Positions 1-64,000 of a stretch of 64,000 nt of DNA are shown here, piece after piece. The stretch is from an uncultured Lachnospiraceae bacterium. Its GTDB lineage: Bacteria; Bacillota; Clostridia; Lachnospirales; Lachnospiraceae. Position 1 is the first letter of the stretch, and each line of letters starts with the position of its first letter. The translations under genes were made by a program, and so were the position numbers. The stretch spans positions 120,588 to 184,587 of the forward strand of contig CAKRJH010000003.1 of NCBI GenBank assembly GCA_934351255.1, read 5' to 3'. Below the pieces are notes generated by a model. The model was not told the origin of the DNA and ran no database searches. It saw only the letters and a program-made list of their open reading frames with translations.

Positions 1-1165
1 CCTTCTCGATAGCCTCCAGGATGTCCTCGGTACTCGGATTCATCGTCTGTCCGCCTTCGATCACGTAGTCCACGCCCAGATCCTCAAAGATAGCCTTCAA
101 ACCATCTCCGACAGAAACCGCAATAAAACCGGCCTCCTTACGTGGCATGGAAGCAGCTTCCTGCGCCTCTTCTTTCTGGCGCTCGGCTACCTTCTCAGCA
201 TCCCGGATCACTTTTTCCTGATGCTCCTCACGCATATTATCAATCTTCATGCTGGTGAGCTGGCCATAGGTCAGTGCCTTCTGGATCGCCAGACCCGGAT
301 CGTTCGTATGCACGTGAACCTTGACGATATCGTCATCAGCCACCACGACCACACAGTCTCCCAGACTGTTTAAGTAGGCCTTGAGTTCCGGCTCCACCTT
401 GTCATTCTCCTGTGGCATCATGATGATAAACTCGGTACAATATCCGAATTTGATGTCATCCGCCGAGGAATCCCCTGTGCCAACCTTGCCTGCAGCCGGT
501 GTTGCGATTGCATTGATGTCTCCCAGTGAGATATCTACTTCATTGCCCTTGAGAGCCTCCAGTACACCGTGCGCAAATGTCATAAGCCCCTGTCCGCCGG
601 AATCTACCACACCGGCCTGTTTCAGTACCGGAAGCATCTCCGGTGTCTGCTTCAGGACCTCATCCATGTGATCGACCACGATCTGTGAAAACTCCACCAG
701 ATCACTGGTCTCTCCTGCTTCCAGAAGTTCTCTGGACTTGTCCGCACCGGACTTGATCACAGTCAGGATGGTTCCTTCTTTTGGCTTCATGACTGCCTTG
801 TATGCGGTGTCTGCCGCGCGGATAATGCCATTGCCCAGCTCCTTTACCGTAATGATATCACATTTCTTGACTTCCTTGGTAAATCCACGGAAGATCTGGG
901 AAAGGATAACACCGGAGTTGCCGCGCGCCCCTCTCAGAGAACCGCTGGACATCGCCTTGGACAGGTTCTCGATGGTCGGCTCATCCTGGCCCTGCACCTC
1001 CCTGGCAGCCGCCATGATTGTCATTGTCATATTGGTTCCGGTATCTCCATCGGGAACCGGAAATACGTTTAATTCGTTGATCCATTCTTTGTTTGCTTCC
1101 AGCGCCTTGGCTCCAGCCAGAAAACAACGCTGCATTAACGAAGCATCCATATTCTCTACCTTCAC
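1..1165 (-). CDS. DAK2-domain protein (YloV/FakA-like fatty-acid kinase subunit). The 3' part lies beyond the window edge.
   Basis: Manual minus-strand translation from GTG at 1165 (SD GGAGGA 7 nt upstream) gives MKVENMDASLMQRCFLAGAKALEANKEWINELNVFPVPDGDTGTNMTMT..., which is the DAK2 signature. It lies downstream of asp23, as in the conserved rpmB-asp23-yloV arrangement. The track shows no minus ORF here because the gene runs off the edge. Confidence 0.75.
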   Translation of the reverse strand, partial: MKVENMDASLMQRCFLAGAKALEANKEWINELNVFPVPDGDTGTNMTMTIMAAAREVQGQDEPTIENLSKAMSSGSLRGARGNSGVILSQIFRGFTKEVKKCDIITVKELGNGIIRAADTAYKAVMKPKEGTILTVIKSGADKSRELLEAGETSDLVEFSQIVVDHMDEVLKQTPEMLPVLKQAGVVDSGGQGLMTFAHGVLEALKGNEVDISLGDINAIATPAAGKVGTGDSSADDIKFGYCTEFIIMMPQENDKVEPELKAYLNSLGDCVVVVADDDIVKVHVHTNDPGLAIQKALTYGQLTSMKIDNMREEHQEKVIRDAEKVAERQKEEAQEAASMPRKEAGFIAVSVGDGLKAIFEDLGVDYVIEGGQTMNPSTEDILEAIEK

Positions 1166-1200
1166 TGTTTGTTCCTCCTCAGGGTCACATCATTTATACA

Positions 1201-1581
1201 TCAGTCATCAATGTCGCGGACACCTTCCACGATCACCGTGATCTTCTCCACTTCCATACCTGTCTGTGCCTCTACACGGCCACGGACATTCTCGATCAGG
1301 TTGCGGGAAACTGCCGGAATGTTCACGCCATATGCAGCGATCACATGCAGCTCAATCTTCAGGCGGTTATCGACAACTGCCAGAGCAACACCTCTGCTGA
1401 CATGCTCCTTCTTCAGCAGATTGGTAACACCGTCTTTGACATTTACAGATGCCATTCCCACGATACCAAAGCATTCCATCGCCGCAGATCCCGCATATTT
1501 GGCCAGGACTTCCCTGTCAATGACGATACTGCCTTTTCCGTTATCCATCTTGCCTTTCATGGTTTTACCCTCCATTTCCAC
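1201..1581 (-). CDS. Asp23/Gls24-family alkaline shock protein
   Basis: 126-aa ORF with an Asp23-like sequence (VIDREVLAKYAGSAAMECFGIVGMAS...IAAYGVNIPAV...). It sits between rpmB and the DAK2 gene. Confidence 0.85.
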   Translation of the reverse strand: MEMEGKTMKGKMDNGKGSIVIDREVLAKYAGSAAMECFGIVGMASVNVKDGVTNLLKKEHVSRGVALAVVDNRLKIELHVIAAYGVNIPAVSRNLIENVRGRVEAQTGMEVEKITVIVEGVRDIDD

Positions 1582-1874
1582 AAAATCAGTTCACTTTTTC
1601 GCACTGAGTCATATTATATTATACCCTATATATTTCAAAAAGGAAACAAAATTATGTGTCATATGTTGGGATTTATTCTCTTTTGGCTCGGAATCGGTAT
1701 GACGATCATGTTTTTTATCCATAATACGGCGTTTGCCGTCTTTCTGATCATCCTTTGTATCTTCCTGGGATACCAGCTTTTCTGCCACTGACATCAGGAA
1801 CGTAAAAAGGACCGGTTCTCACCGATCCTTCCAGGTTCCTTATCCATTCAATCTATCGTCATGGAGTGACGTAC

Positions 1875-2060
1875 TTACGCACGCTCTACTGCTCCAGAAC
1901 GTAAACATCCTGTACATACGGACATCTTCTTTGTTCCGCCGTTTACCTTAACCTTAACAGACTTGATATTTGGCTTCCACATCTTGTTGCTTCTTCTATG
2001 TGAATGACTCACTGCGTTACCAAAATGAACGCCCTTACCACATACTGCACATTTTGCCAT
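1875..2060 (-). CDS. rpmB: 50S ribosomal protein L28
   Basis: MAKCAVCGKGVHFGNAVSHSHRRSNKMWKPNIKSVKV... The in-frame ATG at 2060 has SD AAGGAGG 8 nt upstream. The track ORF begins 3 codons earlier. Confidence 0.9.
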   Translation of the reverse strand: MAKCAVCGKGVHFGNAVSHSHRRSNKMWKPNIKSVKVKVNGGTKKMSVCTGCLRSGAVERA

Positions 2061-2145
2061 CGTAAGCACCTCCTTAACTTATTTTGTCACAACATGCTTA
2101 TTCTACCAAAACTTAACATGAAATGCAAGAACAATTTTTAAAAAT

Positions 2146-2517
2146 TTAATCTTCGACCTCAACATCGATCTTTTCCCCGGCATTTGCACTCTTTCCGGTA
2201 AACTTCTCGATCACATCCGGAACCATATCCAGGATCTTGGTCATGCTGTCCTGATTCTTGACATTGACCAGACGGGTCTGCCCATCCTTGATGACCAGGA
2301 TCGCGCTCGGCTGGATCTTTCCACCCATACCGCCGCCGGCCTTGTCCTTTTTGTCCTCCGAGAACGCTCCCGCGCCCACGCCAAATGATACATCTACCAG
2401 CGGCAGAATGATCGTGCCATCGTCAAATTTTACGGCATCTCCCACCACCGTCTTGGTAGTCAGAAAGCCATCCATGCCCTGAAACAGGCTCTTTACAGTT
2501 GTGTTAAAATCTGCCAT
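2146..2517 (-). CDS. ytfJ: GerW/YtfJ-family sporulation protein
   Basis: Sequence is YtfJ-like (MADFNTTVKSLFQG...GAFSEDKKDKAGGGMGGKIQPSAILVIKDG). Start ATG 2517 overlaps the TAA stop of the upstream ORF (TAATG coupling), with SD GAAGGAGAA upstream. Confidence 0.75.
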   Translation of the reverse strand: MADFNTTVKSLFQGMDGFLTTKTVVGDAVKFDDGTIILPLVDVSFGVGAGAFSEDKKDKAGGGMGGKIQPSAILVIKDGQTRLVNVKNQDSMTKILDMVPDVIEKFTGKSANAGEKIDVEVED

Positions 2518-3359
2518 TATACGTTCTCCTTCCATCTACGCTGTCTTGCGCGAAACGCCTTCCAGGTCTGCCCCAGAAAAACACGTCCGGCAATGATCAC
2601 GGCTGTGATCAGCCGCAATCTGCCTGCCACGTACAGCTCTGTCTCCAGAATCTTTTCCTCAAAATCCGGCCGGATCGCAAACTGTGGCGGGAGCATCCCG
2701 TACAGACAGGATATGGCTCCGAGCAGCATGCCGGTCTGGCAGGGATCTCCCGTGCCAAAATGCACCCATCCTCTGATTCTGTGAGGCCTGATATGTTTCC
2801 AAAAATACACGATCTGCGACCAGAGCAGTTTCAAAAACTCCCGTGTTGCCTCATCCTTCGCAAATTCTCCGGTAACGGTTACCTTATGAAGTTTCTCCTG
2901 TGCGGATAGTTTTATTCTATCCAATCGCCTGATAAAGCGCAAGCGCTTTCCCTGTTTTTTAGCAACAGAATCTTCCGGTGCGGGTTCATCCGCCTCCGGC
3001 TTCCCGCTTTTCGGTGATTCTGCACCCTGTTTCGTTGTTTCCGCATCCTGCCTTACTGAATTGTGACCGGAATCCGCCGGTTCTTCGCCGTCATATCCCT
3101 CATGATCTGCACAATCCGCGGCCGCGGAATCCTTCTTCCGGCCTGCGCGCTTCTTTTTTCTCTGACAGGATATGCCAAAGATCCGTATCTTCTGAGTGAC
3201 TGTCCCCTGCGCATACTCCACAAAGATCCGCAGCACCACGCCTGCCCAGGTCACTCTGACCCGGCACATCGTCTCCTGTTCCTTCTTCAGATCGATCCGG
3301 TAATGAACCGGCACGAACAGAACCGACAACACCACCAGGACTAGCAGCCCCAGAATCAC
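2517..3359 (-). CDS. YtfI-like membrane protein (DUF2953-type), operon partner of ytfJ
   Basis: N-terminal TM helix then RIDL...RVRVTWAGVVLRIF, similar to B. subtilis YtfI. The stop is coupled to the ytfJ start. Family assignment is from memory only. Confidence 0.5.
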   Translation of the reverse strand: MILGLLVLVVLSVLFVPVHYRIDLKKEQETMCRVRVTWAGVVLRIFVEYAQGTVTQKIRIFGISCQRKKKRAGRKKDSAAADCADHEGYDGEEPADSGHNSVRQDAETTKQGAESPKSGKPEADEPAPEDSVAKKQGKRLRFIRRLDRIKLSAQEKLHKVTVTGEFAKDEATREFLKLLWSQIVYFWKHIRPHRIRGWVHFGTGDPCQTGMLLGAISCLYGMLPPQFAIRPDFEEKILETELYVAGRLRLITAVIIAGRVFLGQTWKAFRARQRRWKENV

Positions 3360-3416
3360 CAGCAGCAGGATCCCAATCCATTTGAGAATCTTTAGTATGA
3401 TCCAGATAATCGCCAG

Positions 3417-3758
3417 CTACTCCACCTCCCCGCCAAAGAAACGATGAAACAGTGACGCCGAGATCTCGCCATAGCAGGCATAGACATCCCGGCTGATCCG
3501 CTCGACCTGCTCCCAGGCACTCTCCCGGGAGACCGCCATCCCCACGATCTCGACTCCCCTGTCCCTGTGATAACCAAACCACAGTTCTCTTGAGGAATAG
3601 ACATCCAGACTGTTTGCCGGATTGGAGGGCAGGGTAATGCAATATACGCCCTGTAGCAGTCTGCCCCGTTCCAGTATCTTTCGATACCGGGCCGGGCGGC
3701 GTGAAACTTTCTCATCCATATACAGTTTGGAATTCCAGTTCAGCATATGCCCCTCCAT
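3417..3758 (-). CDS. hypothetical protein (113 aa)
   Basis: ORF in the same orientation and operon context as its neighbours. No recognisable domain. Confidence 0.35.
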   Translation of the reverse strand: MEGHMLNWNSKLYMDEKVSRRPARYRKILERGRLLQGVYCITLPSNPANSLDVYSSRELWFGYHRDRGVEIVGMAVSRESAWEQVERISRDVYACYGEISASLFHRFFGGEVE

Positions 3759-3773
3759 TCCTGTCCCCGTCGT

Positions 3774-5147
3774 TTAGTTCTGCATCAGGTCCGTCAACAG
3801 CTGCTTGGCTGCGGTCTTCTCCGCCTCGTCGTCACACATCTGTAAGGACATTGAAATATAATCTGCCACCTCCTGCGGTGTCGTAAAAAACACCGGCATC
3901 TTATCTAATGTATTTGCCATGATCGCACGGCGAAGCATCCTGCTCTTCGTCTTAAATGACGCTTTGAGTTCGTCGATCAGTGCCGCCGCCACTTCTTCCG
4001 TATCCTGCGATGTCACCTTTGTATCATCGGCTTCCTCCTGAAGCGGTGCAAAATGGCTGCCGGAAGAAAGGACCTGCAGATCCTGCAGTTTCCGGAATTC
4101 TCCGGCCAGTCCCTGCTTCTCGATCTCATCCGCCTGCGCATCGCAGGTTTCCTCCAATACTGCATCCAGCATGGTCATTCCCTCATAGAACTGCTCCTGC
4201 ATTCCCTCGATTCCCGGAAAATACTGTGCCAGTTCCTCCAACTGTTCCTGAGCGTCCTCCGGCTCCTCCACAAACAGCCTGTGGATTCCACGGATCATCT
4301 GTCCCATGCCCGGGATCTTCGGCGCATCGGCCAGATGCCCGCCGGTCAGTACCAATGAATACACTCCGTTGATCAGCTGCGCCAGCAGCATATACAGATC
4401 AGAAATATCATTGAGTCTGGATGCACACACCCGGATCTTCTCCGCATAAATATCATAAAGTTCTTTGGTGATATGTTCATAATCCAGGGATCCCAGTTCC
4501 TCGATCACCGGCGCGAACTCTGTAAAATATCTGTCCATCCCCTCTGCACGGTACAACATGGCATTGGTGCGGAACATATACAAAAAGCTGTCCAGGGAAC
4601 TTCTGTCAGATCCCTTGTACACGGAAATGCTGTCACGGATCACATCGTAAAACCGGCTGCGGGTCATCCTCACCGGAAGCTGGCCGATCGCCATATGGAT
4701 ATGATCATTGATCGCCATATTATCTTTCGTACTGAAGATAAAATTGACAAGCTGCTGTGCAAAGGCCGCATCATCCGGCATCTCCTCCGGAGTCTCAAAG
4801 CGGTACTGCACCCTGTTGAGCACATATTCGTAGAGAACAAACTGGTCTACATATGTAGAAAGAACCTGCATCTTGTCCGTAACTTCCTGCCGGAGAGCTC
4901 CCAGAGATCTGCAAAGTTCCTCTCTGGACGCCTCATTCATGGAAGCCAGTGGCTGTTCTTCATCAAACACACGCCCCACGATCTCCAGAAGCTGCTCATG
5001 ATTGTCTCTGGCCGATTCGATATATGGATTGATCCCCTCTGAGATCAGCTCATAAAACACATAATAATTCATCATAAGCTGCACGCCGGCATATCCGGCG
5101 TGGCTGTGCATGGATTTTTTGATATATTCCTGCAATGTCTGTTTCAT
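3774..5147 (-). CDS. hypothetical protein (457 aa), acidic and helical
   Basis: Long uninterrupted ORF immediately downstream of the large glycosyltransferase gene. No family recognised. Confidence 0.5.
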   Translation of the reverse strand: MKQTLQEYIKKSMHSHAGYAGVQLMMNYYVFYELISEGINPYIESARDNHEQLLEIVGRVFDEEQPLASMNEASREELCRSLGALRQEVTDKMQVLSTYVDQFVLYEYVLNRVQYRFETPEEMPDDAAFAQQLVNFIFSTKDNMAINDHIHMAIGQLPVRMTRSRFYDVIRDSISVYKGSDRSSLDSFLYMFRTNAMLYRAEGMDRYFTEFAPVIEELGSLDYEHITKELYDIYAEKIRVCASRLNDISDLYMLLAQLINGVYSLVLTGGHLADAPKIPGMGQMIRGIHRLFVEEPEDAQEQLEELAQYFPGIEGMQEQFYEGMTMLDAVLEETCDAQADEIEKQGLAGEFRKLQDLQVLSSGSHFAPLQEEADDTKVTSQDTEEVAAALIDELKASFKTKSRMLRRAIMANTLDKMPVFFTTPQEVADYISMSLQMCDDEAEKTAAKQLLTDLMQN

Positions 5148-5171
5148 ATTCTGAGATATTCCTTTCTGTTA

Positions 5172-8100
5172 TTACCAGGTCTGCAACAGGACCCAGCTCT
5201 TAAACCATTTCAGAAAATGTTCTGCATAACTTACGGTACAAGGTGCACCGCTGATCACCGGATAGAACATGATGAACAGCCCCACTGCCAGTGCCGTGTA
5301 AATAAACATGTATTTCTTCCACTTCGGATGCGCCTGCACCAGTCTGAACATGGTATATCCGATCATGATCGTCACAAACGGAACACTTGGGAAATAGTGA
5401 TAGATAAATACCACTCGGGTTACCAGGAACCATGGTGCGTACTGGGACAGATATCCCAGGCTCAGGAAGATCGCATTGCGGTCTCTCCTGGCAATACTCA
5501 GATACAGCATATAGGCAAACGCCGGAATGCCGGCCCACCATACCAGTGGATTACCGAACGCACTGATTCCCTCTCTCACGGTTCCGGAGATCACACGGGA
5601 GTAATACCACATTGGGCGGTACATGATTGGCCACTGCCACCAGGTCGAAGAATACGGATGTTCCGCATCGAGTTTGCTGTGGTAGTCAAACATCGTCTTC
5701 TGCGCCTGGATCACCTTCTGGATCAGCGTGCGGTCTGTTCCGTCATTGAACGGAATGTAGGACAGCACGTAGATCAGCACCGGAACTGCCACAAAGGCAA
5801 TACAGCAAAAGCCGATCGTCTTCCAGAATTTCGGAATGAAGGTATCTACCACTTCCTGATGGGAAATGCCAAGGGTCGTGCCCTTTGGATTCTTTGCCGC
5901 CTGCAGATATTCCACAAACCGGCGTCCCATCTGCACAAAGAAGATCACTGCCAGACCTGCGGATGCATAGATGCCTGTCCACTTGCTGGCCCATCCAAGT
6001 CCCATGGCCACACCGCAAAGTCCCAGCGGCACGAAGGTTTTGGACAGCTTGGTGTCGTAAAAATTCATCTGTGTATAGCAGTACATGAAATAATACGAGA
6101 TGATGATAAATGTCGTGACGAACACATCGATCGTCGCAATACGTGTCTGCGTGAAATGCATGAAGTCAAACGCAAACAATATCGTCGTGATCGCGCTGAT
6201 CCATGTCTCCTTAAACATCTTTTTGGCAAACAGATACATGAACGGAAGCATGATCACGCCAAACAGTGTTCCCATGAAACGCCATCCAAACGGACACATT
6301 CCGAAGATCATGACACCGACTGCCATCAGCTCCTTGCCCAGAGGCGGATGTGTATTTTCGTAACAGTACAGCTTGTGGATCATCTCATAGGCGGTACGTC
6401 CATGATAGATCTCGTCAAAGTAAGTACCGTTCATCTTGGTCGCTTCCCCGGTGAACAGATCCTGCTCGTCGAACAGCGTCGCATAGTCACCGGCATTGAC
6501 CGGCTCCAGCAGATTGCCTGAAGCATCGGTAAATGCCAGTTCCATCAGGCTGTCGCGGTAACCGTCTACCGCTGCTATCTGCAGATATCTGGTCTGCAGG
6601 CTGATCTGCGTATCATTCCACTTGAATACACTGCCGGAATCCCACTTGCCGTTGGTTCCATCGTACAGTGCAGTCCATCCGGCTGCGGGATCCTGTGTAT
6701 ACAGGATACTGTAACCATAGTTATTCTGGTATCCCAGATAATCCCAGATCTTGTCAATATTGACTGTCTCACCAAAGTCCAGCGTAATCGCACCCTGTTC
6801 AAAGGAAGAATACTCCGTCTGCGGCGCATCCATATCCCCCAGATTGGTAAATGCAACGACTGCATAGACCAGCGTGATGACTGCCACCATGATAAAATCC
6901 CACTTAAGCATCTTCACCGCAGGTGCGGATGGCTTGAAGTATCTGTCGGTCTGGTGTTCCTGCGCCTTCTGCTGTTCTCTTCTGGTCAGAGATCTGCTGC
7001 CGGAACGGTTTTTTTTCTGTGAACCGGCTGCCTGCACCTGATCTGTTTCCAGATTCTCTTTGGAATATCCCGAGATCGTATTCCAGATAAACCATGCCAC
7101 CATACAGACACAACACAGAGCGGTAAATTTGACCGGTCCGTTGTCGATCGTCTCCCAGGTAGCATCGTAGAAGAACAGCGCATACGCACAGTTGAAAAAT
7201 GCAACTAAAGAAACTGCCATATAGGAAATATATGTGTCTTTTCTCGGCTTGGCACAATATGCCAGAAGAAGCATGACAACCGCCGGGAAAATGTATCTCT
7301 CATGCATACGCACGGACAATGAGAATACCAGGATGTAAATAAACGCTCCGAAATAGTAGTATTTGGACTCGTCCTTTTTGCAGCGGATGCCAAAAACGAT
7401 AGATGCAACCACCGTCAGTATCAGAAATGCACTGCCCCAGATCCTTGCCTGGATTCCGAGAAGAGTCTCTGTCTGTGCATGCCAGTTCTTTCCGATCAGC
7501 GCCCAGAAATTGTAGGCATTGACCGAACAATACTCATAGGAACCGAGGGTCTCGGTATACTGTTTGAGCGCCTCCGAGAAACCAAACGGAAGCATCAGAA
7601 GGCCGATCACGCCGATGGCAGCCAGTCCAAGTCCCAGGTTGATCCCGAATTTCTTCCAGTTGAAGTCTTCCAGAAAGACCTGATCGATGATCGCCAGAAT
7701 CAGCACCGGCGCCAGCATCAGTGACTGCGGCTTGATCAGAATGGACACTGCAAATACAAAGTAAGATGGGATCAGCTTCTTCCGTGTGATCAGATAAACC
7801 ATCCATACCAGGAAGAATGTGAACACACCATCTGTCTGTCCCCAGACTGCACCGTCCAGGATCACGATCGGATTGAACAGATACAGCGCTGCGATCCAGG
7901 AGGAGGACACTCTGGTAAATCTCCGGGATGCCACCCGGTAGATCAGATAACCGGTTCCGATATCTGCCAGGATCGCCGGCAGCTTGGTGATGACATTGGT
8001 CATCGTGGATCCCCACTCACAGCCAAACAGTTTGCGCAGTGCGCCGCAGACATACAGGATATAAATATATCCCGGTGGATAATCCGCAAATCCCTGTCCG

Positions 8101-8378
8101 GTATAAAATGTCTTAAATCCGTTGTTGACTGCATAATCTGCCCAGCCTACGAAACAGTTCATATCGGTCTCATGACCACGATATACTGCAGCGGCGATCA
8201 GTCTCACCAGAAGACCGGCGCCAAGTACCAGAAGCAGTACCGTCATTCCCAGATTCTCATCGGTATCTGCTCCTTTTTTGCGGACGTCCCTGCGGACCTG
8301 ACCGCCTGCGGTGACCGGTTTGTAGGCCAGCCACATGATCACAGCGGCAATCAGTCCGATCAAGATAATCTTTCCCAT
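5172..8378 (-). CDS. Large polytopic membrane glycosyltransferase with two GT-C-like domains. The C-terminal domain is GT39/PMT-like (phospholipid-carrier-dependent).
   Basis: 1068 aa and very hydrophobic. The C-terminal half carries ...YENTHPPLGKELMAVGV..., diagnostic of PMT/GT39-type GT-C enzymes. The N-terminal half is a second polytopic GT-C-like module (ADYPPGYIYILY...). The antisense + ORFs inside it were ignored. Confidence 0.7.
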   Translation of the reverse strand: MGKIILIGLIAAVIMWLAYKPVTAGGQVRRDVRKKGADTDENLGMTVLLLVLGAGLLVRLIAAAVYRGHETDMNCFVGWADYAVNNGFKTFYTGQGFADYPPGYIYILYVCGALRKLFGCEWGSTMTNVITKLPAILADIGTGYLIYRVASRRFTRVSSSWIAALYLFNPIVILDGAVWGQTDGVFTFFLVWMVYLITRKKLIPSYFVFAVSILIKPQSLMLAPVLILAIIDQVFLEDFNWKKFGINLGLGLAAIGVIGLLMLPFGFSEALKQYTETLGSYEYCSVNAYNFWALIGKNWHAQTETLLGIQARIWGSAFLILTVVASIVFGIRCKKDESKYYYFGAFIYILVFSLSVRMHERYIFPAVVMLLLAYCAKPRKDTYISYMAVSLVAFFNCAYALFFYDATWETIDNGPVKFTALCCVCMVAWFIWNTISGYSKENLETDQVQAAGSQKKNRSGSRSLTRREQQKAQEHQTDRYFKPSAPAVKMLKWDFIMVAVITLVYAVVAFTNLGDMDAPQTEYSSFEQGAITLDFGETVNIDKIWDYLGYQNNYGYSILYTQDPAAGWTALYDGTNGKWDSGSVFKWNDTQISLQTRYLQIAAVDGYRDSLMELAFTDASGNLLEPVNAGDYATLFDEQDLFTGEATKMNGTYFDEIYHGRTAYEMIHKLYCYENTHPPLGKELMAVGVMIFGMCPFGWRFMGTLFGVIMLPFMYLFAKKMFKETWISAITTILFAFDFMHFTQTRIATIDVFVTTFIIISYYFMYCYTQMNFYDTKLSKTFVPLGLCGVAMGLGWASKWTGIYASAGLAVIFFVQMGRRFVEYLQAAKNPKGTTLGISHQEVVDTFIPKFWKTIGFCCIAFVAVPVLIYVLSYIPFNDGTDRTLIQKVIQAQKTMFDYHSKLDAEHPYSSTWWQWPIMYRPMWYYSRVISGTVREGISAFGNPLVWWAGIPAFAYMLYLSIARRDRNAIFLSLGYLSQYAPWFLVTRVVFIYHYFPSVPFVTIMIGYTMFRLVQAHPKWKKYMFIYTALAVGLFIMFYPVISGAPCTVSYAEHFLKWFKSWVLLQTW

Positions 8379-8400
8379 GATGTTCTCTCTCCTTCACTCT

Positions 8401-9315
8401 CTATTGGTCTGATTTTTTCACATGTTGATGCGTGTACAGATGATCTGTACAGTACTCATAATTCCCCTCGCACTTGGAGCAGTACCGGAATTCCAGCGTA
8501 GGATCGTCCAGCTCGGTACGCCCACAGATGGCACAGCGGTGTCTCGCACCTTTGCCCGGCTGTCCCTGGCGCATCTTGCGGCGGAATTCCTGTTTCCTGT
8601 GAATCTCTTTGGGCGAAACCTTCCGGTAGTCCCGGGTCGTGAAAAAGAAGATCAGGAAATTGGCCAGCGCTACAAGGATAGCCACCGCACCGCTGATAAA
8701 TACCGCGCTGTAGCTTGTCCCACGGAACAGGACTGCATAATACAGATACCGGATCACCATGTATCCCAGATACACACCGTCCAGCATCGCAAGCCATTTG
8801 ACTTTGATCGGGATCAGGAACCACAACATCAGCTGAAGATTCGGATTGACCGCGGCAAACGCAAAGAACATGGCCCAGTAGATATACTGGAATCCGGAGG
8901 CATATACACTCACATGTGCCGGACTAAGATACAGGATCAGGCCTGCCAGCACATTAAAAAACCATCCCGCGAGCATATACAGATTGAACCGGAAGGTTCC
9001 CCAGGCACGCTCCAGAGACCGGCCAAACAGCATAAAGAGGTTGACCTGGATCAACAGAAACAGGATCTGGAACACAATGCCGCCCGTGGCCGTCAGCCCG
9101 TACGGCTCGATCAGGAAGGTAAACAGTCTCCAGATCTGCCCGCGAAATACCTTGTTGTAATCCAGGGCCAGAAACGTGTCATAAATGCCCACACTCTGCG
9201 TAGAATCATACAGACCGAGCACCGCTCCCGCCACGTAGACCACCATAACATACCGGATCAGATCCGGTATCGCATATTTGCCAAATTTGCGTTCCAGTTT
9301 ATCGATAAATTTCAT
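8401..9315 (-). CDS. polytopic membrane protein with a C-terminal zinc ribbon
   Basis: Multiple TM segments and C-terminal CAICGRTELDD...CSKCEGNYEYCTDH. The start was taken at MKFIDK (third codon of the track ORF). Confidence 0.5.
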   Translation of the reverse strand: MKFIDKLERKFGKYAIPDLIRYVMVVYVAGAVLGLYDSTQSVGIYDTFLALDYNKVFRGQIWRLFTFLIEPYGLTATGGIVFQILFLLIQVNLFMLFGRSLERAWGTFRFNLYMLAGWFFNVLAGLILYLSPAHVSVYASGFQYIYWAMFFAFAAVNPNLQLMLWFLIPIKVKWLAMLDGVYLGYMVIRYLYYAVLFRGTSYSAVFISGAVAILVALANFLIFFFTTRDYRKVSPKEIHRKQEFRRKMRQGQPGKGARHRCAICGRTELDDPTLEFRYCSKCEGNYEYCTDHLYTHQHVKKSDQ

Positions 9316-9408
9316 ACACACTTGTCCCTTCTTTTTCTAAAAAACATGACATATAGGTATAGAAACCCAATATGTCATGTTATATTATAATGTTGCCTTA
9401 TCTCTTTG

Positions 9409-9672
9409 TCAAACGCGACGGTATACTATGATCTTCTCCCATTTTCCCTGTGCTAATTCCTCCGGAGTCGGTGGATTGTCGGGCTTCTCCGGCTTATTCA
9501 TCTCCGTCTCCGGAACCGGCAGGCAAAGGACATCTCCCGCCTTCATGTTGTAGACATCGATCGTAGGGTTTGCTTTTAACAAGGAAGACAGAGAAATGTT
9601 CTTTTTCACGCTGATCCCATACAGGGTATCTCCCTCCATCACAGTATAACTGGCATATGGACATCTGGCCAT
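9409..9672 (-). CDS. LysM-domain protein
   Basis: YTVMEGDTLYGISVKKNISLSSLLKANP...GDVLCLP is a LysM motif. Confidence 0.6.
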   Translation of the reverse strand: MARCPYASYTVMEGDTLYGISVKKNISLSSLLKANPTIDVYNMKAGDVLCLPVPETEMNKPEKPDNPPTPEELAQGKWEKIIVYRRV

Positions 9673-9813
9673 AACGCGCTCCAATTTCTAAATTATTACT
9701 TAATTCTATTCCATTGCCGTTTATTGGTGATTGCATTGGCCAAAAAATTGTCTTATAATAGGAAAATGTGACGATTTGGGGTCACTGTGTATTCAGAAAG
9801 GATGTACTTACTT

Positions 9814-12800
9814 ATGAAGTTACCATGTCATACTTTAGGAATTGATATCGGATCTACCACAGTTAAAATCGCCATCCTCAACCCGGAGGGCGAGATTATC
9901 TTTTCCGATTATCAGAGACATTATGCCAATATCCAGGAGACATTGGCATCTATTATAAACGACGCTTACCGGGAGCTCGGCGACCTGCCTCTCTCCCCGG
10001 TCATCACCGGTTCCGGCGGACTGGCACTTGCCAAGCATCTGGACATTCCCTTTGTGCAGGAGGTTGTGGCTGTAGCCACCTCCCTGAAAGATTATGCACC
10101 GCGCACCGACGTAGCGATCGAGCTTGGCGGTGAGGATGCAAAGATCATCTACTTTACCGGTGGAATTGACCAGCGTATGAACGGAATCTGTGCCGGAGGT
10201 ACCGGTTCCTTTATCGACCAGATGGCCACGCTGCTCAAGACAGACGCCGCCGGCCTGAATGAATATGCAAAAAACTATAAAATGATCTATCCGATCGCTG
10301 CCCGCTGTGGTGTGTTCGCCAAGACGGATATCCAGCCTCTGATCAATGAGGGTGCGACCCGCGAAGATCTTGCAGCCTCCATTTTCCAGGCGGTGGTCAA
10401 CCAGACGATCTCCGGTCTTGCCTGCGGTAAGCCGATCCGCGGTAATGTCGCATTTCTGGGAGGTCCCCTGCACTTCCTGACCGAGTTAAAACAGGCATTC
10501 ATCCGCACCCTGGATCTGAAGGGTGACGCGATCATTGCCCCGGATCACTCCCATCTGTTTGCGGCATCCGGTGCTGCCATGAATGCAAATCCGGATGAGA
10601 CGATGTCCTCACTGGAAGCACTCCGTGAAAAACTCTCTCACCACATTGAGATCGAGTTTGAGGTGACACGTCTGGAGCCTCTGTTCCGTGATGAACAGGA
10701 ATATCAGGATTTTCTGGCAGATCACTCCAAAAAGGATGTCAAGAAGGGGGATCTTTCCACCTACCGCGGCAACCTGTTCCTGGGTATCGATGCCGGATCC
10801 ACGACCACCAAGATTGCCCTGATCGGTGAAGACGGAACTCTGCTTCACTCCTTCTACGGCAACAACAACGGAAGCCCGCTCAAGACCTCGATCCAGGCGA
10901 TCAAGGACATCTACGCGCGTATTCCGGAGGGCTGTCAGATTGTCCGCTCCTGCTCCACCGGTTATGGTGAGGCTCTGTTAAAATCCGCGCTTCTGCTCGA
11001 CGAGGGCGAAGTCGAGACCGTAGCCCACTACACCGCGGCAGCATTTTTCGAGCCGGATGTAGACTGCATCCTGGATATCGGTGGCCAGGACATGAAATGT
11101 ATCAAGATCAAGAACCACTCCGTCGACAAGGTACAGCTCAATGAAGCCTGTTCCTCCGGCTGTGGTTCCTTTATCGAGACCTTTGCCAAGTCCCTGAACT
11201 ATGAGGTGTCTGATTTTGCCAAGGTAGCTCTGTTTGCCAAGAATCCGATCGACCTGGGTTCACGCTGTACCGTATTTATGAATTCCAAGGTCAAGCAGGC
11301 ACAGAAGGAAGGAGCGACCGTCGCTGATATTTCCGCAGGCCTTGCATACTCTGTCATTAAGAATGCCCTGCTAAAGGTTATCAAGCTCACCGATCCAAAG
11401 GATCTCGGTACGCGCGTGGTAGTACAGGGCGGAACCTTCTACAATGACGCTGTTTTGCGCAGTTTTGAGCGCATCTCAGGATGTACCGCAGTCCGCCCGG
11501 ACATTGCCGGTATCATGGGTGCATTCGGTGCCGCGCTGCTGGCCAGAGACCATTATGAGGGACAGCAGACGACCATGCTGACATTACAGCAGATCAATGA
11601 CCTGAAATATGAATCCAGCATGGCACGCTGCAAGGGCTGTACCAACAACTGTCTGCTGACCATCAACCGCTTTACCGGCGGCCGTCAGTTTATCTCCGGC
11701 AACCGCTGTGAACGCGGACTGGGCAAGCAGAAAAACAAAGACAATATTCCAAATCTGTTTGAATACAAGAACAAACGGCTGTTCCAGCATTACAAACCGC
11801 TGGACGAGGAGCATGCAGTCAGAGGATCTGTGGGTATTCCACGTGTTCTGAATATGTACGAGAACTATCCGTTCTGGTTCACATTCTTTACGGAACTGGG
11901 CTACCGGGTTGTCCTGTCGCCGGTCTCCTCCCGTAAGATCTATGAGCTGGGCATCGAGTCCATCCCAAGCGAGTCCGAGTGTTACCCGGCCAAGCTGGCT
12001 CACGGACATATCACCTGGCTGCTACGTCAGGGACTGGATTACATATTCTACCCATGCATTCCATATGAGCGCACCGAGGTGCCGGACGCCAACAACCACT
12101 ACAACTGTCCGATTGTGACTTCTTATGGAGAAAACATCAAGAATAACGTCGAGGAACTGAAGGATCCTAAGATCAAATATCAGAATCCGTTCCTCTCCCT
12201 GGAATCCGAAAAGATTGCGACCAGCCGTCTGGTGGATTACTTTACCGCAGAGAATGACATCCCAGCCACTGAGATACGCCGCGCCGCAGCACTTGCCTGG
12301 AAAGAGATGGAGAATGCCCGCGAGGATACCCGCAGGAAGGGCGAGGAAGTGCTCGCCTATATGGAGAAGACCGGTCGCCGCGGCATTGTGCTGGCCGGCC
12401 GTCCTTACCATATCGACCCTGAGATCAACCACGGTATTCCGGATCTGATCGCATCCTACGGTGTGGCAGTCCTGACCGAGGACAGCATCTCTCACCTGGG
12501 CGAAGTCGACCGTCCTGCCATCGTCTCAGACCAGTGGATGTACCACTCCCGTCTGTACAAGGCAGCATCCTTTGTCCGTACCAGAGACGATCTGGATCTG
12601 ATCCAGCTCAACTCGTTCGGATGTGGACTGGATGCCGTCACCACGGATCAGGTCAGCGATATCCTGACCAAATCCAACAAGATCTACACGGTACTCAAGA
12701 TCGATGAGGTCAACAACCTTGGAGCAGCCCGCATCCGTATCCGCTCCCTTCTGGCGGCGGTCAAGGAGCGCGAGCGCAAGAACATCAAACCGGTGCAGGC

Positions 12801-14055
12801 GGATACCGCACATCACCGTGTGCTGTTTACCCAGGAGATGCGAAAGGACTATACGATCCTCGTCCCACAGATGTCTCCGATCCATTTCGATATCCTGCAG
12901 CCGGCCATGCGTGCCTGCGGCTATCAGGTCGAGGTCATGCCAAGTGATCCGGAATGTGTGGACTACGGTCTCAAATACGTGAACAATGACGCATGTTACC
13001 CTTCACTGATCGTAGTAGGCCAGTTTATGCGTGCCCTGACTTCCGGCAAGTATGATCTGAACCGAACCGCCCTGATGATCACACAGACCGGCGGTGGCTG
13101 CCGTGCGACCAACTACATCGGCTTCATCCGCCGTGCCCTCGAGAAGGCCGGCATGGGACAGATCCCTGTTATCTCCGTCAGCGCAGGCGTGGAGACCAAC
13201 CCCGGTATGAAATACAGCCTCAAACTCATTCATGCAGCTCTGCAGGCTCTGTATTACGGCGATGTATTTATGCGCGTGCTCTACCGCACCCGTCCTTATG
13301 AGGCGGTACCGGGTTCTGCCAATGCCCTGCATCAGAAGTGGTTAAAGATCTGTCAGGATGCCGTAACCCATCCAAACAAGGCACAGTTCAAGAAAAATGT
13401 GCGCCAGATCGTCCGCGAATTCGATGAACTTCCTCTGCGCGAGGATGTCCGCAAGCCGAGAGTCGGCATTGTCGGAGAGATCCTGGTCAAGTTCATGCCG
13501 CTTGCCAACAACTATCTGGTAGAGCTGCTGGAAGCAGAGGGTGCTGAGGCCGTCTGTCCGGATCTGATGGACTTTATGATGTACAGCCTGTACAATGCCA
13601 ACTTTAAGGCAGAGTACCTCGGCAAAAAGAAGTCCTCCGCAAAGATCAACAATCTGCTGATCTCCTATCTGGAGAATTACCGGAAAGCAGCCAATGACGC
13701 CTTTGCCGCAAGCAAACGCTTTGAGCCGACGACTCCGATCTCCAAGCTGGCCGAATATGCAGATCCGATCGTCTGCGCCGGCAATCAGACCGGTGAGGGA
13801 TGGTTCCTGACCGGTGAGATGGTCGAGCTGATCCACTCCGGTGTGCCAAACATCGTGTGTGCTCAGCCATTCGGATGTCTGCCAAACCACGTCGTAGGTA
13901 AGGGTGTTATCAAGGAGCTGCGCAACCGCTATCCGGATTCCAACATTGTAGCCGTAGACTACGATCCGGGTGCCAGCGAGGTCAACCAGCTGAACCGTAT
14001 CAAACTGATGCTTTCCACCGCGGTCAAGAATCTGAATGAACCGGTGGATGCCTGA
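9814..14055 (+). CDS. Acyl-CoA dehydratase activase-related fusion protein (2 x BadF/BadG/BcrA/BcrD ATPase and 2 x HgdB-like DUF2229 domains)
   Basis: [15 protein letters not shown] at the N-terminus and a second [15 protein letters not shown] copy further in (each with CAGGTGSF or CSSGCGSF) mark two activase ATPase domains. The long intervening and C-terminal regions are cysteine-containing. Total about 1410 aa. ATG 9814 was chosen (SD AAAGGA 11 nt upstream). The track ORF starts at GTG 9787. Confidence 0.8.
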
Positions 14056-14093
14056 GTCGGGGTTCTACGTGAATTGTTCCTATATTGCAAGAC

Positions 14094-14130
14094 AAAAGGG
14101 GAACTGCATTTTCATGCAGTTCCCCTTTTT
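14094..14130. terminator. bidirectional rho-independent terminator between convergent genes
   Basis: GGGGAACTGCAT-tttc-ATGCAGTTCCCC flanked by A-run and T-run (AAAAGGGG...CCCCTTTTT). Confidence 0.6.
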
Positions 14131-14146
14131 GATGGTATTTTCCGGA

Positions 14147-15403
14147 TCAGTCACCGGAGAAGAAATTCCGGTCAAAGCCCGTATTCTTTGGATGGGACAC
14201 ATCCACATCTGCCTCCTGTCCATCCGGTTTCTGACCGTCCTCCATGCGCTGCCACTGCTGCTGTTGTCTGGTGGCCATCTCCGGTCTCCATGGAACCTCT
14301 CCAAAATCCTTTCCATATTCTTCATCCACCGGTCTGTCTTCCATCGGATCCGCGCTCTTCTCCTGCCAGATCTCCCGGTTCTGTCCCAGATCCCCGCGAA
14401 ATGCAGATGCATTGTCCGGGGTTTTCTCCGGCTCAGGGCGCGTCTTCGTCCATTTCCCCTGACGATCAAGCACCGCCAGCGTAATACCGATCGCTGCCGC
14501 CAGCACCAGCGTCACAGCGATACCGCCCTCCAGTCCGAATTTCCCGCCATTGAAGAAATATAGCGGTTCTGAGATCTCGCTGCCAAGAATGGATACCGTC
14601 TGACTGGTTCCGCTGACACGGATGCCAAAGACATTGCCCTGGACGAAATTCCATACGCTGTGCAATGCCCCGACCATCCAGATATTCTCCGTGGCCAGAA
14701 ATACCAGAGAGGCCAATACACCGAATAAAAACAGGTTCAGATAGGCCCAGGTGGTAATCCCGTCATTGGCTCCATGCATCATGGCGAACATCAGCGCAGA
14801 CAGAAAGATACCGGATCCCACAGAATATCTTCTCGCGACCGACACCATAAAATAGCCACGAAATACGACTTCCTCGGCCAGTCCCTGCACCATATAACCT
14901 GCAAAGAACAGGGCAAGATACCCCACACAATCCGGGCTGTCCAGCCCCAGGCAATGTACCGCTCCGGTCAACAGACAGATACCATAAGCCGCTCCCATGG
15001 CCAACGCACCGTATAACATGCCCAACAGATACGACGGAATCAATCTGCGAGCAGTAAATCCCATGGAACGTGCCGTCCTCTTCTGCAGGCCGCACCCCAC
15101 TATGAAACTGGCAATGATCAGCCCGATCTCTCCCAGCAGCATCACGGCTGTCAGCCACCCCGGCATATTCTGCAGCAATTCCATAGTCTGCTTAAAATCA
15201 GGCACGCCTCCCTGCGAGGTCAGTGAGCTAATATCCATCTTCGTCATCATCCAGGCGGCGATCACGGGAGAGACCAGAAGCGATGTAATGATCGTGCCTC
15301 CATATTCCACGCCAAACAGGATCAGGATCTCCGGCAGCCAGTGTCTCCCCGGCTTGGTCCGGCCTGTGGATTTCATAAAATCCGGTTTCACAAAATATCT
15401 CAT
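14147..15403 (-). CDS. CPBP-family intramembrane metalloprotease (CAAX protease/Abi-type)
   Basis: Polytopic, with EEVVFRGY and FAMMHG...N motifs (EExxxR ... HxxxN/D). The C-terminal tail is hydrophilic and low-complexity. Confidence 0.75.
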   Translation of the reverse strand: MRYFVKPDFMKSTGRTKPGRHWLPEILILFGVEYGGTIITSLLVSPVIAAWMMTKMDISSLTSQGGVPDFKQTMELLQNMPGWLTAVMLLGEIGLIIASFIVGCGLQKRTARSMGFTARRLIPSYLLGMLYGALAMGAAYGICLLTGAVHCLGLDSPDCVGYLALFFAGYMVQGLAEEVVFRGYFMVSVARRYSVGSGIFLSALMFAMMHGANDGITTWAYLNLFLFGVLASLVFLATENIWMVGALHSVWNFVQGNVFGIRVSGTSQTVSILGSEISEPLYFFNGGKFGLEGGIAVTLVLAAAIGITLAVLDRQGKWTKTRPEPEKTPDNASAFRGDLGQNREIWQEKSADPMEDRPVDEEYGKDFGEVPWRPEMATRQQQQWQRMEDGQKPDGQEADVDVSHPKNTGFDRNFFSGD

Positions 15404-15510
15404 ATTGATTCGTACAGATGCAGTCCTACCGCATCACACAATCCCCCTTTGTCTGTAATACTTTATATTTTAGCCAAATCTCCAGTATTTGTAAACTCTC
15501 CTTATTTGCC

Positions 15511-15523
15511 TGCGGAATCCGCA
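15511..15523. promoter_or_regulatory. 6-1-6 palindrome TGCGGAaTCCGCA in the divergent promoter region (candidate operator)
   Basis: Perfect inverted repeat between the divergently transcribed CPBP protease and XRE regulator genes. Confidence 0.25.
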
Positions 15524-15639
15524 AAATTTCACTGTCAGTTGTAGTTCTTCACCAATGGTTGGTTCTCCTTTTTCATCAAATTCAATATTCTAAACATATT
15601 AGGGTTAGGATGATCATGAGATAAAGGATGGATAATAAC

Positions 15640-16044
15640 ATGAAATATAAAGATGACAGCATCCAGATCGATCCGGATGAGCTGAAGCGTCTGATGATCC
15701 AGATTGGAGACCGGTTCCGGATGCAACGGATAAAATACCATATGACACAGGATCAGCTTGCGGAGATCCTCCAGTGTTCCACAGCACATATCTCCGAGAT
15801 CGAGCGCGGCAATAATATGTTTTCCGAAAAATTTCTAATCAAGCTGTTCCTGTGCACACCATTTTCTCCCAACGCATTGTTCGGCGGTCTGGAATCTCCT
15901 CTGTATTCCCATCAGCAATACGATGGTCAGCCAACACTCAGGGATTCTGCTTCCTACCTCTCATCCCAGGAGATGATGCCGGTCTCAGAACACAACCGTA
16001 TTATTGATGATCTCACGGATATTATTCATTCCCTGAAACGCTAA
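15640..16044 (+). CDS. XRE-family helix-turn-helix transcriptional regulator
   Basis: HTH segment MTQDQLAEILQCSTAHISEIERGNN. ATG 15640 has SD AAAGGATGG 8 nt upstream. Diverges from the CPBP protease gene. Confidence 0.7.
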   Translation: MKYKDDSIQIDPDELKRLMIQIGDRFRMQRIKYHMTQDQLAEILQCSTAHISEIERGNNMFSEKFLIKLFLCTPFSPNALFGGLESPLYSHQQYDGQPTLRDSASYLSSQEMMPVSEHNRIIDDLTDIIHSLKR

Positions 16045-16246
16045 AAAAAGAGCAAAACCAGCGTTTTGCTCTGGCAAGAATTTCTTCGAAATTCTTGTTG
16101 GCCTGTCACCACATTACAGCATTTTCCTATCACAAAAAAAAGAGCAAAACCAGCGTTTTGCTCTGGCAAGAATTTCTTCGAAATTCTTGTTGGCCTGTCA
16201 CCACATTACAGCATTTTCCTATTATATAAAAAAGAGCAAAACCAGC
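16045..16246 (+). repeat. Tandem array (2 full units plus 1 partial) of an approximately 90-bp unit with two hairpins, in the 3' UTR of the XRE gene. A related array lies at 56133-56330.
   Basis: Units 16045-16133 and 16134-16224 are near-identical: aaaaaaGAGCAAAACcagcGTTTTGCTCtggCAAGAATTTCttcGAAATTCTTGttggcctgtcaccacattacagcattttcctat. A partial third copy runs 16225-16246. Confidence 0.8.
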
Positions 16247-16256
16247 AAAAAATATA

Positions 16257-16310
16257 CCCCGCTTCCCTCCGGTACATCTCAGTACCAGAGCAGGAAGACG
16301 GGGTTTTATA
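16257..16310. terminator. bidirectional terminator-like GC-rich hairpin
   Basis: CCCCGCTTCCCTCCGGTAC-atctca-GTACCAGAGCAGGAAGACGGGG followed by TTTTAT. The minus-strand side is also T-rich. It lies between convergent genes. Confidence 0.55.
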
Positions 16311-16352
16311 TTGTCCTGATTTCGTTCTTATCACAGTTTTGGTTCTTATAAG

Positions 16353-17717
16353 TTAGTTCTTGAAGCTGTGGATCGGAGCCGGGATACGTCCGCCTCTGTT
16401 GACAAAATCATCACAGGCAAACTGATTGACCGGCATGATCGGTGCATATCCGAGCAGACCACCAAATTCAACAGTCTCTCCGACGCCCTTTCCGATCACA
16501 GGGATCAGACGTACCGCCGTGGTCTTCTGGTTGACCATACCGATGGCCATCTCATCCGCGATAATACCCGCGATCGTCGCCGGTGAGGTATCTCCCGGCA
16601 CGGCGATCATATCCAGACCAACCGAACATACGCAGGTCATCGCCTCCAGCTTCTCCAGCGTCAGACATCCGTCATTGACTGCATTGATCATACCCTGATC
16701 CTCGCTGACCGGGATAAATGCGCCGCTGAGTCCGCCGACATAGGAAGATGCCATGACACCGCCCTTCTTCACCTGGTCATTGAGCATAGCCAGGGCTGCT
16801 GTCGTACCCGGAGCACCCGCTCTTTGCAGTCCCATCTCCTCAAAGATATCCGCAATACTGTCTCCGATCGCCGGTGTCGGTGCCAGAGAAAGATCGATGA
16901 TACCAAATGGGATCCCCATACGCTTGGAAGCCTCTCTGGCTACAAGCTGTCCCACACGTGTGATCTTAAATGCCGTCTTCTTGATCTTCTCTGCCAGATG
17001 ACCAAAGTCTGTACCATGCTCAGACTCCAGCGCTTTTCTCATAACACCAGGGCCGCTGACACCGACATTGATGATCTCATCTGCCTCTGTCACGCCGTGG
17101 AATGCACCTGCCATGAACGGATTATCATCCGGTGCATTACAGAATACCACCAGCTTGGCACATCCAATGCTGTCGCGGTCTGCCGTGCGCGCTGCGGTCT
17201 GATGTACGATATCTCCCATCAGACGAACCGCATCCATGTTCAGACCGGTCTTGGTGGAACCAAGGTTTACCGAACTGCATACAAAATCCGTCACTGCCAG
17301 GGCGTCCGGGATGGAACGGATCAGCAGCTCATCGCTCACAGTCATTCCCTTGGATACCAGTGCACTGTATCCTCCGATGAAGTTGATCCCCAATGTCTTG
17401 GCCGCACGATCCAGCGTCCTGGCGATCGTCACGTAATCCTCCGGCGTCTTGCAGGCCGCTGCTCCGATCAGTGAGATCGGAGTGACTGAAACACGCTTGT
17501 TCACGATCGGGATTCCATATTCCCTCTCAATATCCTGTCCGGTCTTCACCAGATCTTTGGCCACCGTAGTGATACGGTTGTAAATCTTTTCATTTAACCG
17601 GTCGAGATCGCTGTCAATGCAGCTCAGGAGACTGATACCAATGGTAATGGTACGCACATCCAGATTCTCCTTCTCGATCATATTATTGGTCTCAGTAACC
17701 TCATGTATATTAATCAT
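16353..17717 (-). CDS. UPF0210 (DUF711) PFL-like family protein
   Basis: [31 protein letters not shown] matches the conserved UPF0210 N-terminus. The gene is paired with the upstream ACT-domain gene. ATG 17717 has SD GGAGAA. Confidence 0.85.
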
Positions 17718-17817
17718 GTCATTCTCCATTCTGAAGCGCCCCTCGTCACCGGCCGCTGTGGATCAAACCGTCTGTGTCCACATGTCCTGCGTGGCGCTCC
17801 TTCGTGTGCCGGGATTA

Positions 17818-18090
17818 TCAGATACGGTGCATCTTGTCGAAGATATCTTCACGCTGTGCATGGATCAGGCAGTTCATGTCCTCCCCGATCTGGTCGAGCT
17901 CATCGACCATATCTCCAAATACAACCGTCGCATCTGCGGTATCAACGATCATCATCATGTTAAAGAATCCATCCACGATCGTCTGGGAGATATCCAGAAT
18001 GTTGATCTTTTTGTCTGCCAGATATGTACATACCTTGGCGATGATACCTACACTGTCCTTGCCCACTACGGTGATTACTGTTTTTTTCAT
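17818..18090 (-). CDS. ACT-domain protein (UPF0237 family)
   Basis: MKKTVITVVGKDSVGIIAKVCTYLADKKINILDISQTIVDGFF... This is the conserved partner of UPF0210. Confidence 0.85.
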   Translation of the reverse strand: MKKTVITVVGKDSVGIIAKVCTYLADKKINILDISQTIVDGFFNMMMIVDTADATVVFGDMVDELDQIGEDMNCLIHAQREDIFDKMHRI

Positions 18091-18110
18091 GTTTTCATCC
18101 AAACCTTTCT

Positions 18111-18905
18111 TTACAATGTGATAAGAGTGGAGAGGTCGTCGCGTCTGGCTACCTCCATCTCAAAAGGAAGCTTTTTCAGCCCCAGTTCCTCCCAGAGCTG
18201 GCATTTTACGGATTCATATGCCAGTTCCGGATAGTTGTTTTCCTTGGACAGATGTGCCAGGAAAGTATATTTCAGCGGACTGTCTGCCAGACGGCTGAGC
18301 AGTCTGCCGGAATCCTCATTGGAAAGATGCCCCCGGTCGCCCAGAATGCGCTGCTTGAGCGGATACGGATACGGACCGGTCTCCAGCATACTGATATCGT
18401 GGTTGGCCTCCAGGAACAGAACCTCACTGCCCATCAGATGATCGACAATGTAATCGTCAAATTTGCCAAGATCCGTCGCAATGCTCATCTTTTTCCTGCC
18501 ACAGTGCACACTGTAGCACACCGGATCCATCGCATCATGATAGGAATGAAACGGCAGAATGTCCAGACTGCCCATCGTAATCTCCTGATCCGGATACAAC
18601 TGGTAGAGATGATCCATGCGGATCACTCCTTTCTTGTCCTTCTGACGGATGGCATCCAGCGTCCCGGCCGTCGCATAGACCGGAATATCAAACATTTTGA
18701 CCAGCATCGGAATCCCCTGGATATGATCGCTGTGCTCATGTGTCACAAAAATGCCGTCCAGATCCTCGGGTCTGACTCCCAGTCTGGCCAGGCCATCCAC
18801 AATCCTCTTGCGGCTGATTCCGGCATCGATCAGGATATGATGTTTTCCGTCTCCCACATAGAGACAGTTTCCGCTGCTGCCACTGGCAAGGCTACAAATT
18901 CTCAT
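18111..18905 (-). CDS. MBL-fold metallo-hydrolase (YycJ/WalJ-like)
   Basis: MRICSLASGSSGNCLYV...HEHSDHIQG metallo-beta-lactamase motifs. The start was taken at ATG 18905. Confidence 0.8.
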   Translation of the reverse strand: MRICSLASGSSGNCLYVGDGKHHILIDAGISRKRIVDGLARLGVRPEDLDGIFVTHEHSDHIQGIPMLVKMFDIPVYATAGTLDAIRQKDKKGVIRMDHLYQLYPDQEITMGSLDILPFHSYHDAMDPVCYSVHCGRKKMSIATDLGKFDDYIVDHLMGSEVLFLEANHDISMLETGPYPYPLKQRILGDRGHLSNEDSGRLLSRLADSPLKYTFLAHLSKENNYPELAYESVKCQLWEELGLKKLPFEMEVARRDDLSTLITL

Positions 18906-19128
18906 GTATTTCAACCACTTTCTCTCATAAGTTACAAACATAGGTATCATACCATAAAAACACGAAAATAAAAAGACCGCCACGGGAGAATCTCCCGCAA
19001 CGGTCTTATGTAATAGAGAAAAGAGTAAGCTGTTATCGGCATTGCTGCCTCAAGTCTCAGATATGTTCTTGTTTATGTTAGATAAATCATAGCACATTAT
19101 AGTCATTTTGTCAATAAAATCATGAATT

Positions 19129-19157
19129 TTGACAGAAAACTTGTAACATGTTAACAT
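19129..19157 (+). promoter_or_regulatory. sigma-A-type promoter candidate for the PHP-domain gene
   Basis: TTGACA, 17 bp, TAACAT about 45 bp upstream of ATG 19201, in an AT-rich intergenic region. Confidence 0.35.
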
Positions 19158-19200
19158 ATTCACAAGATTGTACTTATTAAATGAAAGAACGGAAAACCAT

Positions 19201-19875
19201 ATGAAGATCGAGACACATCTACACACCAGCGAGTCCAGTCCCTGTGCCAGCATCCCCGCCCGGGAGATGGTACATAAATATGTCCGCGCAGGATATGATA
19301 TTGTTGTAGTGACCGACCATTACAATGACTGGGCCAGACAACAGTTCTCCTGCGATACCTGGGAGGACTATGCCAGACAGGCGGTCAAGGGGTATCAGGC
19401 AGCCTGCGAGGCAGTGCGAAACGAACAGCTTCCACTGAGGATCCTGTACGGGGTGGAGATCGCCCTAAGCGGCAGTCCCAATGACTATCTGGTCTACGGA
19501 GCGACACCGGAGTGGCTGTCGGCACATCCTGACGTCTGCACACTCTCGCTGAAGGAATTGTCTGAACTGGTACACCGTGAGAATATGCTCCTCTTCCAGG
19601 CGCATCCTTTCCGGACGTACTGCACCCCGGCGGATCCGCAGTATCTGGACGGTGCCGAGCGATACAATGGCAATCCACGGCATGACAACCGCAACGATCA
19701 GGCATCTGCCTGGATCGATGCCCATGGGTTATCAGATTCCTCCGGCAGCGATTTCCACGATGAGGGGGACGAGGCCAGAGGCGGCATCATCACACAGACT
19801 CCGGTTTACAGTGAAACCGAACTGGCCGAGGTCTACCGCAGTGGAACGTACCGGTTGATCCGTGCATCCGAATAA
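19201..19875 (+). CDS. PHP-domain (polymerase/histidinol-phosphatase-like) metal-dependent phosphoesterase
   Basis: MKIETHLHTSESSPCASIP...VVVTDH... is a PHP signature. Confidence 0.75.
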   Translation: MKIETHLHTSESSPCASIPAREMVHKYVRAGYDIVVVTDHYNDWARQQFSCDTWEDYARQAVKGYQAACEAVRNEQLPLRILYGVEIALSGSPNDYLVYGATPEWLSAHPDVCTLSLKELSELVHRENMLLFQAHPFRTYCTPADPQYLDGAERYNGNPRHDNRNDQASAWIDAHGLSDSSGSDFHDEGDEARGGIITQTPVYSETELAEVYRSGTYRLIRASE

Positions 19876-19916
19876 CACACTGCAACAGGACAGCGTGAAA
19901 GGAATAACATCATTAT

Positions 19917-20927
19917 ATGAAAAAGACTCGTGAAAACAACAAAAAAGACCTGCCGGTACTCACGGCGGGTGATTTTATTCTGCGCATGGCAAACCGCATC
20001 AGCGAGTCCGCCATGAGCGCATATGCAGGGCAGGCCGCTTACATGATGATCCTGTCCTTTTTTCCGTTTCTTCTGTTTCTGCTGATCCTGGTTCCATATA
20101 CCCCGCTGGATGCCAACTATCTCATCACCGCGATCGAGAATTTCATCCCGCATACCTTCCAGGGAGTCCTTACCTCTCTGGTATCTGAGGTCTACCAGTC
20201 CAATGCCAGCAATGCCGTGACCATCATCTCATTGACCGTCATCACCATGATCTGGCTCAGCTCCAAGGCATGTATGTCCCTGATGATCGGTCTGGACCGG
20301 ATCTACAAGGTAGAGATCACGGTGCCGGAAAAAGGACGCATTGCACGGTTTTCCCGCCGCATTCCGGAGGCCAATGCGGTCTTCGCCGTCCTGCTGTGGA
20401 TCTACAAGCGTCTGGCAGCCATGCTGTACACCGTGGTATTTGCCGTTCTGCTGATCGGTTCCCAGCTCTTTCTGGTCTTCGGAAACCAGCTCTACCAGAA
20501 ACTTCTCGACCTGTTTCCGTTTCTCGGACACGTCGTATGGCCATACTTCAGCATGCGTACTCTGCTGATCTTTGCCTTCATGGTACTGTTCTTCAATTTC
20601 TTTTACTGGCATGTACCGACGGTAAAGCCCAAGATCTGGCGGCAGTTCCCCGGCGCGATCGTCGCGGCCGGCGGCTGGATCAGTTTCTCCAAGATCTTTT
20701 CCTGGTACGTGGATCATTACAGCAATTATCAGTCCTTCTACGGGGCCATGACCAGCATCGCATTTATCATGGTCTGGCTGTATTTCTGTATGTGCATCCT
20801 GTTCTTCGGTGCCGTTCTCAACAGCATCTGGGGAGAATACCGGGAAGAGTACCACAGGGCACTCAATTCCCTTTCTTCGTCTTCGGATACCCCACATGAC
20901 ATCCCGGATAATAAAACGACAGAATAG
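19917..20927 (+). CDS. YihY/BrkB-family (ribonuclease BN-like) membrane protein
   Basis: Polytopic sequence with the typical YihY N-terminus (...RISESAMSAYAGQAAYMMILSFFPFLLFL...). Confidence 0.8.
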   Translation: MKKTRENNKKDLPVLTAGDFILRMANRISESAMSAYAGQAAYMMILSFFPFLLFLLILVPYTPLDANYLITAIENFIPHTFQGVLTSLVSEVYQSNASNAVTIISLTVITMIWLSSKACMSLMIGLDRIYKVEITVPEKGRIARFSRRIPEANAVFAVLLWIYKRLAAMLYTVVFAVLLIGSQLFLVFGNQLYQKLLDLFPFLGHVVWPYFSMRTLLIFAFMVLFFNFFYWHVPTVKPKIWRQFPGAIVAAGGWISFSKIFSWYVDHYSNYQSFYGAMTSIAFIMVWLYFCMCILFFGAVLNSIWGEYREEYHRALNSLSSSSDTPHDIPDNKTTE

Positions 20928-22548
20928 CATCCGCTTTATGGTGGTCCTTGGCCATCGTACAGGCTCCGGACTGGCTCATTCCGATCCCATGTCCAAATCC
21001 GCCGCCATAGACCATCAGTCGGTCTCCGGCCACCCGCACGTAAAAGGCATTGGACGGCAGCATGGTCTGACCGGCCTGACGCAGTCCCCCGGTCAATGTC
21101 AGGGATCCATCCGAAATCTGCAGGATCCGCCGCATCACCGTGGTATCTGAGATCACGCGGCTGGTGTCTCCTATGATCCGAATTTCTTTGACCAGACCGC
21201 TCTTCGTCCGTCCGGTCACTTCCACTCCGGTCACATTGGCCACACCGCTTCTTGCGGAAATCTCCGACAAATTGACATGTGCATTCCAACGGTACCAGAT
21301 GTCATCGCTGTCATACATTTTCCAGTCACATTTCCGGATAAATTCCTCAAAATCCTGATTATCAGACAGATCCACTTTCTTCTCAGCCTGGTCTGCCGTC
21401 GTCTTTTCCTTGCCATCCCGGAGCTGCCATCGGCCAGTCAGATATTTTTCCTCTCCGCCCCATACCTCAGACGCATCCGCACTGTGCCCCCAGGAGGTCG
21501 CATAGTAATAGGTAGCCGCAAGATTATTTTTGTAGAGCAGCACCTGCCCCACCGTCTGCCGTACCGCCCGTATGGTACTTTTCGTCTCAGCAATGTTATT
21601 GTATACCTGAAAGGTCGTGCTGTCGTCCAGATCGGCCTGATACTGCGGATAACGGTTCCCGTCAAGCTGACGAAGCGCATAGCTTCTCGCACAGATGGCC
21701 TGCGCCTTGAGCGCCTCCAGCGGTGAACCGGTTCCGATCTCACTGGACACTACACTGTACAGATACTGTCCCAGTGTCACCTGGCTGACTACCGCCAGGC
21801 CGTCCTCGTAACCGGTAATGTCCAGCACGCCCCGATAACTCGGGTGTCCACAGGTTCGGGTGATGCTGCTTAACTGTAGCCTTCCATGGTCACTGCCCAC
21901 CCGGACTGTCTGACTGCCGTCCTCTCCGAGCTCTCCCATTGAAAAATAAATCTGTTCTCCTGCGCTGCAGTCATGCCGCACCCCATCTTTTTTGTAGTAA
22001 AATGCCTTGTCACAGGTAATGACAACCTCCCGGTGCAGCAATGCCTCATAGCCATCCGTCTTGATCAGGACACGGATCTTTCTGGCATCGATCTTCTTCG
22101 CCCGCTTTTTCTGGCGCACAAGCTGCTCCTGACGCTGCTTTTCCTGTCTGGCCGCGATCTTCTCCTGCTGCGCCTGATACAGCCGCTCCGACAGCACGCA
22201 CAGAAATAGCAGCACCACAATACACGGTACTGCCACTCTCCAGTCTGATATATCAAATTTCTTTTGTGGCTTCCTCTTGGAAGATTTTCCGGTCATCCGC
22301 CGAGCAGACACTCCGGACTTTCTGCGGAACTGCGACGTTTTGCGTGTGGAGCGGATGCCTGCCGTGCTCCGCTTTCCGGCTGTCCCTCTCCGGCTCCGGC
22401 CGGATGCATTGCTTCGGCTCCCGCCGGTTGTCCTGCTTCGGCTCTGGCCGGTTGCCCTGCTTCGGCTCTGGCCGGTTGTCCTGCTTCGGTTCTGGCCGGT
22501 TGCCCTGCTTCGGCTCTGGCCGGATGGCCGTTTCTTTGTCGTGCTCAC
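20863..22548 (-). CDS. SpoIID/LytB-domain protein with an N-terminal Ser/Arg-rich repeat region and a TM anchor
   Basis: The C-terminal two-thirds is SpoIID-like (...AICARSYALRQL..., ...YYATSWGHSA...). The N-terminus is (T/A)GQ(S/N)RSR repeats followed by a TM helix. The track start is GTG. An internal ATG at about 22296 would exclude the repeats from the coding region. Confidence 0.7.
   Translation of the reverse strand: MSTTKKRPSGQSRSRATGQNRSRTTGQSRSRATGQSRSRTTGGSRSNASGRSRRGTAGKRSTAGIRSTRKTSQFRRKSGVSARRMTGKSSKRKPQKKFDISDWRVAVPCIVVLLFLCVLSERLYQAQQEKIAARQEKQRQEQLVRQKKRAKKIDARKIRVLIKTDGYEALLHREVVITCDKAFYYKKDGVRHDCSAGEQIYFSMGELGEDGSQTVRVGSDHGRLQLSSITRTCGHPSYRGVLDITGYEDGLAVVSQVTLGQYLYSVVSSEIGTGSPLEALKAQAICARSYALRQLDGNRYPQYQADLDDSTTFQVYNNIAETKSTIRAVRQTVGQVLLYKNNLAATYYYATSWGHSADASEVWGGEEKYLTGRWQLRDGKEKTTADQAEKKVDLSDNQDFEEFIRKCDWKMYDSDDIWYRWNAHVNLSEISARSGVANVTGVEVTGRTKSGLVKEIRIIGDTSRVISDTTVMRRILQISDGSLTLTGGLRQAGQTMLPSNAFYVRVAGDRLMVYGGGFGHGIGMSQSGACTMAKDHHKADAILSFYYPGCHVGYPKTKKGN
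22401..22520 (-). repeat. 5 x 24-bp tandem repeat (CCGGTTGYCCTGCTTCGGYTCTGG) encoding GQSRSRxT units
   Basis: The direct repeats are visible in the sequence. They lie inside the 5' end of the SpoIID-like ORF. Confidence 0.7.
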
Positions 22549-22573
22549 TCTTTCTTAGCCCCTTTTACCATGA

Positions 22574-23284
22574 TCATCTCATATACAGATATTTTTCCAT
22601 CCGTGCCGCCACAATCTGCGTCGTATCGCGGATAAATGCGGCCGCCCTCTCATACGTGTAATATTTCGGAGTCTCGACAGGTTTCTCCTCATCAAAGAAG
22701 AAATCCAGCACCCAACGCGCACTGTCCTGAATCTCCTGTGCACTCACAAGCCCCGGGATCTCAATGTCCGGAACCTGGCTCAGCCATTCTTTGACCTGTC
22801 TCATGCCGGCGGCCTCCCTGGCCAGTCTCCGGTCGATCTGGTTCACATCATATGAAAAATGCGTAAAGGTCTCCATATCGTACTGGGTCAGTCCCAACGC
22901 ATCCTCGATCTTCTCCATAAACTCAGGACGAACTGTCAGCATAAACACCTCGTCGGTCAGAATGTGGGTCACATAGCCCAGATACAGATCCAAATCCGGC
23001 GTCTCCTCCTGACAGAAATGATCCACAAACATACAGATTCTCTGATGAAATTTCTCCTGATTGCGCGGAAATGCAAAGTCCGCGTCCGCAATGCCATCCC
23101 GGAAATGGGTGTGCATCTTCATCGGACGCTTATAATCCGGTCTGGACATCACGCTGTCCGGGCACAGATTGCCCAGCATAAAACGCTGTCTGTCCTGAAT
23201 ATGTATATCCTCGGGATTATCCCTCTTACTCCATCGTTCCAGTAAATTCCAGGCTACCACAAAATGTTCTACTGATCCTGCCAT
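22574..23284 (-). CDS. hypothetical protein, possibly of the zinc-dependent phospholipase C-like (DUF4184) family
   Basis: SVEHFVVAWNLL...GNLCPDSVMSRPDYKRPMKMHTHFRDGIADAD resembles that family. Low confidence. Confidence 0.45.
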   Translation of the reverse strand: MAGSVEHFVVAWNLLERWSKRDNPEDIHIQDRQRFMLGNLCPDSVMSRPDYKRPMKMHTHFRDGIADADFAFPRNQEKFHQRICMFVDHFCQEETPDLDLYLGYVTHILTDEVFMLTVRPEFMEKIEDALGLTQYDMETFTHFSYDVNQIDRRLAREAAGMRQVKEWLSQVPDIEIPGLVSAQEIQDSARWVLDFFFDEEKPVETPKYYTYERAAAFIRDTTQIVAARMEKYLYMR

Positions 23285-23349
23285 CGTATTCTCGTTTTCC
23301 TTTCCCGGCCTGCCGGCTCCGTGCCACAGGCAGCATATTCTATGTTATA

Positions 23350-24396
23350 TCAATATGACTCGTCACCGATCTTATAACCGGCGGTCTTCACCAGATAGGT
23401 CATCGCCTCCACCGGATACCGGCCCGCTGCCGTCTCACCGGTCAGCATCAGTGCCTGAGCTCCCTGTCTCACCGCCTGGTAGATATCACTGACCTCCGCT
23501 CTGGTAGGAACCGGTGTCTCCTGCATCGAATGAAGCATCTGTGTCACCACCATAAACGGTTTTGCCGCCTCACGGCATCGTCCGGCGATCCTCTCCTGCC
23601 ATGCCGGCAGTTCCCACAAAGGCATATTCATGCCGAGATCTCCACGGGCGATCACGATCATATCACTGTCGGGCAGGATCTCATCCAGTGCATGGATTCC
23701 CTGCCTGTTCTCAATCTTTGAAAAAATGCGTACCTGCGAACATCCTCTCTGATCCAATGTCTGCCGCAAATTCTTCACATCATGTCCTCCACGGACAAAC
23801 GGAAGCATCACAGCATCCACACCACACTGCACAAACAGCGTCATATTCTCCAGATCCTGTCTGCACAGCGTCGGAAGATCGATCTCGATCCCCGGAAGAG
23901 ACAGACTCTTGCGCGAGCCCAGAGTCCCTCCCTGCTGCACCAGACAATGCACAACGTCCCGCTCCACGCGTGTCACACGCAGACGGATCAGCCCATCATC
24001 CAGCAGGATCTCCTGCTCCGGCTCCAGATGACCAGGCACCGGATCCGGCACACAGATCACGCTGTGTCTGCCGTCCCCACTGTCACTCTCCATCGCCATA
24101 GCGGACTCAGAGATCAGCACCACATCCTGTCCTTCTTCCAGCATAAGCGGCTGCGCCAGTGCCCCAATCCTGAGCTCCGGCCCCTGCAGATCCACCAGGA
24201 GCTGACAGTCTCTGCCGGTGCGTTCCCGGACCTGCTGCAATGCCTCCAGCCAAGGGCCGGCCTGTCGCAGACTCAGGTGAGAGAGATTCAGCCGAATCCC
24301 CGTCATCCCACAGTCAAGCAGCGCCTCCAGCGTCTCCACTGTATGGCAGCTCTCCCCAAATGTTCCGTAAAACTCCATACGCATCTCCGATTTCAT
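23350..24396 (-). CDS. pyruvate-kinase-family protein, short form lacking the C-terminal allosteric domain
   Basis: ...GMTGIRLNLSH..., KIENRQG, IARGDLGMNMP and MLTGETAAGRYPVEAM match PK core motifs. The 348-aa length is well below a typical PK. Confidence 0.6.
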   Translation of the reverse strand: MKSEMRMEFYGTFGESCHTVETLEALLDCGMTGIRLNLSHLSLRQAGPWLEALQQVRERTGRDCQLLVDLQGPELRIGALAQPLMLEEGQDVVLISESAMAMESDSGDGRHSVICVPDPVPGHLEPEQEILLDDGLIRLRVTRVERDVVHCLVQQGGTLGSRKSLSLPGIEIDLPTLCRQDLENMTLFVQCGVDAVMLPFVRGGHDVKNLRQTLDQRGCSQVRIFSKIENRQGIHALDEILPDSDMIVIARGDLGMNMPLWELPAWQERIAGRCREAAKPFMVVTQMLHSMQETPVPTRAEVSDIYQAVRQGAQALMLTGETAAGRYPVEAMTYLVKTAGYKIGDESY

Positions 24397-24477
24397 ATTC
24401 TACCAGTTAGTATACCACAAAACCAAAGACCTTCCTATGCATTTTTCAAATAACACACAACAAATATAGAAGAAAAA

Positions 24478-24512
24478 AGCACCCTGTACAACAGAGTGCT
24501 TTTCACTGCATA
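24478..24512 (-). terminator. rho-independent terminator downstream of the antitoxin-like gene
   Basis: Minus strand: GCACTCTGttgtaCAGGGTGC followed by TTTTTT. Confidence 0.5.
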
Positions 24513-24526
24513 GCCTATGCTACTGT

Positions 24527-24547
24527 AAGCTGAAAAAGGGACTTGAA
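24527..24547. repeat. 21-bp direct repeat of the tRNA-Thr 3' end (att-like); the second copy is at 25323-25343
   Basis: aagctgaaaaagggacttgaa is identical at both positions. The flanking bases differ. Confidence 0.7.
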
Positions 24548-24568
24548 TATCTAATACGGTAATTCCCT

Positions 24569-24826
24569 TTAAACATTGACTGCCTCCCTCATTTTCGCAA
24601 ACATCTCCTCATGGGTATAGCGTTCTGTGATCTCTTCTGCCATCCTATCCGCAACATCTAATGCATCCTCAACAGATTCCGTCAGCTTTGAGTATGCCTC
24701 AATGCTCATGACTACCATTGATCCATATCCGTTTTTCGTCAAATATACAGGTTCACCGTTTTTTACAGTGGTCTCGATTTCCGTAAACTTATTTCTCAAA
24801 TCTGAAACAGGTCTAATCTCTATCAT
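24569..24826 (-). CDS. Phd/YefM-family antitoxin-like protein (orphan; no adjacent toxin gene seen)
   Basis: MIEIRPVSDLRNKFTEIETTVKNGEPVYLTKNGYGSMVVMSIEAYSKL. ATG 24826 has SD AAGGAGGAG 5 nt upstream. Confidence 0.55.
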   Translation of the reverse strand: MIEIRPVSDLRNKFTEIETTVKNGEPVYLTKNGYGSMVVMSIEAYSKLTESVEDALDVADRMAEEITERYTHEEMFAKMREAVNV

Positions 24827-25100
24827 AAGCTCCTCCTTATCATAATTTTGATAAAATTGTGCCATCCTTATTATATACAACTTATCGAAAATTAGCAACC
24901 GATGTTCAGGACAATCTCATAAAGAATCAACACTGTCAAAAAACGTCCCTCGACTTTAAGAAGAAAAAGACAGACCATATTTGCTATTTCTCAGTGTGAG
25001 CATTTCCTGTTCTGTAAACTTTCTGTTTGCCATAATTTCCTCCAATTCATTTTTATTGTAATATCAATCTGAATCGGAGTCAAAAAAGCGATTTTGTCCA

Positions 25101-25260
25101 AAATAAAGGGGTTCATCAAAACCATGTCCGAATTTAAGGGTTCCCTGTAAACTCATTGTCTAGATTTAAGGGTTTTCATTAAAACTTACTGTCCAATGGT
25201 AAGGGTTTTAAAAACTCAAACTGTCTAATCTATAGGGTACATTTTACTGCACTCTATCAG
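25101..25260. repeat. five iteron-like direct repeats of about 32 bp, consensus a.ttTAAGGGTTt....aaac..a.TGTCy
   Basis: Cores recur at about 25105, 25134, 25166, 25199 and 25231, each followed by ...TGTC(C/T). The block is non-coding and lies between the tRNA and the antitoxin-like gene. Confidence 0.55.
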
Positions 25261-25271
25261 GAAGTTGCCCT

Positions 25272-25316
25272 AAAATAATAAAAAGCCTTAGAAACACTGA
25301 ATTTCTAGGGCTTTTA
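25272..25316 (-). terminator. terminator hairpin immediately 3' of tRNA-Thr
   Basis: AAAAGCCCTAGAAA-loop-TTTCTAAGGCTTTT (one mismatch) followed by TTTTTATTATTTT on the minus strand. Confidence 0.45.
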
Positions 25317-25323
25317 TATCGAA

Positions 25324-25396
25324 GCTGAAAAAGGGACTTGAACCCTCGACCCCTTCATTACGAGTGAAGTGCTCTACCAACTGAGCTATTTCAGCA
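25324..25396 (-). tRNA. tRNA-Thr (anticodon CGT)
   Basis: The reverse complement folds as a cloverleaf: GCTGAAA-TA-GCTC-AGTTGGTA-GAGC-A-CTTCA-CTCGTAA-TGAAG-GGGTC-GAGGG-TTCAAGT-CCCTT-TTTCAGC-T. The anticodon loop has CGT. Confidence 0.85.
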
Positions 25397-25542
25397 TTTG
25401 TCAGTCTCGTACTACGAAACCGACAATCTAAAGTATACTTGGTATTCTCTTATTTGTCAATAAAGCAAATGGTTTTTCTTTGAATCCTGAAATGAAATTT
25501 TAAGTTGATTAACCATTTTACATTTTCCCATCACTATGTTAT

Positions 25543-25992
25543 TTAACATTTATCAAATGCTTCTTGAAAAATAACATTTAAAGCATCATAAAATGCATGC
25601 TCTTCTTTTTGATTTTTAGGTCCCAAAAGAGCTTTTCCAAGAACACCCATCTGCCGAGTTGATACTTCTCTTCTCCAGTTTTTGCTGTCTCCGATCATAT
25701 ATTGTGTCAAATAACAACCATTTTCATTATTGTCTAATGCAAACGCATATCCATAATAATCGTTCATATGCATCGTATTATATATTGTAATACATGGATA
25801 CACTCTTCCAAAAAGTCCTTTTTTCTTACATTCATCTTTGGTAATCGTTAAATTAATTCCATTCAGCTCTGCCAAGTCCGATATAATCTGTGCAAACAAA
25901 TCTAATGAAAAATCACCTCGACAAAATAATGGATTACCACAAATTCTTTCATCTAATACTTTAATCATTTTTTCTTTCGATGTATAAAACAT
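25543..25992 (-). CDS. hypothetical small protein, candidate immunity protein for the upstream nuclease
   Basis: 149-aa ORF directly downstream of the nuclease-like gene (toxin then immunity order). No family recognised. Confidence 0.4.
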   Translation of the reverse strand: MFYTSKEKMIKVLDERICGNPLFCRGDFSLDLFAQIISDLAELNGINLTITKDECKKKGLFGRVYPCITIYNTMHMNDYYGYAFALDNNENGCYLTQYMIGDSKNWRREVSTRQMGVLGKALLGPKNQKEEHAFYDALNVIFQEAFDKC

Positions 25993-26198
25993 CTGCTCCT
26001 TTCTACATAATATACAAGTTCAGGTTAGATAACGTATTTCCTCCTTTCTGTAGCTTTGTTAAATTTATCGTCTGTTCAAACGATATTTATCCTCATAAAA
26101 TGCCATTCCTATTTGGGCACTCTTACAAGCATCTGAATCTCAATATTCCGGATTTCCGTAAAGTAAATCCAATTCTGGTGAACAAACATCGCAATAAT

Positions 26199-26651
26199 TT
26201 ATATATCGTCTGCTTCTTCCGAAAGTTCAAACTCTTCTTCATTTAGATTTTCATTTGTTAAAGAAAAAACTTCTTCTTGTTTTTGACCTCTTTGATCTGT
26301 AATCGTATAGCGTCCCATTATTGCATGTGGACGCTTCGTATTATCCTGATAATACGGTTCAATTTCGACATGTACTTCATTACCGCGCTCTAATTCATCA
26401 GCCCAGGTGTTTTCAAATGTTTTATATGCACTCCGGTTTATAAAACGATTCTGTGCAATCAAATTATTTAATTCACCACTTCCACCAAAGCGGCTGCCGA
26501 TCAAATGTCCTCCATCGTCTGTATCACGCCGAAATTCACCTCCTGCTTTTAATTGAGCAGAAGTATCTCTTACCCCCTGTTCCAAGCGCAAATCTCCCTC
26601 CGCCAAAATAATTCTTCCCTCATCATCTTTTTCATATGAATATCCATTCAT
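26199..26651 (-). CDS. small HNH/EndoVII-superfamily (GH-E-like) nuclease toxin-domain protein. It may be the C-terminal part of a frameshift fusion with the upstream acidic ORF.
   Basis: ...DDGGHLIGSRFGGSGELNNLIAQNRFINRSAYKTFENTWADELE... resembles polymorphic-toxin nuclease domains. There is no SD before its ATG. The ORF continues in frame upstream for 12 codons, up to the in-frame stop at 26688-26690; that stretch includes the A-run. Confidence 0.5.
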   Translation of the reverse strand: MNGYSYEKDDEGRIILAEGDLRLEQGVRDTSAQLKAGGEFRRDTDDGGHLIGSRFGGSGELNNLIAQNRFINRSAYKTFENTWADELERGNEVHVEIEPYYQDNTKRPHAIMGRYTITDQRGQKQEEVFSLTNENLNEEEFELSEEADDI

Positions 26652-26662
26652 TTCATATGAAT

Positions 26663-26992
26663 TTATCTCGTCTTTTTTTTTACATACTCATAAACCTCTG
26701 GATCTTCATCTTCCCCCATCTCCTCCCACTCATCAAGCATTTGATTTAATTCATCAGAAATATCTTGTTCTTCATAATCTTCTCTGACATCGGGTTCCAT
26801 ATCTCCTACATCTTCATAGTCCTCTGAAATGTCGACTTCATCAGGGTAATATTCTGCAACTTCATCATAGTCAATATCACTTGCATCATACTCCACATCT
26901 TTAACACCAAGCATATCATCCAACACAGGGGTATCTGCAATATCACTACCGATATCATCAACATATTCCATATCACAACTCATATCATCCAT
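26663..26992 (-). CDS. highly acidic (about 45% D/E) small protein; its 3' end contains a dnaX-type -1 frameshift heptamer
   Basis: MDDMSCDMEYVDDIGSDIADTPVLDD...EDPEVYEYVKKKTR. ATG 26992 overlaps the ATPase stop by 8 nt. It ends with GTA AAA AAA AAG ACG AGA TAA. Confidence 0.5.
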   Translation of the reverse strand: MDDMSCDMEYVDDIGSDIADTPVLDDMLGVKDVEYDASDIDYDEVAEYYPDEVDISEDYEDVGDMEPDVREDYEEQDISDELNQMLDEWEEMGEDEDPEVYEYVKKKTR

Positions 26993-29648
26993 TTTTCTCA
27001 CCGCCTTTTACAAACAGAGTAATCAGTTTAATTTTTTCCTTATCATCCATTTTATATAATTTGTCATTCAACTGAAGTTTTCGAAACAATTTAATCCTTA
27101 CACAAATAATAAATTCCCGATCATTCCTATACCCCATCGCTGCTATTTTTTTTGCAAAAAGTGATGGAATACTTAAAAACACACCTCGAATTGTTCTTTT
27201 TTTATCTGCATTCTTATATAACGCATCAGCACAAACTGCATAGGCCTCGCTAGAAATATATTCTGCATCTGCCTTGATTCTAAAATTACAACCATCACCA
27301 TATAATCCACACAGATAACACTCTTTATATGGACATAACAATTTTTGCTTATTATCCCAGTAATGCATCAATTTTCTAATCAAATCATTGTCTATGCTTA
27401 ATTTAATTTGTTTCTTTTCTCTTATATCCTCCGTCATCACAAGCTGCGGTTTATTAAATGCTGTAGAATAAACATACGCTTCACCAACTTGCAAACCGGA
27501 GAGAGTTTCTTCCATTTCTGCATCCATATTGGTACTGTTAGCAATCAGTCTTCGTTCTGATGCCTCCACAAGCCGAAACATAATTTTTGTATCTGTGGCA
27601 GCAATGATATCATGAGTCACTTTTGACGGTGATTGATCCGCAATAATAACCCCCGTTCCATACGCCCTGATTTCTTTAAGCATCCTCTGTAATGAACTCA
27701 CTGTTGATGATCCTGCAGAAATATCCGAATTATCCCCTCTTCCTTCCGGAGATAACAGAACATGTGCCTCATCAATCATCAAAACATTTTTGAGTCTGGT
27801 TCCTATACTTGAACTATTTATCTTGGTATATGCGCAAACATCAACCAACAATAACGCCATTATTAATGCTTTTTGCTCCATGTTTTCTATGGAATTCAGT
27901 TCTATAATGGTCGGTCTTGAAATTAAATCTTCAATAGGTATGGTATTGATTGAATCATAAATATTGCTATTCATATCAATTAAATTCATCAATCGCATAA
28001 CACCTGCTGTTTCCAAATTTGATTTTACATCCTTGCTATAATTTGATGTTTGAAGCAATTTCTTAAACACTAAAATAAATTCGTGTAAACCAAATATAGT
28101 AACATCCTTGTCATCAGATGTACTATAATCCTTCCACCCGTATTTCGTATAGCATCGTTGAATGGCGTTTTGGAATAATAAATCTAATGGTGATGGCATA
28201 GAAAAAGCAGCCATAAATGCACTTACCAAAACAGGTTTATATTGCTCCACCGTAATTCCTTTCAATGGAATAAACGGATTAATAATAAATGGAGAAACAC
28301 TAACATTTCCCGGTGTAAAAATTTGTATATCCGGTAGTTGTTCTATTAATGCTCTATACTCTGTCTTAGTCGGTTCGACAATCAAAAACGGAATATTTCT
28401 TTCAGCAAATTGCAACATCAAATTAATAGAAAAGGTTGTTTTACCAGTTCCTGGCATGCCAACAATCAATACATGCTTTGACAGTATTCTTTCGTTACAA
28501 CCAATAGTAATCTTTTTCAGATCTGATGATATTAATTGTCCAAACTTTATATTAGAATCACTAATAATCTCTTCTTTTAACTGTTCTCTTTGCTTTTTAT
28601 ATCTGGTTTCCTCAATACCTGACATATTTCCATCGTAAACCGGCAAACGAAAAAAAGAAATCAATTCTTCGATCGTCATCATCAGCGGAAGTCGATACAA
28701 ATAATTGGAGAGTGGAATGTATTTACGAATTTTCATATTTCTATATTTGTACATTAATAAGGCACTTACGTTCCATATATAATTCGGAAATTCATTGATT
28801 ATGCTGCCAATACTTTTTGATATATCAATACAACTCGCTTCAAAACTACCGATATTACTGTCTCCACCTTTTAAAAGGCTGATAATTTTGGCAGATAAAA
28901 CAGTACAATCTTCTTTGGTTCCAAAAACCAATAAATTGGATAAAAACATAGGTGCATCCCGATTATCTTTATAATAAGATAATACTTCAAACGGTTCCTG
29001 AGCACATGAATCCTTTAAAAGTTGTCCATTAACAGATATTCCTTTTGATAATCCCTCCAGTTCAGAACAATGTTGTACTAATATTGCGATTTCATTCTCA
29101 TACAATTTTGTTGGTAGTATACTAAACGAAACACCGCAATTCTCCATCTGACTCAAAGTATTGATCAGAGATGCCAACCCCTCAGTATTATTTGATGGAA
29201 TAATCTCAGTATAATAAAATGGACAGACACTGGATGGATTAATAACCACCTTTTCCTTTTTTTCTACAGCATATACCAAACTTTTAACATCCTGTCTCCA
29301 AAGATCATCGAACGTTTGACGGCAATGTTCTGAATCTTGACAAAAATATCCAAAATCCGATACTACATTTTGAATGTTATTTATAAGCATTTTTACACGC
29401 GATACTGCTTCTGCGCTTACGTTGTCTATCTTTCGTACAACAATATAAATATGGATTTTCGAGGCATATGATTGATTATCAACTTTCTCGGTCAACCAAA
29501 TGATTTCATAAGCAACATTCTGATTATCAAGTCTATACAACTCTCCTAAAACACTATCAAAATCTGAAATTGTGTCTGAGAAAGTAACAATTTCCAGCAT
29601 ATCAACTGCCAAGAAACGATTGTCTGCTAATTCATACACCTGTACCAT
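26985..29648 (-). CDS. FtsK/HerA/VirB4-type P-loop ATPase (DUF87-like), 887 aa, with a Cys-rich C-terminus
   Basis: Walker A VGMPGTGKTT followed by FLIVEPTKTEY (HerA-like DP.GEY). Walker B VLMIDEAHVLL. IIADQSPSKV matches the TQRP-like motif. The C-terminus carries CPYKECYLCGLYGDGCNF. Confidence 0.7.
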   Translation of the reverse strand: MVQVYELADNRFLAVDMLEIVTFSDTISDFDSVLGELYRLDNQNVAYEIIWLTEKVDNQSYASKIHIYIVVRKIDNVSAEAVSRVKMLINNIQNVVSDFGYFCQDSEHCRQTFDDLWRQDVKSLVYAVEKKEKVVINPSSVCPFYYTEIIPSNNTEGLASLINTLSQMENCGVSFSILPTKLYENEIAILVQHCSELEGLSKGISVNGQLLKDSCAQEPFEVLSYYKDNRDAPMFLSNLLVFGTKEDCTVLSAKIISLLKGGDSNIGSFEASCIDISKSIGSIINEFPNYIWNVSALLMYKYRNMKIRKYIPLSNYLYRLPLMMTIEELISFFRLPVYDGNMSGIEETRYKKQREQLKEEIISDSNIKFGQLISSDLKKITIGCNERILSKHVLIVGMPGTGKTTFSINLMLQFAERNIPFLIVEPTKTEYRALIEQLPDIQIFTPGNVSVSPFIINPFIPLKGITVEQYKPVLVSAFMAAFSMPSPLDLLFQNAIQRCYTKYGWKDYSTSDDKDVTIFGLHEFILVFKKLLQTSNYSKDVKSNLETAGVMRLMNLIDMNSNIYDSINTIPIEDLISRPTIIELNSIENMEQKALIMALLLVDVCAYTKINSSSIGTRLKNVLMIDEAHVLLSPEGRGDNSDISAGSSTVSSLQRMLKEIRAYGTGVIIADQSPSKVTHDIIAATDTKIMFRLVEASERRLIANSTNMDAEMEETLSGLQVGEAYVYSTAFNKPQLVMTEDIREKKQIKLSIDNDLIRKLMHYWDNKQKLLCPYKECYLCGLYGDGCNFRIKADAEYISSEAYAVCADALYKNADKKRTIRGVFLSIPSLFAKKIAAMGYRNDREFIICVRIKLFRKLQLNDKLYKMDDKEKIKLITLFVKGGEKNG

Positions 29649-29654
29649 ACTTTA

Positions 29655-31358
29655 TTAACCTCTCAATCCCTGTATATAATCATCTAATTCGCTTATTTTA
29701 TTTACGCATGTTTCATACGTTTCTTTTTGTTTTTCCAAATCAGCAATAAAAGACTCAAGCACCTGCTTTTTTAAGGCAATAGCATCATAATTTTTTTGTT
29801 CTTTCTGCAACGCTGTCTTTTTTGTGAGCGCTTCAATATGCCAAACAACACCACGATAAAAAATTCCCCATAGAATAAAGATTACTACACCTGTGAACAC
29901 ACCATCCATTATGCTTTCTGTAACGCAGATATACAACACCCAAACTATACATGCTATAAATGACAATCTGAAATCATGAGGTTTCGATAATTTCTTTATT
30001 TTAGGTTTCAGTTCGTTCAGTTGCAACTGCAACATTTTAGTTTCTTCCCTTTTCTGGCTAATCTCCGGCGATACATCACTATATCCTGCAATCTGATCTT
30101 GATAATACTTTTTCTCCTCTTCTGCTTCACCTATTTTCAGTCGCTTATTCTGCTCCTGCAGTCTTCTTATATAGTCTTTCCACTCCTCCTGTATCATTTT
30201 CGCCTTATCTGGATTTGCAACAGTGATTGCATGTTGTACCATATTTTGCATCTCAGAAGCCAACTCATTGTCCAAATGGGTTAAACACTCACTTTGTACA
30301 TAGGGTACTCCCCACCATCCACGATAATCTTCCGGATACCTATTTTGCATTTCAACATATAATTCATATGCTTTTTGCGTTTCATTCAGTTTCATAAAAG
30401 TTTCCGCATTGGCTGCTAAACGGTTCACCTCAGATGTTTCTTCATTTGAGAGAATCCCGGTCTTTCTTTTGTTGTTTTGTATGACGTTGTTAACACCCTC
30501 TACCAGATATTCCACATAGCCTATTTTGTTCAGATCAAAAGATTGAAATGCCGAAAATTCCATTGGCATTTCATACGGAGACATATTTTTAAAGCAAGCA
30601 ATCAGTGTTTTGTCTTTATTTTCTTTCTTTAGTTCCAAAAAACGAGACCATTCATTCTTTACCCAGGTAGAATTATAATATTCCGTTTTAGTTCCCAGAA
30701 CAATCATTACCGTTGCACTCATCAATGCAGCATATATGTACGGTTCATACTCTTGTCCAAGCTTACTTTCCAATGATTTTTTTGCAAAAAATGTACGGTA
30801 TCCCGCCTGCTCTAACGAATTATAAATATTATATGCTATCATGCTGTCTTCTGTTGGCTCTCCATTTTCCATCTTATCTTTGTAACAGATAAAGACATCA
30901 TATGGCTTCTCTTCTTTTACAATTTTAATATACTTATTATAAATCTCGTCAATTTTGGTCGCTTCTTCTTGAAAAACATAAGATTCGTATATATCTGCAT
31001 TTTGCAACGCTGCTTTATAATCCGGATCATCAAAAATAGAATGATCCTGTATTCTATGACATGTCGGTTTCCTTTCTCCCCCAATATCATTTACATACTC
31101 AATACCATATCGGCTTAAAACCATTCCCCAATGAGCCGCTGAATCTTTATGATCTTCTCGAAGTAAATCATCAAAAACAGATATTGCACCATCAAAATCC
31201 AGATTTTGTCTTAAAAACGTAGCACGATTAAATAAATTTTCTATTTTGTCCTTATTTTGGGATACAATCATTTTTGAATCACAATACTTGCATGTTGCTA
31301 TTGAAGTACTTTCATCAAAATCGATATTCGCTCCACACACTTCACACTTTAATATCAT
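29655..31358 (-). CDS. zinc-ribbon TIR-domain protein with a coiled-coil region and two C-terminal TM helices
   Basis: N-terminal CEVCGAN...CKYCDS zinc ribbon. TIR core YDVFICYKD ... ALMSATVMIVLGTKTEYYNSTWVKNEWSRFLEL, in which WVKNE corresponds to the catalytic WxxxE. Two TM helices (LSFIACIVWVLYICV, GVVIFILWGIFY) lie near the C-terminus. SD GGGAGGT. Confidence 0.7.
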   Translation of the reverse strand: MILKCEVCGANIDFDESTSIATCKYCDSKMIVSQNKDKIENLFNRATFLRQNLDFDGAISVFDDLLREDHKDSAAHWGMVLSRYGIEYVNDIGGERKPTCHRIQDHSIFDDPDYKAALQNADIYESYVFQEEATKIDEIYNKYIKIVKEEKPYDVFICYKDKMENGEPTEDSMIAYNIYNSLEQAGYRTFFAKKSLESKLGQEYEPYIYAALMSATVMIVLGTKTEYYNSTWVKNEWSRFLELKKENKDKTLIACFKNMSPYEMPMEFSAFQSFDLNKIGYVEYLVEGVNNVIQNNKRKTGILSNEETSEVNRLAANAETFMKLNETQKAYELYVEMQNRYPEDYRGWWGVPYVQSECLTHLDNELASEMQNMVQHAITVANPDKAKMIQEEWKDYIRRLQEQNKRLKIGEAEEEKKYYQDQIAGYSDVSPEISQKREETKMLQLQLNELKPKIKKLSKPHDFRLSFIACIVWVLYICVTESIMDGVFTGVVIFILWGIFYRGVVWHIEALTKKTALQKEQKNYDAIALKKQVLESFIADLEKQKETYETCVNKISELDDYIQGLRG

Positions 31359-31373
31359 CAGTACCTCCCATTA

Positions 31374-32627
31374 TTATAAATCCTTTAATTTTTCTCGTTC
31401 AATTTTGAACTCCTCGTCAGTGTATAACCCTTCCTGCCAAGCCATTTTCAAACGTTTTAACCGTTTCATATACTCTTCATCATCAATATGATGCTTTTCA
31501 TTGCATGTATTTTCTACTGATGTTTTCAAATGAACCATTCCCGGTATATCATCACCATCCTCGTTGCCATCGCTAGGGGTTACATTTATATTTGCACTAT
31601 CCTTCTCTGTAATCGGTGTCATTAGACTACTTCCTTGAATTTCATTTCCAAAACTACTCATTGTCTGGCTAATAAACGGTGCCATCCCCATTCCCATTCC
31701 AACTCCCATCATGGGTGCACTACTTCTTCCAATGCCTTCATTAGCTGCCGCAATATCCATCACCCCAAATCCTCTTCGCTGATGTTCCGTCATATTAAGA
31801 GTTTTATTAGCAATACTTTGAGCGATTGCATCGCGTTTTTTTATTTCCTCATCTGCTATATGCTCCGTAATTCTGACATTTGCATTGATTGCAGCTTCTT
31901 TTATCCGATTTTTTTCTTCCATATTCAAGAAAGTATTTTGGGACCATAAATGTTTATACATTTGATAATTAGGATCAGCATCAGATGCATTGATATTATT
32001 CACGTATAGATCCACCAACGCTATTCCGTATTCAAACATATAACTGGAAATTGCCTTTTTAAGCTGTTCTGCAATTCCCATTGGATTACTCTCAAGATTA
32101 AAAATCGACGTATTTTCTTCTCTTAAAATTGCGGGAAGCCATTGTTTGATGCATGAAATGATGATTCCTTTAAAATATCTCATCATATGTTCCTGATCGA
32201 ATTGTGTTTCCGTCCCAACCAACTTCAATAATATTTTTTTTGAATCCACTACTTTGATACTCATTTCACCGGACGTGCTAATAGAAAATGGCGGCAAATT
32301 CATGCTTGGATCACTATATTTTATATCTCCAACACCCCAATTAATTGCCATTTGCTCCGTCTTGTTTACAAAATATACTTCACAATGAAATGGTGATATT
32401 CCATCACTCGGCAAATTGATCAGTTTGTTTAAAATAGGTATATTTTTAGTCTGTAACTTATATGATCCTGGTTGAAAGATATCTGTCAACTGACCATCTT
32501 TAAAAAAAGCTGCCTCTTGTGTTTCATGTACAATTAAGGTTGAATGAGTATTAAAATCTTCTCCTGGAAACTTCCATACAAATGTTCTATTATTTATTTC
32601 ACCCTTTATTATGTCAAATATTTGCAT
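31374..32627 (-). CDS. SPFH/band-7 domain protein (YdjI-like) with a C-terminal SHOCT-like domain
   Basis: MQIFDIIKGEINNRTFVWKFPGEDFNTHSTLIVHETQEAAFFKDGQLTDIFQPGSYKLQTKNIPILNKL is the YdjI-type SPFH N-terminus. The C-terminal EEYMKRLKRLKMAWQEGLYTDEEFKIEREKL is SHOCT-like. ATG 32627 has SD GGGAGGG. Confidence 0.7.
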   Translation of the reverse strand: MQIFDIIKGEINNRTFVWKFPGEDFNTHSTLIVHETQEAAFFKDGQLTDIFQPGSYKLQTKNIPILNKLINLPSDGISPFHCEVYFVNKTEQMAINWGVGDIKYSDPSMNLPPFSISTSGEMSIKVVDSKKILLKLVGTETQFDQEHMMRYFKGIIISCIKQWLPAILREENTSIFNLESNPMGIAEQLKKAISSYMFEYGIALVDLYVNNINASDADPNYQMYKHLWSQNTFLNMEEKNRIKEAAINANVRITEHIADEEIKKRDAIAQSIANKTLNMTEHQRRGFGVMDIAAANEGIGRSSAPMMGVGMGMGMAPFISQTMSSFGNEIQGSSLMTPITEKDSANINVTPSDGNEDGDDIPGMVHLKTSVENTCNEKHHIDDEEYMKRLKRLKMAWQEGLYTDEEFKIEREKLKDL

Positions 32628-32637
32628 ATGTCCCTCC

Positions 32638-33228
32638 CTAATAGTTTTCACTATCAACAGTTAATTTTTCAATTCTTGATCCATTGATATCATGATTCTC
32701 TGTCATAAATATTGTAATCATCTCAGAATCTGCTTTCGACTCAATAAAGACTTTCCCATCCGCTCCATTCGGATCATTAGCCGTTTCCGATTTAAAACTT
32801 AATGATGCAATAAAATCATCCATTGATGTATACCCATTAAGTTGTAAAAAAAGTTCAATTACCTCTCCTGAATAATCAGAATCTACGATATCCCCAAAAT
32901 TGGATAACTCTACGGTTGTGCTTTTCATTGCTCCTCCACTTCTTTGAGCCAGACAAGAAACAATGTCTGTTGTTATGCTACTTAATATCTCTCTATCCAT
33001 ATACATATTATTCAATTCATCATACTCTTCATTGTCACCATAAATGTCATTATAAAGATTACTATTTATTTGTTGGTTTGCAATGTTTTGTCCTGAATCA
33101 TTGGTTTGAGTAGATCTACGAGATATAATGATTCCTGTTATTACAATTGCAGTGCACAATAAAATTGCTGCTCCTAAAATAGCAAGTACAATAATTTTAA
33201 TATTATTTTTCTCTTTCATTTTTTCCAT
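32638..33228 (-). CDS. membrane-anchored hypothetical protein (N-terminal TM then hydrophilic domain), first gene of the island operon
   Basis: MEKMKEKNNIKIIVLAILGAAILLCTAIVITGIIIS, then an Asn/Asp-rich soluble region. Confidence 0.45.
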   Translation of the reverse strand: MEKMKEKNNIKIIVLAILGAAILLCTAIVITGIIISRRSTQTNDSGQNIANQQINSNLYNDIYGDNEEYDELNNMYMDREILSSITTDIVSCLAQRSGGAMKSTTVELSNFGDIVDSDYSGEVIELFLQLNGYTSMDDFIASLSFKSETANDPNGADGKVFIESKADSEMITIFMTENHDINGSRIEKLTVDSENY

Positions 33229-33343
33229 TTCCTTTCTATTCTTTGTATCTTTATATTTAAAACCACATAATGATTATTATGGTTTTAGAAACAAAAAAAC
33301 TCCCCATAAAAACAATAGGAAGAAAATGAAAAAGCCAAATTAG

Positions 33344-33372
33344 TTGCATAAAACATTTAAAAATGGTATAAT
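33344..33372 (+). promoter_or_regulatory. near-consensus sigma-A promoter (TTGCAT, 17 bp, extended TGgTATAAT) pointing antisense into the integrase gene
   Basis: Read directly from the sequence. No sizeable + strand ORF follows. Confidence 0.4.
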
Positions 33373-33571
33373 TTTACTAATCTGATTCAACAGAATGGAG
33401 TTCGATTTGACACATTCTGACAACGGATTATATGTAATTTTACTTCATGATATAAACTATAGAATGACAAACGTCAAATTATATAAGAGTTTATGTGCGA
33501 AGTAATTTCCAATGATTTTTATCAAATTACATGTGTCTTTGAATTGCAAAGCCTTGTAAATATCGTACTTA

Positions 33572-34471
33572 TCAGCAAAAACACTGCGTTCTATCCATAT
33601 AATAATCATTATGTAGATTTCCATCATCCACAAGCAAATTCATGTTCTCAAGTTGTTTTCGATGTTCATTATAGGATTCTTTAAGATAAATTCTTGTTGT
33701 CTCTATACTACTATGTCCCAAAATATCCGCAAGTTTAGCAATGTCCCTATATAAGGAATAAAATGTTCTTGCAAACAAATGACGCAGATTATGTGGGAAT
33801 ACCTTATCCTGGTCTATTCCGGCATCACTACAAAGCTTTTTCATTTCACGCCATATCCATGTGCGGTCAACTGCATTTCCTCTTGATGTTTGAAACACCA
33901 TGCCTTTCTTTATACTCTGTACTCGAATATAGCACAGCAAACGAACCTGTAAATCTCTGGGAATTAGTACCTGCCGCTCTTTTCCCTTATTATATATAGT
34001 GACCATCCCCTTTTTTACAGACGTAATCGTAATTGCAGATAACTCACTCACTCGAATCCCTGTTGCACATATTGTTTGTATAATCATACCCAGTCGAACT
34101 TTTCCGCTATCCATAGCTGTTTTCACTAACTTCATATATTCCTTCTTTGATAATTCTCTGTTTTCCGGCACAAACACTTCTTTTTGCAATTTAAATGTTT
34201 TGACTCTAAGTTCATACCATCCTAAAAACTCGAAAAAACGATTTGCTGCAACCAAAAAAGAATTAATACTGCTTGTTTTATAATCTGCATTCATACGCAA
34301 ATGTTCTTTATACTGAATCACGAGCATTTTATCCAATTCTCTATTATCCGCAAATTCCACTAACTTTTTTATATCACACATATATTTTTGTATAGTAGCC
34401 TTACTTTTTTCTTGTTCATACAAATATATTTTATAATCTTCTAACATTTTCTCTGTAATAATCTTTTTCAT
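33572..34471 (-). CDS. tyrosine site-specific recombinase/integrase (XerC/XerD-like)
   Basis: Catalytic-motif candidates ATGIRVSEL (R), HNLRH (H-x-x-R) and HSSIETTRIYL (H...Y). ATG 34471 has SD GGAGGT 8 nt upstream. AT-rich like the rest of the island. Confidence 0.8.
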   Translation of the reverse strand: MKKIITEKMLEDYKIYLYEQEKSKATIQKYMCDIKKLVEFADNRELDKMLVIQYKEHLRMNADYKTSSINSFLVAANRFFEFLGWYELRVKTFKLQKEVFVPENRELSKKEYMKLVKTAMDSGKVRLGMIIQTICATGIRVSELSAITITSVKKGMVTIYNKGKERQVLIPRDLQVRLLCYIRVQSIKKGMVFQTSRGNAVDRTWIWREMKKLCSDAGIDQDKVFPHNLRHLFARTFYSLYRDIAKLADILGHSSIETTRIYLKESYNEHRKQLENMNLLVDDGNLHNDYYMDRTQCFC

Positions 34472-34701
34472 AATGTAGTACCTCCAGTCCCCTAAAAATG
34501 GGAAAAAAATAACCATTTGAAACTTAATCCAAATGGCTTATGTAAATTTACTAATATTTTATTAAAAGCAGATAGATATGCAAGTCCATTTTATGAATAA
34601 TAAATACGAAGGAACACTAGCAAGCCTTTAACGTTGTTACTCATCATTTACACCTTCTATACGATAAGAAATCTTTCCACCAATAAGGCCAGACACATTT
34701 C

Positions 34702-34741
34702 ATTTAAAAGTTAGGGGACAATTTCCCTAACTTTTAAATGA
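34702..34741. repeat. perfect 16-bp inverted repeat with an 8-nt spacer (CATTTAAAAGTTAGGG-gacaattt-CCCTAACTTTTAAATG) at the island right boundary
   Basis: Seen in the sequence. It is not followed by a T-run on either strand, so it is not a typical terminator. Confidence 0.5.
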
Positions 34742-34751
34742 AAGCTTATTA

Positions 34752-34790
34752 AAATCACGCACAGTTATTTTATTCTGTGCGTGATTTTTC
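34752..34790. terminator. bidirectional rho-independent terminator (AAAATCACGCACAG-loop-CTGTGCGTGATTTT)
   Basis: 14-bp stem with T/A runs on both sides, 3' of the GH95 gene. Confidence 0.55.
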
Positions 34791-34815
34791 AGCATATTTT
34801 ACCTTATTGCAGAAC

Positions 34816-36945
34816 CTACTCATAAATCACAATCTCACACTTTGTGACAGCTCCGTCTTTCCATTCTAAAAATTTCAGCACCTTGCCGCCACGCAGACAG
34901 AGTCCTTCGACTCTTCCTTCCCGCCACTCCTTCGGAAGCGCCGGAAGCAACCGAATCTCTCCAGCATGGCTTTGCACCAACATTTCTGCAATTCCGGCCG
35001 TCACCCCGAAATTGCCGTCAATCTGAAACGGTGGATGATTGTCAAACAGATTCGGTAATGTCTGCGTTTCCAGAAGAAGGCGCACATGTTCCAGTGCGAG
35101 ATCACCCTCGCCCAGCCTTGCATACATATTGATGATCCAGGCACGACTCCATCCCGAATGACCTCCGCCACCGGATAACCGCCTGTCTATTGTCTTTTTG
35201 GCAGCGTCCATCAGTTCCGGTGTTTTTTCGGCTGTAATCTGACTTCCCGGATACAACGCAAACAACTGGGAAATGTGTCTGTGACCAATCTCTACTTCAT
35301 CGTAATCCTCGTTCCACTCCATGATCTGACCATGTTTTCCGATCCAGATCGGTGCGATCCGTTTCAAAACATCCTGCAATTCCGAAGTTATTCCATCGGA
35401 AATTTCCAGAATTTCTTCCGCCTGAATACACGCCTGAAACAATTCTTTCATAATCTGATTATCCATGGAAGCGCCTTTACAGATCACACCCTTTTGTCCA
35501 TTCGGCAAATGATATTCATTCTCCGGAGACAATGTCGGTACCGTAACCAGATACTCCCCGTCATCTACCAGATAATCCACCAGAAATCTTGCGGCTTCTT
35601 GCATCGCATCGTAATGTCTGCGCAAAAAATCAATGTCCTGCGTAAACAGATACTGCTCCCAGATATGCAGGCACAGCCAGGCTGCGCCCATCACCCAATA
35701 GCTGGCACTCAGGCACACATCCTGTGGCTCGGTATCGCACCAGATGTCTGTATTATGATGCGCCATAAAACCACGACAACCATACATCTCTGCGGCTGTT
35801 TTCCTGCCGTTTGGACGCATCCGTTCGATCATGTCGATCAACGGCTCCTGACACTCTTCCAAATGACAGACCATCGCCGGCCAATAGTTCATCTCCGTAT
35901 TGATATTGATCGTATATTTACCGCCCCAGGCAGGATAATAATCTTCATTCCAGATTCCCTGTAAATTTGCCGGCAACGATCCCGGCCGGCTGCTGGCGAT
36001 CAGAAGATATCTTCCATACTGAAAAAAGCGTACAATATCCTCCTGCCCCGGAATTTCAAGTTTCACACGGTCATATAGACTCTTATAATCTGTAATATGT
36101 TCCTGCAGAAGTTCTTTCCAACTGTATGATGCCACCTTTTCCAAACGGGTTAATACACTGGTCACAGGATCTTTTTCGCGAAATGTCGTATCTGCTGCCA
36201 AAATGAACATCGCCTCATCGGCATCACGTACCATTGTTGTGTTGCCGATCGTCTCTGTCTTGCCACCCCGGCAGATCACCTTAAATCCGGCCGCGATTTC
36301 TACACCGCCTCTTCCTCCGGCCACCGCTTCCATCAACTGAATCTGGCCGGGCTTTGCTGTAATCCGATCCGCAAAGCCATTATAGCTTGGACGACGGCAG
36401 GTCTGCAATTCATAAGGCTTGTCATCCCACGGCGTCATTCCCCTCGCTATCTCACCATGAAAACTCAGGCAGCCCGGCCGGTCTGCCGTCAGATGAATGA
36501 GCAATACATTTTGCGGATAACTGGCGATCACCTGTCTCTGATAATGAACCCCTTTCCAAGCAAAAGACGTTGTCACGACAGCACGCTCCAGATCCAACTC
36601 GCGATGATACTGTGATATGTCAAATTCCGTACCGTTAAATTCTACATACAAGTTTCCTAACGGCTCGTAGTGTCTTTGTTCTTCGGGGATGCCCGATAAC
36701 GCCAAAGCACATAACTCCTGTGCTTCCTTAATCTTACCGTCCATGATCAGCTCACGTATCTGCGGAAGCTTGTCCTTGGCCGAAGGATTCAAACGATTCT
36801 GAGGTCCACCATACCATACACTGTCTTCATTTAGCTGAATCCGTTCCGTACAGGGATTGCCAAAGACCATCCCTCCTAATTTTCCGTTTCCTACCGGCAA
36901 TGCCTCATCCCATTGAGTGGCCGGTTTATCAAACACAATATTCAT
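34816..36945 (-). CDS. glycoside hydrolase family 95 (alpha-L-fucosidase-like)
   Basis: 709 aa. The N-terminus ...[15 protein letters not shown]...[11 protein letters not shown]... is typical of GH95. Confidence 0.75.
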
Positions 36946-36961
36946 ATTATTTCCTCACCTT

Positions 36962-37561
36962 TCACGCACTCCGAAACTCACACTCGCCTCTCCGCCCCCG
37001 CTCACACGTCGCGCAGATCCCCTGGAATCCCGCGCCGTCCAGATCCACGCGGCAGATCACGCTCTTGGTCGGTGTCAGTATCCCCGGCTCCCGGTACCGG
37101 ACTCCGGTATGCCCAAGTTTTCCCAGGATCTCCGGGATCTTCTCCAGCGGATACTCCGGCTCTGAGCCCCAGAAATGTACCTTGCCTGGTCTGCATCCGG
37201 TCTCCTGCTCCAGCAGCTCCATCACCTGTTCGTACTGATGCATCAGCACGGCAGACACGACGTGTTCCGTCACAAGCTGCCGCAGGACATGATATTGTCT
37301 GCCATAGCGGTCCAGCAGGACATCCAGTCTGCTTCCGAGCGTGATCACCACATCCGCATAGGCCGGTGTGATATGAAGTTCCATGCCCTCCTGATCCTTG
37401 ATGCAGTTTCGCACGTCGCGGATCACCGAGAGCACCACCTCCTGATCCTGCGGATGGTAGTGATGCTGCTTTGCTATCTGTCCGGCAAACTCACGCGATA
37501 ACAGCAGACTCATATCCGTACGGTAATATTTGATTTTCTCGCAATCCTTTTCTGACTCCAT
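36962..37561 (-). CDS. hypothetical protein with a C-terminal Cys cluster
   Basis: 199-aa ORF. ...ICRVDLDGAGFQGICATCERGRRGECE at the C-terminus. No confident family. Confidence 0.45.
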   Translation of the reverse strand: MESEKDCEKIKYYRTDMSLLLSREFAGQIAKQHHYHPQDQEVVLSVIRDVRNCIKDQEGMELHITPAYADVVITLGSRLDVLLDRYGRQYHVLRQLVTEHVVSAVLMHQYEQVMELLEQETGCRPGKVHFWGSEPEYPLEKIPEILGKLGHTGVRYREPGILTPTKSVICRVDLDGAGFQGICATCERGRRGECEFRSA

Positions 37562-37754
37562 CTCTCACACTCCTCATCGCTTGTCCTGTTTGACCATGTC
37601 TCCCCGGCCCTGTCTCTTCTGATTTTTTCTTATGTTCCTGCTCTATCTGATCATTCTCTTTTGGAAATCTTAACATGGATACCCTGTTTTGTACAGGATA
37701 CAGAACAAAGAGTCGCTTGCGACTCTTTCGCGCTCGAGCGGTGCTGTTTACAGC

Positions 37755-37790
37755 CAAAAAAGGGACCCATGTTTTCCACATGAGTCCCCC
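37755..37790 (-). terminator. rho-independent terminator 3' of the LRR surface-protein gene
   Basis: Minus strand: GGGACTCATG-tggaaaa-CATGGGTCCC followed by TTTTTTGG. Confidence 0.5.
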
Positions 37791-37810
37791 GAAATTCTGT
37801 AAAGCCGATG

Positions 37811-40800
37811 CTAACCGATAATCTTCACACCAGACGGCTGTCCTTTTTTCCGAAGCAGCTTGGTATATTTTTTCAGTCTGCTCTTTGGAACACGGATCAC
37901 CGCTTTCTTATGAATTTTGGTAAACGCTTTCTTGCCGACCTTTTTGAGTGTGGTCGTCTTGATCACGATTTTCTTCAGTTTGGTGCATTTTGCAAATGCC
38001 TTTGGACCGATCTCGCTGACAGTATACTTCACACCCTGTGCTTTTACTGTCTTTGGAATGGTCACCTTCTTGACCGTTTTGGAGGTCGTTCCCACGACAG
38101 ATACCTCTGCCTTGGCCTGGTCTGTCACCTGGTACTTCAGCCCTCTCACGGTGAATGTCAGCGCCGTCGGTACCGGTGCCGGTGCAGGAGTAACCTCTCC
38201 ACCCGGAGCCGGTGCCGGGATCTGAGAAGGTGCTGCACCCGGCGTCTGGGTCGGCACTGCCGTTGGCACTTCTGTCGGTGCCACGGTAGGTTCGATGGTT
38301 GGTTCCTGACTCGGTTCAGCACTTGGAACAATCGTCGGCTCCACGGTAGGCACCTCCGTAGGTTCTGCCGTTGGCTCCTGTGTCGGTGCTACATAATCCG
38401 GATCCACTGCCCAGAGCGCATACACTGTGGTATCTGCCTCGATTCCTCTGGTAAAATCAAACACCTTACGGAACGTATTGCTGGTATACCATCCCTGGAA
38501 CAGATATCCCTCACGGGTCGGAGCCTGCGGCTCATTTGCCATGTATCCCTCATAGATATCCTGATCCTCGACGCTGCTGCCTCCCATCGTCTGGAAAGAG
38601 ACACGGTACTGATCTTTCTCGACCCATCCCGCATACAGGTCTGTGTTGTCCTGGATCTCCGTTGCAAAATCAAACTGTTCGGTGGTTTCCTCATCGGTAT
38701 ACCATCCGGTAAAGTTATAATTCTTTCTGGTGATCTTCTCCGGCTCATCCGCAGTGCGTCCTGCCTCGACAGCCTGTGTCTCAACCTCATCACCGCCATT
38801 GCTGTGGAAGTACACATTGTATCCATTCAGCGGAACAAACTTGTTACCATGCAGTTTTGCATATGCATGGGCGGTAGAGTCAACGTATCCATAGATAGTC
38901 ACATTAGACGGGATCGCAACATATGGTTTCACAGAAGATGCATACACCAAGGTGTGAGTCTCGTCCGCAAGACTGCTTGATAACACCGGCTCCTTGATGA
39001 CCATATCCGGATTGTAGATATAGACTTTCTTGACACCGCTGGCACGGAGTGCTTCCACATCCATGCTCTCCACGTTCTCCGGAATATCCAGTGTTTTCAC
39101 ATTTCTGGTTCCCAGGAAGGCTGCTCTGCCAATGGTCTTTACCGTCTCCGGAATCTCAATGCTGCGGATCTGTTTACATTTCAGCAGCATTCCCTGACTG
39201 ATCACATCCAGTTTTCCTCCCAGCGTGATCTCCTCCGCCATGGAATCGTAGAAATATGAATAGTTGTAATCTACCTGATCCACTGCAGGTGCAAACTCAA
39301 TGCTCTGCAGTTCCGGACTCTGGTCATTCCAGAAGATAGAATCCCAGTTCTCCATGTTCGCTGCAGCATGCACGGAAATCTCCTGCAGGCTGGTCATATA
39401 CTGGAAGCTGCCGCCGGAGATCGATGTCAGGCTCTCCGGAAGTGAAACTCGTGTTACATTTCTCTGCCCATAGAACGCTCCCGGGTCAACACTCTCGATT
39501 CCCTCCGGAAGGATCACTTCCGAAATACCGCCAATACGCTCACTTGGATCAAATGGTACGACCGTTTCGCTGGTTGACATTGCTCCATATGCACCCTTCA
39601 GGTTAAATGCCGCAGCGCCGATTCTGGTCAGGTTCTTCAGCCGGCTAAAGTCCACATCAATCCTGTCGTCTGAAATAAATGCGCCATCTTCGATAACCCG
39701 TAAGCTTTCCGGCAAAGTGAGCTCCTGCAGGTTGTAATTAAATGCGAAAGCATTTGCTGCAATCGTCTCAATGCCCTCTCCCACGGTAACTCGCTCGGCG
39801 GTCGGACACAGGTTCATGAAATAGGAATTCTTCTCAATCGAGTTTACCACACCCTCTGTCTTTTCAAACACAAAGTCTGTCACACAGGTTTCCTCAGGGT
39901 ATCGCTCCTTCCATTCAGCGGCACTGGTCACCGGATCGTCCTGCTGTTTTTCGGGTTTGATCAGGCCCGATTCATTGTTGATGCCCAGTATATTGGTAAT
40001 CGTCTGGCTTGGACCATATTCTCCCTGAAAATCACCCTGCACTGTGATTCGTGTCAGTTTCGGACATTTTCCAAACGCATAGGTACCTATCCTCGTGACA
40101 CTGACAGGAATCGTCAGATCCTCAACATTCGTTCCATGGAATGCTGCGGCACCGATCTTCTGCACACCGTCCAGATCCAGACTGGTCAGCCCGGTACATC
40201 CCTCGAAGGCAGCTACTCCGATCTGCTGGACATTGCCAAGTCCTTTTATCTCGGTCAGATTCCTGCAGTGCAGGAACGTCTGGAATCCCAATTCAACATA
40301 CGGCTTCGTTCCGGTCTGATCCGGATAGAGAGTTACACTCTTCAGACTCTGACAATCTGCAAACAGGGATGGAGAAGAACTCTGTCCAAATGCATTTGCA
40401 GGCAGCTTCACCGTCTGGATCGGATCCGGAATGCTCAGTGTCCGATAACCTCCAGACTCTCCTGAGCCGGAGAGAGCATCTCCAAGTGCCGGATTCATAG
40501 CCGCCACTCTCCAGCCAAAGGCCTCATTCTGGATACGGGTCAGTTTACTGTTCTTGGTTGCCTCCACGGTTTTCAGGCTGGTACAGCCATTGAAACTGCG
40601 GAACCCGATATCTTCTACGGAATCCGGTATATTGACCGAAGTCAGGCTGGAACAGTGGTCAAAGATACCTGCAATAAATTTCGTAGCCTTACAGCCTTCC
40701 TCAGAATCGATGGTCTTCAGACTCTCACAATAGCTGAACGTCTGAACTGAATAGTCTGACACGCCAAACCTCTCCAGAGAAGCCGGGAGGGTCAGACTGG

Positions 40801-42523
40801 TCAGTCCGGTATGGGTAAATGACCAGGTGTCCAGAATCCTCACTCCGGTCAGATCTATGGATGCCAGCGCAGTGTCTCTGAAAAAGCAAAGCACTCCAAT
40901 CTGATCAACAGCTCCATTGAGTTTCACTTCCTCCAGAGAAGTACAATCTGCGAACATCTCATAGCCCAGCACAGAATACTGCTTCGGATCCTCCACGCCA
41001 TCTGACAGGATCTCCACCTTTTTCAGACTGGTATTGCCGGCAAACAAACCACCGGGAACTTTGTTTTTCAATACCGCCTCCGGGATACGGATCTCCTCGA
41101 TCGGTGCTCCATCTTTTGAAGCCTCGAGGCGATATCCTCCCGAGTTATTAGGATCCGTTCTGTCCAGAGATTCTATCTCCATCAGATACGAGTCGTATCC
41201 AAACGATGTCGCTGCCAGACGCGAAAGTCTGCTTTCATCTCCGATATCAAATCTCGAAAGACTGGTACATCCATAAAAAGCGTGATCTGTCAGTTCTGTC
41301 ACATGATCCGGAAGATCAAATCCAGACAGTCCGGTACAATCCCCAAACGCCTCATACGCAATATAACCGATGTCCTCCGGAAGTGTCACGGATTTCAAAC
41401 CGGTACAGCCATAAAACATACGGTAGCACAGGATTCCATCGCCCTGTGTTCTCTCCCCGATCGTGATACGTTCCAGTGTCTTGCAGTTTGCAAACAATCC
41501 TACCAGAGGATCCGCATATCGATGGTTATCTCCCAGATCCTCCATCAGAACATCTCCCGGAAGATAGATCTCCGTGAGCGGTGCTCCATAATTGTCCTGT
41601 TCCGGACACTCCTCAAAATATCCAAAGGCTGCATATCCCAGTGTCTCCAGTACGGAATCCTCCGGGATCTCAAAGGTCGTCATATTCGTACAGCCAAAGA
41701 AGGCAAATGCCCCGATCTCCTCCACACTGTCAGGAATCGTCACACTGGTGATTCCCTTCTGCATGGCAAATACAAACGGAGCGATCTGGGTACAGTCGTC
41801 CCGGAGTGCAAGGACTCCATCCTCACTCACACTGCGTGCATCCAGTGCCACACTGCCGGCATAGACGATCCCATCCTCCGCCGGCTCCATATGAGCCAGC
41901 CAGTTCGGCCGTATGACCTCATTTTCTTCCGGCTTATAACGGAAGCCATTCGGTGCATTCAGATATCCATTCCTGATGTATTCCACGCTTTCCGGGAAGG
42001 ATACCTTCTCAATGCCGGTATCTTGCGAGAGCATATAGATGGAACCCAGTCTCTCGATACCATCCTCAAAGTTCACCGTCCGGATCACCGGTGCGGTGAC
42101 TGCCGCCGTGGTGACCGCCTGGAACTCCAGACCGGTAATCTCTGTAATCTCATAGGTATTCTCATCCTCATCCTCCAGCTCAGACGCCACATTCAGAGTC
42201 TCTCCTCCGTAGGTTTCGTCGTAACTCACCTCGGCCTCATATGTCTCATCCTCCTTCGGGGTCAAGACATACTTCAGTTGGTCCTTTGTGATGACTACAG
42301 GTGTAGGCTCCGGTGTTTCCTGAGGTTCCGAGACATCCTCAGAGTCCGACGCAGTGACATTTTCCCCGGATACCGACAGTACCGGATCCGTGATACCGTT
42401 CAGAAGTTCACCGACACTCCGCGTCGGCATCTGAAGGACACTCGCCCTTGAAACACCCGGAAGAACCATTGCAGCCATCAGGCAGAGTACCATACTGCAC
42501 ACAAGTCCTTTCCATTTCTTCAT
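37811..42523 (-). CDS. giant secreted BspA-type leucine-rich-repeat surface protein (1570 aa) with Listeria-Bacteroides (Flg_new) repeats and a Pro/Thr-rich linker
   Basis: Signal peptide MKKWKGLVCSMVLCLMAAMVLPGVSRA. Many repeats of IPDSVEEIGAFAFFGCTNMTTF type (LRR_5). Three WYTDEET...F(D/N)F(A/T) units. A PTQEPTAEPTEVPT... linker. Confidence 0.8.
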   Translation of the reverse strand: MKKWKGLVCSMVLCLMAAMVLPGVSRASVLQMPTRSVGELLNGITDPVLSVSGENVTASDSEDVSEPQETPEPTPVVITKDQLKYVLTPKEDETYEAEVSYDETYGGETLNVASELEDEDENTYEITEITGLEFQAVTTAAVTAPVIRTVNFEDGIERLGSIYMLSQDTGIEKVSFPESVEYIRNGYLNAPNGFRYKPEENEVIRPNWLAHMEPAEDGIVYAGSVALDARSVSEDGVLALRDDCTQIAPFVFAMQKGITSVTIPDSVEEIGAFAFFGCTNMTTFEIPEDSVLETLGYAAFGYFEECPEQDNYGAPLTEIYLPGDVLMEDLGDNHRYADPLVGLFANCKTLERITIGERTQGDGILCYRMFYGCTGLKSVTLPEDIGYIAYEAFGDCTGLSGFDLPDHVTELTDHAFYGCTSLSRFDIGDESRLSRLAATSFGYDSYLMEIESLDRTDPNNSGGYRLEASKDGAPIEEIRIPEAVLKNKVPGGLFAGNTSLKKVEILSDGVEDPKQYSVLGYEMFADCTSLEEVKLNGAVDQIGVLCFFRDTALASIDLTGVRILDTWSFTHTGLTSLTLPASLERFGVSDYSVQTFSYCESLKTIDSEEGCKATKFIAGIFDHCSSLTSVNIPDSVEDIGFRSFNGCTSLKTVEATKNSKLTRIQNEAFGWRVAAMNPALGDALSGSGESGGYRTLSIPDPIQTVKLPANAFGQSSSPSLFADCQSLKSVTLYPDQTGTKPYVELGFQTFLHCRNLTEIKGLGNVQQIGVAAFEGCTGLTSLDLDGVQKIGAAAFHGTNVEDLTIPVSVTRIGTYAFGKCPKLTRITVQGDFQGEYGPSQTITNILGINNESGLIKPEKQQDDPVTSAAEWKERYPEETCVTDFVFEKTEGVVNSIEKNSYFMNLCPTAERVTVGEGIETIAANAFAFNYNLQELTLPESLRVIEDGAFISDDRIDVDFSRLKNLTRIGAAAFNLKGAYGAMSTSETVVPFDPSERIGGISEVILPEGIESVDPGAFYGQRNVTRVSLPESLTSISGGSFQYMTSLQEISVHAAANMENWDSIFWNDQSPELQSIEFAPAVDQVDYNYSYFYDSMAEEITLGGKLDVISQGMLLKCKQIRSIEIPETVKTIGRAAFLGTRNVKTLDIPENVESMDVEALRASGVKKVYIYNPDMVIKEPVLSSSLADETHTLVYASSVKPYVAIPSNVTIYGYVDSTAHAYAKLHGNKFVPLNGYNVYFHSNGGDEVETQAVEAGRTADEPEKITRKNYNFTGWYTDEETTEQFDFATEIQDNTDLYAGWVEKDQYRVSFQTMGGSSVEDQDIYEGYMANEPQAPTREGYLFQGWYTSNTFRKVFDFTRGIEADTTVYALWAVDPDYVAPTQEPTAEPTEVPTVEPTIVPSAEPSQEPTIEPTVAPTEVPTAVPTQTPGAAPSQIPAPAPGGEVTPAPAPVPTALTFTVRGLKYQVTDQAKAEVSVVGTTSKTVKKVTIPKTVKAQGVKYTVSEIGPKAFAKCTKLKKIVIKTTTLKKVGKKAFTKIHKKAVIRVPKSRLKKYTKLLRKKGQPSGVKIIG

Positions 42524-44160
42524 GCATTCTCTCCTTTCTTTTTCATGTCATGAGTTGTGATATATGAAACACAGTCCATTCCGTCTGCAGACCGACCGAT
42601 GGCCACAACCAGTGCGACCAGCAGATAGTACAGATTGATCAGCAGCCAGAACAGAATCACACCGTAAGTCGGTGTCTGTTGTTCCCAGGATGTTTTTAAC
42701 AGCTCCACAATCCCCCAGACAGAAGCCCCCGCTCCCACAAGATACGGGATCGTATAATACCAGTGGCTGGTTCTCTTCGACTTCTGTTTCCGGGTGACGT
42801 GAAACTGCTTCTGCCGGATGCCAAACGTCTCCAGCAGTACCGCCACCAGAAGATATGGGAAAAAGGTGGTTTCATAAATATCGGTCCACCTTGTTGTCCG
42901 GATATTGTCGGCAAACCGTCTCATACAGAGATTCGTAGCCAGATACATGGGCAGCCAGAAGATCAGAACCTGAGGAAGAGTACACTCCACCACGACAGTT
43001 CCAAACAGCGCAAACAATAAGGGGGCCAGCAGATAGATCAGCCGTTTCCACGAACTGTACCAATAGCTGATGCTGGTAAGATAGTTGATCTTCTGGGCAA
43101 ATGTCAGAGTCTTACTGCGCAGATAATGTGTCCTGCGCCCCGACTGGATGCATCCTCTGGCCCAGCGTCTTCTCTGCCGCATCAGTCCACCAAAATCATG
43201 AACTGTCATACCGTCCGCCAGCACCTCGTCCACCGCAATGGCCTGATATCCCGCCTTCTGAAGCTCAATGCCGGTGGCAAAATCCTCGGTAACCACCTGC
43301 TCCACAAATCCACCGATGTGTTCGAGGGCCTCTCTGGACAGCAGGGTATTGGAACCGCCGAAAATGACACTGTTGGTCTTATTTTTGGCGAGCTGGACCA
43401 CCCGGTAAAAGTAATCCTGCTCGTTCGGGATCCGCGAACCCAGGCGAAGATTGTGCTGGAACAGATCCGGCTGATAAAAATGCTGCGGAGTCTGTACAAA
43501 TCCCATCATCCCCTGCAGCTCATGTGCGGAACTTTTGGCCTGTTTCTTTCCCTTGCCCTTTTTCCAGTCCATCTGACGGACATTCGCGCCAAAGTAGGGA
43601 ACCGTATGCATCAGAAAATCCGGCCTTGGCATCATATCCGCATCGAACACCGCGATCAGAGGAGAGGTCGTCTGGCGCAATGCCGCATTGAGATTGCCGG
43701 CCTTGGCACTGTGATGCTCCGTTCTGGTCAGATATCCGACTCCCAGCCGGCTGGCCAGTTCCTGCATCTGCTGCCGCTCCCCATCATCACACAGATAGAT
43801 ATGTATCTTATCGCGGCTGGGGTAATTCATCGCCAGACACGCCGTCAATGTCGCCTCCAGCACCTCCACAGGCTCATTGACCGTCGGTACAAACACATCA
43901 ACGTCCGGAAATCTTGCGGCGGGAAGTCCCGGCAGTTTATGCCGGTACAGCCCATAGTCGTACATATTGTAAAGATGAACCGCCATCTCCAGCAGTCCAA
44001 AGATCTCTGCAAGAAGCAGGATCACCCAGAACACCACCGACAGAATTCCCTTGTCGTGTGGGATCGTAAAGCCGATTCTCCAGACCAGGTAGGTCACGGT
44101 CAGCAATAGCGTGAGAATACTCCAAAATTTATTCCACCAAAGTTTTTTGTTCTTTTTCAT
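42520..44160 (-). CDS. GT2 processive beta-glycosyltransferase, cellulose-synthase (BcsA)-like catalytic subunit, with no obvious PilZ domain
   Basis: Polytopic membrane topology. DD...DAD motifs and QRRRWARG (QxxRW). Confidence 0.75.
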   Translation of the reverse strand: MKKNKKLWWNKFWSILTLLLTVTYLVWRIGFTIPHDKGILSVVFWVILLLAEIFGLLEMAVHLYNMYDYGLYRHKLPGLPAARFPDVDVFVPTVNEPVEVLEATLTACLAMNYPSRDKIHIYLCDDGERQQMQELASRLGVGYLTRTEHHSAKAGNLNAALRQTTSPLIAVFDADMMPRPDFLMHTVPYFGANVRQMDWKKGKGKKQAKSSAHELQGMMGFVQTPQHFYQPDLFQHNLRLGSRIPNEQDYFYRVVQLAKNKTNSVIFGGSNTLLSREALEHIGGFVEQVVTEDFATGIELQKAGYQAIAVDEVLADGMTVHDFGGLMRQRRRWARGCIQSGRRTHYLRSKTLTFAQKINYLTSISYWYSSWKRLIYLLAPLLFALFGTVVVECTLPQVLIFWLPMYLATNLCMRRFADNIRTTRWTDIYETTFFPYLLVAVLLETFGIRQKQFHVTRKQKSKRTSHWYYTIPYLVGAGASVWGIVELLKTSWEQQTPTYGVILFWLLINLYYLLVALVVAIGRSADGMDCVSYITTHDMKKKGENA

Positions 44161-44271
44161 CACGTTCCTCTTGTCTCATCTTCTAACGTCATTCTATGTT
44201 TTGTTGTTTTACAACCAACGTTACATAATTTGCATTATTATATCGTATTTAATATGAAAAAGCAAAGGTTT

Positions 44272-45273
44272 TTATGATATTTTCAAAGATTTCCAGAGAA
44301 TCTTTCCCACCTCCGTCAGATCATCCTGCCCCCAGTCTGACAACTTCCCACAATCCGGCTTCAAAAGAGAAAACGGCTCCTCCTTGTTGGACAGGGACCA
44401 GGCCGTCCAGCTGATCCCGTGCCGGTTCAGATAGGACGCAAACTTCTCTCCTTTTTGGAGATTCTCCCCCGAATCCCCATATCCGGAATCTGTCTGAATC
44501 CCCCACTCGCTGACAAACACCGGAACGCCGCTGTTATGACAGGTCTCCATCATCTGCTCATACTGTTCATTGCTCTGACCGGCATAATAATGAAACGTAT
44601 ACATCACCTGTTCATCCTCCAGCTTTTCCCCACAGACTTTGGTAATGTCAAAGCTGTACTCCGGTGTTCCCACCAGGATCAATGCCTCCGGGGAATACTT
44701 CCGGATCACAGGGATCACCTGACCGGCATACTCACGGATCTGTTCCCAGGACGTCCCGCTGTTTGGCTCATTGCAGATCTCATAGATGACATCCTTTTTT
44801 CCTGCCTGTTCCCCGGCCACCGTATCAAAGAACGTCTTCGCCTCATCCACATGCCGGTTCGGATCGGCATCCGACAGGGTATGCCAGTCCACGATCACAT
44901 AGAGATCACTTTCTCTGGCCGCCCGGATCCCCTGTCTGACCAGTTCCAGTGTTTTCTCCGGTTCGCTCAGATATCCCCCTCCCGGATCATCACTGTACGC
45001 CGCCAGCCGGAAGACATTCGCGCCCTGTGCCCTGAGACTCTCCATCGACTCCCTGCACAAATACTCCGGATACCATAAAATGCCGTGGCTGCTCATACCA
45101 CGAAGCTGCACCGCATCTCCGTGTTCATCCGTCAGTTGTGTTCCCTCCACCCGCAACGCACCATGCGCCTTTGCACCATCCGGATGTTCCGGAACATCAG
45201 AGGTCTTTGTGCAGCCGGTAAGCCCAAGTACCATCAACAAAGCCACCCCCGCCTTAATCCATTTCTCCCTCAT
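44272..45273 (-). CDS. GH5 endoglucanase lipoprotein
   Basis: Lipobox LTGCTK. The GH5 catalytic region includes ...IYEICNEP.... Confidence 0.8.
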   Translation of the reverse strand: MREKWIKAGVALLMVLGLTGCTKTSDVPEHPDGAKAHGALRVEGTQLTDEHGDAVQLRGMSSHGILWYPEYLCRESMESLRAQGANVFRLAAYSDDPGGGYLSEPEKTLELVRQGIRAARESDLYVIVDWHTLSDADPNRHVDEAKTFFDTVAGEQAGKKDVIYEICNEPNSGTSWEQIREYAGQVIPVIRKYSPEALILVGTPEYSFDITKVCGEKLEDEQVMYTFHYYAGQSNEQYEQMMETCHNSGVPVFVSEWGIQTDSGYGDSGENLQKGEKFASYLNRHGISWTAWSLSNKEEPFSLLKPDCGKLSDWGQDDLTEVGKILWKSLKIS

Positions 45274-45986
45274 CGGCTTCCCCCCTTCAATGCTTCCACC
45301 TCCTCCGGTGTCAATGCCCGGTACTGTCCCGGTTCCAGGCTCTCATCCAGAGTCAGGCTCCCCATCTGCAGACGTTTCAGATACACCACCGGCTTGCCCA
45401 CGGCAGCCAGCATCCGCTTGACCTGATGATAGCGTCCCTCATGGATTGTCAGGGTCATACATGTTCTCTGATCCTTCACTTCCAGGATCCGGGCTCGGGC
45501 AGGCAGGGTCATCTTGTCGTCTCCGATGTCCACACCCTGCTCCAGTCTCTGCACATCCTCTCCGGTGACCACGCCGTCCGCCCACAGAAGATAGGTCTTA
45601 TCCACGTGTCTGCCCGGTGACAGCAGGGCATGCGAAAGAGGGCCGTCGTTGGTGATCAGCAGCAGTCCTTCAGTATCCTTATCAAGCCGTCCTACAGGAA
45701 ACAGATCGTTTCGTCTGCTGTCCCGGATCAGGGACACCACGGTCTGATCTCTGGCATCGCTCACCGCCGAGACCACGCCCTGAGGCTTATTGAGCATGTA
45801 GTATTCATATGCCGCGTAAGCCACCTCACAGCCATCCACCTCGACCCGGTCCGCGTTCTCATCCACTTTGTGTTCCGCTTTTTGCACGCATTGTCCGTTA
45901 ACAAAAACACGGCCTGATTTGATGATTTTCTTCACCTCAGACCGTGTTCCGACGGACATCTGCGCCAGATATTTATCCAGTCGCAT
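45270..45986 (-). CDS. S4-domain pseudouridine synthase (RsuA/RluB family)
   Basis: MRLDKYLAQMSVGTRSEVKKIIKSGRVFVNG (S4 domain) and ...GRLDKDTEGLLLITNDG (catalytic Asp motif). Confidence 0.8.
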   Translation of the reverse strand: MRLDKYLAQMSVGTRSEVKKIIKSGRVFVNGQCVQKAEHKVDENADRVEVDGCEVAYAAYEYYMLNKPQGVVSAVSDARDQTVVSLIRDSRRNDLFPVGRLDKDTEGLLLITNDGPLSHALLSPGRHVDKTYLLWADGVVTGEDVQRLEQGVDIGDDKMTLPARARILEVKDQRTCMTLTIHEGRYHQVKRMLAAVGKPVVYLKRLQMGSLTLDESLEPGQYRALTPEEVEALKGGSR

Positions 45987-46005
45987 AAATCCATCCTTTT
46001 ACATA

Positions 46006-47442
46006 TTACATATTTCTGTACAACTCTTCATATTTCCTGGCAGAATTATTCCATGAGAAATCCATGGCCATGCCGCGATCTACGATCTTGTTCCACTCAC
46101 GCTTACGGTTAAAGTACACATTCTTCGCATAACGGATGGTATTGAGCATCTCATGCGCGTTGTAATTCGCAAAGGAGAAGCCTGTACCGGTTCCCTCATA
46201 TTCATTGTATGGCTGTACGGTGTCGCGCAGACCGCCGGTCTCACGCACGATCGGAACCGTGCCATAGCGCAGGCTCATCAGCTGGCTCAGTCCGCATGGC
46301 TCAAACAGCGATGGCATCAGGAATGCATCGCAGGCCGCATAGATCTTGTGAGAGCGCTCATTGGAATAGAAGATGTTCGCAGACACTCTGTCATGATATT
46401 TCCACTCAAAGTGACGGAACAGATTCTCGTAGCGTTCCTCTCCGGTACCCAGTACCACAAGCTGCGTATCTTCCGCACAGATCTCTTCGATCACATAGTC
46501 GATCAGGTCAAAGCCCTTCTGATCGGTCAGGCGGGACACAATACCGATCATAAACTTCTTGTCATCCTCGGCCAGTCCCAGTTCTCTCTGCAGGGCACGC
46601 TTATTCTTGATCTTTTCCTTCCGGAAGTTCCTGGCATTGTAATTCTGCACAATATATGGATCCGTCTCCGGATTGTACTCATTGTAATCCAGACCATTGA
46701 CAATGCCGACCAGATCGCCGCTTCTGGCACGCATCAGGCCATCCAGACGCTCGCCGTAGAATGGCATCTTGATCTCCTCCGCATAGGAATCGCTGACGGT
46801 CGTGATCTTGTCTGCGTATACCAGTCCACCCTTGAGGTAATTGGCATCCCCATACGCCTCCAGCTTGTCATCGGTGAAATAGTATTCATTGAGGCCGGTG
46901 ATATCGATCACCTTCCGTTTGTCCCATATGCCCTGGAACTTCAGGTTATGTATCGTCATGATCGTCTTGATGCCGCGGTAATATGGATTGTCAAGGAAGC
47001 TGTCCTTGATGTATACCGGAATCAGGCCCGTCTGCCAGTCGTGACAGTGGATAATGTCCGGTCTGAAATCCAGTGATGGCATTGCGGATAATGCCGCACG
47101 ACAGAAAAATGCAAATTTCTCAACATCTTCATGGATGTTGCCGTATGGCTGGAATCCCGCAAAATAGAATTCATTGTCAATGAAATAGAATGTAATCCCC
47201 TCGTATTCCATCTCCAGAACGCCCACATACTGGCTGCGCCATGCCAGATCCATATAGAAATGGGTCCGGTACTTCATCTTCTCCTTCCACTCCTGAGGAA
47301 TACATGCATAGTTCGGGATCATGACACGACAGTCAAATTCTTTCTTGTCAAAATACTTTGGCAGAGAACCCACTACGTCGGCAAGACCTCCGGTCTTTAC
47401 GAATGGCACGCACTCAGAAGCCACAAACAATATGTTTTTCAT
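46006..47442 (-). CDS. glgA: glycogen synthase (ADP-glucose type)
   Basis: MKNILFVASECVPFVKTGGLADVVGSLPK... ATG 47442 has SD AAGGAGGG. Confidence 0.85.
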   Translation of the reverse strand: MKNILFVASECVPFVKTGGLADVVGSLPKYFDKKEFDCRVMIPNYACIPQEWKEKMKYRTHFYMDLAWRSQYVGVLEMEYEGITFYFIDNEFYFAGFQPYGNIHEDVEKFAFFCRAALSAMPSLDFRPDIIHCHDWQTGLIPVYIKDSFLDNPYYRGIKTIMTIHNLKFQGIWDKRKVIDITGLNEYYFTDDKLEAYGDANYLKGGLVYADKITTVSDSYAEEIKMPFYGERLDGLMRARSGDLVGIVNGLDYNEYNPETDPYIVQNYNARNFRKEKIKNKRALQRELGLAEDDKKFMIGIVSRLTDQKGFDLIDYVIEEICAEDTQLVVLGTGEERYENLFRHFEWKYHDRVSANIFYSNERSHKIYAACDAFLMPSLFEPCGLSQLMSLRYGTVPIVRETGGLRDTVQPYNEYEGTGTGFSFANYNAHEMLNTIRYAKNVYFNRKREWNKIVDRGMAMDFSWNNSARKYEELYRNM

Positions 47443-47522
47443 ATACACCCTCCTTGTACAAAACATAATCTTCTATATTTTATTATAGCCGAATTATGTG
47501 CGTAGGAAAAGTGTTTTTTTCA

Positions 47523-48326
47523 TTATGCGCGCATCTTGTAGTTAATGCGGATGCGGTCGGCCACCAGTGCGATGAATTCCGAATTGGTCGGCTTGCCCTT
47601 GCGCGCTGACACGGTGTATCCAAACCACTCTTCTAACGTGTCCATCTTTCCCCGGCTCCATGCGACCTCAATGGCGTGGCGGATCGCCCGCTCGACGCGG
47701 CTGGGGGTTGTCTTGTGCTCCTTGGCGATCGTGGGATACAACAGTTTCGTGATCCCGGAGAGCATCTTGCTGTCCTTGACTGCAAGCATGATCGCATCCC
47801 GCAGGTACTGATATCCTTTGATATGTGCCGGCACTCCGATCTCATGGATGACGGCCGTCACATCAGCCTCAAGCTGGTCTTCCCTGCGGCGCACCCGGTT
47901 CTCAAACACCGTATTGATCACTTTGCCCGGTTTGCAGGCGGCGAGCCGCTCCGCCTCCATCACATCGCGCACCCGTCCCACCAGCACTCTGCTGTCAAAC
48001 GGCTTGAGCACATAGTAGGCTGCTCCCAGCCGGAACGTCTGCTCCGTGACGCTCTCTTGATTGACGGCGGACACCACGATCACCTGAGGCTTTCCGTCCT
48101 CCTGACGCATGTTCAGCCGCTCGAGCACGCCGATCCCGTCCATCTTAGGCATGACCAGATCCAACAGCACAACATCCGGATGCAGAGTGCCGATCATCTG
48201 CAACGCTTCCTGGCCATCCGCGGCCTGTCCTACCACCTCCATATCTTCTTCCCGCCCCAGTATCTCCTTCTCCAGGTTCGACATCCGATGATTGTCATCG
48301 ACCACCAGCACTCTGATCCTTCCCAT
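47523..48326 (-). CDS. spo0A: sporulation master regulator Spo0A
   Basis: A receiver domain (VLVVDDN...D) plus the Spo0A-specific C-terminal domain [35 protein letters not shown]. Confidence 0.9.
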
Positions 48327-48445
48327 AAAAAAACCTCCTTCATATCTGCTTCCCTGTTCTGGAAACAGTATAACGAAAGAGGTTTTCTCTGTATGATTAT
48401 TTGGATGTCACTTTTCGACGATTTCTCACCGGATCCCTGCAAATA

Positions 48446-49750
48446 TCAGTACAGGTGACGATTATCGATCACGCGGACCGCCTTGCCCTCGCTTCTGACA
48501 ATGCTTCCGACATCCATCAGATGGATCTTGGCACCGATGCCAAGCATAGAGCGAAGTCCCGCCTCGATCTCTTTGGTCTTGGCTGCTCTGTCAAAGTTTG
48601 GATCTGCTGCCTGCTCTACCGTCACCTCGACATTGATGTCCAGGGTATCTGTATTATTGACACGGTCAACCAGGATCTGGTAGTTCGTACTCATCTTTTT
48701 GTTCAGTAGTACAGTCTCGATCTGGGATGGGAATACATTGACACCACGGATGACCCTCATATCATCACTGCGTCCCATCGGCTTCTTCATACGGATGTGC
48801 GTACGTCCGCAGGAACATTTCTCACGGGTCAGCACACACAGATCTCTGGTGCGGTAACGGATGAGTGGGAACGCCTCCTTGGTGATGCTGGTAAATACCA
48901 GCTCGCCCTTCTCTCCCTCCGGCAGAACCTCCCCGGTCTCCGGATTGATGATCTCTGCAATGAAGTGGTCCTCATTGATATGCATGCCCTTCTGCTCGCT
49001 GCACTCAAAGGAGACACCCGGTCCGCTGATCTCAGTCAGACCATAGATATCGTATGCCTTGATGCCCAGACCTTCCTCGATGCTCTTACGCATCTCCTCT
49101 GTCCACGCCTCAGCTCCGAAGATACCGGCCTTGAGCTTGATCTTATCCTTCAGGCCACGCTCTGCCACTGCCTCCGCCAGGTACGCGGCATAGGACGGTG
49201 TACAGCACAGGATGGTAGATCCCAGGTCTGTCATAAACTGCAGCTGACGCTCGGTATTACCGGAAGACATCGGCAGAGTCAGTGAACCCAGTTTGTGGGA
49301 ACCGCCGTTCAGTCCGGGACCTCCTGTAAACAGGCCGTATCCGTAACTGATATGGACTACATCGTCTTTGGTTCCGCCTGCTGCCACGATCGCTCTGGCA
49401 CAGCAGTCCTCCCACAGATCCAGATCATGCTGGGTGTAGAATGCTACCACGCGGCGTCCCGTCGTTCCGCTGGTGGACTGGATGCGCACACACTCGGACA
49501 GTGGCTTTGCAAGCAGTCCATATGGATACGCTTCGCGCAGGTCGTCCTTCTTCATAAACGGAAGTTTGTGTAAATCTTCAATACCGTGGATATCCTCCGG
49601 TTTGATTCCGGCTGCATCCATTTTATTGCGGTAATACTCCACATTCTCATAGACATGTTTTACCTGAGCAACCAACCGCTCACTCTGCAGTTTCTTGATC
49701 TCCTCCACCGGCATCGTCTCAATCTCCGGCTGAAAAAAGTTTTGTGCCAT
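48446..49750 (-). CDS. phenylacetate-CoA ligase family (PaaK-like) adenylate-forming enzyme
   Basis: PaaK-family sequence (...YRNKMDAAGIKPEDI..., STSGTTG...). It is clustered with iorAB. Confidence 0.8.
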   Translation of the reverse strand: MAQNFFQPEIETMPVEEIKKLQSERLVAQVKHVYENVEYYRNKMDAAGIKPEDIHGIEDLHKLPFMKKDDLREAYPYGLLAKPLSECVRIQSTSGTTGRRVVAFYTQHDLDLWEDCCARAIVAAGGTKDDVVHISYGYGLFTGGPGLNGGSHKLGSLTLPMSSGNTERQLQFMTDLGSTILCCTPSYAAYLAEAVAERGLKDKIKLKAGIFGAEAWTEEMRKSIEEGLGIKAYDIYGLTEISGPGVSFECSEQKGMHINEDHFIAEIINPETGEVLPEGEKGELVFTSITKEAFPLIRYRTRDLCVLTREKCSCGRTHIRMKKPMGRSDDMRVIRGVNVFPSQIETVLLNKKMSTNYQILVDRVNNTDTLDINVEVTVEQAADPNFDRAAKTKEIEAGLRSMLGIGAKIHLMDVGSIVRSEGKAVRVIDNRHLY

Positions 49751-49771
49751 TCCTTCTTCTCCTTTATGGTA

Positions 49772-50341
49772 TTATTGCTGCCCAAGGGCAAATGCTTTCT
49801 TGTTCATCTCCAGGAATCTGGCCGGTACGCAGGCCTCCAGCGCCTCCTGCCATGCCTCCTGCGGAATCTCCGGGAAGTAACGGGATACTCGCCCCATCAG
49901 TACGATGTTCACTGCCTTGGCACTGCCGGCCTCCATGGCCAGGCTAAGTGCATCCACAGCATCCACATCGGCTCCCGCCGCTTTCATCTTCTCGATCAGA
50001 TTTTCCGGATAAGTCGCTGCTCCGGTGATGACGGGCATCGGATCGACCTCCTGGTCAGACACGATGATCTTTCCTCCCTGTTTCAGATATTCCATATATC
50101 TGGCAGCCTCCAGCTTCTCAAAGGAGATGATCACATCGGCCTCTCCCCTGTCAATGATCGGAGAATATACCTTCTCTCCGAACCGTACATATGTCACTAC
50201 GCTTCCTCCACGCTGGCTCATGCCGTGCACCTCGGAAACCTTTACATCATATCCCTGGGTCAGAAGCAGATGTCCCAGCATCTTGCTGGCAAGCAGGGAG
50301 CCCTGACCACCGACACCCACGATCATAATATTCTTTGTCAT
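49772..50341 (-). CDS. iorB: indolepyruvate ferredoxin oxidoreductase beta subunit
   Basis: MTKNIMIVGVGGQGSLLASKMLGH... Confidence 0.8.
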   Translation of the reverse strand: MTKNIMIVGVGGQGSLLASKMLGHLLLTQGYDVKVSEVHGMSQRGGSVVTYVRFGEKVYSPIIDRGEADVIISFEKLEAARYMEYLKQGGKIIVSDQEVDPMPVITGAATYPENLIEKMKAAGADVDAVDALSLAMEAGSAKAVNIVLMGRVSRYFPEIPQEAWQEALEACVPARFLEMNKKAFALGQQ

Positions 50342-50355
50342 GTCAACTCTCCTCT

Positions 50356-52083
50356 CTAATTCTGAATTGCCCCAAAATGACACAACTGCTGGCATACCCC
50401 ACAGCCCACACAGAGTGTCGCGTCGATCACGGCCTTGCCGTCACGGAAGCTGATAGCAGGACAGCCCAGTTTCATACACATCTTACATCCCTTACACTGG
50501 TCGGCATCCACCTTCACAGGAGGCTTTACCTCGACATATTTCAGAAGAGCACATGGTCGGCGGCTGATGATCACGGATGGCTCCTGTGCTGCCAGTTCTT
50601 CCTTGACGGCCCTGTCACATGCCTCCAGATCATATGGATCCACCACGCGGACGCGCCGGAATCCCATCGCCTTGCACAGTGCTTCCAGATCGATCTTGCC
50701 CGCCGGATCTCCCTTGATATTGTAACCGGTAGTCGGATTCTGCTGATGACCTGTCATGCCGGTGATGGAGTTGTCCAGGATGATCACGGTGGAATTGCTC
50801 ATATTGTACGCGATGTTGGCCAGGCCTGTCATACCGGAATGCATGAATGTAGAGTCACCGATGACCGCTACAGTCTTTGCCTCAGACTCCTCGCCTCTCG
50901 CCTTATTGAAACCGTGGATGGAGCTGATGGATGCGCCCATGCAGGCGGTCACATCGATCGCAGAAAGCGGAGCCACTGCACCAAGCGTATAACATCCGAT
51001 ATCACCCATCACGGTACATTTGTTCTTGGATAAGGTATAGAACATGCCTCTGTGAGGACATCCCGCACACATAACCGGTGGACGTACCGGGATATTCTCC
51101 TCCAGAGAGAGGCCGCAACCTGTCTCCTTGCCCATCTTCTGTGCGATCAGATTCTGGGAGAACTCATCCTCCAGCGGGAAGATATCCTTGCCGGATACGG
51201 TCATGCCCAGCTTCTTACAATGTGTCTCGATAATGTCGTCCAGTTCCTCAATGACAACCACCTTGTCCACCTTGGATGCAAAATCCAGGATCAGCTTCTC
51301 AGGGAGTGGGTTGATCATGCCGAGCTTTAAGACGCTGGCATTCTCTCCGTAGACTTCCTTGACATACTGATAGGACGTGGAGGATGTAATGATTCCAAGG
51401 CTGGTGTCACCCATCTCCACACGGTTCAGAGGAGAGGTCTCTGCATATGCGATCAGATCTCTGGTTCTCTGCTCCACGATCGGATGACGGCGCTTGGCAT
51501 TGGCCGGCATCATGACATATTTGGAAATGTCTTTTTGATATTCTTTGATCGGAAATTCCTCACGCTGTGAGGTCTCGACAATGCTCTGGGAATGTGCCAC
51601 ACGGGTACACATCTTTAAGAAGACCGGAGTGTCAAATTTCTCGGAAATCTCATAGGCGATCTTGGTGAACTCAAGCGCCTCCGCAGAATCGGATGGTTCC
51701 AGCATCGGCACCTTGGCCGCAATGGCATAGTGTCTGGAATCCTGTTCATTCTGTGAGGAATGCATTCCCGCATCATCCGCCACACCAATGATCATACCCG
51801 CATTTACTCCGGTATAAGAAATCGTAAATAACGGATCGGCAGCCACGTTCAGACCAACGTGCTTCATGCCGCAAAAACTTCTCTTTCCTGCTACAGCCGC
51901 ACCGAATGCGACCTCCAGAGCCACCTTTTCATTCGGTGCCCATTCGCAGTAAATCTCATCATACTTTGCTGCTTCCTCAGTGATCTCGGTACTCGGAGTG
52001 CCGGGATAGCTGGAAGCCACACCACAGCCTGCCTCATAGAGTCCACGGGCAACCGCAGCATTACCTAACATCAATTCGCGCAT
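50356..52083 (-). CDS. iorA: indolepyruvate ferredoxin oxidoreductase alpha subunit (TPP and 4Fe-4S)
   Basis: MRELMLGNAAVARG..., the TPP-binding region, and C-terminal CxxCxxC ferredoxin motifs (CKGCKMC...CVGCGVC). ATG 52083 has SD GGAGG. Confidence 0.85.
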   Translation of the reverse strand: MRELMLGNAAVARGLYEAGCGVASSYPGTPSTEITEEAAKYDEIYCEWAPNEKVALEVAFGAAVAGKRSFCGMKHVGLNVAADPLFTISYTGVNAGMIIGVADDAGMHSSQNEQDSRHYAIAAKVPMLEPSDSAEALEFTKIAYEISEKFDTPVFLKMCTRVAHSQSIVETSQREEFPIKEYQKDISKYVMMPANAKRRHPIVEQRTRDLIAYAETSPLNRVEMGDTSLGIITSSTSYQYVKEVYGENASVLKLGMINPLPEKLILDFASKVDKVVVIEELDDIIETHCKKLGMTVSGKDIFPLEDEFSQNLIAQKMGKETGCGLSLEENIPVRPPVMCAGCPHRGMFYTLSKNKCTVMGDIGCYTLGAVAPLSAIDVTACMGASISSIHGFNKARGEESEAKTVAVIGDSTFMHSGMTGLANIAYNMSNSTVIILDNSITGMTGHQQNPTTGYNIKGDPAGKIDLEALCKAMGFRRVRVVDPYDLEACDRAVKEELAAQEPSVIISRRPCALLKYVEVKPPVKVDADQCKGCKMCMKLGCPAISFRDGKAVIDATLCVGCGVCQQLCHFGAIQN

Positions 52084-52209
52084 GTTAAGCCTCCTTGTTC
52101 TTATGTATTCATCTGTGAATGCAGGTTCTGCAAACACGTACTGAGAACATTTTATCATATAGAGGCTCAAATGAACACAATTAATTCAAAAAACTCAGAA
52201 TGCCAAAAC

Positions 52210-53520
52210 TCAGAATGACACACTCACCGTAGTGCCAAGTCCCGGCGCACTCTCCACCCGGATCTCTCCGCCGTGCAGATCCACAATGTGCTTGACGATC
52301 GCCAGTCCCAGTCCGGTTCCACCGGTTTTCTTGGAACGGCTCTTATCCACCCGGTAAAAACGCTCGAAAATACGCTGCTGATGTTCCTGGGAAATGCCGA
52401 TCCCATCATCGCGCACAGAGAATCCCTGTCCGATGTTAACCCAGACATTGCCTCCTTCGCGGTTATAGCGGATCGCATTGTCACAGAGGTTGTAGATCAC
52501 CTCTTCCATCAGATCCCGGTCCGCGCGCACCACACAGGATTCTCCCTCCAGATGCAGCCGGATATGTCTCTTTTCTGCCACCGGCCCCAACATGACAATG
52601 CTGTTTTCCGCCAGTTCATACAGATCCACATCCTCCAGATTCAGTGTATCCTCCCTGGAGGAATCCAGTTCGGAAAGTTTCAGGATGTCATTGATCAGGG
52701 AGATCAGACGTCTTGCGTTGCGATGGATCTCTCCGGCAAACCGTCCCACATCATTCTGGCTGACCATACCGTTCTCGATCAGCTCAGAATACCCGGAGAT
52801 CGAGGTCAGCGGTGTCTTTAACTCGTGGGAGACATTGGCGGTAAACTCCTGTCTCATATTCGCTGCCTTGAGAATATTTTCATGCTGTTCGCGGATCAGC
52901 TGGATAAACGGCATCAGCTCCTTGTAGGTCCGTATCTGCTCCAGATGATCGAGATTGGAAGCCACCTGTTCGATCGGCTTGACCAGAGACTTGGTCAGAT
53001 AATGGCTGATCAGCATACTCAGGATCAGCAGAAACAGTCCGATCAAAAGAATCACCGGAAGCACACTGCAAAACAGGTTTATAATACTTCTGGTCTCCTT
53101 GGCCGCACGAAGCACACTGCCATTGTCCAGAAGTACGGCATAGTAATAGTTGGATTTGTTGATCGTCGTGGATGTACGGATCGACTTTCCTTTTCCCTCC
53201 GAAAATGCCTGTGCGATCTCAGGGCGGTCCTTATGGTTGTCCAGCGAATTAACACTCGCATTTGTATCATAGAGAACCCTTCCATCGGATGCAATCAGAG
53301 TGATCCGCAGATTGGTGGACTCTCCTCCGTACGTCCCCTCCACCTTCAGATCTTCCTGTTCAAAGACTCCCGTCTGTTCCATCACCGTACAGATATTCTC
53401 CAGATCATCAAAGACTTCTTTTTGGAAAACCTGATAATATATGGCCGTGGTCATCGCAGTGGTCAGGATGATGGCCAGAACTGCGATGATCATAAATTCT
53501 TTGTATATCTTGCTCTTCAT
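52210..53520 (-). CDS. sensor histidine kinase (PhoR-like)
   Basis: TM, then H-box FTANVSHELKTPLTSISGYSELI, then the HATPase region (GGTGLGLAIVKHIV). Confidence 0.8.
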   Translation of the reverse strand: MKSKIYKEFMIIAVLAIILTTAMTTAIYYQVFQKEVFDDLENICTVMEQTGVFEQEDLKVEGTYGGESTNLRITLIASDGRVLYDTNASVNSLDNHKDRPEIAQAFSEGKGKSIRTSTTINKSNYYYAVLLDNGSVLRAAKETRSIINLFCSVLPVILLIGLFLLILSMLISHYLTKSLVKPIEQVASNLDHLEQIRTYKELMPFIQLIREQHENILKAANMRQEFTANVSHELKTPLTSISGYSELIENGMVSQNDVGRFAGEIHRNARRLISLINDILKLSELDSSREDTLNLEDVDLYELAENSIVMLGPVAEKRHIRLHLEGESCVVRADRDLMEEVIYNLCDNAIRYNREGGNVWVNIGQGFSVRDDGIGISQEHQQRIFERFYRVDKSRSKKTGGTGLGLAIVKHIVDLHGGEIRVESAPGLGTTVSVSF

Positions 53521-53523
53521 CGT

Positions 53524-54198
53524 TTACTCCATACAATATCCGACATTGCGGACTGTCTTGATGTAATGGCTTGCATCCCCCAGTTTGTGCCGGAGCGTCT
53601 TGATGTGCATATCCAGTGTCCGGGATTCTCCCTCAAAATTCGTATCCCAGACGCGCTCCATCAGCACCTCTCTCTTGAGCACGATCCCTGCATTCTGGAT
53701 CAGCAGATGCAGCAGTTCAAATTCCTTGTACGTCAGTTCAACCTTCTCTCCGGACACCTTGCAGCATCTCTTGAGCAGATTTAATTCGATCTCATGATAG
53801 GTCAGTTCCACCTCCTCCGGTGCTCTGTAACACCGGCGCAGCAAAGCCTTGACTCTGGAGATCAGTTCCATGACACCGAACGGTTTGGTCAGATAATCAT
53901 CCGCCCCCGAATCCAGTCCCTTGACCTTGTCGATCTCCGAGGTCTTGGCAGTCACCATGATCACCGGCAGGGTCTTCGTCGCACTCTCCGCGCGCAGCCT
54001 CTTCATGATCGAGATTCCGTCCGTGTCCGGCAGCATGATATCGAGCAGCACCAGATCCGGAGCCTTTACCTGCATCTTCTCAAAAAACGCCTTACCACTC
54101 TCAAATTCCTCGACCTCATATCCGCTGTTCTTGAGGGCAAAACTCTCAATCTCCCGGATATTTACATCGTCTTCCACCACATAGATCAAAAATGCCAT
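53524..54198 (-). CDS. OmpR-family response regulator (PhoP-like)
   Basis: MAFLIYVVEDD...LLDIMLP (receiver) and a winged-helix C-terminus (...RTLDMHIKTLRHKL...YIKTVRNVGYCM). The start was taken at the in-frame ATG that gives MAFLIY. Confidence 0.8.
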   Translation of the reverse strand: MAFLIYVVEDDVNIREIESFALKNSGYEVEEFESGKAFFEKMQVKAPDLVLLDIMLPDTDGISIMKRLRAESATKTLPVIMVTAKTSEIDKVKGLDSGADDYLTKPFGVMELISRVKALLRRCYRAPEEVELTYHEIELNLLKRCCKVSGEKVELTYKEFELLHLLIQNAGIVLKREVLMERVWDTNFEGESRTLDMHIKTLRHKLGDASHYIKTVRNVGYCME

Positions 54199-54214
54199 AA
54201 TCCGTCTCCTCTCT

Positions 54215-55981
54215 TTATGGCAGCTGATATTTCTCCTGGAAGGCCAGAAGTCTTCCCTCATACCAGATGTCTTCTCCGCTGCTGATCTTTTCCACATACT
54301 CATGTGCCTCAATGCCCTCGACGCCATTCTGGATCACAGCAAGTGCCACATTGCTCAGATGGTCTCCGATCCGCTCCAGATCCGTCGTGATATCTTCCAG
54401 CACAAATCCCATATCCACGCTGCATTTACCGTGTCTGAGTCTCTTGTGATGTCTGCGGGAGATCTCCTCCTTCAGCTCATCGATGCACTCCTCCAGCGGC
54501 TCGATCGTCTGCGCAGATTTGATATCATCTTTCTCAAAACATGCAATACAACTGTCCATCATCTCCTGAACAGCATCCGCCAGCACGTGCAGTTCACGAA
54601 CCGCCTTCGGAGAAAATTCCTGCTGCTTTTTCTGCATTTTGCTGACCGCATGCATCAGATTCAGGGAAATGTCCGAGATCCGCTCAAAATCTCCCACACA
54701 GTGCTGCAGTTCCACCAGTCTCTTTCCCTCCTGGGCCGAGAGGTGTCTTCCCGCGATCATCGTCAGATAGTTGCCAATGCTGTCCTCATAATGGTCCACT
54801 TCTTTTTCGAGATGATCTACCCGTTCACTTGCCTCTATATCATACTCAAAGATCAGACCCGTTGCAAGGCACAGGGCCTTGGAGGAAAGCTGTGCCATGG
54901 ACTGTGTCGCGCGGGCAGCCTGCATCAGGGCAAAGCCCGGCTGATCCAGAAATCTCGGGTCAAGCTGCTGCAGTGCAGTGTCCTTCTCGTGGGCATTGTG
55001 TTCCTCGCGTTCCGGAATGGACAGGCACGCCAGTTTCTCCAGGACATTGGAAAATGGGAACAATACGATGGTTGCTCCGATATTAAACAGGGAATGAATC
55101 GTCGCGATCCCGGCCGGTCCCGCCGCATGGCCGAGAAAGGCAAACGGCGCAAAGGCATTGATCGTATAAAATATCACCATGAACAAACAGGTTCCGATCA
55201 GATTGAAATACAAATGCACAAAGGCGGTTCGCTTGGCATTCTTGCTCGCACCGATCGCGGACAGAAGCGCCGTCACACAGGTACCGATGTTCTGTCCCAT
55301 GATGATCGGGATGACGGTCCCGTAACTGACACTTCCGGTCAGACAGAGGGCCTGCAGGATACCGACCGATGCAGAAGAACTCTGGATCACCGCGGTCAGG
55401 ACCGCACCGGCGATCATACCCAGCAGAGGCTGCGAGAACATGGTCAGAATACCTGTAAATTCCGGCACATCCTTGAGCGGAGATACCGCACTGCTCATCG
55501 CTTCCATACCGTACATCAGGATTGCAAAGCCCACAAGAATGCTTCCCACATCCTTCTTGCGGTCGGACTTGGAAAACATCAGACAGATAATTCCGATCAG
55601 AGCCAGCACCGGTGAAAAGGAGGTCGGCTTTAACAGCTGGATCCAGAAACTGTCACTCTGGATACCGGAAAGACTCAGGATCCATGACGTCACCGTGGTA
55701 CCGATATTGGCACCCATAATGATCCCGACTGCCTGATGCAGCTTCATAATGCCGGAATTTACAAAACCGACCACCATGACGGTCGTGGCCGAGGAACTCT
55801 GGATCACTGCCGTCACGCCCGCACCCAGGATCACCGCCATAAACTTGTTGGAGGTCAGTTTCGCCAGAATGCTCTCCAGCTTTCCGCCGGACAGTTTGGC
55901 CAGGCCTTCTCCCATCAGATTCATACCGAACAGAAACAGGGCAAGACCTCCCACCATTGATAATACTGCGAATATGTCCAT
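54215..55981 (-). CDS. Na/Pi-cotransporter-family (NptA-like) membrane protein with a C-terminal PhoU-like domain
   Basis: ...VIQSSSATTVMVVGFVNSG... and a second ...VIQSSSAS... half-repeat. The C-terminus has PhoU-like helical repeats. Confidence 0.75.
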   Translation of the reverse strand: MDIFAVLSMVGGLALFLFGMNLMGEGLAKLSGGKLESILAKLTSNKFMAVILGAGVTAVIQSSSATTVMVVGFVNSGIMKLHQAVGIIMGANIGTTVTSWILSLSGIQSDSFWIQLLKPTSFSPVLALIGIICLMFSKSDRKKDVGSILVGFAILMYGMEAMSSAVSPLKDVPEFTGILTMFSQPLLGMIAGAVLTAVIQSSSASVGILQALCLTGSVSYGTVIPIIMGQNIGTCVTALLSAIGASKNAKRTAFVHLYFNLIGTCLFMVIFYTINAFAPFAFLGHAAGPAGIATIHSLFNIGATIVLFPFSNVLEKLACLSIPEREEHNAHEKDTALQQLDPRFLDQPGFALMQAARATQSMAQLSSKALCLATGLIFEYDIEASERVDHLEKEVDHYEDSIGNYLTMIAGRHLSAQEGKRLVELQHCVGDFERISDISLNLMHAVSKMQKKQQEFSPKAVRELHVLADAVQEMMDSCIACFEKDDIKSAQTIEPLEECIDELKEEISRRHHKRLRHGKCSVDMGFVLEDITTDLERIGDHLSNVALAVIQNGVEGIEAHEYVEKISSGEDIWYEGRLLAFQEKYQLP

Positions 55982-56132
55982 GTTTTCTTCCTTTCATCCA
56001 TACAATTCATAGTGTTTACATGTGCTGACTGCCTTTCGGTCACATATTTCTGACCATGACAAACAGCCTGATTACGACCAAAGTATAATCAAGCTGTGTA
56101 AAATGCATATTATCGCAATGTAAAATCTATGT

Positions 56133-56330
56133 AAAAAACGGCAAAACCTGCGTTTTGCCCTAGCAAGAATTGCTTCGCAATTCTTGTTGGACTTCCACTA
56201 CATGACAGCGATTTTCTATTCTAAAAAACGGCAAAACCTGCGTTTTGCCCTAGCAAGAATTGCTTCGCAATTCTTGTTGGACTTCCACTACATGACAGCG
56301 ATTTTCTATTCCAAAAAACGGCAAAACCTC
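56133..56330 (+). repeat. Tandem array (2 full units plus 1 partial) of an approximately 90-bp two-hairpin unit related to the array at 16045-16246
   Basis: Units 56133-56222 and 56223-56312 are identical: aaaaaaCGGCAAAACctgcGTTTTGCCctagCAAGAATTGCttcGCAATTCTTGttggacttccactacatgacagcgattttctattc. The partial copy at 56313-56330 overlaps the stop of the small upstream ORF. Confidence 0.8.
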
Positions 56331-56563
56331 TATTCCTGGTTCATAAGATAGAACAATCCACCCAGATATCCTGCAAATACAGCAGGATATCCGATAAAGC
56401 AGATCATCCAGTCTGCCCGGTCCAGCATGAAGATCCTCACCGCCATCCAGGCCGTCAGTCCGATCAGCCCGAAAAAAGCGGAATTCAACAGAAGAAATAA
56501 CGTTTTGTTGCCATGAACAATCTGATATAAGCCTTTACACCATTCTCTGTAAATATTCATCAT
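56330..56563 (-). CDS. small hydrophobic membrane protein (77 aa)
   Basis: Two predicted TM helices. The ATG overlaps the phoU stop by 4 nt. Confidence 0.4.
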   Translation of the reverse strand: MMNIYREWCKGLYQIVHGNKTLFLLLNSAFFGLIGLTAWMAVRIFMLDRADWMICFIGYPAVFAGYLGGLFYLMNQE

Positions 56564-57216
56564 ACATCACCTTTTTTCTCCTTGACACCATTGACGGAAA
56601 AGATTACCCACTCGGCAATGTTTACCGCATGGTCTCCAATCTTCTCAAAATACTTGGCGACCATCAGAAAATCGGTAGCCTGTTCTCCGTTGTTGACATC
56701 CTGGTTGATCAGATCCACCAGTTCCTGACGGACCATCTTGAACAGATCATCCACCACATCGTCGTGTGCGATCACGGCTCTGGCTTTCTTCACATCATTT
56801 TCCACATAGGCGTCAATGCTTCGGATCACCATATCGGTGGTTTCTGCCGCCATCTGTTTGATGTGATCCAGTTTCTTGATATATGGTTCTTTCGCCAGAA
56901 AAATACTGATTCTGGCAATGTCCGATGCCTGATCTCCGATCCGCTCCAGGTCCGTCACCATCTTGAGGGCTGCTGAGATAAACCTCAGATCCCTGGCGAC
57001 CGGCTGCTGGCACAGCAGAAGTTTCAGGCACAGTCTCTCGATCTCCTTTTCCTTTTCATCAATCTCTTCCTCAAACTCAATGGTCGCATGTGCTTTTCCC
57101 ACATCCTGTCCTACCAGGGCCCCGATCGCCATCTCGATAGAATGCTCCACCAGCTGCCCCATCTGGATCAGAAGATCATTGAGCTGTTTTAACTGCTGCA
57201 AATACTTCTCTCTCAT
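56560..57216 (-). CDS. phoU: phosphate-transport regulator PhoU
   Basis: Two PhoU repeats (...DLERIGDQASDIA..., ...FEKIGDHAVNIAEW). Confidence 0.85.
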   Translation of the reverse strand: MREKYLQQLKQLNDLLIQMGQLVEHSIEMAIGALVGQDVGKAHATIEFEEEIDEKEKEIERLCLKLLLCQQPVARDLRFISAALKMVTDLERIGDQASDIARISIFLAKEPYIKKLDHIKQMAAETTDMVIRSIDAYVENDVKKARAVIAHDDVVDDLFKMVRQELVDLINQDVNNGEQATDFLMVAKYFEKIGDHAVNIAEWVIFSVNGVKEKKGDV

Positions 57217-57243
57217 GTTCGTCTTCCTTTCCCTATTCCCCGA

Positions 57244-58008
57244 TCAACCGAACCGTCCGGTGATATAGTCTTCGGTTCGCTTATCCCGCGGATTGCTGAA
57301 TATCTCGTCCGTCTTTCCGGCTTCAACGATCTCTCCCAGCAGGAAAAATACGGTTTCATCGGAAATCCGGGCCGCCTGCTGCATATTGTGGGTGACCATG
57401 ATGATCGTGTATTTTTCTTTCAGGTCCACCACCAGATCCTCGATCTTTGACGTAGAGATCGGATCCAGCGCAGAGGTCGGCTCATCCATCAGGATCACCT
57501 CAGGCTCCACCGCCAGCGCCCTTGCGATACAGAGTCGCTGCTGCTGTCCGCCGGACAGCCCCAGCGCACTCTTCTTCAGACGGTTTTTCAGTTCATCCCA
57601 GATAGCTGCCTGCTTCAGGGACCGCTCCACGATCTCATCCAACTGTTCTTTTTTATGGATGCCATGTGTTCTCGGTCCAAACGCAATATTGTCATACACA
57701 CTCATCGGAAACGGATTCGGTTTCTGAAAAACCATTCCGACTCGCTTTCGAAGCAGGTTCACATCCATGTCCCCGTAAATATTCTCTCCATCCAGACGGA
57801 CATCACCGGTGATCCTGCATCCCTCGACCATATCATTCATTCGGTTCAGGGATTTCAGGAAGGTACTCTTGCCACATCCTGAAGGTCCGATAAATGCCGT
57901 CACTTCCCGGTCTTTCATATCCAGATTGATATTATTCAGAGCATGAAAATCTCCATAATACAGATCCAGCCCTTTTACTGTCATCTTGTTTTGCGTGTTA
58001 TTTTCCAT
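57244..58008 (-). CDS. pstB: phosphate ABC transporter ATP-binding protein
   Basis: [35 protein letters not shown]. Confidence 0.9.
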
Positions 58009-58073
58009 TCCAGCTATTCTCCATTCCGCAGACGCTTCTGCTCAATCTATTATATTCACACAGTATCCGCATC

Positions 58074-58913
58074 CTACGCACTGGCCAGTTTTCTTGCCAG
58101 CTGGTTGGACAGGAAGTTGATCACAATGACCAGGATCAACAGGATCACTGCCGTGGCATATGCTTTGTCCTCATGCAGTCCCTCGTTCGCCAGGACCCAC
58201 ATGTGCAGTGCAATGGTTCGTCCGGATCCCATCAGTCCCTTTGGGATCTTGGCCACCGTTCCCGACGTATAGATCAGCGCTGCGGTCTCTCCCACAATTC
58301 GGCCAATGGCCAGGATCACGCCGGATAAGATTCCGGGGACCGCCGGAGGGAGCACGACCCGGATGACGGTGCGCAGTTTTCCTGCTCCCAGTCCGAAACT
58401 CGCCTCGCGGTAGGAATCCGGAACAGACTGCAGTGCCTCCTCCGTCGTTCTCATGATGACCGGCAGAACCATGATCGCCAGAGTAAATGCACCGGCCAGC
58501 ATGGACTGTCCCCATTTCATGGCATTGACGAAAAACAGAAGACCAAACAGACCATATACGATGGAAGGAATTCCCTGCAGGGTCTCTGTCGTGATGCGTA
58601 CCACCTTCACCACCTTGCTGCCTCTCCTGGCATACTCGGAAGTATAGATTGCCGCACCGATTCCCACCGGTACCACGATCAGCAGCGTCACCGCAGCCAT
58701 CATGATCGTATTGATCACAGACGGCACCACAGAGACATTGACTGAGTCATATGTCCTGCTGAAAAAATCCAGCGACATATGCGGAATGCCCTTGGCCAGT
58801 ATGTAACCGATGATGAACAGCAGCATCCCGAAGGTGATCGCAGCCGCCGTATAGCAGCACAGGGACAGAAGTCTTGCTTCCAGTTTGTAATGTCTATTCA
58901 TCGCTTCCTCCAT
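58074..58913 (-). CDS. pstA: phosphate ABC transporter permease
   Basis: Permease topology. The EAA-like region and its operon position match PstA. Confidence 0.85.
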   Translation of the reverse strand: MEEAMNRHYKLEARLLSLCCYTAAAITFGMLLFIIGYILAKGIPHMSLDFFSRTYDSVNVSVVPSVINTIMMAAVTLLIVVPVGIGAAIYTSEYARRGSKVVKVVRITTETLQGIPSIVYGLFGLLFFVNAMKWGQSMLAGAFTLAIMVLPVIMRTTEEALQSVPDSYREASFGLGAGKLRTVIRVVLPPAVPGILSGVILAIGRIVGETAALIYTSGTVAKIPKGLMGSGRTIALHMWVLANEGLHEDKAYATAVILLILVIVINFLSNQLARKLASA

Positions 58914-58920
58914 CCCCTTT

Positions 58921-59868
58921 CTAATGTTCTTTTCTCTTTAACAAGGAGAAGCACAGGTTGATCACCAGGATAAACAGGAACAGTACCATTCCTGTGGCGA
59001 TCAGCGCCTCTCTGTGAAGTCCGGTCGCATACCCCATCTCAATGACGATGTTCGCCGTCATGGTTCTCACACCGTGAAGAATGCTGTCCGGCATCTGCGG
59101 CTGATTTCCTGCCACCATGATCACCGCCATCGTCTCACCGATCGCACGTCCCACACCCAGGATCACTCCGGCCAGGATACCGGATCTGGCAGCCGGAACG
59201 ATCGTGCGGAATACGCTTCTCTCATGCGTTGCCCCGAGCGCTCTCGCACCCTCATAATAACTGTCAGGCACAGCACGGATCGCAGATTCGCTGACACTGA
59301 CGATCGTCGGCAGGATCATGATGCCAAGCAGTACTGAAGCCGTCAGAATACTGCAGCCATTGGTATTCATCCCAAAGTTGTCTCGCAGCATTCTCACCAG
59401 CGGTACCAGCATCACCAATCCAAAGAAACCATATACGACCGATGGGATTCCGGCCATCAGATCGGAGGCCGGCTTGATCAGCGAATAGATTTTTTTCGGA
59501 CAAAAGCGTGCCATGAACACCGCCGTCAGGATTCCCACCGGCACACCGACGATCACTGCTCCAAGTGTTACCACCACACTTCCTCCGATCATCGGAAGAA
59601 TTCCAAAGGATGGCTGCCCATTGGTCGGAGCCCAGGTCGTTCCCAGCAGGAAATTGGCTGCTCCGATTTTTCTGACCGCCGGAATTCCGTTGGCAAACAG
59701 GAATACACAGATCAGCAGGATCGCCAGAACCGAGAGGAGTGCCATGAGCGTAAATACGACTTTGGCAATCGCCTCTTTCACCCGGTTAATGACTACGCGG
59801 TCCTGCGTAGTCATCACGTTCTGTCTTACCTTTTCCGGACGTTTTGCAACAGAAACCGTCTGTTCCAT
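58921..59868 (-). CDS. pstC: phosphate ABC transporter permease
   Basis: Permease topology. Operon position matches PstC. Confidence 0.85.
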   Translation of the reverse strand: MEQTVSVAKRPEKVRQNVMTTQDRVVINRVKEAIAKVVFTLMALLSVLAILLICVFLFANGIPAVRKIGAANFLLGTTWAPTNGQPSFGILPMIGGSVVVTLGAVIVGVPVGILTAVFMARFCPKKIYSLIKPASDLMAGIPSVVYGFFGLVMLVPLVRMLRDNFGMNTNGCSILTASVLLGIMILPTIVSVSESAIRAVPDSYYEGARALGATHERSVFRTIVPAARSGILAGVILGVGRAIGETMAVIMVAGNQPQMPDSILHGVRTMTANIVIEMGYATGLHREALIATGMVLFLFILVINLCFSLLKRKEH

Positions 59869-59884
59869 AGTTTCTTATCCCCCT

Positions 59885-60796
59885 TTATTTCAGGCTCCAG
59901 TCTGTCAGGTCGCCCACATAGATCTGCTTGATCTGATCCAGACTCAGGTCAGAGATGTCATTTTTGTTGTTTACAATGATCGCGATACCATCCAGAGCAA
60001 TGGCGGTGGCAGTAAGCTTAGATGCCTCATCATCTGACAGTTCACGGGATGCCATGCCAATGTCACAGGTTCCCTCGATGGCAGATGTCATACCGATGGT
60101 AGAATCACTCTGCTGTACCTCGACGGTTACCCCTCCGTTGACTTTCTGATATTCCTCTGCCAGCTTCTCCATAACCGGAGTCACTGAGGAAGATCCGGCT
60201 ACCACCACCTTACCGGAGGCTTTGCTGCTCTCGAAATCTTTTGCGGAATCGTCAATCTTGATGTACTTGTTATCCTCTACAATCGTCTGTCCCTGTGCAC
60301 TCAGGATGAAATTGTAGAAATCCTGAGCGGCGTCAGACATTTTCTTGTCCTTGGAAACTGCTACGTTAAATGGTCTGGATACCTTGTAGGTACCTGCCTT
60401 TACATTGTCTGTGGTCGGCTCTACGCCCTCCACATTGACCGCCTTTACCGTGTCATTTAATGCTCCCATGGAAACATAGCCGATCGCGTTGCTGTCGCTT
60501 GCCACATTGTTCAAAACGACATCGGTGCTGTTCGCGATGATCGCGCTTGTCGTGGTGTGATCGACCTTATTTCCGTCAGCATCCTTTTCCTCGACACCGG
60601 TCAGTTCCACGAATGCCCCGCGGGTTCCGGATCCGTCCTCACGGCTGACCACGGAAATGGTTCCGCTCACGCCGCCCTTGTCTGCGCTTCCGGAAGAAGA
60701 CGCATCCTTATTTCCACAGCCTGTCATCAATGTGATTGCCATCAGTCCGGCCATAGCAACACAACTTGTTTTCTTGAATAATTTTCTCATTCTCAT
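59885..60796 (-). CDS. pstS: phosphate-binding lipoprotein
   Basis: Lipobox LMTGCGNK. PstS-like PBP sequence. Confidence 0.85.
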   Translation of the reverse strand: MRMRKLFKKTSCVAMAGLMAITLMTGCGNKDASSSGSADKGGVSGTISVVSREDGSGTRGAFVELTGVEEKDADGNKVDHTTTSAIIANSTDVVLNNVASDSNAIGYVSMGALNDTVKAVNVEGVEPTTDNVKAGTYKVSRPFNVAVSKDKKMSDAAQDFYNFILSAQGQTIVEDNKYIKIDDSAKDFESSKASGKVVVAGSSSVTPVMEKLAEEYQKVNGGVTVEVQQSDSTIGMTSAIEGTCDIGMASRELSDDEASKLTATAIALDGIAIIVNNKNDISDLSLDQIKQIYVGDLTDWSLK

Positions 60797-60844
60797 TTAC
60801 CTCGTTTCTATATTGTTTTCAACTTACAATCCAAAGTTTACAAA

Positions 60845-60878
60845 ACGAACGTAAAATCTACTATCATCCGAACGTAAA
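60845..60878 (-). promoter_or_regulatory. direct repeat TTTTACGTTCG x2 (about 23-bp periodicity) upstream of pstS; candidate Pho-box
   Basis: cgaacgtaaaa occurs twice on the + strand, at 60845-60855 and 60868-60878, in the pstS promoter region. Confidence 0.3.
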
Positions 60879-60896
60879 AAAAAAGTAAAAATAAAG

Positions 60897-60930
60897 CAAA
60901 AAGGGGACAGACTTTCATCTGTCCCCTTTC
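60897..60930 (-). terminator. rho-independent terminator 3' of the large upstream gene
   Basis: Minus strand: GGGGACAGA-tgaaag-TCTGTCCCC followed by TTTTTGCTTTATTTTTAC. Confidence 0.55.
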
Positions 60931-60946
60931 GGGTCATAGCGCCCTG

Positions 60947-63900
60947 TTAGAAATTTGTGAGAACCCGGGCAAGGGTGTAGGTCACATAATCCGATAATGA
61001 TGTCGTGGAAGGATTGTCCTTATCCTGCACAGAGATGGCGTTTCCCTCTTTATCCAGCAGGGTCACCTCTGCCACCAGACGATAGTTCGCATACATAAAA
61101 TCCGTCTGTTTCGTGGACACATCCACGGCATATTCTACCGGAAGACGATAGACACCATCTTCCAGATTGGCAAAACTTCCGTCTGCTTTTGTCTGGGTAA
61201 ACGTCCACGTATGATCCTTCTGGCTTAATCCCTGACTCTGATACCCGGATGCCTTCCTGACACCGGCCTTTACATAGTCAAGATAACGATCTGTTGTGAT
61301 CTTCTTATAACTCCTGCTGTTCTCTTTCTGTTCCAGATGGAACGTAAACTTCATCATTTGTACCTTTTCCAGTACACTCTTCCAGCCTGTCCAGTTATTA
61401 AAATCGATGACGGCCGTAGCGTTGATCACCTGGGAGCGGTTCTCCGGAAGATCATTCAGGTTGATTCCAAGCTGATCAACATTATCCCCGTTAAACGTCA
61501 GTTCCAGATATCCGGTTTCGTCTTTATAGTAAAAACTCTTAGGCTCCGCGCTGGCTCTCCATGTACTCTCTGTCAATTTGTCGGTCGAGCTTGCGAGTCT
61601 GGCATTGTACTGAAAATGCAGCGACTGTTCCGGTTTTCCATCGGAAACAATAGATGCAGGAACCAATTCCCGGATCGATTCTTTCGACATGGTAAGTGTC
61701 ATCTGCGCCTCCACACAGATATCTCCCGTCTTGTCTGCCGATTTCAGGATATCCGTCCGGACCGGAGACAGATCGATCGCAGCACTCTCTGAATTTACCG
61801 CGCCCAGCACAAGCTTCATTTTTCCTTCTTCCGAAGTCCATGGATAAGAAGCACAGTACACTTTCGTATCAGATCTGACCAACTTGCCGTTCTGATAGTT
61901 ATAATACTGTTTTGTGTCTCCCTTCTGGGAATACACCATAAATGATACCGTTCCGGACGTCCCGGAATCCGTCAGGAAGGAAAGCTCCTCTTTATTATTG
62001 TAAGGAGTGGCAATAAATTCCTGATAGAGTTTATCGGTATTCGCATCATAGCTCTGGCTGCTGTTGAAGGAGATGGTATTTTTCAGATGAATGTCAATAT
62101 TGGCTGTATCCGTATTGATCTTGTGATTCCCATCGTTACTCTGATCCTCCAGTTTCTGTGTGTAACTTGCCAGAATACTATATGTACTCTCCGTATTACT
62201 CCTGTCATCCAGAGATGTTTTGTCATACCGGTGAACCTGGGTAATGTTGCAAGGCGAACTGGTGTCCACCTTCGCTGCCAACGCACCGTTGATGCTGGTC
62301 AGACCGGCAGGCTTGGCACACTTCTCAGGGACATTGACCACCACATAGTAGTTTTCAGACACCTTTTGAGCATTGTCCAAAGTAATGGAATACGCTGTTT
62401 TCCCCTGATCAGCCTCGTTCGATGCATTCTTCAGACGGTAGTATCTGCCGTCCGTCGTCACAACCGTTGCATCCGCTGCATTCTCAGCCTCTATAAACCG
62501 CCCTGCGTTATCCACGGTGGCGGTCGCATGATACAGCCTGCTGACTGCGGTTTCCTGATAGTTCTTCCCTTCCCGGTCAACAAAAGCAGACAGAGGAACC
62601 GTTACTTCATGATGGTTAATGTCAGAAGACTGTACCTTATACGTATAATAGGTATCCTGATCCTGGGTATCCACCAGTGTGATCCTGGAACCGGCAGGGA
62701 GATATCCCTCGGAACAGTCAAAGATCAATTTCTTGTCAAACCCTCTGGTGAGATCTGCTCCGGACTCCATAAAACTCTGCCAGTCAAACTCTGCCGCCTG
62801 ATTCTGGCTGGAATTATAAATCCAGGAAAGATAGCCCGTCATGTCAGCGTCATACTCTACCAGAACGTGTTTCTTCAGTACGTCATATGGCTCAGACGTA
62901 AAGATGCTCTCATCGTTTAAGGTAGCGCAGAAGTCAATCTCCACAATACGGCGGACTACGATAGGAACATAGACCGTCTGCGTATGTTCTCCCGCCGTAA
63001 AGGTTACGGTAAGAAGGGTAAACTGCTTCCTGTCATTGTCGTAATCCTTGCCCATGGAATAGGTAATACCGCCGGCTGAATTCTTTACTATCAGGGAACT
63101 GCCCCCGGTATTCTCAAATTCACTACCATTCCATCGGTATGTTTCACTTTTCGCATCCACAAGTTTCTTTCCCTGCTGCAATGCAAGGGAATATCCACCA
63201 TTGGTCAACAGATCCAGGTATTTGCGGATGTCTGTTCCAATGCTGTTGCCCGCCGCGAGAAGAACCCGGAAATCACTTCCCAAAACGTCTCCCTCGGCTT
63301 CGTTTTGTGTATGGAAGGTCGAAACCTTGTTCGACACATCAAACCCGTTCGTCCCCGTCAGACCGACTCCTGTCGTGGTATATTTCACTCGTCCGCTGTC
63401 CTGCGCCACTCCATTCTTCATCTCCTGATAGATCAGGTCGACATTGTTGTTCACACTGCCTGAATCCATGGCGTTGTAGACAGCGTCACCAAATAAGGTG
63501 CCAAATGCTCCGGAAAAGACGGTTCCGTCTGTGAACCGGCCCTTCGGGCTGGTGATGACGTTTACCTTAGAACCAATTTCCTTATCAATAACGGTGATTG
63601 GAACACTACATGTTTTCCCCTCATACGATGCCGTCAAATTGCTTTCGCCAGCCATGACATTACTGATCGAATTCTTGGACAACTGAACCTTAGTAACATC
63701 GACAGGCATCATGACACCCCTGTTTTCATCATACAGGGCAAACTCAAGTCCCATAGCCGTTTTTAAGTCAGAAACCTGTTCCTCTGTGTTGAAAGAACTC
63801 TTTGTACAGGCGGTGAGAATAAGCTTTGTATAGTTGGCCTGGCTGACAGGTGTTTTTTCGATTTTGATGGTTTTAAACACATCAGCACTATTCTCAAGGG

Positions 63901-64000
63901 TGTATGATTTATAGGCCTGCGTTTCTTTACCAAATAACTCTTGAGCCAAAGAGTTATTCATGGCAGTGGATTTACTTTCTCCCTCAAAGGTATAGGATCT
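60947..64000 (-). CDS. very large hypothetical protein (more than 1017 aa). The N-terminus lies beyond the window edge.
   Basis: The open frame continues without a stop from 63961 to the end of the window. No repeats or known domains were recognised. Confidence 0.55.
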   Translation of the reverse strand, partial: RSYTFEGESKSTAMNNSLAQELFGKETQAYKSYTLENSADVFKTIKIEKTPVSQANYTKLILTACTKSSFNTEEQVSDLKTAMGLEFALYDENRGVMMPVDVTKVQLSKNSISNVMAGESNLTASYEGKTCSVPITVIDKEIGSKVNVITSPKGRFTDGTVFSGAFGTLFGDAVYNAMDSGSVNNNVDLIYQEMKNGVAQDSGRVKYTTTGVGLTGTNGFDVSNKVSTFHTQNEAEGDVLGSDFRVLLAAGNSIGTDIRKYLDLLTNGGYSLALQQGKKLVDAKSETYRWNGSEFENTGGSSLIVKNSAGGITYSMGKDYDNDRKQFTLLTVTFTAGEHTQTVYVPIVVRRIVEIDFCATLNDESIFTSEPYDVLKKHVLVEYDADMTGYLSWIYNSSQNQAAEFDWQSFMESGADLTRGFDKKLIFDCSEGYLPAGSRITLVDTQDQDTYYTYKVQSSDINHHEVTVPLSAFVDREGKNYQETAVSRLYHATATVDNAGRFIEAENAADATVVTTDGRYYRLKNASNEADQGKTAYSITLDNAQKVSENYYVVVNVPEKCAKPAGLTSINGALAAKVDTSSPCNITQVHRYDKTSLDDRSNTESTYSILASYTQKLEDQSNDGNHKINTDTANIDIHLKNTISFNSSQSYDANTDKLYQEFIATPYNNKEELSFLTDSGTSGTVSFMVYSQKGDTKQYYNYQNGKLVRSDTKVYCASYPWTSEEGKMKLVLGAVNSESAAIDLSPVRTDILKSADKTGDICVEAQMTLTMSKESIRELVPASIVSDGKPEQSLHFQYNARLASSTDKLTESTWRASAEPKSFYYKDETGYLELTFNGDNVDQLGINLNDLPENRSQVINATAVIDFNNWTGWKSVLEKVQMMKFTFHLEQKENSRSYKKITTDRYLDYVKAGVRKASGYQSQGLSQKDHTWTFTQTKADGSFANLEDGVYRLPVEYAVDVSTKQTDFMYANYRLVAEVTLLDKEGNAISVQDKDNPSTTSLSDYVTYTLARVLTNF

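Follow-up and report, generated by a model that had tools for sequence, protein, structure and literature searches.

Two tandem arrays on the minus strand of a 64-kb window, i.e., the whole stretch of Lachnospiraceae DNA analysed here, probably consist of a non-autonomous mobile interspersed repeat that docks behind the T-tracts of intrinsic terminators and rebuilds its own target. A pattern scan of a species-level genome collection recovered the same unit at no fewer than 114 loci in ~18 genomes, so that the repeat family suspected in a sequence-only reading of this DNA extends well beyond the two loci from which it was deduced. Among the options raised there, a miniature repeat-element family is the best supported. 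No description of this repeat family was found in the literature, and we rate it as previously undescribed, albeit not as a new category of element.

TRF placed array A at 16043-16246 (minus strand; period 92, 2.2 copies, 97% matches, score 387) and array B at 56132-56329 (minus strand; period 90, 2.2 copies, 99% matches, score 389), within 1-2 nt of the two ~90-bp two-hairpin tandem arrays delineated earlier. The units of both arrays are ~90 nt long with two hairpins each, in line with the ~88-92 nt seen across the family. Read along the minus strand, and as delimited by TRF and the sequence itself, array A proceeds from a partial copy (16227-16246) through unit A2 (16135-16226) to unit A1 (16043-16134), and array B from a partial copy (56312-56329) through B2 (56222-56311) to B1 (56132-56221). 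The lead remnant of array A is a 5′-truncated copy of about 19-20 nt comprising the 3′ arm of hairpin 1 and the T-run; that of array B reads AGGTTTTGCCGTTTTTT and abuts the stop codon of a 77-aa ORF. Viewed from the other strand, this is the succession of A-run, hairpin 1, hairpin 2 and non-palindromic tail, followed by a partial copy stopping in the hairpin 1 loop, that the sequence-only reading had described. Each unit directly adjoins the next, and the stretches between hairpins are repeated as well, confirming that the arrays are not CRISPRs.

Exactly four full units at two loci were detected in the window (nhmmer --max; covariance model with filters off), and neither an unfiltered profile search nor a covariance model scored at every position found degenerate copies elsewhere in it. 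The hairpin patterns were likewise confined to arrays A and B, with 0.00-0.13 matches expected in shuffles of the 64 kb. Covariance-model matches in array A spanned 16135-16224 and 16043-16132 on the minus strand at 95-96 bits, and those in array B scored 91.6 bits. Units of the two arrays are 81.5% identical (~18% sequence difference), whereas counterparts in other species are 86% identical to unit A and 90% identical to unit B; each array is thus nearer to foreign units than to the other, pointing to independent arrivals. Judged by these identities, arrays A and B belong to different subfamilies and represent independent insertions; neither was copied from the other.

On the minus strand, each unit consists of a ~38-nt tail, hairpin 2, three further nucleotides and hairpin 1 with a run of T6-7. 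The tail comprises a conserved ATAGGAAAATGCTCGTA motif and then ~20 more variable nucleotides; hairpin 2 is a 10-bp, A/U-rich stem, and hairpin 1 is G/C-closed, with stems of 8-10 bp and a 4-nt loop. In unit A1, the tail occupies 16098-16134 (in the alignment, motif ATAGGAAAATGCT and then a more variable stretch) and hairpin 2 occupies 16075-16097 (CAAGAATTTC / GAAATTCTTG, 3-nt loop). Hairpin 1 of A1 (16049-16072) reads AGAGCAAAAC-GCTG-GTTTTGCTCT followed by TTTTTTT and was called intrinsic-terminator-like by the terminator scan (fold energy -13.3 kcal/mol). Unit A2 carries hairpin 2 at 16167-16189 and the same hairpin 1 module at 16141-16164. Hairpin 1 of B1 (56140-56159) reads GGCAAAAC-GCAG-GTTTTGCC followed by GTTTTTT, and recurs as the same module in B2 (56230-56249), all on the minus strand. 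The scan found hairpin 1 and its T-run to be terminator-like on the minus strand in all four full window units, with fold energies of -10.5 to -13.8 kcal/mol. With a G/C-containing stem within the 5-14-bp range of intrinsic terminators, a loop within their 3-8-nt range and an adjacent downstream U-tract, hairpin 1 would be expected to terminate transcription in vivo. TTTTTTA bounds the unit on both ends, and of the two T6A motifs the 3′ one belongs to the element's own terminator. Terminal inverted repeats are absent: the 5′ end reads (A)GTGTATAGGAAAATGC and the 3′ end GGTTTTGCCCTTTTTT, neither being the reverse complement of the other.

The sequence-only reading had described the units in plus-strand polarity, which did not hold up. 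A covariance model built from 90 family members scored the window units at 91-96 bits on the minus strand as compared to 17-23 bits on the plus strand. Both hairpins are 99.4% paired across the 90 units, and the non-Watson-Crick cells comprise 63 G-U and 10 broken pairs when read on the minus strand, but 5 G-U and 68 broken pairs when read on the plus strand. Terminator reading, covariance-model bits and G-U pattern together identify the minus strand as the informative one. The window units also fold better than shuffled sequence (z of -3.1 to -5.4). As to the compensatory stem changes reported between the two arrays, a T-A to G-C exchange in hairpin 2 and one A-T to G-C pair in hairpin 1 stand, but the outermost pair of hairpin 1 is lost rather than exchanged; pair 48:55 of hairpin 2 is T-A in unit A1 and G-C in 87 of 90 family members. 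Tabulated among the 90 units, double-sided changes occurred in 3 of 19 pairs. The covariation in the alignment is therefore real but thin, and it does not tell RNA from single-stranded DNA: stems are kept via compensatory changes, as the earlier argument for selection on structure held, on a modest signal that fits either molecule. Hairpin sequences, including the loop of hairpin 1, are strongly conserved, with the caveat that the search pattern fixed 22 positions and conservation of the hairpin core is in part an artefact of how copies were found. Conservation of the motif ATAGGAAAATGCT reaches at least 90% among family members, and within the unit it is lowest in the stretch adjoining hairpin 2.

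Several further candidate features were rejected. A third hairpin in the tail, formed by (G)TGG...CCA(C) pairing, is confined to a single subfamily, and RNAalifold does not recover it. A tiny ORF at AGGAAAATG has too short a spacing and an unconserved reading frame, and hairpin 2 lacks the bulge, catalytic triad and GNRA loop of a group II intron domain V. As for promoters, an extended -10 element (TGCTGTAAT) in array A and a TATAAT at one junction are unconserved in array B and the family.

Read on the minus strand, the units are organised like a classical sRNA (single-stranded 5′ seed, two hairpins, terminator), and tandem structured sRNAs were among the options proposed earlier. The units could then be tandem sRNA genes or 3′-UTR-derived RNAs of ~80 nt that act in trans by base-pairing or protein titration; the ≥90% conservation of the 5′ motif ATAGGAAAATGCT and a G-U wobble pattern fitting structure on the minus strand would agree with this. 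There is precedent for such RNAs, in that E. coli rrn operons are reported to make small RNAs between two terminators by read-through (PMC8144298). Nevertheless, dozens of copies occur per genome, many of them truncated or internally deleted, occupancy varies between strains and close species, and the stretch beside hairpin 2, where the seed would be expected, is the least conserved. No promoter was conserved: the scan called no minus-strand promoter inside or in front of the window units, and the host terminator upstream differs at every locus. The Rfam scan that had been suggested for the units returned nothing for those of the window, whether scored at gathering threshold or with E relaxed to 0.1, and no match for four other unit loci with E up to 1; the tRNA-Thr remained the sole Rfam feature of the window under the relaxed cutoff of 0.1. 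We thus regard an sRNA as a distinctly unlikely identity for the units.

Array A lies between convergent genes. On one side, an XRE-type HTH gene (15628-16044, plus strand; Pfam HTH_3) runs towards the array, its TAA stop codon (16042-16044) overlapping the terminal T/A-run of unit A1. On the other, upstream of and co-directional with the array, lies a DUF711 gene (16353-17729, minus strand; PF05167, E 2e-195), followed by a host bidirectional terminator at 16247-16307 that consists, by sequence, of a hairpin (16257-16303) flanked by a minus-strand TATATTTTTT at 16247-16256 and a plus-strand TTTT at 16304-16307. This terminator is kept in the orthologous loci L001-L008, and array A is docked straight behind its minus-strand T-run. 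XRE transcripts probably cross the array in antisense before reaching the bidirectional hairpin at 16257-16307. The earlier assignment of array A to the 3′ UTR of the XRE gene is therefore defensible by position, yet the array sits behind the DUF711 terminator and is not a dedicated XRE element.

Array B, in turn, lies between co-directional genes on the minus strand. Upstream is the end of the pst operon (56330-57216), comprising the 77-aa ORF (56330-56563) and phoU (56560-57216), and downstream a gene for a Na/Pi cotransporter-PhoU fusion (54215-55981; Pfam). Between the pst/phoU operon and the cotransporter gene, no intrinsic terminators are predicted other than the hairpins 1 of B1 and B2. 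A promoter-like site for the cotransporter gene was called at 56107-56135 on the minus strand (TTTACA-17-TAATAT; a consensus match in a promoter scan), with its predicted -35 hexamer TTTACA formed by the last T's of the terminal T-run of array B. The arrays share an orientation and lie 40 kb apart, but as prophage or ICE att sites they were rejected: the genes between and around them are chromosomal housekeeping genes, and the only island between them (25.4-34.5 kb, with an integrase by the tRNA-Thr) is well inside and unrelated. A separate window match to two other genomes, at 1873-2083, proved to be the rpmB gene (ribosomal protein L28).

The scan pattern that defined the family comprised 22 fixed bases, drawn from hairpin 2 (3′ arm) and hairpin 1 (core). 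Bar one chance match, carriers among the matches listed were Lachnospiraceae: Jutongia huaianensis and other Jutongia, Butyribacter intestini, "Roseburia sp. AM59-24XD", "Clostridium sp. AM49-4BH" and MAGs from human and animal guts, many of the carrier genomes being MAGs. Among these same matches, two MAGs held at least 27 and at least 21 loci. A profile search of the listed loci resolved 151 units distributed over 127 places, of which 107 hold one unit, 17 two, 2 three and 1 four. The units fall into several subfamilies that differ in the tail and the hairpin 2 loop. At L094, L119 and L120, both hairpins are those of the family and the tail is unrelated; L102 holds a triple array after an rRNA-tRNA operon. 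Neither the plasmid and phage collections nor viral contigs gave a match to the unit.

Across the family, units tend to follow terminators. A strict hairpin with a T-run was present within ~10 nt of 49 out of 82 host-facing unit 5′ ends as compared to 21 out of 3000 random windows, i.e., a host terminator is present in at least 60% of flanks versus 0.7% of random windows. Most of the remaining 5′ flanks carry looser, longer-looped or imperfect hairpins with a T-run. The junction logo 5′ of the unit reads T6 (75-94% T) and then A (72%), and that at the unit 3′ end again T6 (82-100% T) and then A (65%). Orientation is equally biased: the upstream gene is co-directional with the unit terminator in 95 cases and opposed in 21, units between tandem genes are co-oriented in 48 cases and anti-oriented in 6, and convergent contexts (29) prevail over divergent ones (9). 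The terminator strand has leading-strand sense in 89 versus 17 cases (~84%). These Firmicutes co-orient their genes with replication, so that transcription and replication are inseparable as the cause of this bias. Seven units were seen to follow the 3′ ends of lagging-strand genes.

Identical copies at unlinked positions indicate recent spread. The MAG SUG799 contains five groups of identical units, each at 2-5 unlinked loci, and J. huaianensis one such group at 3 loci. Within SUG799 arrays, neighbours are 92-98% identical, while some units are 100% identical to a unit on another contig, which argues that arrays were partly built by new arrivals beside a resident. Occupancy also differs between related genomes: a site occupied in two Jutongia genomes carries only the host terminator in SUG799 (comparison of L041 with L060/L084), and the pyk (pyruvate kinase) terminator is followed by a unit in SUG799 and by none in relatives whose pyk is 84-95% identical. 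These empty sites stem from diverged species, with intergenic DNA too diverged for a base-exact filled/empty pair. On this evidence, it is scarcely credible that the arrays arose solely as local tandem duplications of a terminator region by replication slippage, outside any family and without mobility. Units within each window array are indeed 97-99% identical and strain copy number changes by whole units, but the dispersed loci are mostly single copies, the two window arrays represent different subfamilies, and the SUG799 units match other loci better than their neighbours. Slippage alone is refuted as the full explanation and remains a part of array dynamics.

Copy number was compared between strains of the window species, as the sequence-only reading had advised, using orthologous contigs from human-gut metagenomes (Hadza and other cohorts). 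Locus A carried 1 or 2 full units and locus B 0, 1 or 2, in whole-unit steps, in short-read assemblies that are prone to tandem-repeat mis-assembly and include one scaffold with an N gap in the array. That the variation is genuine is supported by the 0-unit allele and by base differences specific to particular junctions. At locus B, the 0-unit allele retains one copy of AGGTTTTGCCGTTTTTT (17 nt of hairpin 1) and is thus a product of deletion between direct repeats rather than a virgin site. Predicted sense-strand terminators at this locus track unit number—none in the 0-unit, one in the 1-unit and two in the 2-unit allele—so that copy number should change read-through.

The units might instead be host-selected cis elements comparable to the REP/BIME of enterobacteria, acting as terminator reinforcement or insulation, as stabilisers of mRNA 3′ ends or as sites for a DNA- or RNA-binding protein, and spread by recombination only. 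Their position at gene 3′ ends in the orientation of transcription, the good terminator they are predicted to carry, the strong conservation of the hairpin sequences including the hairpin 1 loop, the lack of another predicted terminator between the two operons at locus B and the triple array behind the rRNA-tRNA operon of L102 could all be read in this way. But most units lie behind an intact host terminator and are therefore redundant, orthologous presence is unconserved with unit-less strains existing, decayed fragments are common, and identical copies at unlinked loci would still require a copying mechanism. We consider host-selected cis elements unlikely as the primary explanation, with the proviso that the two accounts overlap, since a mobile element can be co-opted.

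Incomplete copies are frequent. In ~15 cases, arrays are headed by 5′-truncated copies, ranging from half of hairpin 1 (as in both window arrays) through hairpin 1 alone to hairpin 1 with part or all of hairpin 2. Tail-only fragments ending arrays are rarer (~5 cases). Internal deletions recur between the similar strings GGAAAATGCT and GGCAAAACGCT, and solo hairpin 1 terminators occur at ~5x chance expectation in the family loci. These partial copies are the debris expected of an old, recombining repeat family. A few inverted tail-to-tail unit fragments were also seen; they are not the rule.

Taken as a mobile repeat, the family has probably spread by transposition as follows. A new copy would insert just past the T-tract of an existing intrinsic terminator, pointing the same way, and its own hairpin and T6A would rebuild the target, allowing a later copy to dock behind the first. 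Each unit ends in a hairpin with T6A, just as sites before units do, and the head-to-tail arrays are thereby explained. Thereafter, slippage or unequal recombination among the repeats would add or remove units, explaining the 0, 1 or 2 units found between strains. Behind a terminator, a selfish element would be safe and its effects on the host would be largely neutral. Where a host terminator is lacking, as at locus B, hairpin 1 would be the sole terminator between two operons, and its copy number may affect read-through.

Among known schemes, single-strand 'peel-and-paste' transposition by a trans-acting HUH/Y1 enzyme of the IS200/IS605-RAYT kind, inserting 3′ of T6, would fit best by analogy: the units lack inverted ends, seemingly leave nothing duplicated apart from the retained target motif, lie 3′ of that short motif, carry a hairpin near their right end and are biased in strand. 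The missing left-end hairpin and the two dissimilar hairpins do not fit this scheme. The search for a mobilising enzyme among unit-flanking ORFs found housekeeping genes, purF being one of the genes seen there. Recurrent neighbours were rejected as mobilisers, the top clusters being ABC transporter, GGDEF, radical SAM, MatE and response-regulator paralogues. No transposase or reverse transcriptase is encoded in the 64-kb window, and no RAYT gene flanked by units was seen in the window or the family loci examined. The ~0.8 Mb of flanking DNA yielded neither a split-end autonomous copy, i.e., separated unit ends enclosing DNA, nor a parent insertion sequence with matching ends. One candidate autonomous element, a relatively long shared flank seen in Clostridium sp. 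AM49-4BH, turned out to be a ~200-nt composite of the unit and another short repeat.

Alternatively, the unit might be a bacterial SINE-like retroposon, its U-tail pairing with the A-tract opposite the T-run of a terminator and a resident reverse transcriptase, which could come from, e.g., a group II intron, priming cDNA there. Such a route would explain the terminator-oriented docking, the T6A on both sides and the absence of inverted repeats and of a transposase. Moreover, the unit bounds would be those of a transcript, from just after one terminator to its own U-tract, and copies truncated at the 5′ end are in excess, as RNA copying would leave them. However, 3′-truncated, tail-only fragments exist as well, no internal promoter is visible, and we know of no such mechanism in bacteria. 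Retroposition thus appears improbable next to the transposing, terminator-docking element favoured above.

Repeats of the REP and SPRITE type, without inverted ends, are common in bacteria, and their movement and role are poorly understood. The present family offers a clean case, with a precise landing site that would be rebuilt by the element itself and evidence that, in one genome or more, copying was very recent. In abundant human-gut bacteria, alleles with 0, 1 and 2 units exist naturally. The family therefore makes a mobilising activity, read-through at stacked terminators (e.g., between pst/phoU and the phosphate transporter) and breaks in short-read gut MAG assemblies accessible to testing. 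It should be masked or annotated when sRNAs, terminators or CRISPR-like arrays are predicted in Lachnospiraceae, and its copy-number variation could serve as a strain marker.

With regard to known systems, RUP/BOX, Correia and other MITEs share with the unit that they are non-autonomous, structured, intergenic, shorter than 200 bp, multi-copy and able to affect transcription. They differ from it in having inverted terminal repeats, and they show defined target duplications and ends matching a known insertion sequence, features not seen for the unit in the loci examined.

Group IIC introns insert just downstream of terminator motifs, in the orientation of the terminator (PMC1702495, PMC4748821), i.e., at the same landing site as the unit, directly after an intrinsic terminator. 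These introns are ribozymes of at least 600 nt with six domains and usually a reverse-transcriptase ORF, whereas the unit measures 90 nt, lacks a GUGYG 5′ end, has nothing like domain V and shows variable 5′ ends; no Rfam group II intron matched the units at E up to 1. The unit is not a group IIC intron and shares its target preference only.

Elements of the IS200/IS605 family and PATEs resemble the unit in lacking inverted terminal repeats and, as far as the unit junctions show, target duplication, in inserting 3′ of a short motif that is retained at the left flank, in a hairpin by the right end and in an orientation relative to the replication strand. A 2026 survey reported terminator-like sequences immediately upstream of IS200/IS605-family insertion sequences in particular (PMC13548323). 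Insertion at a motif with a strand bias, as found here, is compatible with miniature elements of this group but not specific to them. In IS200/IS605 elements, one TnpA dimer binds the similar hairpins of the two ends; in the unit, by contrast, both hairpins lie near the 3′ end and are dissimilar, with none near the 5′ end. Neither tnpA nor tnpB was found in the window or the family loci examined.

REP systems are mainly proteobacterial. They have in common with the unit that they are short extragenic palindromes at gene 3′ ends, single or clustered, without inverted terminal repeats and present in tens to hundreds per genome, and that they are linked to a single-strand HUH mechanism, as proposed for the unit, and to effects on termination or mRNA stability (PMC3333891, PMC3116915). 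REP/BIME and REPIN elements are mobilised by RAYT (Y1 HUH) transposases (PMC3333891, PMC3116915). A REP is a single imperfect palindrome following a conserved GTAG/CTAC tetranucleotide, and BIMEs and REPINs pair two inverted REPs; the unit instead combines two mutually unrelated hairpins and repeats head-to-tail.

Among described elements, the closest in concept by analogy comes from Streptococcus pneumoniae: SPRITE, an interspersed repeat that resembles a terminator, has A/T-runs at its ends, is enriched at gene 3′ ends and has no known transposase or target duplication (PMC3049150). It forms one 18-bp duplex followed by a long U-rich tract and occurs in ~30 copies with a 63% leading-strand bias (PMC3049150). 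The unit, too, is dispersed in multiple copies, folds as a terminator, ends in A/T-runs and is enriched at gene 3′ ends. Both are small Firmicute elements, enriched between convergent genes, without substantial inverted terminal repeats and without an identified target duplication or transposase, and both are thought to be parasitic and possibly co-opted as terminators. Their sequences are unrelated and their hosts belong to different families, so the likeness is descriptive and no homology is claimed. What sets the unit apart is its tail, its second conserved hairpin, a terminator of ordinary size and a stronger leading-strand bias (~84% versus 63%), along with docking behind an existing terminator, head-to-tail arrays and identical copies at multiple loci, which are not described for SPRITE.

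Tandem arrays at three further loci share the hairpins of the ~90-nt unit of this dispersed Lachnospiraceae repeat family and carry tails unrelated to it. The arrays in L094 (5735-5951), L119 (3004-3150) and L120 (2801-2945) contain the family's hairpin 1 together with its hairpin 2 or a modified form of the latter, and their tails are wholly different. The two-hairpin module appears to be the conserved core of the unit and the tail an exchangeable part.

In Clostridium sp. AM49-4BH, the unit is embedded in a ~200-nt composite repeat, present in at least five copies (L021, L042, L085, L110 and L115), in which ~105 nt of a different short repeat precede the unit. This partner repeat terminates in a terminator-like hairpin of its own (CAATTGC...GCAATTAG, followed by TTTT), and the composite arrangement suggests nested insertion. 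Three short contigs of this strain end precisely at the composite repeat, showing that the unit family fragments short-read assemblies.

Other motifs recur next to units. The palindrome TTATAGGAAAC(G/A)...GTTTCCTATAA, which immediately adjoins some of them (L126, ~100-143; L054; L092; L122; L044), consists of two element tail ends fused in inverted orientation; it may stem from recombination or represent an insertion intermediate. A second motif, GCGCGAAAGAGTCGCAAGCGACTCTTTGTTC or GACGCGCAAAGTGGGCAAGCCCACTTTGTTCC, lies upstream of units in different genomes (L107, L061, L058, L053) with a CAATTG-type hairpin in front of it, and may represent another terminator-like repeat family. Units are also found behind an rRNA operon: in the Lachnospiraceae MAG SUG799 (L102, 1-1147), a triple array directly follows the terminator of the operon's trailing tRNA cluster, with the end of the 23S rRNA and seven tRNAs preceding it.

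Locus B of the window lies between the pst/phoU operon and a Na/Pi cotransporter gene. A promoter-like site in front of the cotransporter gene (56107-56135, minus strand) draws its -35 hexamer, TTTACA, from the final T's of the array's terminal T-run, and this site is kept in alleles with zero, one and two units. On the other side, the final 8 nt of a 77-aa ORF including its TAG stop (GGAATAGA; within 56330-56340) are the same as the 8 nt that open the units of array B (unit starts at 56221 and 56311). The C-terminus and stop codon of the ORF may derive from an internally deleted unit.

Adjoining locus A (16043-16246), a gene that keeps this position in all strains (9787-14055) encodes a very large protein of 1422 aa in which BcrAD/BadFG-type ATPase domains are fused to a DUF2229 CoA-enzyme-activase domain. 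Elsewhere in the window, a SpoIID-domain gene (20863-22548, minus strand) contains a 24-nt tandem repeat (22376-22523; 6.2 copies, 85% matches) that probably encodes a repetitive low-complexity linker. Finally, a region of low GC content (25323-34516; 0.32-0.40 vs about 0.50 elsewhere) adjoins a tRNA-Thr gene (25323-25395, minus strand) and encodes a non-specific endonuclease (26199-26651), a HerA/DUF87-like ATPase (26985-29648), a TIR-domain protein (29655-31358), an SPFH/Band-7 protein (31374-32657) and a tyrosine integrase (33572-34516); the region resembles an integrated anti-phage defence island.

Follow-up and report, generated by a model that had tools for sequence, protein, structure and literature searches.

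The type 1 fimbriae switch of Escherichia coli pairs the recombinases encoded by fimB and fimE with a 314-bp element, fimS, whose inverted repeat is 9 bp, and the genes under its control build a surface structure. A second kind of element relevant here is the CIME, a concept from work on ICESt1 of Streptococcus thermophilus that refers to att-flanked elements without an integrase. Invertible promoters, or “invertons”, of gut bacteria include the RecV-controlled switches of C. difficile; for comparison with switches of the fim and RecV kinds, PMC7446863 and PMC9286219 were drawn upon. Among defence systems close to the cargo considered below is Sir2-HerA (Nezha), which PMC11514289 and PMC13434337 describe. 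Finally, small serine recombinase genes are repeatedly linked to varied defence operons, and PMC13552941 speculates that inversion might regulate defence expression; the same paper found tyrosine recombinase baits not to be reliable across phyla, with very few homologues in Bacillota.

The window, meaning the whole 64,000-nucleotide stretch analysed, contains an AT-rich tract that is, in our judgement, probably a mosaic of three acquired pieces around a native tRNA-Thr gene, with a portable promoter-inversion cassette governing a candidate defence operon. The three parts are a 795-bp remnant, a 7.7-kb operon (25541-33255) and a 1.2-kb cassette (33259-34486). An earlier note on this DNA had described an AT-rich island at 25398-34800 that dropped abruptly in composition against its flanks, carried all its cargo on one strand and abutted the 5′ side of the tRNA gene. 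Direct measures of GC, GC3 and dinucleotide use all bear out the deviation. GC is 0.339 for 24400-34815 versus 0.509 for the remainder of the window, and GC3 is 0.21-0.31 in island genes versus 0.51-0.70 in flanking genes. In dinucleotide use, 5-kb windows inside the tract (starts 25001-30001) lie at a distance of 84-110 (x10^-3) from the remaining DNA of the window, versus mostly 15-60, with a maximum of 72, for those outside it. The block is thus real, but the tRNA does not end it: the low-GC tract (~24400-34815) spans both sides of tRNA-Thr(CGT) and continues 3′ of it to ~24400. As described, every island ORF lies on one strand, the minus strand; it is shared by the neighbouring host genes and by the tRNA gene, whose 5′ end is therefore the one that adjoins the 9.4-kb block. 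That the block is foreign DNA, horizontally acquired, is supported by its deviant composition and because the operon recurs at 92% nucleotide identity in another genome context, where it is AT-rich too.

The features of the tRNA gene and the remnant on its 3′ side are as follows.

24474..24504, minus strand: terminator hairpin directly downstream of the displaced tRNA 3′ fragment (terminator scan; 14-pair stem, then a T run)
24527..24547, no strand: direct-repeat copy 1, AAGCTGAAAAAGGGACTTGAA, a displaced tRNA-Thr 3′ fragment, attR-like (exact 21-nt repeat)
24569..24826, minus strand: orphan Phd/YefM-type antitoxin gene, 85 aa (Pfam PhdYeFM_antitox, 2e-11; ORF extendable to 24898)
25095..25237, plus strand: five phased iterons, TGTCY-N6-WARGG, spaced 30-33 nt, by the tRNA 3′ end (motif matches)
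25322..25342, no strand: direct-repeat copy 2, the 3′ end of the intact tRNA-Thr, attL-like core (exact 21-nt repeat)
25323..25395, minus strand: tRNA-Thr, anticodon CGT (ARAGORN)
25432..25460, minus strand: the tRNA's own promoter, TTGACA-17-TATACT (promoter scan, 11/12 matches)

The 21-bp repeat of the tRNA 3′ end is perfect and matches the window only twice, even with up to three mismatches allowed; two matches were reached in none of 100 shuffles. All five matches to the iteron motif in the window fall within 25095-25237 (chance expectation 0.76; five in 0/100 shuffles), and they resemble the binding sites, arm-type or accessory, of an integrative element now lost. The antitoxin gene, which scores 36 bits against NCBIfam phd_fam (cut-off 20.8), has its stop codon 21 nt from the repeat and lies within the remnant without a toxin gene, while the hairpin at 24474-24504 is probably the original tRNA-Thr terminator. 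The segment 24548-25321 would then be a decayed integrative element, once inserted into the tRNA-Thr 3′ end, that kept both 21-bp att cores, the orphan Phd antitoxin, the five iterons and a replacement terminator, and lost its integrase. A segment between perfect direct repeats of a tRNA 3′ end, lacking a recombinase and bearing iterons and a replacement terminator, is reminiscent of CIMEs, although at 795 bp the remnant is much smaller than CIMEs usually are.

The same tRNA-Thr 3′ end appears to be an attachment point in predicted prophage contigs of IMG/VR. In these predicted viral contigs the core lies within tRNA-Thr(CGT), at or near the contig end in two of them (L145 and L146), and another (L148) carries only a 43-nt tRNA fragment. 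Since the IMG/VR elements at this tRNA share the tRNA sequence only, none was identified as the parent of the remnant. Around the remnant, 3′ of the gene, lies the sole att signature linked to the tRNA; on the other side, the tRNA promoter identifies as host DNA the stretch separating the tRNA from the cargo, whose homology to the related locus L088 stops at 25541.

At the far end of the block is the cassette, followed by a spacer.

33259..33280, no strand: inverted repeat, distal arm (perfect 16-nt core ACATAATGATTATTAT at 33265-33280)
33281..33598, no strand: invertible segment of 318 bp (full-length alignment with homologous switches)
33599..33620, no strand: inverted repeat, proximal arm (core 33599-33614; within the last recombinase codons)
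33572..34471, minus strand: tyrosine recombinase, 299 aa from MKKIIT (Pfam; ORF extendable to 34516)
34487..34815, no strand: locus-specific spacer of 329 bp between GH95 and the cassette

The tyrosine recombinase that the earlier note placed here is present (ORF 33572-34516; Pfam Phage_integrase 3.6e-22 plus an N-terminal SAM-like domain), and its cluster at 90% identity has 87 members. The label “XerC/D-like” fits as a fold but not as a family, the protein falling under every NCBIfam Xer cut-off (XerD 108 bits against 330); the match to the NCBIfam FimB/FimE invertase models is also weak (21 bits, cut-off 221). The note had taken the enzyme for the integrase of the island, and a classical integrative island of 9.4 kb that inserts and excises 5′ of tRNA-Thr would suit the strong compositional deviation with its sharp edges, the intact recombinase at one block end, the attachment-site behaviour of the adjoining tRNA 3′ end in IMG/VR predicted viral contigs, and the one metagenome contig that terminates at 34701, near the block edge. 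We nevertheless regard it as decidedly unlikely. No direct repeat of at least 14 nt joins the block ends; the note's failure to find a flanking repeat was correct there, but missed the perfect 21-bp pair at 24527-24547/25322-25342. The block has no att-like repeats at its bounds. Elsewhere the cargo is found with no recombinase, and the recombinase with other cargo, homology breaking exactly at the inverted repeat; the enzyme belongs to a separate 1.2-kb cassette, whose switch is found in both orientations. The sites recognisable for the recombinase form an inverted pair at a spacing of 334 bp, favouring inversion over excision, and no separate arm-binding domain was detected in the ~300-aa, Xer-like protein. 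The empty site that the note proposed to look for was not found, and the block is present in 19 of 19 same-species contigs. Most likely, the recombinase is instead a fim-like promoter invertase of the adjacent switch, a reading that follows from the modularity of the cassette, the exact inversion at the repeats and the promoter in the segment. The spacer itself has two perfect hairpins (34698-34743; 34751-34788) and another that resembles a terminator (34511-34538), and no homology to other cassette loci was found for it.

The arms of the inverted repeat, 22 nt long and perfect over a core of 16 nt, enclose the 318 bp that separate the recombinase gene from the first cargo gene. Within this segment is a predicted promoter, TTGCAT (33344-33349)-17 nt-TGG TATAAT (33367-33372), on the plus strand, toward the recombinase and away from the operon. 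The block TTGCAT-17-TGnTATAAT is the best conserved part of the switch and points to the cargo in locus L108 but to the recombinase in the window, and the orientation in the window is read as OFF. This promoter assignment is based on consensus and conservation. The segment also holds a terminator-like hairpin (33300-33322) and a non-conserved, minus-strand promoter-like site (33456 to 33427, 10/12) that is specific to the window and, in the present orientation, faces the operon, so that OFF may be leaky or wrong. On the reading we favour, 33259-34486 would be a portable regulatory cassette consisting of a tyrosine recombinase and a ~350-bp invertible promoter element, which the enzyme would flip in the fashion of the fim switch. 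When ON, the conserved promoter would read into the operon, and when OFF, back into the recombinase gene; the window and all 19 same-species contigs would be in the OFF orientation. The flipped junction would read TCTACATAATGATTATTAT then GGTTTTAGAAAC, together with a partner junction.

Both orientations can be observed directly among homologous loci. The window switch aligns over its full length with those of L100 and L101 and with the reverse complement of the L108 switch; conversely, the L108-type switch aligns over its whole length to the window and L100 only as the reverse complement, with breakpoints exactly at the cores. BLAST matches of the segment to loci in orientation B are on the opposite strand only, and L126, with L108-like cargo, has the opposite switch orientation. 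Each locus type is uniform, with 19/19 contigs in orientation A for the window, 11/11 A for L100 and 6/6 B for L108, and no polymorphism within any one type was found among these 36 assembled contigs. The inversion could be an old, fixed event. The cassette and operon might be leftover conjugative or phage-like cargo that underwent a rare past inversion, with expression now fixed and no phase variation, a scenario consistent with this uniformity, with close relatives in an integrative conjugative element (ICE) and beside phage-like repressor genes, and with a window recombinase whose stop codon is shifted beyond the repeat. We consider it unlikely. The recombinase retains its catalytic residues, and compared with cassette relatives its identity is higher as protein (94-95%) than as DNA (~89%), an excess that suggests selection on the enzyme. 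The 16-nt core is perfect on both arms in every lineage, unchanged even between recombinases only 77% identical, despite diverged switch interiors. Uniform orientation, moreover, is expected even of an active switch, because assemblies report the majority orientation only. We infer that flipping may continue in the strain and that the conserved promoter is probably the functional one.

The cassette is modular. Taken alone (34486 to ~33259), it shares 84-89% nucleotide identity with loci that carry different cargo, and ~77% with the L122/L129 lineage. Cassettes whose recombinases share 77-95% identity are found ahead of at least four different operons, the majority of which are defence-like. 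For instance, recombinases 93-95% identical, with an identical repeat core, stand before a second SPFH/HerA-like operon in L100-L107 and before a radical-SAM (pVip-like)/FHA/AAA/PP2C/kinase operon within an ICE in L108-L111. Further variants, with recombinases 77-92% identical, occur in L122, L126 and L129, and the defence-like genes of sister cassettes include pVip-like and DolB/PDC-M37B-like ones. Some close relatives of the cassette adjoin phage-like repressor genes.

At the distal arm the mosaic passes from cassette to cargo: homology to the operon copy that lacks a recombinase begins at 33255, 4 nt from the repeat, and cassette homology among loci stops at ~33251-33263. Such breaks raise the alternative that recombinase and repeat act as an integron-like platform, exchanging whole operons at the distal repeat with inversion as a side reaction. 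At least four unrelated operons begin 25-45 nt past this repeat (~95 nt in L122), homology between loci breaks exactly there, and the recombinase-less copy loses it within 4 nt. Yet in the 22 recombinase-bearing loci with both arms the core is present only as one inverted pair, none of the cargoes has a second repeat or an att-like site at its downstream end, and no circular form of the cassette is known; the layout of recombinase, repeat, promoter, repeat and operon fits known invertible promoters. Of the readings weighed here, cargo docking is the least probable.

Compared with fim and RecV switches, the promoter-inversion cassette has the same arrangement: a tyrosine recombinase gene directly upstream of, and co-directional with, an element of ~320-350 bp that is bounded by short inverted repeats, holds a promoter, precedes the regulated operon and exists in both orientations. 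It differs from fim in its ~300-aa Xer-fold recombinase with an N-terminal SAM-like domain and weak FimB/FimE model match, in a repeat core of 16 nt, and in regulating a defence-like operon rather than a surface structure. It differs from both in being portable, standing ahead of at least four different operons, one of them within an ICE, and in that its two orientations are known from comparison between loci. Unlike the small serine recombinases of PMC13552941, the enzyme here is a tyrosine recombinase, comes from Clostridia and is paired with a defined invertible element. The 283-aa relatives of the recombinase have their stop codon directly before the proximal arm, while the ORF in the window runs through the arm and stops past it. 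More distant homologues (42-51%) in Monoglobus and Pusillibacter are lone genes in housekeeping contexts, and their stop codons overlap the near arm of a 22-26-nt inverted repeat whose far arm lies 252-268 nt downstream, ahead of an S-layer-homology gene in Pusillibacter and a hypothetical gene in Monoglobus. In the window and in these homologues alike, the repeat encloses a 250-320-bp segment directly upstream of the next gene.

The cargo operon (25541-33255) comprises seven genes over 7.7 kb.

32638..33228, minus strand: first cargo gene, 196-aa protein with an N-terminal TM helix (ORF and translation; conserved in L088-L090)
31374..32657, minus strand: SPFH/Band-7 family protein, 427 aa as ORF, 417 aa as called (Pfam Band_7_1, 7.3e-38)
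29655..31358, minus strand: zinc-ribbon, helical/TPR, TIR protein, 567 aa (Pfam TIR_2, 1.8e-13)
26985..29648, minus strand: HerA/FtsK-superfamily ATPase, 887 aa (DUF87), core of the cargo system (Pfam DUF87, 1.6e-9)
26663..27001, minus strand: hyper-acidic protein, 112 aa (composition and conserved position in five contexts)
26199..26651, minus strand: stand-alone DNA/RNA non-specific endonuclease domain protein, 150 aa (Pfam Endonuclea_NS_2, 1e-28)
25543..25992, minus strand: last cargo gene, 149-aa protein without family match (~91% nucleotide identity in L088-L090)

The conserved core of the operon is the SPFH protein, the zinc-ribbon-TIR protein, the ~890-aa HerA-like ATPase and the small hyper-acidic protein; the membrane protein, the small non-specific nuclease and the 149-aa protein are accessory. 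AT-rich copies in L088-L090, ~91.6% identical in nucleotides and limited in homology to window positions 33255-25541, lack both recombinase and tRNA and have a glutamate symporter and other genes as neighbours. The ATPase is matched by PADLOC mad8/HerA models, and its closest PDB match is HerA 4d2i (1e-12); next come chains of HerA and related ATP-binding proteins, which we take to be HerAs of defence complexes, presumably those of Sir2-HerA and DUF4297-HerA. It has a ~350-aa unique N-terminal region, scores 54 against NCBIfam HerA_antiphage (cut-off 800), and has 568 homologues, nearly all full length among the matches listed below 50% identity. In the TIR protein, the motifs YD(V/I)FICYK and WVKNEWSRF are invariant in four orthologues with identity down to 32%, including the glutamate of WVKNEW (W-x-x-x-E type), and two C-terminal hydrophobic (TM) helices were seen on inspection of the translation. 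The hyper-acidic protein is 40% Asp+Glu (pI 4.05), and its gene start overlaps the end of the ATPase gene. Neither the SPFH nor the TIR protein matched a PADLOC model; the 149-aa protein, without a match in Pfam, NCBIfam, PHROGs or PADLOC, may be the partner that inhibits the nuclease or confers immunity to it.

Taking Sir2-HerA and TIR systems as analogues, we infer that the operon is a candidate phage defence of the membrane-associated, abortive-infection type, in which the ATPase assembly would sense or gate, and the TIR (through NAD+ cleavage) and the nuclease would be effectors. As in Sir2-HerA (Nezha) and DUF4297-HerA, a gene for a HerA-superfamily ATPase stands beside an NAD+-targeting-type effector domain and a nuclease. 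Here, however, the ATPase is larger (~890 aa, with the unique N-terminal region) and far below the HerA_antiphage cut-off, the effector is a TIR rather than Sir2 or DUF4297, SPFH and hyper-acidic proteins are obligatory partners, and the system is known from its genes alone. Thoeris and other TIR defences share the TIR_2 domain with its invariant W-x-x-x-E glutamate, and there is a weak match to ThcB4 of type III Thoeris (5.5e-6; 25 bits, cut-off 220), but no ThsA-like or other signal-activated effector was recognised, and the TIR shares its polypeptide with a zinc ribbon, helical repeats and TM helices and is linked to ATPase and SPFH genes. A systematic TIR survey, checked for SPFH and ATPase partners, does not mention a TIR-ATPase-SPFH linkage, and a literature search found no paper describing an SPFH-TIR-HerA-like operon.

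Endonuclea_NS_2 domains are common in secreted polymorphic toxins. The operon might thus be an inter-bacterial toxin or secretion module, whose FtsK/HerA-like motor exports TIR or nuclease toxins while a downstream immunity protein shields the producer; a small protein without family match does come after the nuclease, the ATPase P-loop weakly matches EssC of the T7SS, and several components are membrane-associated. The nuclease, however, is a bare 150-aa domain with no space for a delivery or LXG/WXG domain, secretion-apparatus genes were not found, the nearest sequences to the ATPase are HerA proteins, with PADLOC HerA models matching, and sister cassettes carry defence-like genes. Export of toxins is therefore very improbable, and we retain the defence reading. 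The SPFH gene accompanies that for the ATPase in every context examined, and the trio of SPFH, ~890-aa ATPase and hyper-acidic protein co-occurs in six contexts; these represent several separate metagenomic lineages, of which one is annotated as Spirochaetia.

The AT-rich DNA around tRNA-Thr(CGT) stands out from the host chromosome by composition. GC content falls from 0.47–0.55 to 0.31–0.37 across about 25000–35000 (1-kb windows), with limits at about 24400 and about 34800 at 200-bp resolution. The tract so delimited (24400–34815) has a GC content of 0.339, compared with 0.509 in the remainder of the window. GC3 is 0.21–0.31 in eight island genes versus 0.51–0.70 in six flanking genes, and the dinucleotide-signature distance to the remainder of the window is 84–110 (×10^-3) in 5-kb windows within the tract versus mostly 15–60, with a maximum of 72 (×10^-3), outside it. 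The windowed statistics thus bear out the abrupt drop against GC-rich flanks described in the earlier note, and the deviation from the host expected of a tRNA-targeting genomic island is seen in GC, GC3 and dinucleotide distance alike.

The layout described there also holds in several respects. The minus strand carries all island ORFs and also the host genes on either side, and the distal tyrosine recombinase is an ORF at 33572–34516 (Phage_integrase, 3.6e-22) with an N-terminal SAM-like domain. The only tRNA detected in the window by ARAGORN, tRNA-Thr(CGT), is likewise on the minus strand (25323–25395), and the 9.4-kb block (25398–34800) therefore abuts its 5′ side. Two features go beyond that first reading: the low-GC tract runs on for ~900 bp through the tRNA, and it holds two significant repeats. 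Limits of homology that enclose either the cargo alone or the recombinase cassette alone, detailed below, indicate a mosaic, in this order from high to low coordinates:

GH95 terminators and a 329-bp unique spacer
1.2-kb cassette, 33259–34486, minus-strand recombinase gene plus a "switch" segment bounded by an inverted repeat
7.7-kb cargo operon, 25541–33255, minus strand, seven genes
about 80 bp
tRNA promoter and tRNA-Thr(CGT), minus strand
795-bp remnant

The spacer downstream of GH95 contains two perfect hairpins, at 34698–34743 (19-nt stem) and 34751–34788 (14-nt stem). One short metagenome contig stops at 34701, within the first of them, which could be a palindrome assembly artefact or a hint of population heterogeneity at the block edge.

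The recombinase is Xer-like in fold (PDB 1a0p, XerD, 2.8e-19). Its scores against NCBIfam models are far below cut-off, at 108 versus 330 bits for XerD, 103 versus 335 for XerC and 144.5 versus 220 for XerA, with XerS also far below, so the enzyme is not a dimer-resolution orthologue. The label "XerC/D-like" is accordingly apt for the fold but not for orthology to XerC or XerD. Its phage and plasmid relatives are distant, with identities of ≤39% in phages and ≤51% in "plasmid" records that look chromosomal, and a protein scan of IMG/VR returned no relative of the recombinase. One new IMG/VR match to the junction pattern was dismissed as a chance match inside a large ORF, while the other duplicates a metagenome locus and comes without a recombinase match. 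A role in a Type I R-M shufflon was considered and rejected once the domains were known.

The recombinase had been read as the integrase of the 9.4-kb island. Pfam detected no arm-binding domain in the protein. No direct repeat of ≥14 nt joins 25396–25541 to 34487–34815, as the att sites of a tRNA-targeting island would; the only tRNA-derived repeat bounds 24548–25321, on the opposite side of the tRNA from the block. The earlier remark that no flanking direct repeat was found by eye thus holds for the block ends but not for the tract, in which the 3′ end of the tRNA is repeated as 21 nt at 24527–24547 and 25322–25342. Enzyme and cargo are also separable: the cargo occurs without the recombinase in the operon copies L088–L090 (92% nucleotide identity), and recombinases with 93–95% amino acid identity precede other cargo in loci L100–L111. 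Since the arm-binding domain and flanking repeats were not found and the two parts travel independently, the integrase reading is not supported, and "island" is acceptable as a label of origin without implying integration by this enzyme.

All 19 metagenome contigs with the identical flanking GH95 gene carry the block, colinear at 99.9–100%, and searches with the exact flanking GH95 and PK-like proteins found the block on every contig and no empty site. Among the genomes of 185,579 GTDB species, the best GH95 protein is 74% identical and lacks synteny. GH95 relatives at 93% and 88% identity lie in unrelated contexts where homology ends at the gene end, again with no empty site. This locus shows that annotation as "integrase + genomic island" can be wrong where a recombinase borders an AT-rich block; it is the inverted repeats, not the tRNA, that are informative.

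The tRNA has nonetheless served as an attachment site, on its other side. The 21-nt sequence AAGCTGAAAAAGGGACTTGAA is the 3′ end of the tRNA and is present in two direct copies, 25322–25342 and 24527–24547. No third match with ≤3 mismatches exists in the window, and two matches were reached in 0 of 100 shuffles. The DNA beside and between the copies contains the following:

24474–24504, strong terminator hairpin, about 20 nt past the displaced tRNA fragment at 24527–24547
within 24548–25321, orphan Phd/YefM antitoxin gene, stop codon 21 nt from the repeat copy at 24527–24547
25095–25237, five phased iterons TGTCY-N6-WARGG, spaced 30–33 nt (about three helical turns)
within 24548–25321 and adjoining the tRNA, replacement terminator-like hairpin, found by inspection

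The terminator at 24474–24504 lies where the end of the original tRNA gene would be expected and appears to be its surviving terminator. The antitoxin gene is not followed by a cognate toxin gene as in type II Phd/YefM–Doc/YoeB systems; the repeat copy begins 21 nt past its stop codon, so there is no space for one. All five window matches to the iteron pattern fall in 25095–25237, and 0 of 100 shuffles gave five; they could have served the lost element as arm or Xis sites, or else be operators for the Phd-like protein. Taken as a whole, 24548–25321 bears the standard signature of an element that integrated at the tRNA 3′ end and whose integrase is now gone.

The same 21-nt core is present in four predicted viral contigs of IMG/VR, within tRNA-Thr(CGT) in three of the four, which marks this end of the tRNA as an attachment site in use. 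The tRNA lies at or near the contig end in L145 and L146, and the fourth-listed contig, L148, retains its 3′ part as a 43-nt fragment only. Repeats of the TTTGACTAAATTTT type were seen beside the core in L145 and L148. It seems that this tRNA-Thr(CGT) is used by several different elements, whose integrases probably differ. One metagenome contig of the same species ends exactly at 25322, which is weak evidence of polymorphism at this junction. On the 5′ side, a tRNA promoter at 25432–25460 (11/12 consensus matches) indicates that at least about 65 bp there are native. An alternative in which the whole 10.3-kb low-GC tract is one element with an internal tRNA was rejected, because one crossover within the 21-bp core results in an intact tRNA beside host DNA, and because the tRNA has its own promoter and the cargo homology ends at 25541. 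The only real att scar at the tRNA was left by another element, now decayed, and not by the block.

The segment that adjoins the recombinase gene looks like an invertible promoter. A 22-nt inverted repeat with arms at 33259–33280 (distal, at the cargo) and 33599–33620 (proximal, at the recombinase) is complementary at 20 of 22 positions and encloses 318 bp. It contains a perfect 16-nt core, ACATAATGATTATTAT, on the plus strand at 33265–33280 and on the minus strand at 33599–33614; the expectation for this core is 0.05 per window (≤2 mismatches), and two matches occurred in 1 of 100 shuffles. As in invertible promoter switches of the fim type (invertons), this short intergenic segment lies directly upstream of a gene, the first cargo start codon being 31 nt past the distal arm. 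Among the loci compared, 22 have the recombinase gene and retain both arms, and in all 22 the core is present as a single inverted pair and nowhere else. Their proximal arm lies 2–6 nt after the last codons of the recombinase or inside them, and the distal arm precedes the start codon of the cargo by 25–45 nt in most cases and by about 95 nt in L122.

An adjacent recombinase whose ORF ends in or at the proximal arm is found here and in homologues of 42–95% identity. The most distant of these, in Monoglobus pectinilyticus (51%) and Pusillibacter faecalis (42%), each stand alone in a housekeeping neighbourhood and share this architecture: the near arm of a 22–26-nt inverted repeat (96–100% complementary) overlaps the stop codon, the far arm lies 252–268 nt downstream, and after a sizeable gap the next gene is a hypothetical gene (Monoglobus) or an S-layer-homology gene (Pusillibacter).

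Evidence that the segment has inverted comes from comparison of homologous loci. The switch of the L108 type (L108–L111, L125 and L140) aligns over its full length to those of the window and L100 only as the reverse complement, with junctions exactly at the cores, and BLAST between the two orientation groups gives opposite-strand matches only. The window-like orientation is shared by L100–L107, L126, L133, L136 and L138; of these, L126 has L108-like cargo yet a window-like switch. Inversion between the repeats has therefore happened, and both orientations exist between homologous loci. Within a locus type, the assemblies, which show the majority state, have one orientation each (19/19 for the window, 11/11 for L100 and 6/6 for L108). 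The exact recombinase proteins, in which the C-terminal tail differs with orientation, account for 11 + 8 contigs. No flipped copy of the window type was found among the 15 listed (of 40) members of the recombinase's cluster, where the 283-aa members stop before the repeat and so are uninformative on orientation. In a flipped copy of 33265–33614, the junctions would read GGAAATCTACATAATGATTATTAT/GGTTTTAGAAAC and AAAACCACATAATGATTATTAT/ATGGATAGAACG, each pair joined.

The best conserved block of the switch is a predicted promoter, TTGCAT-17 nt-TG-n-TATAAT. In the window it lies on the plus strand at 33344–33372 and faces the recombinase gene, and in L108 it faces the cargo. Judged by this direction, the window and all 19 same-species contigs would be OFF, with the promoter pointing away from the operon. 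As the segment is now oriented, a promoter-like site that is not conserved (33456 to 33427) points towards the operon, and other promoter consensus matches do not exceed shuffle expectation. Promoter inversion is the most likely function of the recombinase, and the overall model of a mosaic tract in which an invertible-promoter cassette precedes a cargo operon is, in our judgement, probably correct.

The cassette is re-used before other operons. The recombinase's 90% cluster comprises 87 proteins, mostly of 283 aa, and contigs with 93–95% identical recombinases show a ~415–445-nt gap followed by quite different genes. Window homology to loci L100–L111 is limited to 34486 to about 33259, that is, the recombinase gene and the intergenic segment. 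Their settings and cargo are as follows:

L100–L107, cargo: TPR/zinc-ribbon protein, 220-aa protein, YidD-like protein, DUF87 ATPase, hyper-acidic 713-aa protein, DUF7675 protein, SPFH protein
L108–L111, setting: conjugative element with relaxase, coupling protein, TrbL, PrgI and SpoVG, the operon with its cassette directly following spoVG
L108–L111, cargo: radical-SAM (pVip-like) protein, FHA protein, DolB/PDC-M37B-like AAA ATPase, PP2C, protein kinase

The L100–L107 loci adjoin phage-like repressor genes, and their DUF87 ATPase is 36% identical to that of the window. The L108-type operon is a second uncharacterised conflict-type system; it also includes, in L108–L111, L125, L126 and L129, a 91-aa TM protein and a second radical-SAM protein, and its kinase is of 1342 aa. 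A scan of the metagenome collection with the proximal junction added 11 further recombinase loci, including lineages in which the recombinase is 77–79% identical and the switch is 157–259 nt long with the core unchanged. In one locus, L118, unrelated DNA and a 411-aa ORF, which may be a transposase, follow the proximal repeat (about 4796–6456, re-oriented coordinates); with no distal repeat, this switch appears disrupted. In sum, the control module is 77–95% conserved before at least four different operons, three of them defence-like and ICE cargo included.

The cargo operon likewise occurs by itself. The ATPase has a 93% identical copy in another genome (L088–L090), where neither a recombinase nor a tRNA accompanies the operon, which is complete and has a glutamate symporter gene on one side and other genes on the other. 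This copy is also AT-rich (GC 0.31–0.35 versus 0.40–0.50 in the flanks). At the DNA level the homology (about 91.6%) is confined to 33255–25541 of the window; it starts 27 nt ahead of the first start codon and ends with the stop codon of the last gene. In these copies a PqqD-like gene, a radical-SAM gene and a 41-aa ORF are inserted before the last gene, directly after that for the nuclease (L088, 13518–14921); the insertion looks like a RiPP-type module.

Domain searches identified four of the cargo proteins, all encoded on the minus strand:

SPFH protein, Band_7_1 (7e-38)
TIR protein, TIR_2 (2e-13), with an N-terminal CxxC...CxxC zinc ribbon, helical repeats and two C-terminal hydrophobic helices
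ATPase, 887 aa, DUF87/HerA superfamily
nuclease, Endonuclea_NS_2 (1e-28)

The same searches gave no domain match for the 196-aa membrane protein, the 112-aa protein and the 149-aa protein. Five of the seven genes have no family-level match in PADLOC, PHROGs or NCBIfam, PADLOC holds no model for the SPFH and TIR components, and the literature search found no published SPFH–TIR–HerA combination. Detected homologues of the ATPase number 568. Nearly all of those listed at <50% identity are full length (about 880–920 aa, 42–47% identity), and they include entries annotated as Bacteroidales, Spirochaetia and Lachnospiraceae. The family is represented in several distinct metagenomic lineages and one Spirochaetia genome.

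Six ATPase neighbourhoods were compared (window, L088, L091, L100, L141 and L143). An SPFH protein accompanies the ATPase in all six, a hyper-acidic protein (20–42% Asp+Glu, pI about 4) directly follows it in all six, and an orthologous zinc-ribbon–TIR protein is present in four. Accessory genes vary, and include Hsp70, TatD or NS-type nucleases and ankyrin repeats. The hyper-acidic protein at 26663–27001 and its ~112–118-aa homologues contain 36–42% Asp+Glu, have a conserved basic C-terminal tail (...V-K/L-K/V-K/T-T/W-R) and always follow an ~890-aa ATPase; the L100 equivalent is the 713-aa protein, an acidic repeat protein. Such proteins might be DNA mimics or regulators. In the four TIR orthologues, YD(V/I)FICYK and WVKNEWSRF are invariant down to 32% identity, and we take the Glu of WVKNEW to be the putative catalytic TIR residue.

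Among solved structures, the ATPase domain comes closest to archaeal HerA; next come HerA and other related ATP-binding chains, which presumably belong to Sir2-HerA and DUF4297-HerA defence complexes. The window's operon differs from those systems in that its effector partner is a TIR protein; matches to the HerA models of PADLOC extend over just a part of the ATPase region, and the ATPase scores far below family cut-offs (HerA_antiphage, 54 versus 800 bits, NCBIfam). It differs from Thoeris, in which a ThsB-type TIR acts with a ThsA-type SLOG/Macro-sensing effector, in that no gene of the operon encodes a ThsA-like domain and the NCBIfam ThcB4 model scores 25 bits against a cut-off of 220. 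By analogy with such systems, we infer that the operon may encode a membrane-associated defence system of the abortive-infection type, in which the ATPase assembly would control the TIR and nuclease effectors. With 568 detected ATPase homologues and no PADLOC model or paper found, this uncharacterised family offers a concrete target for experiments.

That invertible promoters can have a recombinase gene beside them is well established, for example for fim, C. difficile RecV and Bacteroides (PMC7446863, PMC9286219). Linkage of recombinases to defence has recently been described for small serine recombinases (PMC13552941), a study in which inversion-based regulation was suggested only and tyrosine baits were poor in Bacillota. 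New here is a conserved, portable tyrosine-recombinase/switch cassette before several defence-like operons in gut Clostridia; new too is that one such operon belongs to an uncharacterised SPFH–TIR–HerA-like family. If the switch is active, the locus would offer a clear example from Clostridia in which an invertible promoter governs a multi-gene defence operon of the TIR/HerA type. That would be relevant to the trade-off that gut bacteria face between the cost of abortive infection and phage pressure, and it would imply that assembled metagenomes under-report defence expression states. A far broader reading, which we consider unlikely, is that ICEs, phage-like elements and chromosomes of gut Clostridia share a mobile pool of portable tyrosine-recombinase/invertible-promoter cassettes with the 16-nt core, which impose stochastic ON/OFF control on whole costly defence operons. 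The cassette might also act as a docking point for operon swaps, given that the distal repeat marks the junction with every cargo; the operon here would be a previously undescribed, widespread membrane-associated abortive-infection system of SPFH and TIR proteins, a giant HerA-like ATPase and a hyper-acidic partner.

Two further observations concern the surroundings. Two genes upstream of the block, 37811–42523 encodes a 1570-aa LRR_5/Flg_new surface-type protein, and in L141 another member of the SPFH/TIR/ATPase family lies beside a large Flg_new_2 protein and a GH95-domain gene, which may be coincidence. At about 18111–18905 (15492–16286 in contig L087), a metallo-beta-lactamase-fold protein has a precomputed match to the Anti-Pycsar Apyc1 family, which, in a housekeeping neighbourhood, probably reflects generic MBL/RNase-type similarity.

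Follow-up and report, generated by a model that had tools for sequence, protein, structure and literature searches.

A hexameric ATPase of the FtsK/HerA superfamily is encoded beside an NAD-cleaving or nuclease effector in the Sir2-HerA and DUF4297-HerA anti-phage systems (Gao 'Her', Nezha). The capture of HerA/FtsK ATPases by anti-invader systems is a published concept, and the partners in those systems are a D5 helicase or Orc/Cdc6 together with an REase, not SPFH or TIR proteins (PMC10853773). In Bacillus subtilis, the Band_7_1 protein YdjI and Zn-ribbon/transmembrane (TM) proteins tether PspA (PMC8581546; PMC11237479). We compared these systems, as well as the VirB4/TrwK motors of type IV secretion systems (T4SS), DndH/MADS, Thoeris and the type VII secretion system (T7SS) toxin EssD/EsaD, with a gene cassette in a stretch of 64,000 nucleotides (the window) from an uncultured Lachnospiraceae bacterium.

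The cassette consists of six minus-strand genes in 7 kb, at window positions 26199-33228 (ORF calls and Pfam). On the sequence comparisons it belongs to a previously undescribed family, which is made up of a predicted SPFH scaffold, a Zn-ribbon protein, an ATPase of VirB4 architecture and a hyper-acidic partner. For the ATPase core and the TIR domain, PADLOC v2 and NCBIfam (2026) gave matches only at domain level and below cut-off, and they matched none of the remaining cassette proteins. The literature searched described no system with SPFH, TIR and HerA/VirB4-like parts, in agreement with the initial annotation, which knew of no described system of such composition. The cassette is a credible candidate for a new defence or toxin-handling module.

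Composition of the cassette

The genes of the cassette and the three features around it used as context are as follows.

25323-25395, minus strand: tRNA-Thr(CGT), island border (ARAGORN; Rfam tRNA, 72.5 bits)
25543-25992: 149-aa ORF, 206 nt beyond the DNase gene and outside the cassette
26199-26651, minus strand: EsaD-like DNase, 150 aa (Endonuclea_NS_2, E = 1e-28; DDGGH49 motif)
26663-27001, minus strand: hyper-acidic protein, 112 aa (GTG at 27001) or 109 aa (ATG at 26992), recognised by composition
26985-29648, minus strand: motor ATPase, 887 aa (P-loop; DUF87, E = 1.6e-9)
29655-31358, minus strand: Zn-ribbon-TPR-TIR-2TM protein, 567 aa (TIR_2, E = 1.8e-13, residues 155-277)
31374-32657, minus strand: SPFH (Band_7_1) protein, likely ATG at 32627 (417 aa; Band_7_1, E = 7.3e-38)
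32638-33228, minus strand: TM-anchored protein, 196 aa, or 193 aa by database gene calls (ORF call)
33572-34516, minus strand: tyrosine recombinase (Phage_integrase, E = 3.6e-22; XerA-like, 5e-42, below cut-off)

Seven genes had been annotated between 26199 and 33228, but the ORF calls gave six, and the seventh ORF lies outside that span. Going from the TM-protein gene to the DNase gene, the first two genes lie 10 nt apart or overlap by 20 nt, and the further junctions measure +15, +6, -8 or -17, and +11 nt; the alternative lengths reflect the choice of start codon. The operon is tight, with translational overlap of the ATPase and acidic genes. GC content is 0.30-0.37 across 25-35 kb (about 33% for the island) versus 0.47-0.55 in the flanks, and together with the tRNA-Thr(CGT) at the border this bears out the AT-rich, tRNA-adjacent island described before.

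The ATPase carries a Walker A motif G397MPGTGKT (K403) and a Walker B motif D626-E627, and the Walker motifs and about 170 positions were invariant over 34 homologues. Its assignment to the P-loop ATPases of the FtsK/HerA superfamily held, but the label "HerA-like" did not in its strict sense, since structure prediction gave the N-terminal domain (residues 1 to about 345) as VirB4/TrwK-type and not as a HAS-barrel. This domain is followed by a P-loop core of HerA/VirB4/DndH type (about 365-750) and by a C-terminal helical domain that contains a cluster of cysteines (C772/C777/C780/C787), so that the model has the VirB4 arrangement of an N-domain and a C-terminal P-loop domain. The HerA models of PADLOC matched only residues of about 616-744, far under their cut-offs, and NCBIfam HerA_antiphage and HerA_Thermprot reached 54 and 60 bits against 800 each. 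The HerAs of Sir2-HerA and DUF4297-HerA align with the C-terminal half of the cassette ATPase (PADLOC 6e-19; PDB 8xau, 9c1m, 8j4u), and by this analogy it is plausible that the ATPase scaffolds and gates effectors by the same logic. These systems differ from the cassette in that its ATPase has a VirB4-type N-domain and no HAS-barrel, its effector is a membrane-anchored TIR with no Sir2 or DUF4297 domain in any cassette protein, and SPFH, Zn-ribbon and hyper-acidic partners are obligatory in addition. The match to DndH/MADS was confined to the ATPase core (DndH profile positions 1323-1639; mad8 17-303 of 314), whereas the DndH N-terminal domains, DndF/G, the other mad genes and a methyltransferase are absent from the cassette.

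The possibility of a true VirB4 within a T4SS, which the initial annotation had raised, stood at the level of the fold but not in sequence models or gene content. AAA_10 scored 15.5 bits against a threshold of 27.5, there was no match to CagE_TrbE_VirB, and no VirB4/TraC model appeared in the NCBIfam output for the ATPase. No VirB3/6/8-like protein, coupling protein (VirD4), relaxase or cell-wall hydrolase was found in the island or within +/-10 kb, and no T4SS family was among the 25 most frequent Pfam families of 139 flanking proteins of related loci. The cassette ATPase also differs from VirB4/TrwK by its added Cys-rich C-terminal domain and by its SPFH, TIR and acidic partners. Plasmids gave only distant matches to the ATPase core, the best on Priestia pN447-3.1 in a different context.

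The claim of a TIR domain with an intact WxxxE motif was confirmed. TIR_2 scored 51.4 bits against a cut-off of 28, W232 and E236 are intact, and WVKNE aligns with WCLDE of plant RUN1, which we take to be the catalytic motif of RUN1. YDxFxxYK and WV[KR]NEW were conserved in 22 homologues, these being the ones in the alignment that carry both TIR motifs, and the WxxxE motif is invariant among them. The N-terminus has a Zn-ribbon (CxxC...CxxC, residues 5-26, with C5, C8, C23 and C26), whose cysteines are nearly invariant in the family of genes that occupy the position 5' of the ATPase; the TPR match was weak, and a helical region leads to a 2-TM hydrophobic hairpin at about 461-508. The protein is therefore predicted from its sequence to be a membrane-anchored NADase effector, and because the TIR would be cytoplasmic and membrane-anchored, its action would be self-directed. 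Thoeris likewise has a bacterial TIR with the catalytic Glu and sometimes several TIR paralogues per locus, but the cassette lacks a ThsA-type or other known signal-binding effector (SLOG-Sir2, Macro-TM etc.). No PADLOC ThsB match was obtained for the TIR protein, ThcB4 reached 25.5 bits against 220, and a 2025 survey of Thoeris makes no mention of a type with an ATPase or an SPFH protein.

In the SPFH protein, Band_7_1 scored 130.7 bits against a cut-off of 24, which places it in the SPFH/Band_7_1 (YdjI-like) family. Of the earlier SPFH-SHOCT call, the SPFH part stood, while SHOCT was visible only by eye, with a Pfam match that was not significant here and weak in the homologues. Among the 48 loci with enough upstream sequence, at least 39 have an SPFH homologue in the ATPase operon, and the protein is predicted to be a membrane-microdomain scaffold and a conserved core component. 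The 196-aa protein has a single N-terminal TM helix (hydrophobic segment 7-39) and an acidic C-terminal domain, and no match in Pfam, PADLOC, NCBIfam or PDB; PDB sequence searches with the SPFH protein and with this protein were empty or insignificant. It is common only to the closest relative (L016, within a 91.5%-identical block) and absent from L015, and is an accessory part of the cassette.

The calls of an acidic protein and a small nuclease also held. The acidic protein has 45 D/E and 8 K/R among 112 residues, its gene overlaps the stop codon of the ATPase, and in at least 44 of 58 loci the next gene on the 3' side of the ATPase encodes a hyper-acidic protein. Common motifs of these proteins are M-x-D-E-[FY]-D at the N-terminus and ML.EWEE...QKV..KT..R at the C-terminus. 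The acidic partner stands alone without a toxin domain in about one third of the loci, is fused to a nuclease or putative peptidase in others, and is a core component of the family. The nearest solved relative of the DNase is a secreted antibacterial toxin, the EssD/EsaD nuclease domain of the S. aureus T7SS (PDB 8guo, E = 3.5e-19). However, the cassette DNase has only 150 aa, with no LXG/WXG or other N-terminal domain, its locus lacks EssC, EsaG/DUF600 and T7SS genes, and it is partnered with a hyper-acidic protein. It is 45% identical to the C-terminus of a fused acidic-nuclease protein in another locus (L021), and on these comparisons we regard it as a second, optional effector.

Distribution and effector swapping

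The identical locus was found on 21 gut-metagenome contigs, and two other species carry the block 26196-33255 between unrelated flanks at a DNA identity of 92-94%, which means that the 7-kb block moves as a unit. These occurrences also indicate that the gene arrangement is not a chance one. About 60 species-level genomes, spread over Clostridia, Actinobacteria, Treponema and Bacteroidales, carry the core set of SPFH protein, Zn-ribbon protein (often with TIR), ATPase and acidic partner in the same order, so the genes do co-occur elsewhere, on which the first reading of the operon depended. The 196-aa TM protein and the DNase were kept only in close relatives. At fixed positions the effectors swap between TIR, HNH/WHH/Colicin-DNase, Endonuclea_NS_2 (EsaD-like), TatD and a putative metallopeptidase. 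A long form of the family adds many membrane and AAA proteins, among them a classical AAA ATPase and several 2-TM proteins with coiled coils. IMG/VR viral contigs held no relatives, and a phage database gave two weak, unannotated matches.

Fusions of TIR proteins to TPR, LRR, Ank or RCC1 repeats are seen in the family, as are tandem TIR paralogues; both features resemble those of immune sensors. A TLR-like topology (extracellular LRR, TM segment, cytoplasmic TIR) was considered and rejected, because the LRR- or Ank-bearing TIR homologues have no TM segment.

Housekeeping genes make up most of the flanks of related loci. Of 139 proteins sampled from these flanks, only about 5 matched known defence models in PADLOC (AbiE, SoFic, PDC-S01, PDC-S31 and mad3, one protein each), so the defence-island signal is weak. 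Some loci adjoin AbiE, SoFic, PDC candidates or type I R-M.

Possible functions

The cassette may best be explained as a horizontally mobile, membrane-associated conflict system, most likely an abortive-infection defence against phages or other invading DNA, and we give this reading about an even chance. We infer every functional step of the following model; what the sequences show directly are the domains with their intact catalytic motifs, the linkage of the genes, the mobility of the cassette and the swapping of effectors. The ATPase hexamer would dock at the inner face of the membrane via its VirB4-type N-domain, with the 2-TM hairpin of the TIR protein as docking site (compare VirB4 on VirB3), inside an SPFH-organised microdomain. 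The hyper-acidic partner could be a polyanionic, DNA-mimicking ligand that occupies the motor and/or masks the EsaD-like DNase, which would keep the system silent. Foreign DNA engaging the motor, or another sign of infection sensed through the TPR, LRR or Ank regions of the Zn-ribbon proteins, might then trigger ATP-dependent displacement of the acidic partner. This would free the DNase and let the TIR domains cluster into an active NADase, and NAD+ loss and DNA damage would lead to growth arrest or death of the infected cell.

In favour of defence we counted the intact TIR E236, Walker A/B and nuclease DDGGH, the tight operon in a low-GC island with a recombinase beside a tRNA, and the presence of the 7-kb block in three species and of the core in about 60 genomes of several phyla. 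Effector swapping, the repeat-fused or tandem TIR proteins, the self-directed TIR, the published HerA/FtsK capture (PMC10853773) and the AbiE/SoFic/PDC/type I R-M neighbours were counted on the same side. Against it we counted the weak defence-island signal, the empty-site allele that was not found, the secretion/conjugation-ATPase architecture, the kinship of the DNase to a secreted toxin, the restriction of the TM protein and DNase to close relatives and the extra membrane/AAA proteins of the long form; in addition, no dedicated sensor or trigger was recognised in the cassette.

If the function is defence, bacterial immunity would gain a family of unusual make-up, with an SPFH membrane scaffold, a motor of VirB4 architecture outside secretion systems and a conserved hyper-acidic partner. 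The cassette would tie TIR/NAD+ immunity to membrane microdomains and show in a concrete instance that an ATPase of conjugation can be captured for immunity. It is found in human-gut Clostridia, a group in which only a few defence systems have been put to the test. A broader proposal, which we put forward only tentatively, is that a T4SS-derived VirB4-like motor left conjugation and joined an SPFH scaffold in a membrane-resident conflict machine of a new class that is widespread among gut Firmicutes. Hyper-acidic polypeptides that mimic DNA would be the plug or the substrate of this DNA-pump-type ATPase, which would gate swap-in effectors (TIR NADase, EsaD-like DNase, HNH, metallopeptidase) and so kill the infected cell or, alternatively, translocate toxins.

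Toxin export for interbacterial antagonism is the main rival reading, though a clearly less likely one, and it would give monoderm bacteria a secretion route not described before. In this reading TM-hairpin proteins would hold the VirB4-like motor in the SPFH microdomain, and the motor would translocate effectors out of the cell, with the EsaD-like DNase as cargo here and metallopeptidase fusions elsewhere; the effectors would carry or be escorted by an acidic DNA-mimicking leader doubling as intracellular inhibitor or chaperone. WHH/Colicin-DNase and Endonuclea_NS_2 are classic polymorphic-toxin domains, and the homology of the nuclease to EssD, the acidic regions fused to effector domains beside the ATPase, small immunity-gene-like genes after the peptidase fusions and the weak defence-island association all fit export. 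But the TIR/Zn-ribbon proteins would be cytoplasmic and membrane-anchored and therefore not exportable, and the one third of loci with a stand-alone acidic protein carry no toxin domain on it. In contrast to polymorphic toxins, the effectors also show little diversity and have their conserved part at the C-terminus, and the window cassette has no polytopic channel, cell-wall hydrolase, coupling protein or recognisable immunity gene (EsaG/DUF600).

A membrane-stress or remodelling module of the PspA-YdjGHI type, in which sub-membrane complexes maintain the envelope and TIR and nuclease are incidental cargo, appears very improbable. Both the cassette and the B. subtilis module (PMC8581546; PMC11237479) combine a Band_7_1 SPFH protein, as a predicted sub-membrane assembly platform, with Zn-ribbon and membrane proteins, and the classical AAA ATPase and coiled-coil 2-TM proteins of the long form and the often housekeeping flanks agree with such a role. 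However, the cassette has a VirB4-like ATPase and enzymatic effectors, PspA was not found in the window locus or related loci, the TIR catalytic motif is conserved, nucleases and peptidases swap at fixed slots, and the transfer of the whole cassette among species suits a selfish or conflict module better than housekeeping. The last reading, a decayed conjugative element with the ATPase as leftover VirB4 among unrelated island cargo, is close to refuted, for in spite of the VirB4-type two-domain fold and the island recombinase beside a tRNA, the same gene set and order recur in about 60 genomes without T4SS genes, the ATPase positions are invariant as given above, VirB4 sequence models stay under threshold and conjugative plasmids hold nothing beyond distant ATPase-core matches.

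Borders of the island

The tyrosine recombinase lies at the far end of the AT-rich island, outside the block common to L015 and L016, and is context and not part of the cassette. The 149-aa ORF is probably unrelated to the cassette as well. It was considered as an immunity gene for the nuclease and rejected, since in L016 it follows PqqD and radical-SAM/SPASM genes, none of which is in the window, and it is also missing from L015.

An empty-site allele was sought via the exact GH95 neighbour protein, and 19 of 19 contigs carried the island. Rfam matched only the tRNA, and a promoter scan gave no excess over the shuffled expectation. Terminator-like structures were about twice the shuffle mean, yet within 2 sd. 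No att-type direct repeats bounding the 9.4-kb island were found, and the sole repeat in this search was a 21-nt repeat of the tRNA 3' end, which brackets a separate 800-bp remnant.

Composition and transfer of the cassette

The minus strand of window 26199-33228 was found to carry six tightly packed ORFs, and not the seven counted in the initial annotation. These are listed with the neighbouring recombinase and tRNA genes.

Features of the cassette and its borders (window coordinates)
33572-34516, minus strand, tyrosine recombinase
32638-33228, minus strand, 196-aa protein with one N-terminal TM helix
31374-32627/32657, minus strand, SPFH protein (Pfam Band_7_1, E 7e-38)
29655-31358, minus strand, 567-aa Zn-ribbon/TIR protein (TIR_2, E 1.8e-13)
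26985-29648, minus strand, 887-aa P-loop ATPase (DUF87, E 1.6e-9)
26663-26992/27001, minus strand, acidic protein of 112/109 aa with 45 D/E residues, overlapping the ATPase stop codon
26199-26651, minus strand, 150-aa nuclease (Endonuclea_NS_2, E 1e-28)
25323-25395, minus strand, tRNA-Thr(CGT)

The 567-aa protein starts with a CxxC...CxxC ribbon and a weak TPR, followed by the TIR_2 domain (residues 155-277), whose W232xxxE236 lines up with the plant RUN1 motif WCLDE, and by a hydrophobic hairpin at residues 461-508. Among solved relatives of the nuclease, the T7SS toxin EssD/EsaD of S. aureus is the nearest (E 3.5e-19).

The GC content was 0.30-0.37 over window 25-35 kb vs about 0.50 around it, and the identical locus was present on 21 human-gut metagenome contigs. 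At the DNA level the locus was shared with L015 (Clostridium sp. AM49-4BH, 94% DNA identity to window 26192-32635) and L016 (a Lachnospiraceae MAG, 91.5% to window 26196-33255). In both of them the similarity ended at the cassette borders and the flanks differed, with rnfC adjoining the cassette in L015, so the span initially proposed matches the ends of a cassette transferable as a unit. Both the recombinase and the tRNA lie outside the shared part.

Architecture of the ATPase

The ATPase has a Walker A motif at residues 397-404 and D626-E627. In sequence models, only the C-terminal half of its P-loop core lay near HerA, with matches to HerA (6e-19), mad8 (7e-24) and DndH (2e-15) in PADLOC, to HerA 4d2i in the PDB (8e-9), and to CedD/HerA in NCBIfam at 50-85 bits, where the cut-offs are 600-970. 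The search for a HAS-barrel, suggested initially, was therefore negative, and the predicted architecture is VirB4-type. An ATPase of the HerA/FtsK superfamily with VirB4 architecture is a better description than the earlier "HerA-like".

The helical C-terminal domain bears a Cys cluster (family consensus CxxCxxCxxxC), which may form a metal or Fe-S site. The family also has a further invariant Cys. In the window protein the region (26985-27330, residues ~772-887) has C772, C777, C780, Y783 and C787.

Conservation of the operon and variation of its effectors

Full-length ATPase relatives (~890 aa, ~45% identity) number in the hundreds, and a library of representatives (1.84 billion) yielded 1,774 matching clusters at E <= 1e-30. 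Gene neighbourhoods were compared at 79 loci taken from species-representative genomes and around three distant homologues. Most belong to Clostridia, and some to Coriobacteriia, Bifidobacterium, Treponema, Bacteroidales and Chloroflexi. The recurrent operon consists of SPFH, often a ~230-aa 4-TM protein, a protein starting with the same Zn ribbon as the window 567-aa protein, the ATPase, and a hyper-acidic protein. By crude gene calls, SPFH was present in at least 39 of the 48 loci with enough upstream sequence, and a hyper-acidic neighbour of the ATPase in at least 44/58. The co-occurrence on which the initial proposal depended was thus confirmed across the examined loci, and the conserved hyper-acidic partner should be counted in the core set.

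Two forms were found. The short form, as in the window, has SPFH, Zn-ribbon-TIR, ATPase and acidic protein. In the short-form locus L009, an HSP70-family gene (L009 4176-5423) is inserted between the SPFH and 4-TM genes, and a TatD DNase gene (12217-13425) lies downstream. The long form has a 664-aa Zn-ribbon helical protein instead of TIR, and additionally encodes small proteins, a protein that has an acidic N-terminus and weakly matches the metallopeptidase family DUF6782, three 2-TM paralogues with coiled coils, and an IetA-like AAA ATPase of the classical type. It is an operon of 12+ genes (L054 5864-22443; L056, Hungatella hathewayi WAL-18680, NZ_JH379027 823620-846112), which also encodes a 4-TM protein bearing the motif RYSDPMS. 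Almost none of the coiled-coil 2-TM, 4-TM, 664-aa and IetA-like proteins had a Pfam or PADLOC match.

TIR_2 was found in 22/39 members of the Zn-ribbon family. Some members also have repeats (TPR, LRR_5, ankyrin, DUF6273 or RCC1), and tandem TIR paralogues occur in several loci. YDxFxxYK and WV[KR]NEW were kept in all 22 members with TIR motifs. In L015 8315-9994 (NZ_QUFB01000009, a cultured isolate), the TIR gene is split into three ORFs (81, 121 and 372 aa) in a cassette otherwise 94% identical to the window; it may be a pseudogene, perhaps reflecting a cost of TIR, or a sequencing error.

The acidic proteins form a genuine family, with the N-terminal motif M-x-D-E-[FY]-D and, in stand-alone forms, the C-terminal motif ML.EWEE...QKV..KT..R. 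They occur alone, or as a fusion with either an Endonuclea_NS_2 domain or a putative peptidase. One such acidic-nuclease fusion (L021, 400 aa) shares 45% identity with the window nuclease in its C-terminus, so the separate acidic and nuclease genes of the window match an acidic-effector fusion in split form. Three loci have the reversed order, in which a WHH/Colicin-DNase protein carrying an acidic tail of 400 aa at its C-terminus lies just 5' of the ATPase, and TatD is added in one locus (L009).

Possible function of the cassette

Among the cassette proteins only the ATPase core matched PADLOC v2, as was also the case for a long-form representative, and NCBIfam 2026 gave no match above cut-off. 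No system of SPFH, TIR and HerA/VirB4 was found in the literature searched. A 2025 survey of TIR systems describes two-gene types of Thoeris, and its text has no mention of ATPase, SPFH, HerA or zinc ribbon. The claim of an undescribed TIR, ATPase and SPFH system survives these searches.

A conflict system is favoured by the conservation of the catalytic motifs, the variation of effectors at fixed slots, the sensor-like repeats carried by TIR proteins, a TIR predicted to be cytoplasmic and membrane-anchored and hence self-directed, and the movement of the cassette between species as one unit. We favour an abortive-infection or anti-invader role, and put its chances at about even. HerA/FtsK ATPases have been repeatedly "captured" by anti-invader systems (PMC10853773), and Band-7 proteins build sub-membrane assemblies with Zn-ribbon and TM partners (PMC11237479). 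In such a system, the motor would dock via its VirB4-type N-domain onto the TIR protein, at its TM hairpin, in an SPFH microdomain, with the acidic partner as a polyanionic plug or inhibitor. ATP-dependent release, triggered by foreign DNA or another cue, would set the DNase free, and the TIR domains would cluster and deplete NAD+. Several observations call for caution. The flanks of related loci are mostly housekeeping, which means a weak defence-island signal (AbiE, SoFic, PDC-S01, PDC-S31 and mad3 in PADLOC, one flanking protein each), and no relatives were found on viral contigs in IMG/VR. All 19 contigs with the exact GH95 neighbour protein carry the island, and no empty site was found.

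The main rival is a toxin-export machine. The acidic "leaders", the EsaD-like toxin and a motor of the secretion type would all suit it. But the TIR and Zn-ribbon proteins are non-exportable, many acidic partners have no toxin domain, and the cassette is without channel, hydrolase or immunity genes, so we consider export unlikely. Psp-like membrane maintenance is more doubtful still. A T4SS remnant is highly improbable: the initial annotation had named a true VirB4 within a T4SS as a finding that would speak against its reading, and the VirB4 architecture does agree with this at fold level, but VirB4 sequence models do not match (AAA_10, 15.5 bits vs 27.5), and T4SS genes were absent from the island, from ±10 kb, and from the families found frequently in 139 proteins that flank related loci.

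Surroundings of the cassette

A 22-nt inverted repeat, 91% complementary (window 33259-33280 and 33599-33620), spans the junction from the end of the shared cassette to the 3' end of the recombinase gene. On the other side, the 3' end of tRNA-Thr recurs as a perfect direct repeat of 21 nt (24527-24547 and 25322-25342), which brackets ~800 bp. In these lie an orphan antitoxin gene (Phd/YefM), a small truncated ORF and three repeats of ~30 nt (features at 24569-24898 and 25095-25183). This stretch resembles a decayed element that had integrated at the 3' end of the tRNA, and it is separate from the cassette, which lies on the tRNA 5' side.

The 149-aa ORF 206 nt beyond the cassette (25543-25992) is probably unrelated to it. 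Its L016 counterpart follows PqqD and radical-SAM/SPASM genes (L016 13518-15574), a RiPP-maturase-like pair; the window is without this pair, and its ORF may therefore be left over from a peptide-modification cluster nearby. In the chromosomal flank (window ~18112-18984; 20665-21537 in L001) there is a metallo-beta-lactamase-fold protein with a precomputed Pfam Anti-Pycsar_Apyc1 match.

Follow-up and report, generated by a model that had tools for sequence, protein, structure and literature searches.

The junction between the last two genes of a five-gene cassette in an uncultured Lachnospiraceae bacterium is, from its sequence, a good candidate for a recoding site of a known kind. The window, meaning the whole 64,000-nt stretch of DNA that we analyzed, belongs to contig CAKRJH010000003.1, and both genes are read from its minus strand (Table 1). 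The upstream gene encodes a small acidic protein and the downstream gene an EsaD/EssD-like nuclease. Three codons from its end, the acidic open reading frame (ORF) contains an uninterrupted A9 tract followed by G, and the same A9G junction recurs in every close relative that retains the nuclease. We give an even chance to the reading that the acidic protein is the major product and that slippage on A9 yields a minor acidic-nuclease fusion. As the mechanism, slippage of RNA polymerase (A9 to A10) appears likelier than dnaX-type ribosomal frameshifting.

Table 1. Positions of the junction features and of the cassette genes in the window, in order of transcription
Feature	Position	Strand	Description
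SPFH/Band-7 protein	31374-32657	-	Upstream, in the same tightly packed cassette
TIR-domain protein	29655-31358	-	Upstream, in the same tightly packed cassette
HerA/FtsK-like P-loop ATPase	26985-29648	-	887 aa; directly 5' of the acidic ORF and translationally coupled to it
Acidic-protein ORF	26663-26992	-	109 aa; ATG at 26992; 41% D+E; ends in YEYVKKKTR
Internal SD-like GAGGT	26694-26698	-	15 to 16 nt 5' of the heptamer; within a 31-nt invariant stretch
A9G slippery run	26672-26681	-	A9 at 26681-26673, G at 26672
Heptamer A_AAA_AAG	26678-26672	-	In the 0 frame of the acidic ORF (GTA AAA AAA AAG)
Seven -1-frame codons, GAC GAG ATA AAT TCA TAT GAA (DEINSYE)	26652-26672	-	Between the slip site and the nuclease ATG
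0-frame TAA stop of the acidic ORF	26663-26665	-	Two codons past the heptamer, 11 nt 5' of the nuclease ATG
AU-rich hairpin	26631-26661	-	Two palindromic TTCATATGAA copies; 10-bp stem; 11-nt loop with the nuclease AUG
Nuclease ORF	26199-26651	-	150 aa from ATG; EsaD/EssD-like beta-beta-alpha-Me nonspecific endonuclease, PF13930; -1 frame relative to the acidic ORF

On the minus strand, the 0 frame at the junction is GAG TAT GTA AAA AAA AAG ACG AGA TAA. The -1 frame is TGA (26690-26688) GTA TGT AAA AAA AAA GAC GAG ATA AAT TCA TAT GAA ATG, which translates as a stop followed by VCKKKDEINSYEM-NGYSYEK. An earlier note on this DNA had placed A_AAA_AAG in the 0 frame of the acidic ORF with the nuclease ORF in the -1 frame, and our reading of the junction confirmed this arrangement. 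It also confirmed that the -1 frame is open across the A-run into the nuclease, with no stop from 26687 onward. A -1 slip would read ...YVKKK-DEINSYEMNGYSYE..., and a run with one base added (A10) would read VKKKDEINSYEMNGY..., an in-frame acidic-nuclease fusion. The tryptic peptide DEINSYEMNGYSYEK is derivable from the shifted product only. Upstream of the nuclease ATG, the open stretch of the -1 frame that begins at 26687 holds no in-frame start codon. The nuclease ATG was correctly described as having no Shine-Dalgarno (SD) sequence: nothing SD-like lies within 20 nt of it, and 35 of the window's 40 large ORFs show SD matches of 4 nt or more.

A run of nine A residues is unremarkable by itself, with two observed in the 64-kb window and 0.9 ± 1.45 expected. 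The second (60876-60884) lies between listed long ORFs, and the one at the junction is coding. What goes beyond chance is the recurrence of an identical A9G junction in 24 other contigs from other assemblies. These comprise two contigs from a genome scan with the ATPase (L001, the isolate Clostridium sp. AM49-4BH, NZ_QUFB01, and L002, a Lachnospiraceae metagenome-assembled genome, which have the same junction), four that encode the closest nuclease proteins, and 18 human-gut contigs from a metagenome scan with a pattern that left the run length free from 6 to 14 nt. The window and all 24 contigs, which fall into four junction haplotypes, carry exactly A9G with the two frames arranged alike, and each haplotype retains the 0-frame TAA. 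The heptamer is thus present in 25/25 close relatives, which form a shallow clade, and is absent both from distant split orthologues and from fused ones. Within this shallow clade, conservation of A9G is not significant by itself (P of approximately 0.3 to 0.5 if only synonymous sites are free). We also considered reduced variability as a signature of recoding. Over the junction, from -20 to +62, 4 sites vary where approximately 13 would be expected, but other ORF stretches are equally invariant, and we rejected this signature as unspecific. Two further pattern matches, L025 and L041, do not have the A-run and were discarded as chance hits.

Both ORFs have the marks of functional genes. The nuclease ORF matches PF13930 with an E value of 1e-28 (100.6 bits against a cutoff of 27) and the toxin domain of Staphylococcus aureus EsaD/EssD (8GUO) with an E value of 3.5e-19. 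Its structural model superimposes on 8GUN in Foldseek with a TM score of 0.72 and a root mean square deviation of 1.6 Å at 33% identity. The DGGH motif is kept, H163 and its neighbors are invariant, and the invariant catalytic residues are all present. Among the split-state haplotypes, the nuclease has a dN/dS of 0.16 to 0.20, with dS up to 0.51; this purifying selection argues that the nuclease ORF is expressed in the split state. With a dN/dS of approximately 0.3 for the acidic ORF across the junction haplotypes, we take both ORFs to be expressed, selected genes in this state, and the dN/dS values led us to reject a pseudogene reading. The cluster of the 150-aa nuclease ORF (P0001) has 261 member sequences.

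The start of the acidic ORF was set at ATG 26992, given the SD (GGTGA) and homologues that begin MDDM. This ATG overlaps the stop codon of the HerA-like ATPase gene (ATGGATGA). The C-terminal sequence of the encoded protein is ...PEVYEYVKKKTR, directly before the stop, and the protein aligns end to end with the stand-alone acidic proteins of L004, L028, L031 to L033, and P0057. In the alignment, all of the stand-alone proteins stop 0 to 4 residues past an aromatic-x-(K/Y)-V tail, and the stop in the window falls at the same place; the tail is KVLKL in L028, KVR in L031, KVLVKTR in L004, and KVLTK in another, beside YEYVKKKTR in the window. Because its stop is the natural C-terminus of the stand-alone family, the acidic ORF encodes a complete product.

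The seven codons between the slip site and the nuclease ATG can be translated only through a -1 shift or from an A10 mRNA. Across the four haplotypes, this segment reads DEINS, DDLNS, DDLNS, and DEVNS in the -1 frame and TR, TI, MI, and MR, each followed by the stop, in the 0 frame. The four sites that vary between the run and the ATG correspond to D/D (synonymous), E/D, I/L/V, and S/S (synonymous) in the -1 frame and to T/M and R/I in the 0 frame. Judged by these haplotypes, the changes in the 21 nt from the run to the ATG either preserve the -1-frame residue or replace it conservatively (D[ED][ILV]NS), and their effect in the 0 frame is radical. A second comparison came from the nuclease-less relatives L034 to L036, in which the acidic protein is 68% identical to that of the window and the nuclease frame leaves the remnant DNIKSYDANGYSY. 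Between the window and L034, six of nine changes fall at third positions of the nuclease frame (P = 0.04), and the 12 nt before the ATG carry one change where 4 to 7 would be expected neutrally. The position of the ATG is GCG in L034, and the flanking residues are retained. That these relatives, which lost the nuclease, have A8 in place of A9 is a further point in favor of recoding.

The segment also resembles homologous protein sequence. INSYEM-NGY matches the Y-E-x-NGY of fused homologues, e.g., P0007 (DDTIQYEMNGYQYEK; TIQYEMNGY), and with the -1 segment included the PF13930 alignment grew by 3 residues and scored 102.3 rather than 100.6 bits. In an AlphaFold model of the fusion, built from a 29-sequence alignment, the -1 segment forms a beta-strand (residues 111 to 115) that pairs with residues 118 to 122; the pLDDT is approximately 90 for this strand and for the nuclease part, and the acidic part is mostly disordered. 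The frame-specific substitution tests were marginal (P values of 0.04 to 0.2). Overall, the data on the -1 segment appear to favor recoding, with modest statistics.

Homologues of the two genes are arranged in several ways. Fused acidic-nuclease single ORFs of 229 to 400 aa are common (P0005 to P0007, P0009 to P0015, P0021, P0022, and L003). In L003 and L037, the fused gene lies directly after the same HerA-like ATPase, and because fused proteins occupy this same context, we regard the fusion as a functional architecture. In L028, L031, L032, and L033, a separate acidic gene (83 to 120 aa) precedes the nuclease gene, which has a strong SD of its own (AGGAG, AAGGGAG, and AGAGGGGG among the four loci), and there is no slippery site. 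Since such two-gene orthologues exist, fusion is not required for function. Likewise, the nuclease of L033 (P0027) is a natural SD-driven protein that starts at MKYEF and is as short as the product from the window's ATG, which implies that the nuclease can do without the upstream strand. In L004, the acidic gene stands alone, followed by a terminator and no nuclease; L039 has both a stand-alone acidic protein and an acidic-nuclease protein; and in P0025 and P0028, the acidic region is C-terminal to the nuclease. As far as these sequences go, the architecture is modular across the family. The two ORFs had been called probably one gene before. Fused orthologues agree with that view, but the acidic ORF is complete and four loci carry two SD-driven genes, which makes the one-gene view no more than half correct. 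Pairs of genes with their own SDs and no heptamer, which had been named beforehand as grounds for refutation, were found in the distant orthologues L028 and L031 to L033 only and not in the close relatives.

We then weighed how a slip could occur. The genuine in-frame A_AAA_AAG and the direction of the shift fit a dnaX-type site as had been proposed, but the stimulator does not, and A9 is also a classical tract for RNA polymerase slippage. The two TTCATATGAA copies (26631-26640 and 26652-26661) are where they had been reported, and the 10-bp stem that they form does begin 10 nt after the heptamer. Its suggested role as a frameshift stimulator did not hold up: the hairpin is weak, with a minimum free energy (MFE) of -8.9 kcal/mol for a 60-nt piece (z = -3.2) and -11.9 kcal/mol for 91 nt (z = -2.7), and in the L002-type haplotype (TTCTTATGAA) it is destroyed by an uncompensated A-to-U change, leaving a different fold with an MFE of -5.8 kcal/mol. 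This change is synonymous in the -1 frame, and the L002-type lineage retains A9G and an intact, constrained nuclease. Because it is missing from this haplotype, we rejected the hairpin as a conserved stimulator. The comparison of orthologues, which had been suggested as a check, therefore turned up fused single ORFs and a heptamer kept in close relatives but not a conserved hairpin. In place of the conserved stable structure approximately 5 to 9 nt past the heptamer that characterizes dnaX-type sites, the window has a hairpin at 10 nt, of -8.9 kcal/mol, that the L002-type lineage has lost. No Rfam family matched the junction structure. The TTCATATGAA repeat probably reflects the SYE...YSYE codons together with the palindromic CATATG. 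Upstream, the invariant stretch around the A-run (-20 to +11) includes GAGGT, by its sequence a possible stimulator. The optimum for an internal SD at dnaX-type sites is 10 to 14 nt, and GAGGT lies outside it.

Clostridia, the present host included, probably do not share the E. coli condition of a sole tRNA-Lys but have a second one. No tRNA-Lys gene was found in the window or in the 19 loci examined. In E. coli, the efficiency of the heptamer rests on the sole tRNA-Lys, while Thermus, which has two lysine tRNAs, uses RNA polymerase slippage on A9 (PMC5009743). A_AAA_AAG without stimulators gives approximately 0.3% frameshifting in E. coli (PMC4066793). Nine A residues is the length at which RNA polymerase slippage becomes evident in many bacteria, and it is used for expression by insertion sequence (IS) elements and mxiE, among others (PMC1088944). 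The window has an uninterrupted coding tract of at least nine A or T residues with its length conserved in 25 contigs, in which the insertion of one base would restore a product like the single-ORF homologues P0005 to P0015 and L003. Because the hairpin is weak and not conserved, we favor transcriptional slippage; dnaX-type frameshifting is probably neither the sole recoding mechanism here nor the best one.

The model that we propose is as follows. The last two genes of the cassette would be linked by a recoding site, at which standard decoding would give the complete 109-aa acidic protein, ending at the usual C-terminus of its family. A minority of transcripts or ribosomes would slip on A9G and produce an acidic-nuclease fusion of approximately 264 aa (approximately 30 kDa), either because RNA polymerase adds one A (A10) or through a -1 slip of tRNA-Lys on A_AAA_AAG. 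Slippage would then be the main route, or one route, to the SD-less nuclease and would hold the toxic effector at a low, constant proportion of the acidic protein. We infer that slippage reaches a useful level, that one of these mechanisms operates, and that the ratio is set in this way. A more specific version, which we consider unlikely, is that A9G is a stoichiometry device in an undescribed HerA-type defense cassette. The disordered acidic module would serve as a handle or DNA-mimicking inhibitor through which the ATPase controls the effectors, and a small fixed fraction of it would bear the nuclease. If this were true, the toxin would never exceed its own acidic partner, and elsewhere in the family the same linkage would come from fused genes, from separate genes with SDs, or from carrying both kinds.

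The strongest rival to slippage is a pair of ordinary coupled genes, a reading with a substantial, though less than even, chance of being correct. Ribosomes would terminate at the TAA and reinitiate at the SD-less AUG 11 nt on, in the hairpin loop, to make a free 150-aa nuclease; A9G would only encode the KKK tail, and any slippage would be noise. A spacing of 11 nt from stop to start is compatible with reinitiation. The acidic protein stops where its family naturally stops, in a V-plus-basic tail like those of L004, L031, and L028, and separate acidic and nuclease genes do exist in L028, L031, L032, and L033. P0027 is evidence that a nuclease with the same start position is viable, and neither the statistically uncompelling conservation of A9G in a shallow clade nor the nonconserved hairpin speaks for a slip. 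However, a coupled pair leaves the nuclease without an SD in a Firmicute-type genome that has SDs on nearly all genes, when every other split locus has one. It also does not account for the 21 nt before the ATG, which behave as if they coded in the -1 frame for a strand that is conserved and structured, or for the L034 remnant, where GCG has replaced the ATG and the residues around it are kept. If the slip is not used, the junction is simply such a pair with an incidental lysine run.

The remaining explanations concern the length of the run. An error in homopolymer length during sequencing or assembly had been offered as an alternative, and homopolymers are error prone on some platforms. Such an artefact is seen in the unrelated contig L040, whose fused gene of the P0009 type is riddled with homopolymer indels and which had made P0019/P0023 look like a second, independent frameshifted junction. 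At the present junction, the same length in 25 independent assemblies, an isolate genome among them, and in four diverged haplotypes rules out this error for practical purposes. Phase variation, the other alternative offered, would have replication slippage toggle the locus between a split A9 state with little or no nuclease and a fused A10 state with the nuclease switched on. A homopolymer this long is mutable, A10 would fuse the ORFs perfectly in frame, and the related lineage L034 to L036 has A8. Yet neither an A8 nor an A10 allele occurs among the 24 related contigs, although the search pattern allowed 6 to 14 nt, and the A8 lineage has no nuclease, so A8 is not a switch state; phase variation is not supported and strikes us as very improbable. 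We attach a similarly slight chance to decay, in which a 1-nt deletion (A10 to A9) broke a fused gene and left the nuclease as a silent, decaying remnant. The break would lie in a homopolymer, a classical site of frameshift mutations; L018, L022, and L026 have an extra A (a further +1 insertion) at the codon of the catalytic His, and L034 to L036 have lost the nuclease. Against this, the window and 21 of the 24 related contigs (7 of 9 nuclease haplotypes) retain the full 453-nt nuclease ORF, with its catalytic residues and low dN/dS. From their sequences, the three insertions are occasional loss and not general decay.

The site can be compared with known recoding cases. The junction resembles E. 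coli dnaX in its identical 0-frame heptamer, which has a 0-frame stop close by, a stem-loop on its 3' side, and an SD-like element on its 5' side; it would likewise give two products from one mRNA. Unlike in E. coli dnaX, the shift would give the longer product, the stem is AU-rich (approximately -9 kcal/mol), 10 nt off, and not conserved, and GAGGT lies 15 to 16 nt upstream. Thermus thermophilus dnaX (A9), mxiE, and tssM1 (A11) each make two products via slippage (PMC1088944, PMC5009743, PMC4256274), and both the short and the long forms of tssM1 are needed (PMC4256274). With these cases (T. thermophilus dnaX, Shigella mxiE, Citrobacter rodentium tssM1, and IS elements), the window shares an uninterrupted A9 just before a stop, where adding one A would give back a longer protein like the homologues; the short and the long form alike are plausibly functional, as was shown for tssM1. 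It differs in that the short product is a conserved stand-alone protein and not a truncated form and that the downstream ORF has its own AUG. If slippage is used, the junction would add to the few documented examples of chromosomal recoding in gut Clostridia, and a toxic nuclease would be bound to its acidic partner in a low, fixed proportion, a logic shown for tssM1 and dnaX. There is also a consequence for annotation, since hundreds of metagenomic calls list a 150-aa SD-less nuclease whose true product may be the 264-aa fusion.

The nuclease domain is homologous to that of the S. aureus type VII secretion toxin EsaD/EssD and shares its DGGH motif. In contrast to EsaD/EssD, it has no N-terminal delivery domain (LXG/type VII secretion and similar) and no EsaG/DUF600 immunity gene, the two features that define EsaD-EsaG and other polymorphic toxin systems; instead, it belongs to an intracellular HerA/TIR/SPFH cassette and has a disordered acidic partner. 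No conserved immunity gene follows it: the next genes are a 149-aa ORF in the window, RnfC in L001, and PqqD/radical SAM in L002 and L007. The 149-aa ORF was rejected as an immunity gene because it is not kept beside the nuclease in L001. Since no conserved immunity gene is present 3' of the nuclease, we suggest that the acidic module may be the regulator of the nuclease.

The five genes (SPFH, TIR, HerA-like ATPase, acidic protein, and EsaD-like nuclease) form, by their predicted products, a defense-like cassette. The ATPase matches DUF87, the PADLOC mad8/HerA models, and the CedD/HerA NCBIfam, all below cutoff, and scores 54 bits against a cutoff of 800 for HerA_antiphage. It precedes the acidic or nuclease genes in each of L003, L004, L028, L031, L033, L037, and L039. 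PADLOC recognized only the ATPase, generically as HerA/mad8, with no model match for the partner genes, and we rejected assignment to a known defense system. Our literature searches returned no description of the SPFH, HerA, and TIR combination. Sir2-HerA and HerA-DUF4297 similarly have a HerA/FtsK-type ATPase beside toxic effectors (here an NADase-type TIR and a nuclease) in a mobile island. They differ from the present cassette, in which the ATPase falls far below the curated HerA cutoffs, outside the anti-phage HerA equivalog, and SPFH, TIR, an acidic protein, and a PF13930 nuclease accompany it in place of Sir2 or DUF4297. A search of plasmids with the cassette returned nothing relevant, and scans of viral contigs returned distant PF13930 toxins only. 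Quite apart from the slip, this modular SPFH/TIR/HerA/acidic-protein/nuclease cassette lies outside current defense-system models. In the window, it is flanked by a tyrosine recombinase gene (33572-34516) and a tRNA-Thr gene (25323-25395). The block from 26192 to 32635 is 92 to 94% identical in L001, L002, L014, and L016, and this identity ends 7 nt past the nuclease stop.

The SPFH/Band-7 protein, the HerA-like ATPase (887-905 aa) and the small acidic protein formed the core of a cassette that recurred beyond the window. Its TIR and PF13930 nuclease effectors vary among loci, and a protein of ~229 aa is often encoded in it as well. PADLOC had no model covering the partners of the HerA-like ATPase in the cassette, and our literature search did not find it described in any paper. 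The cassette has the look of a defence-type system not yet described.

Features of the cassette, its surroundings and related loci (window coordinates unless a contig is named)
Feature	Location	Strand	Remark
Recurrent cassette	26192-33255; also L003, L004, L028, L029, L031, L033, L037, L039
tRNA-Thr(CGU) gene	25323-25395	-	one flank of cassette
XerC/integrase-like gene	33572-34516	-	other flank of cassette
Phd/YefM-type antitoxin ORF	24569-24898	-	PF02604, E=2e-11
149-aa ORF	25543-25992		homologue beyond PqqD/radical-SAM pair in L002-type lineage
PqqD + radical-SAM insertion	L002 13465-15093; L007 1121-2524
Stand-alone acidic protein and acidic-nuclease fusion	L039 6651-7774
+1 A insertion	L018, L022, L026		counterpart of about 26505
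Orphan acidic gene region	L034 590-660; L035 620-690; L036
Insertion upstream of orphan acidic gene	L035 60-300		~230 bp
A9 run	60876-60884	+	sole other A9 in window besides junction run

The tRNA-Thr and XerC/integrase-like flanks, together with the differing flanks in the isolate Clostridium sp. AM49-4BH (L001), where RnfC lies downstream, suggest that the cassette is an integrative island. The Phd/YefM-type antitoxin ORF adjoins the tRNA-Thr gene on its far side. In the L002-type lineage, which keeps the A9G run without the hairpin, the PqqD and radical-SAM genes are inserted between the nuclease gene and the homologue of the 149-aa ORF.

The acidic and nuclease modules were also found in other arrangements. 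In L039, which thus carries two copies of the acidic module, the ORF of a stand-alone acidic protein (117 aa, ending ...DAKVLRMG and a stop) has a 4-nt overlap with that of an acidic-nuclease fusion (257 aa). In the homologues P0025 and P0028, a long acidic, serine-rich low-complexity region lies C-terminal to the nuclease domain, not N-terminal. The nuclease domain of P0002 (248 aa) is 93% identical to that of the window, but the hydrophobic sequence N-terminal to it (MIKLIKNELIKIFKRKTIYFLL...) is unrelated, with the joint falling precisely at NGYSYEK; this protein is a chimera produced by cassette swapping or else the result of misassembly.

Three gut contigs carry an extra A precisely at the catalytic His codon (GGACAT to GGACAAT), which truncates the nuclease. 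This suggests inactivation of a costly toxin, recurrently or by inheritance; the alternative is low-coverage error, and L026, at a coverage of 1.7, also has a 2-nt deletion upstream of the insertion.

The nuclease-less relatives L034-L036 have an orphan acidic gene, 68% identical to that of the window; it is not preceded by the ATPase gene and has an SD of its own. Their run is A8, giving an acidic protein tail of VKKR and a stop. Of the nuclease gene, 39 nt from its start remain (..SYDANGYSY), beyond which the sequence is unrelated. The insertion in L035, possibly a small mobile element, is absent from L034 and is bordered by near-repeats of CGCAAACGCCTAT(A)TTTGCGAAAA(A)TAGG.

The second A9 run of the window seems to be intergenic, with one long ORF (59885-60796) before it and another (60947-63961) after it.
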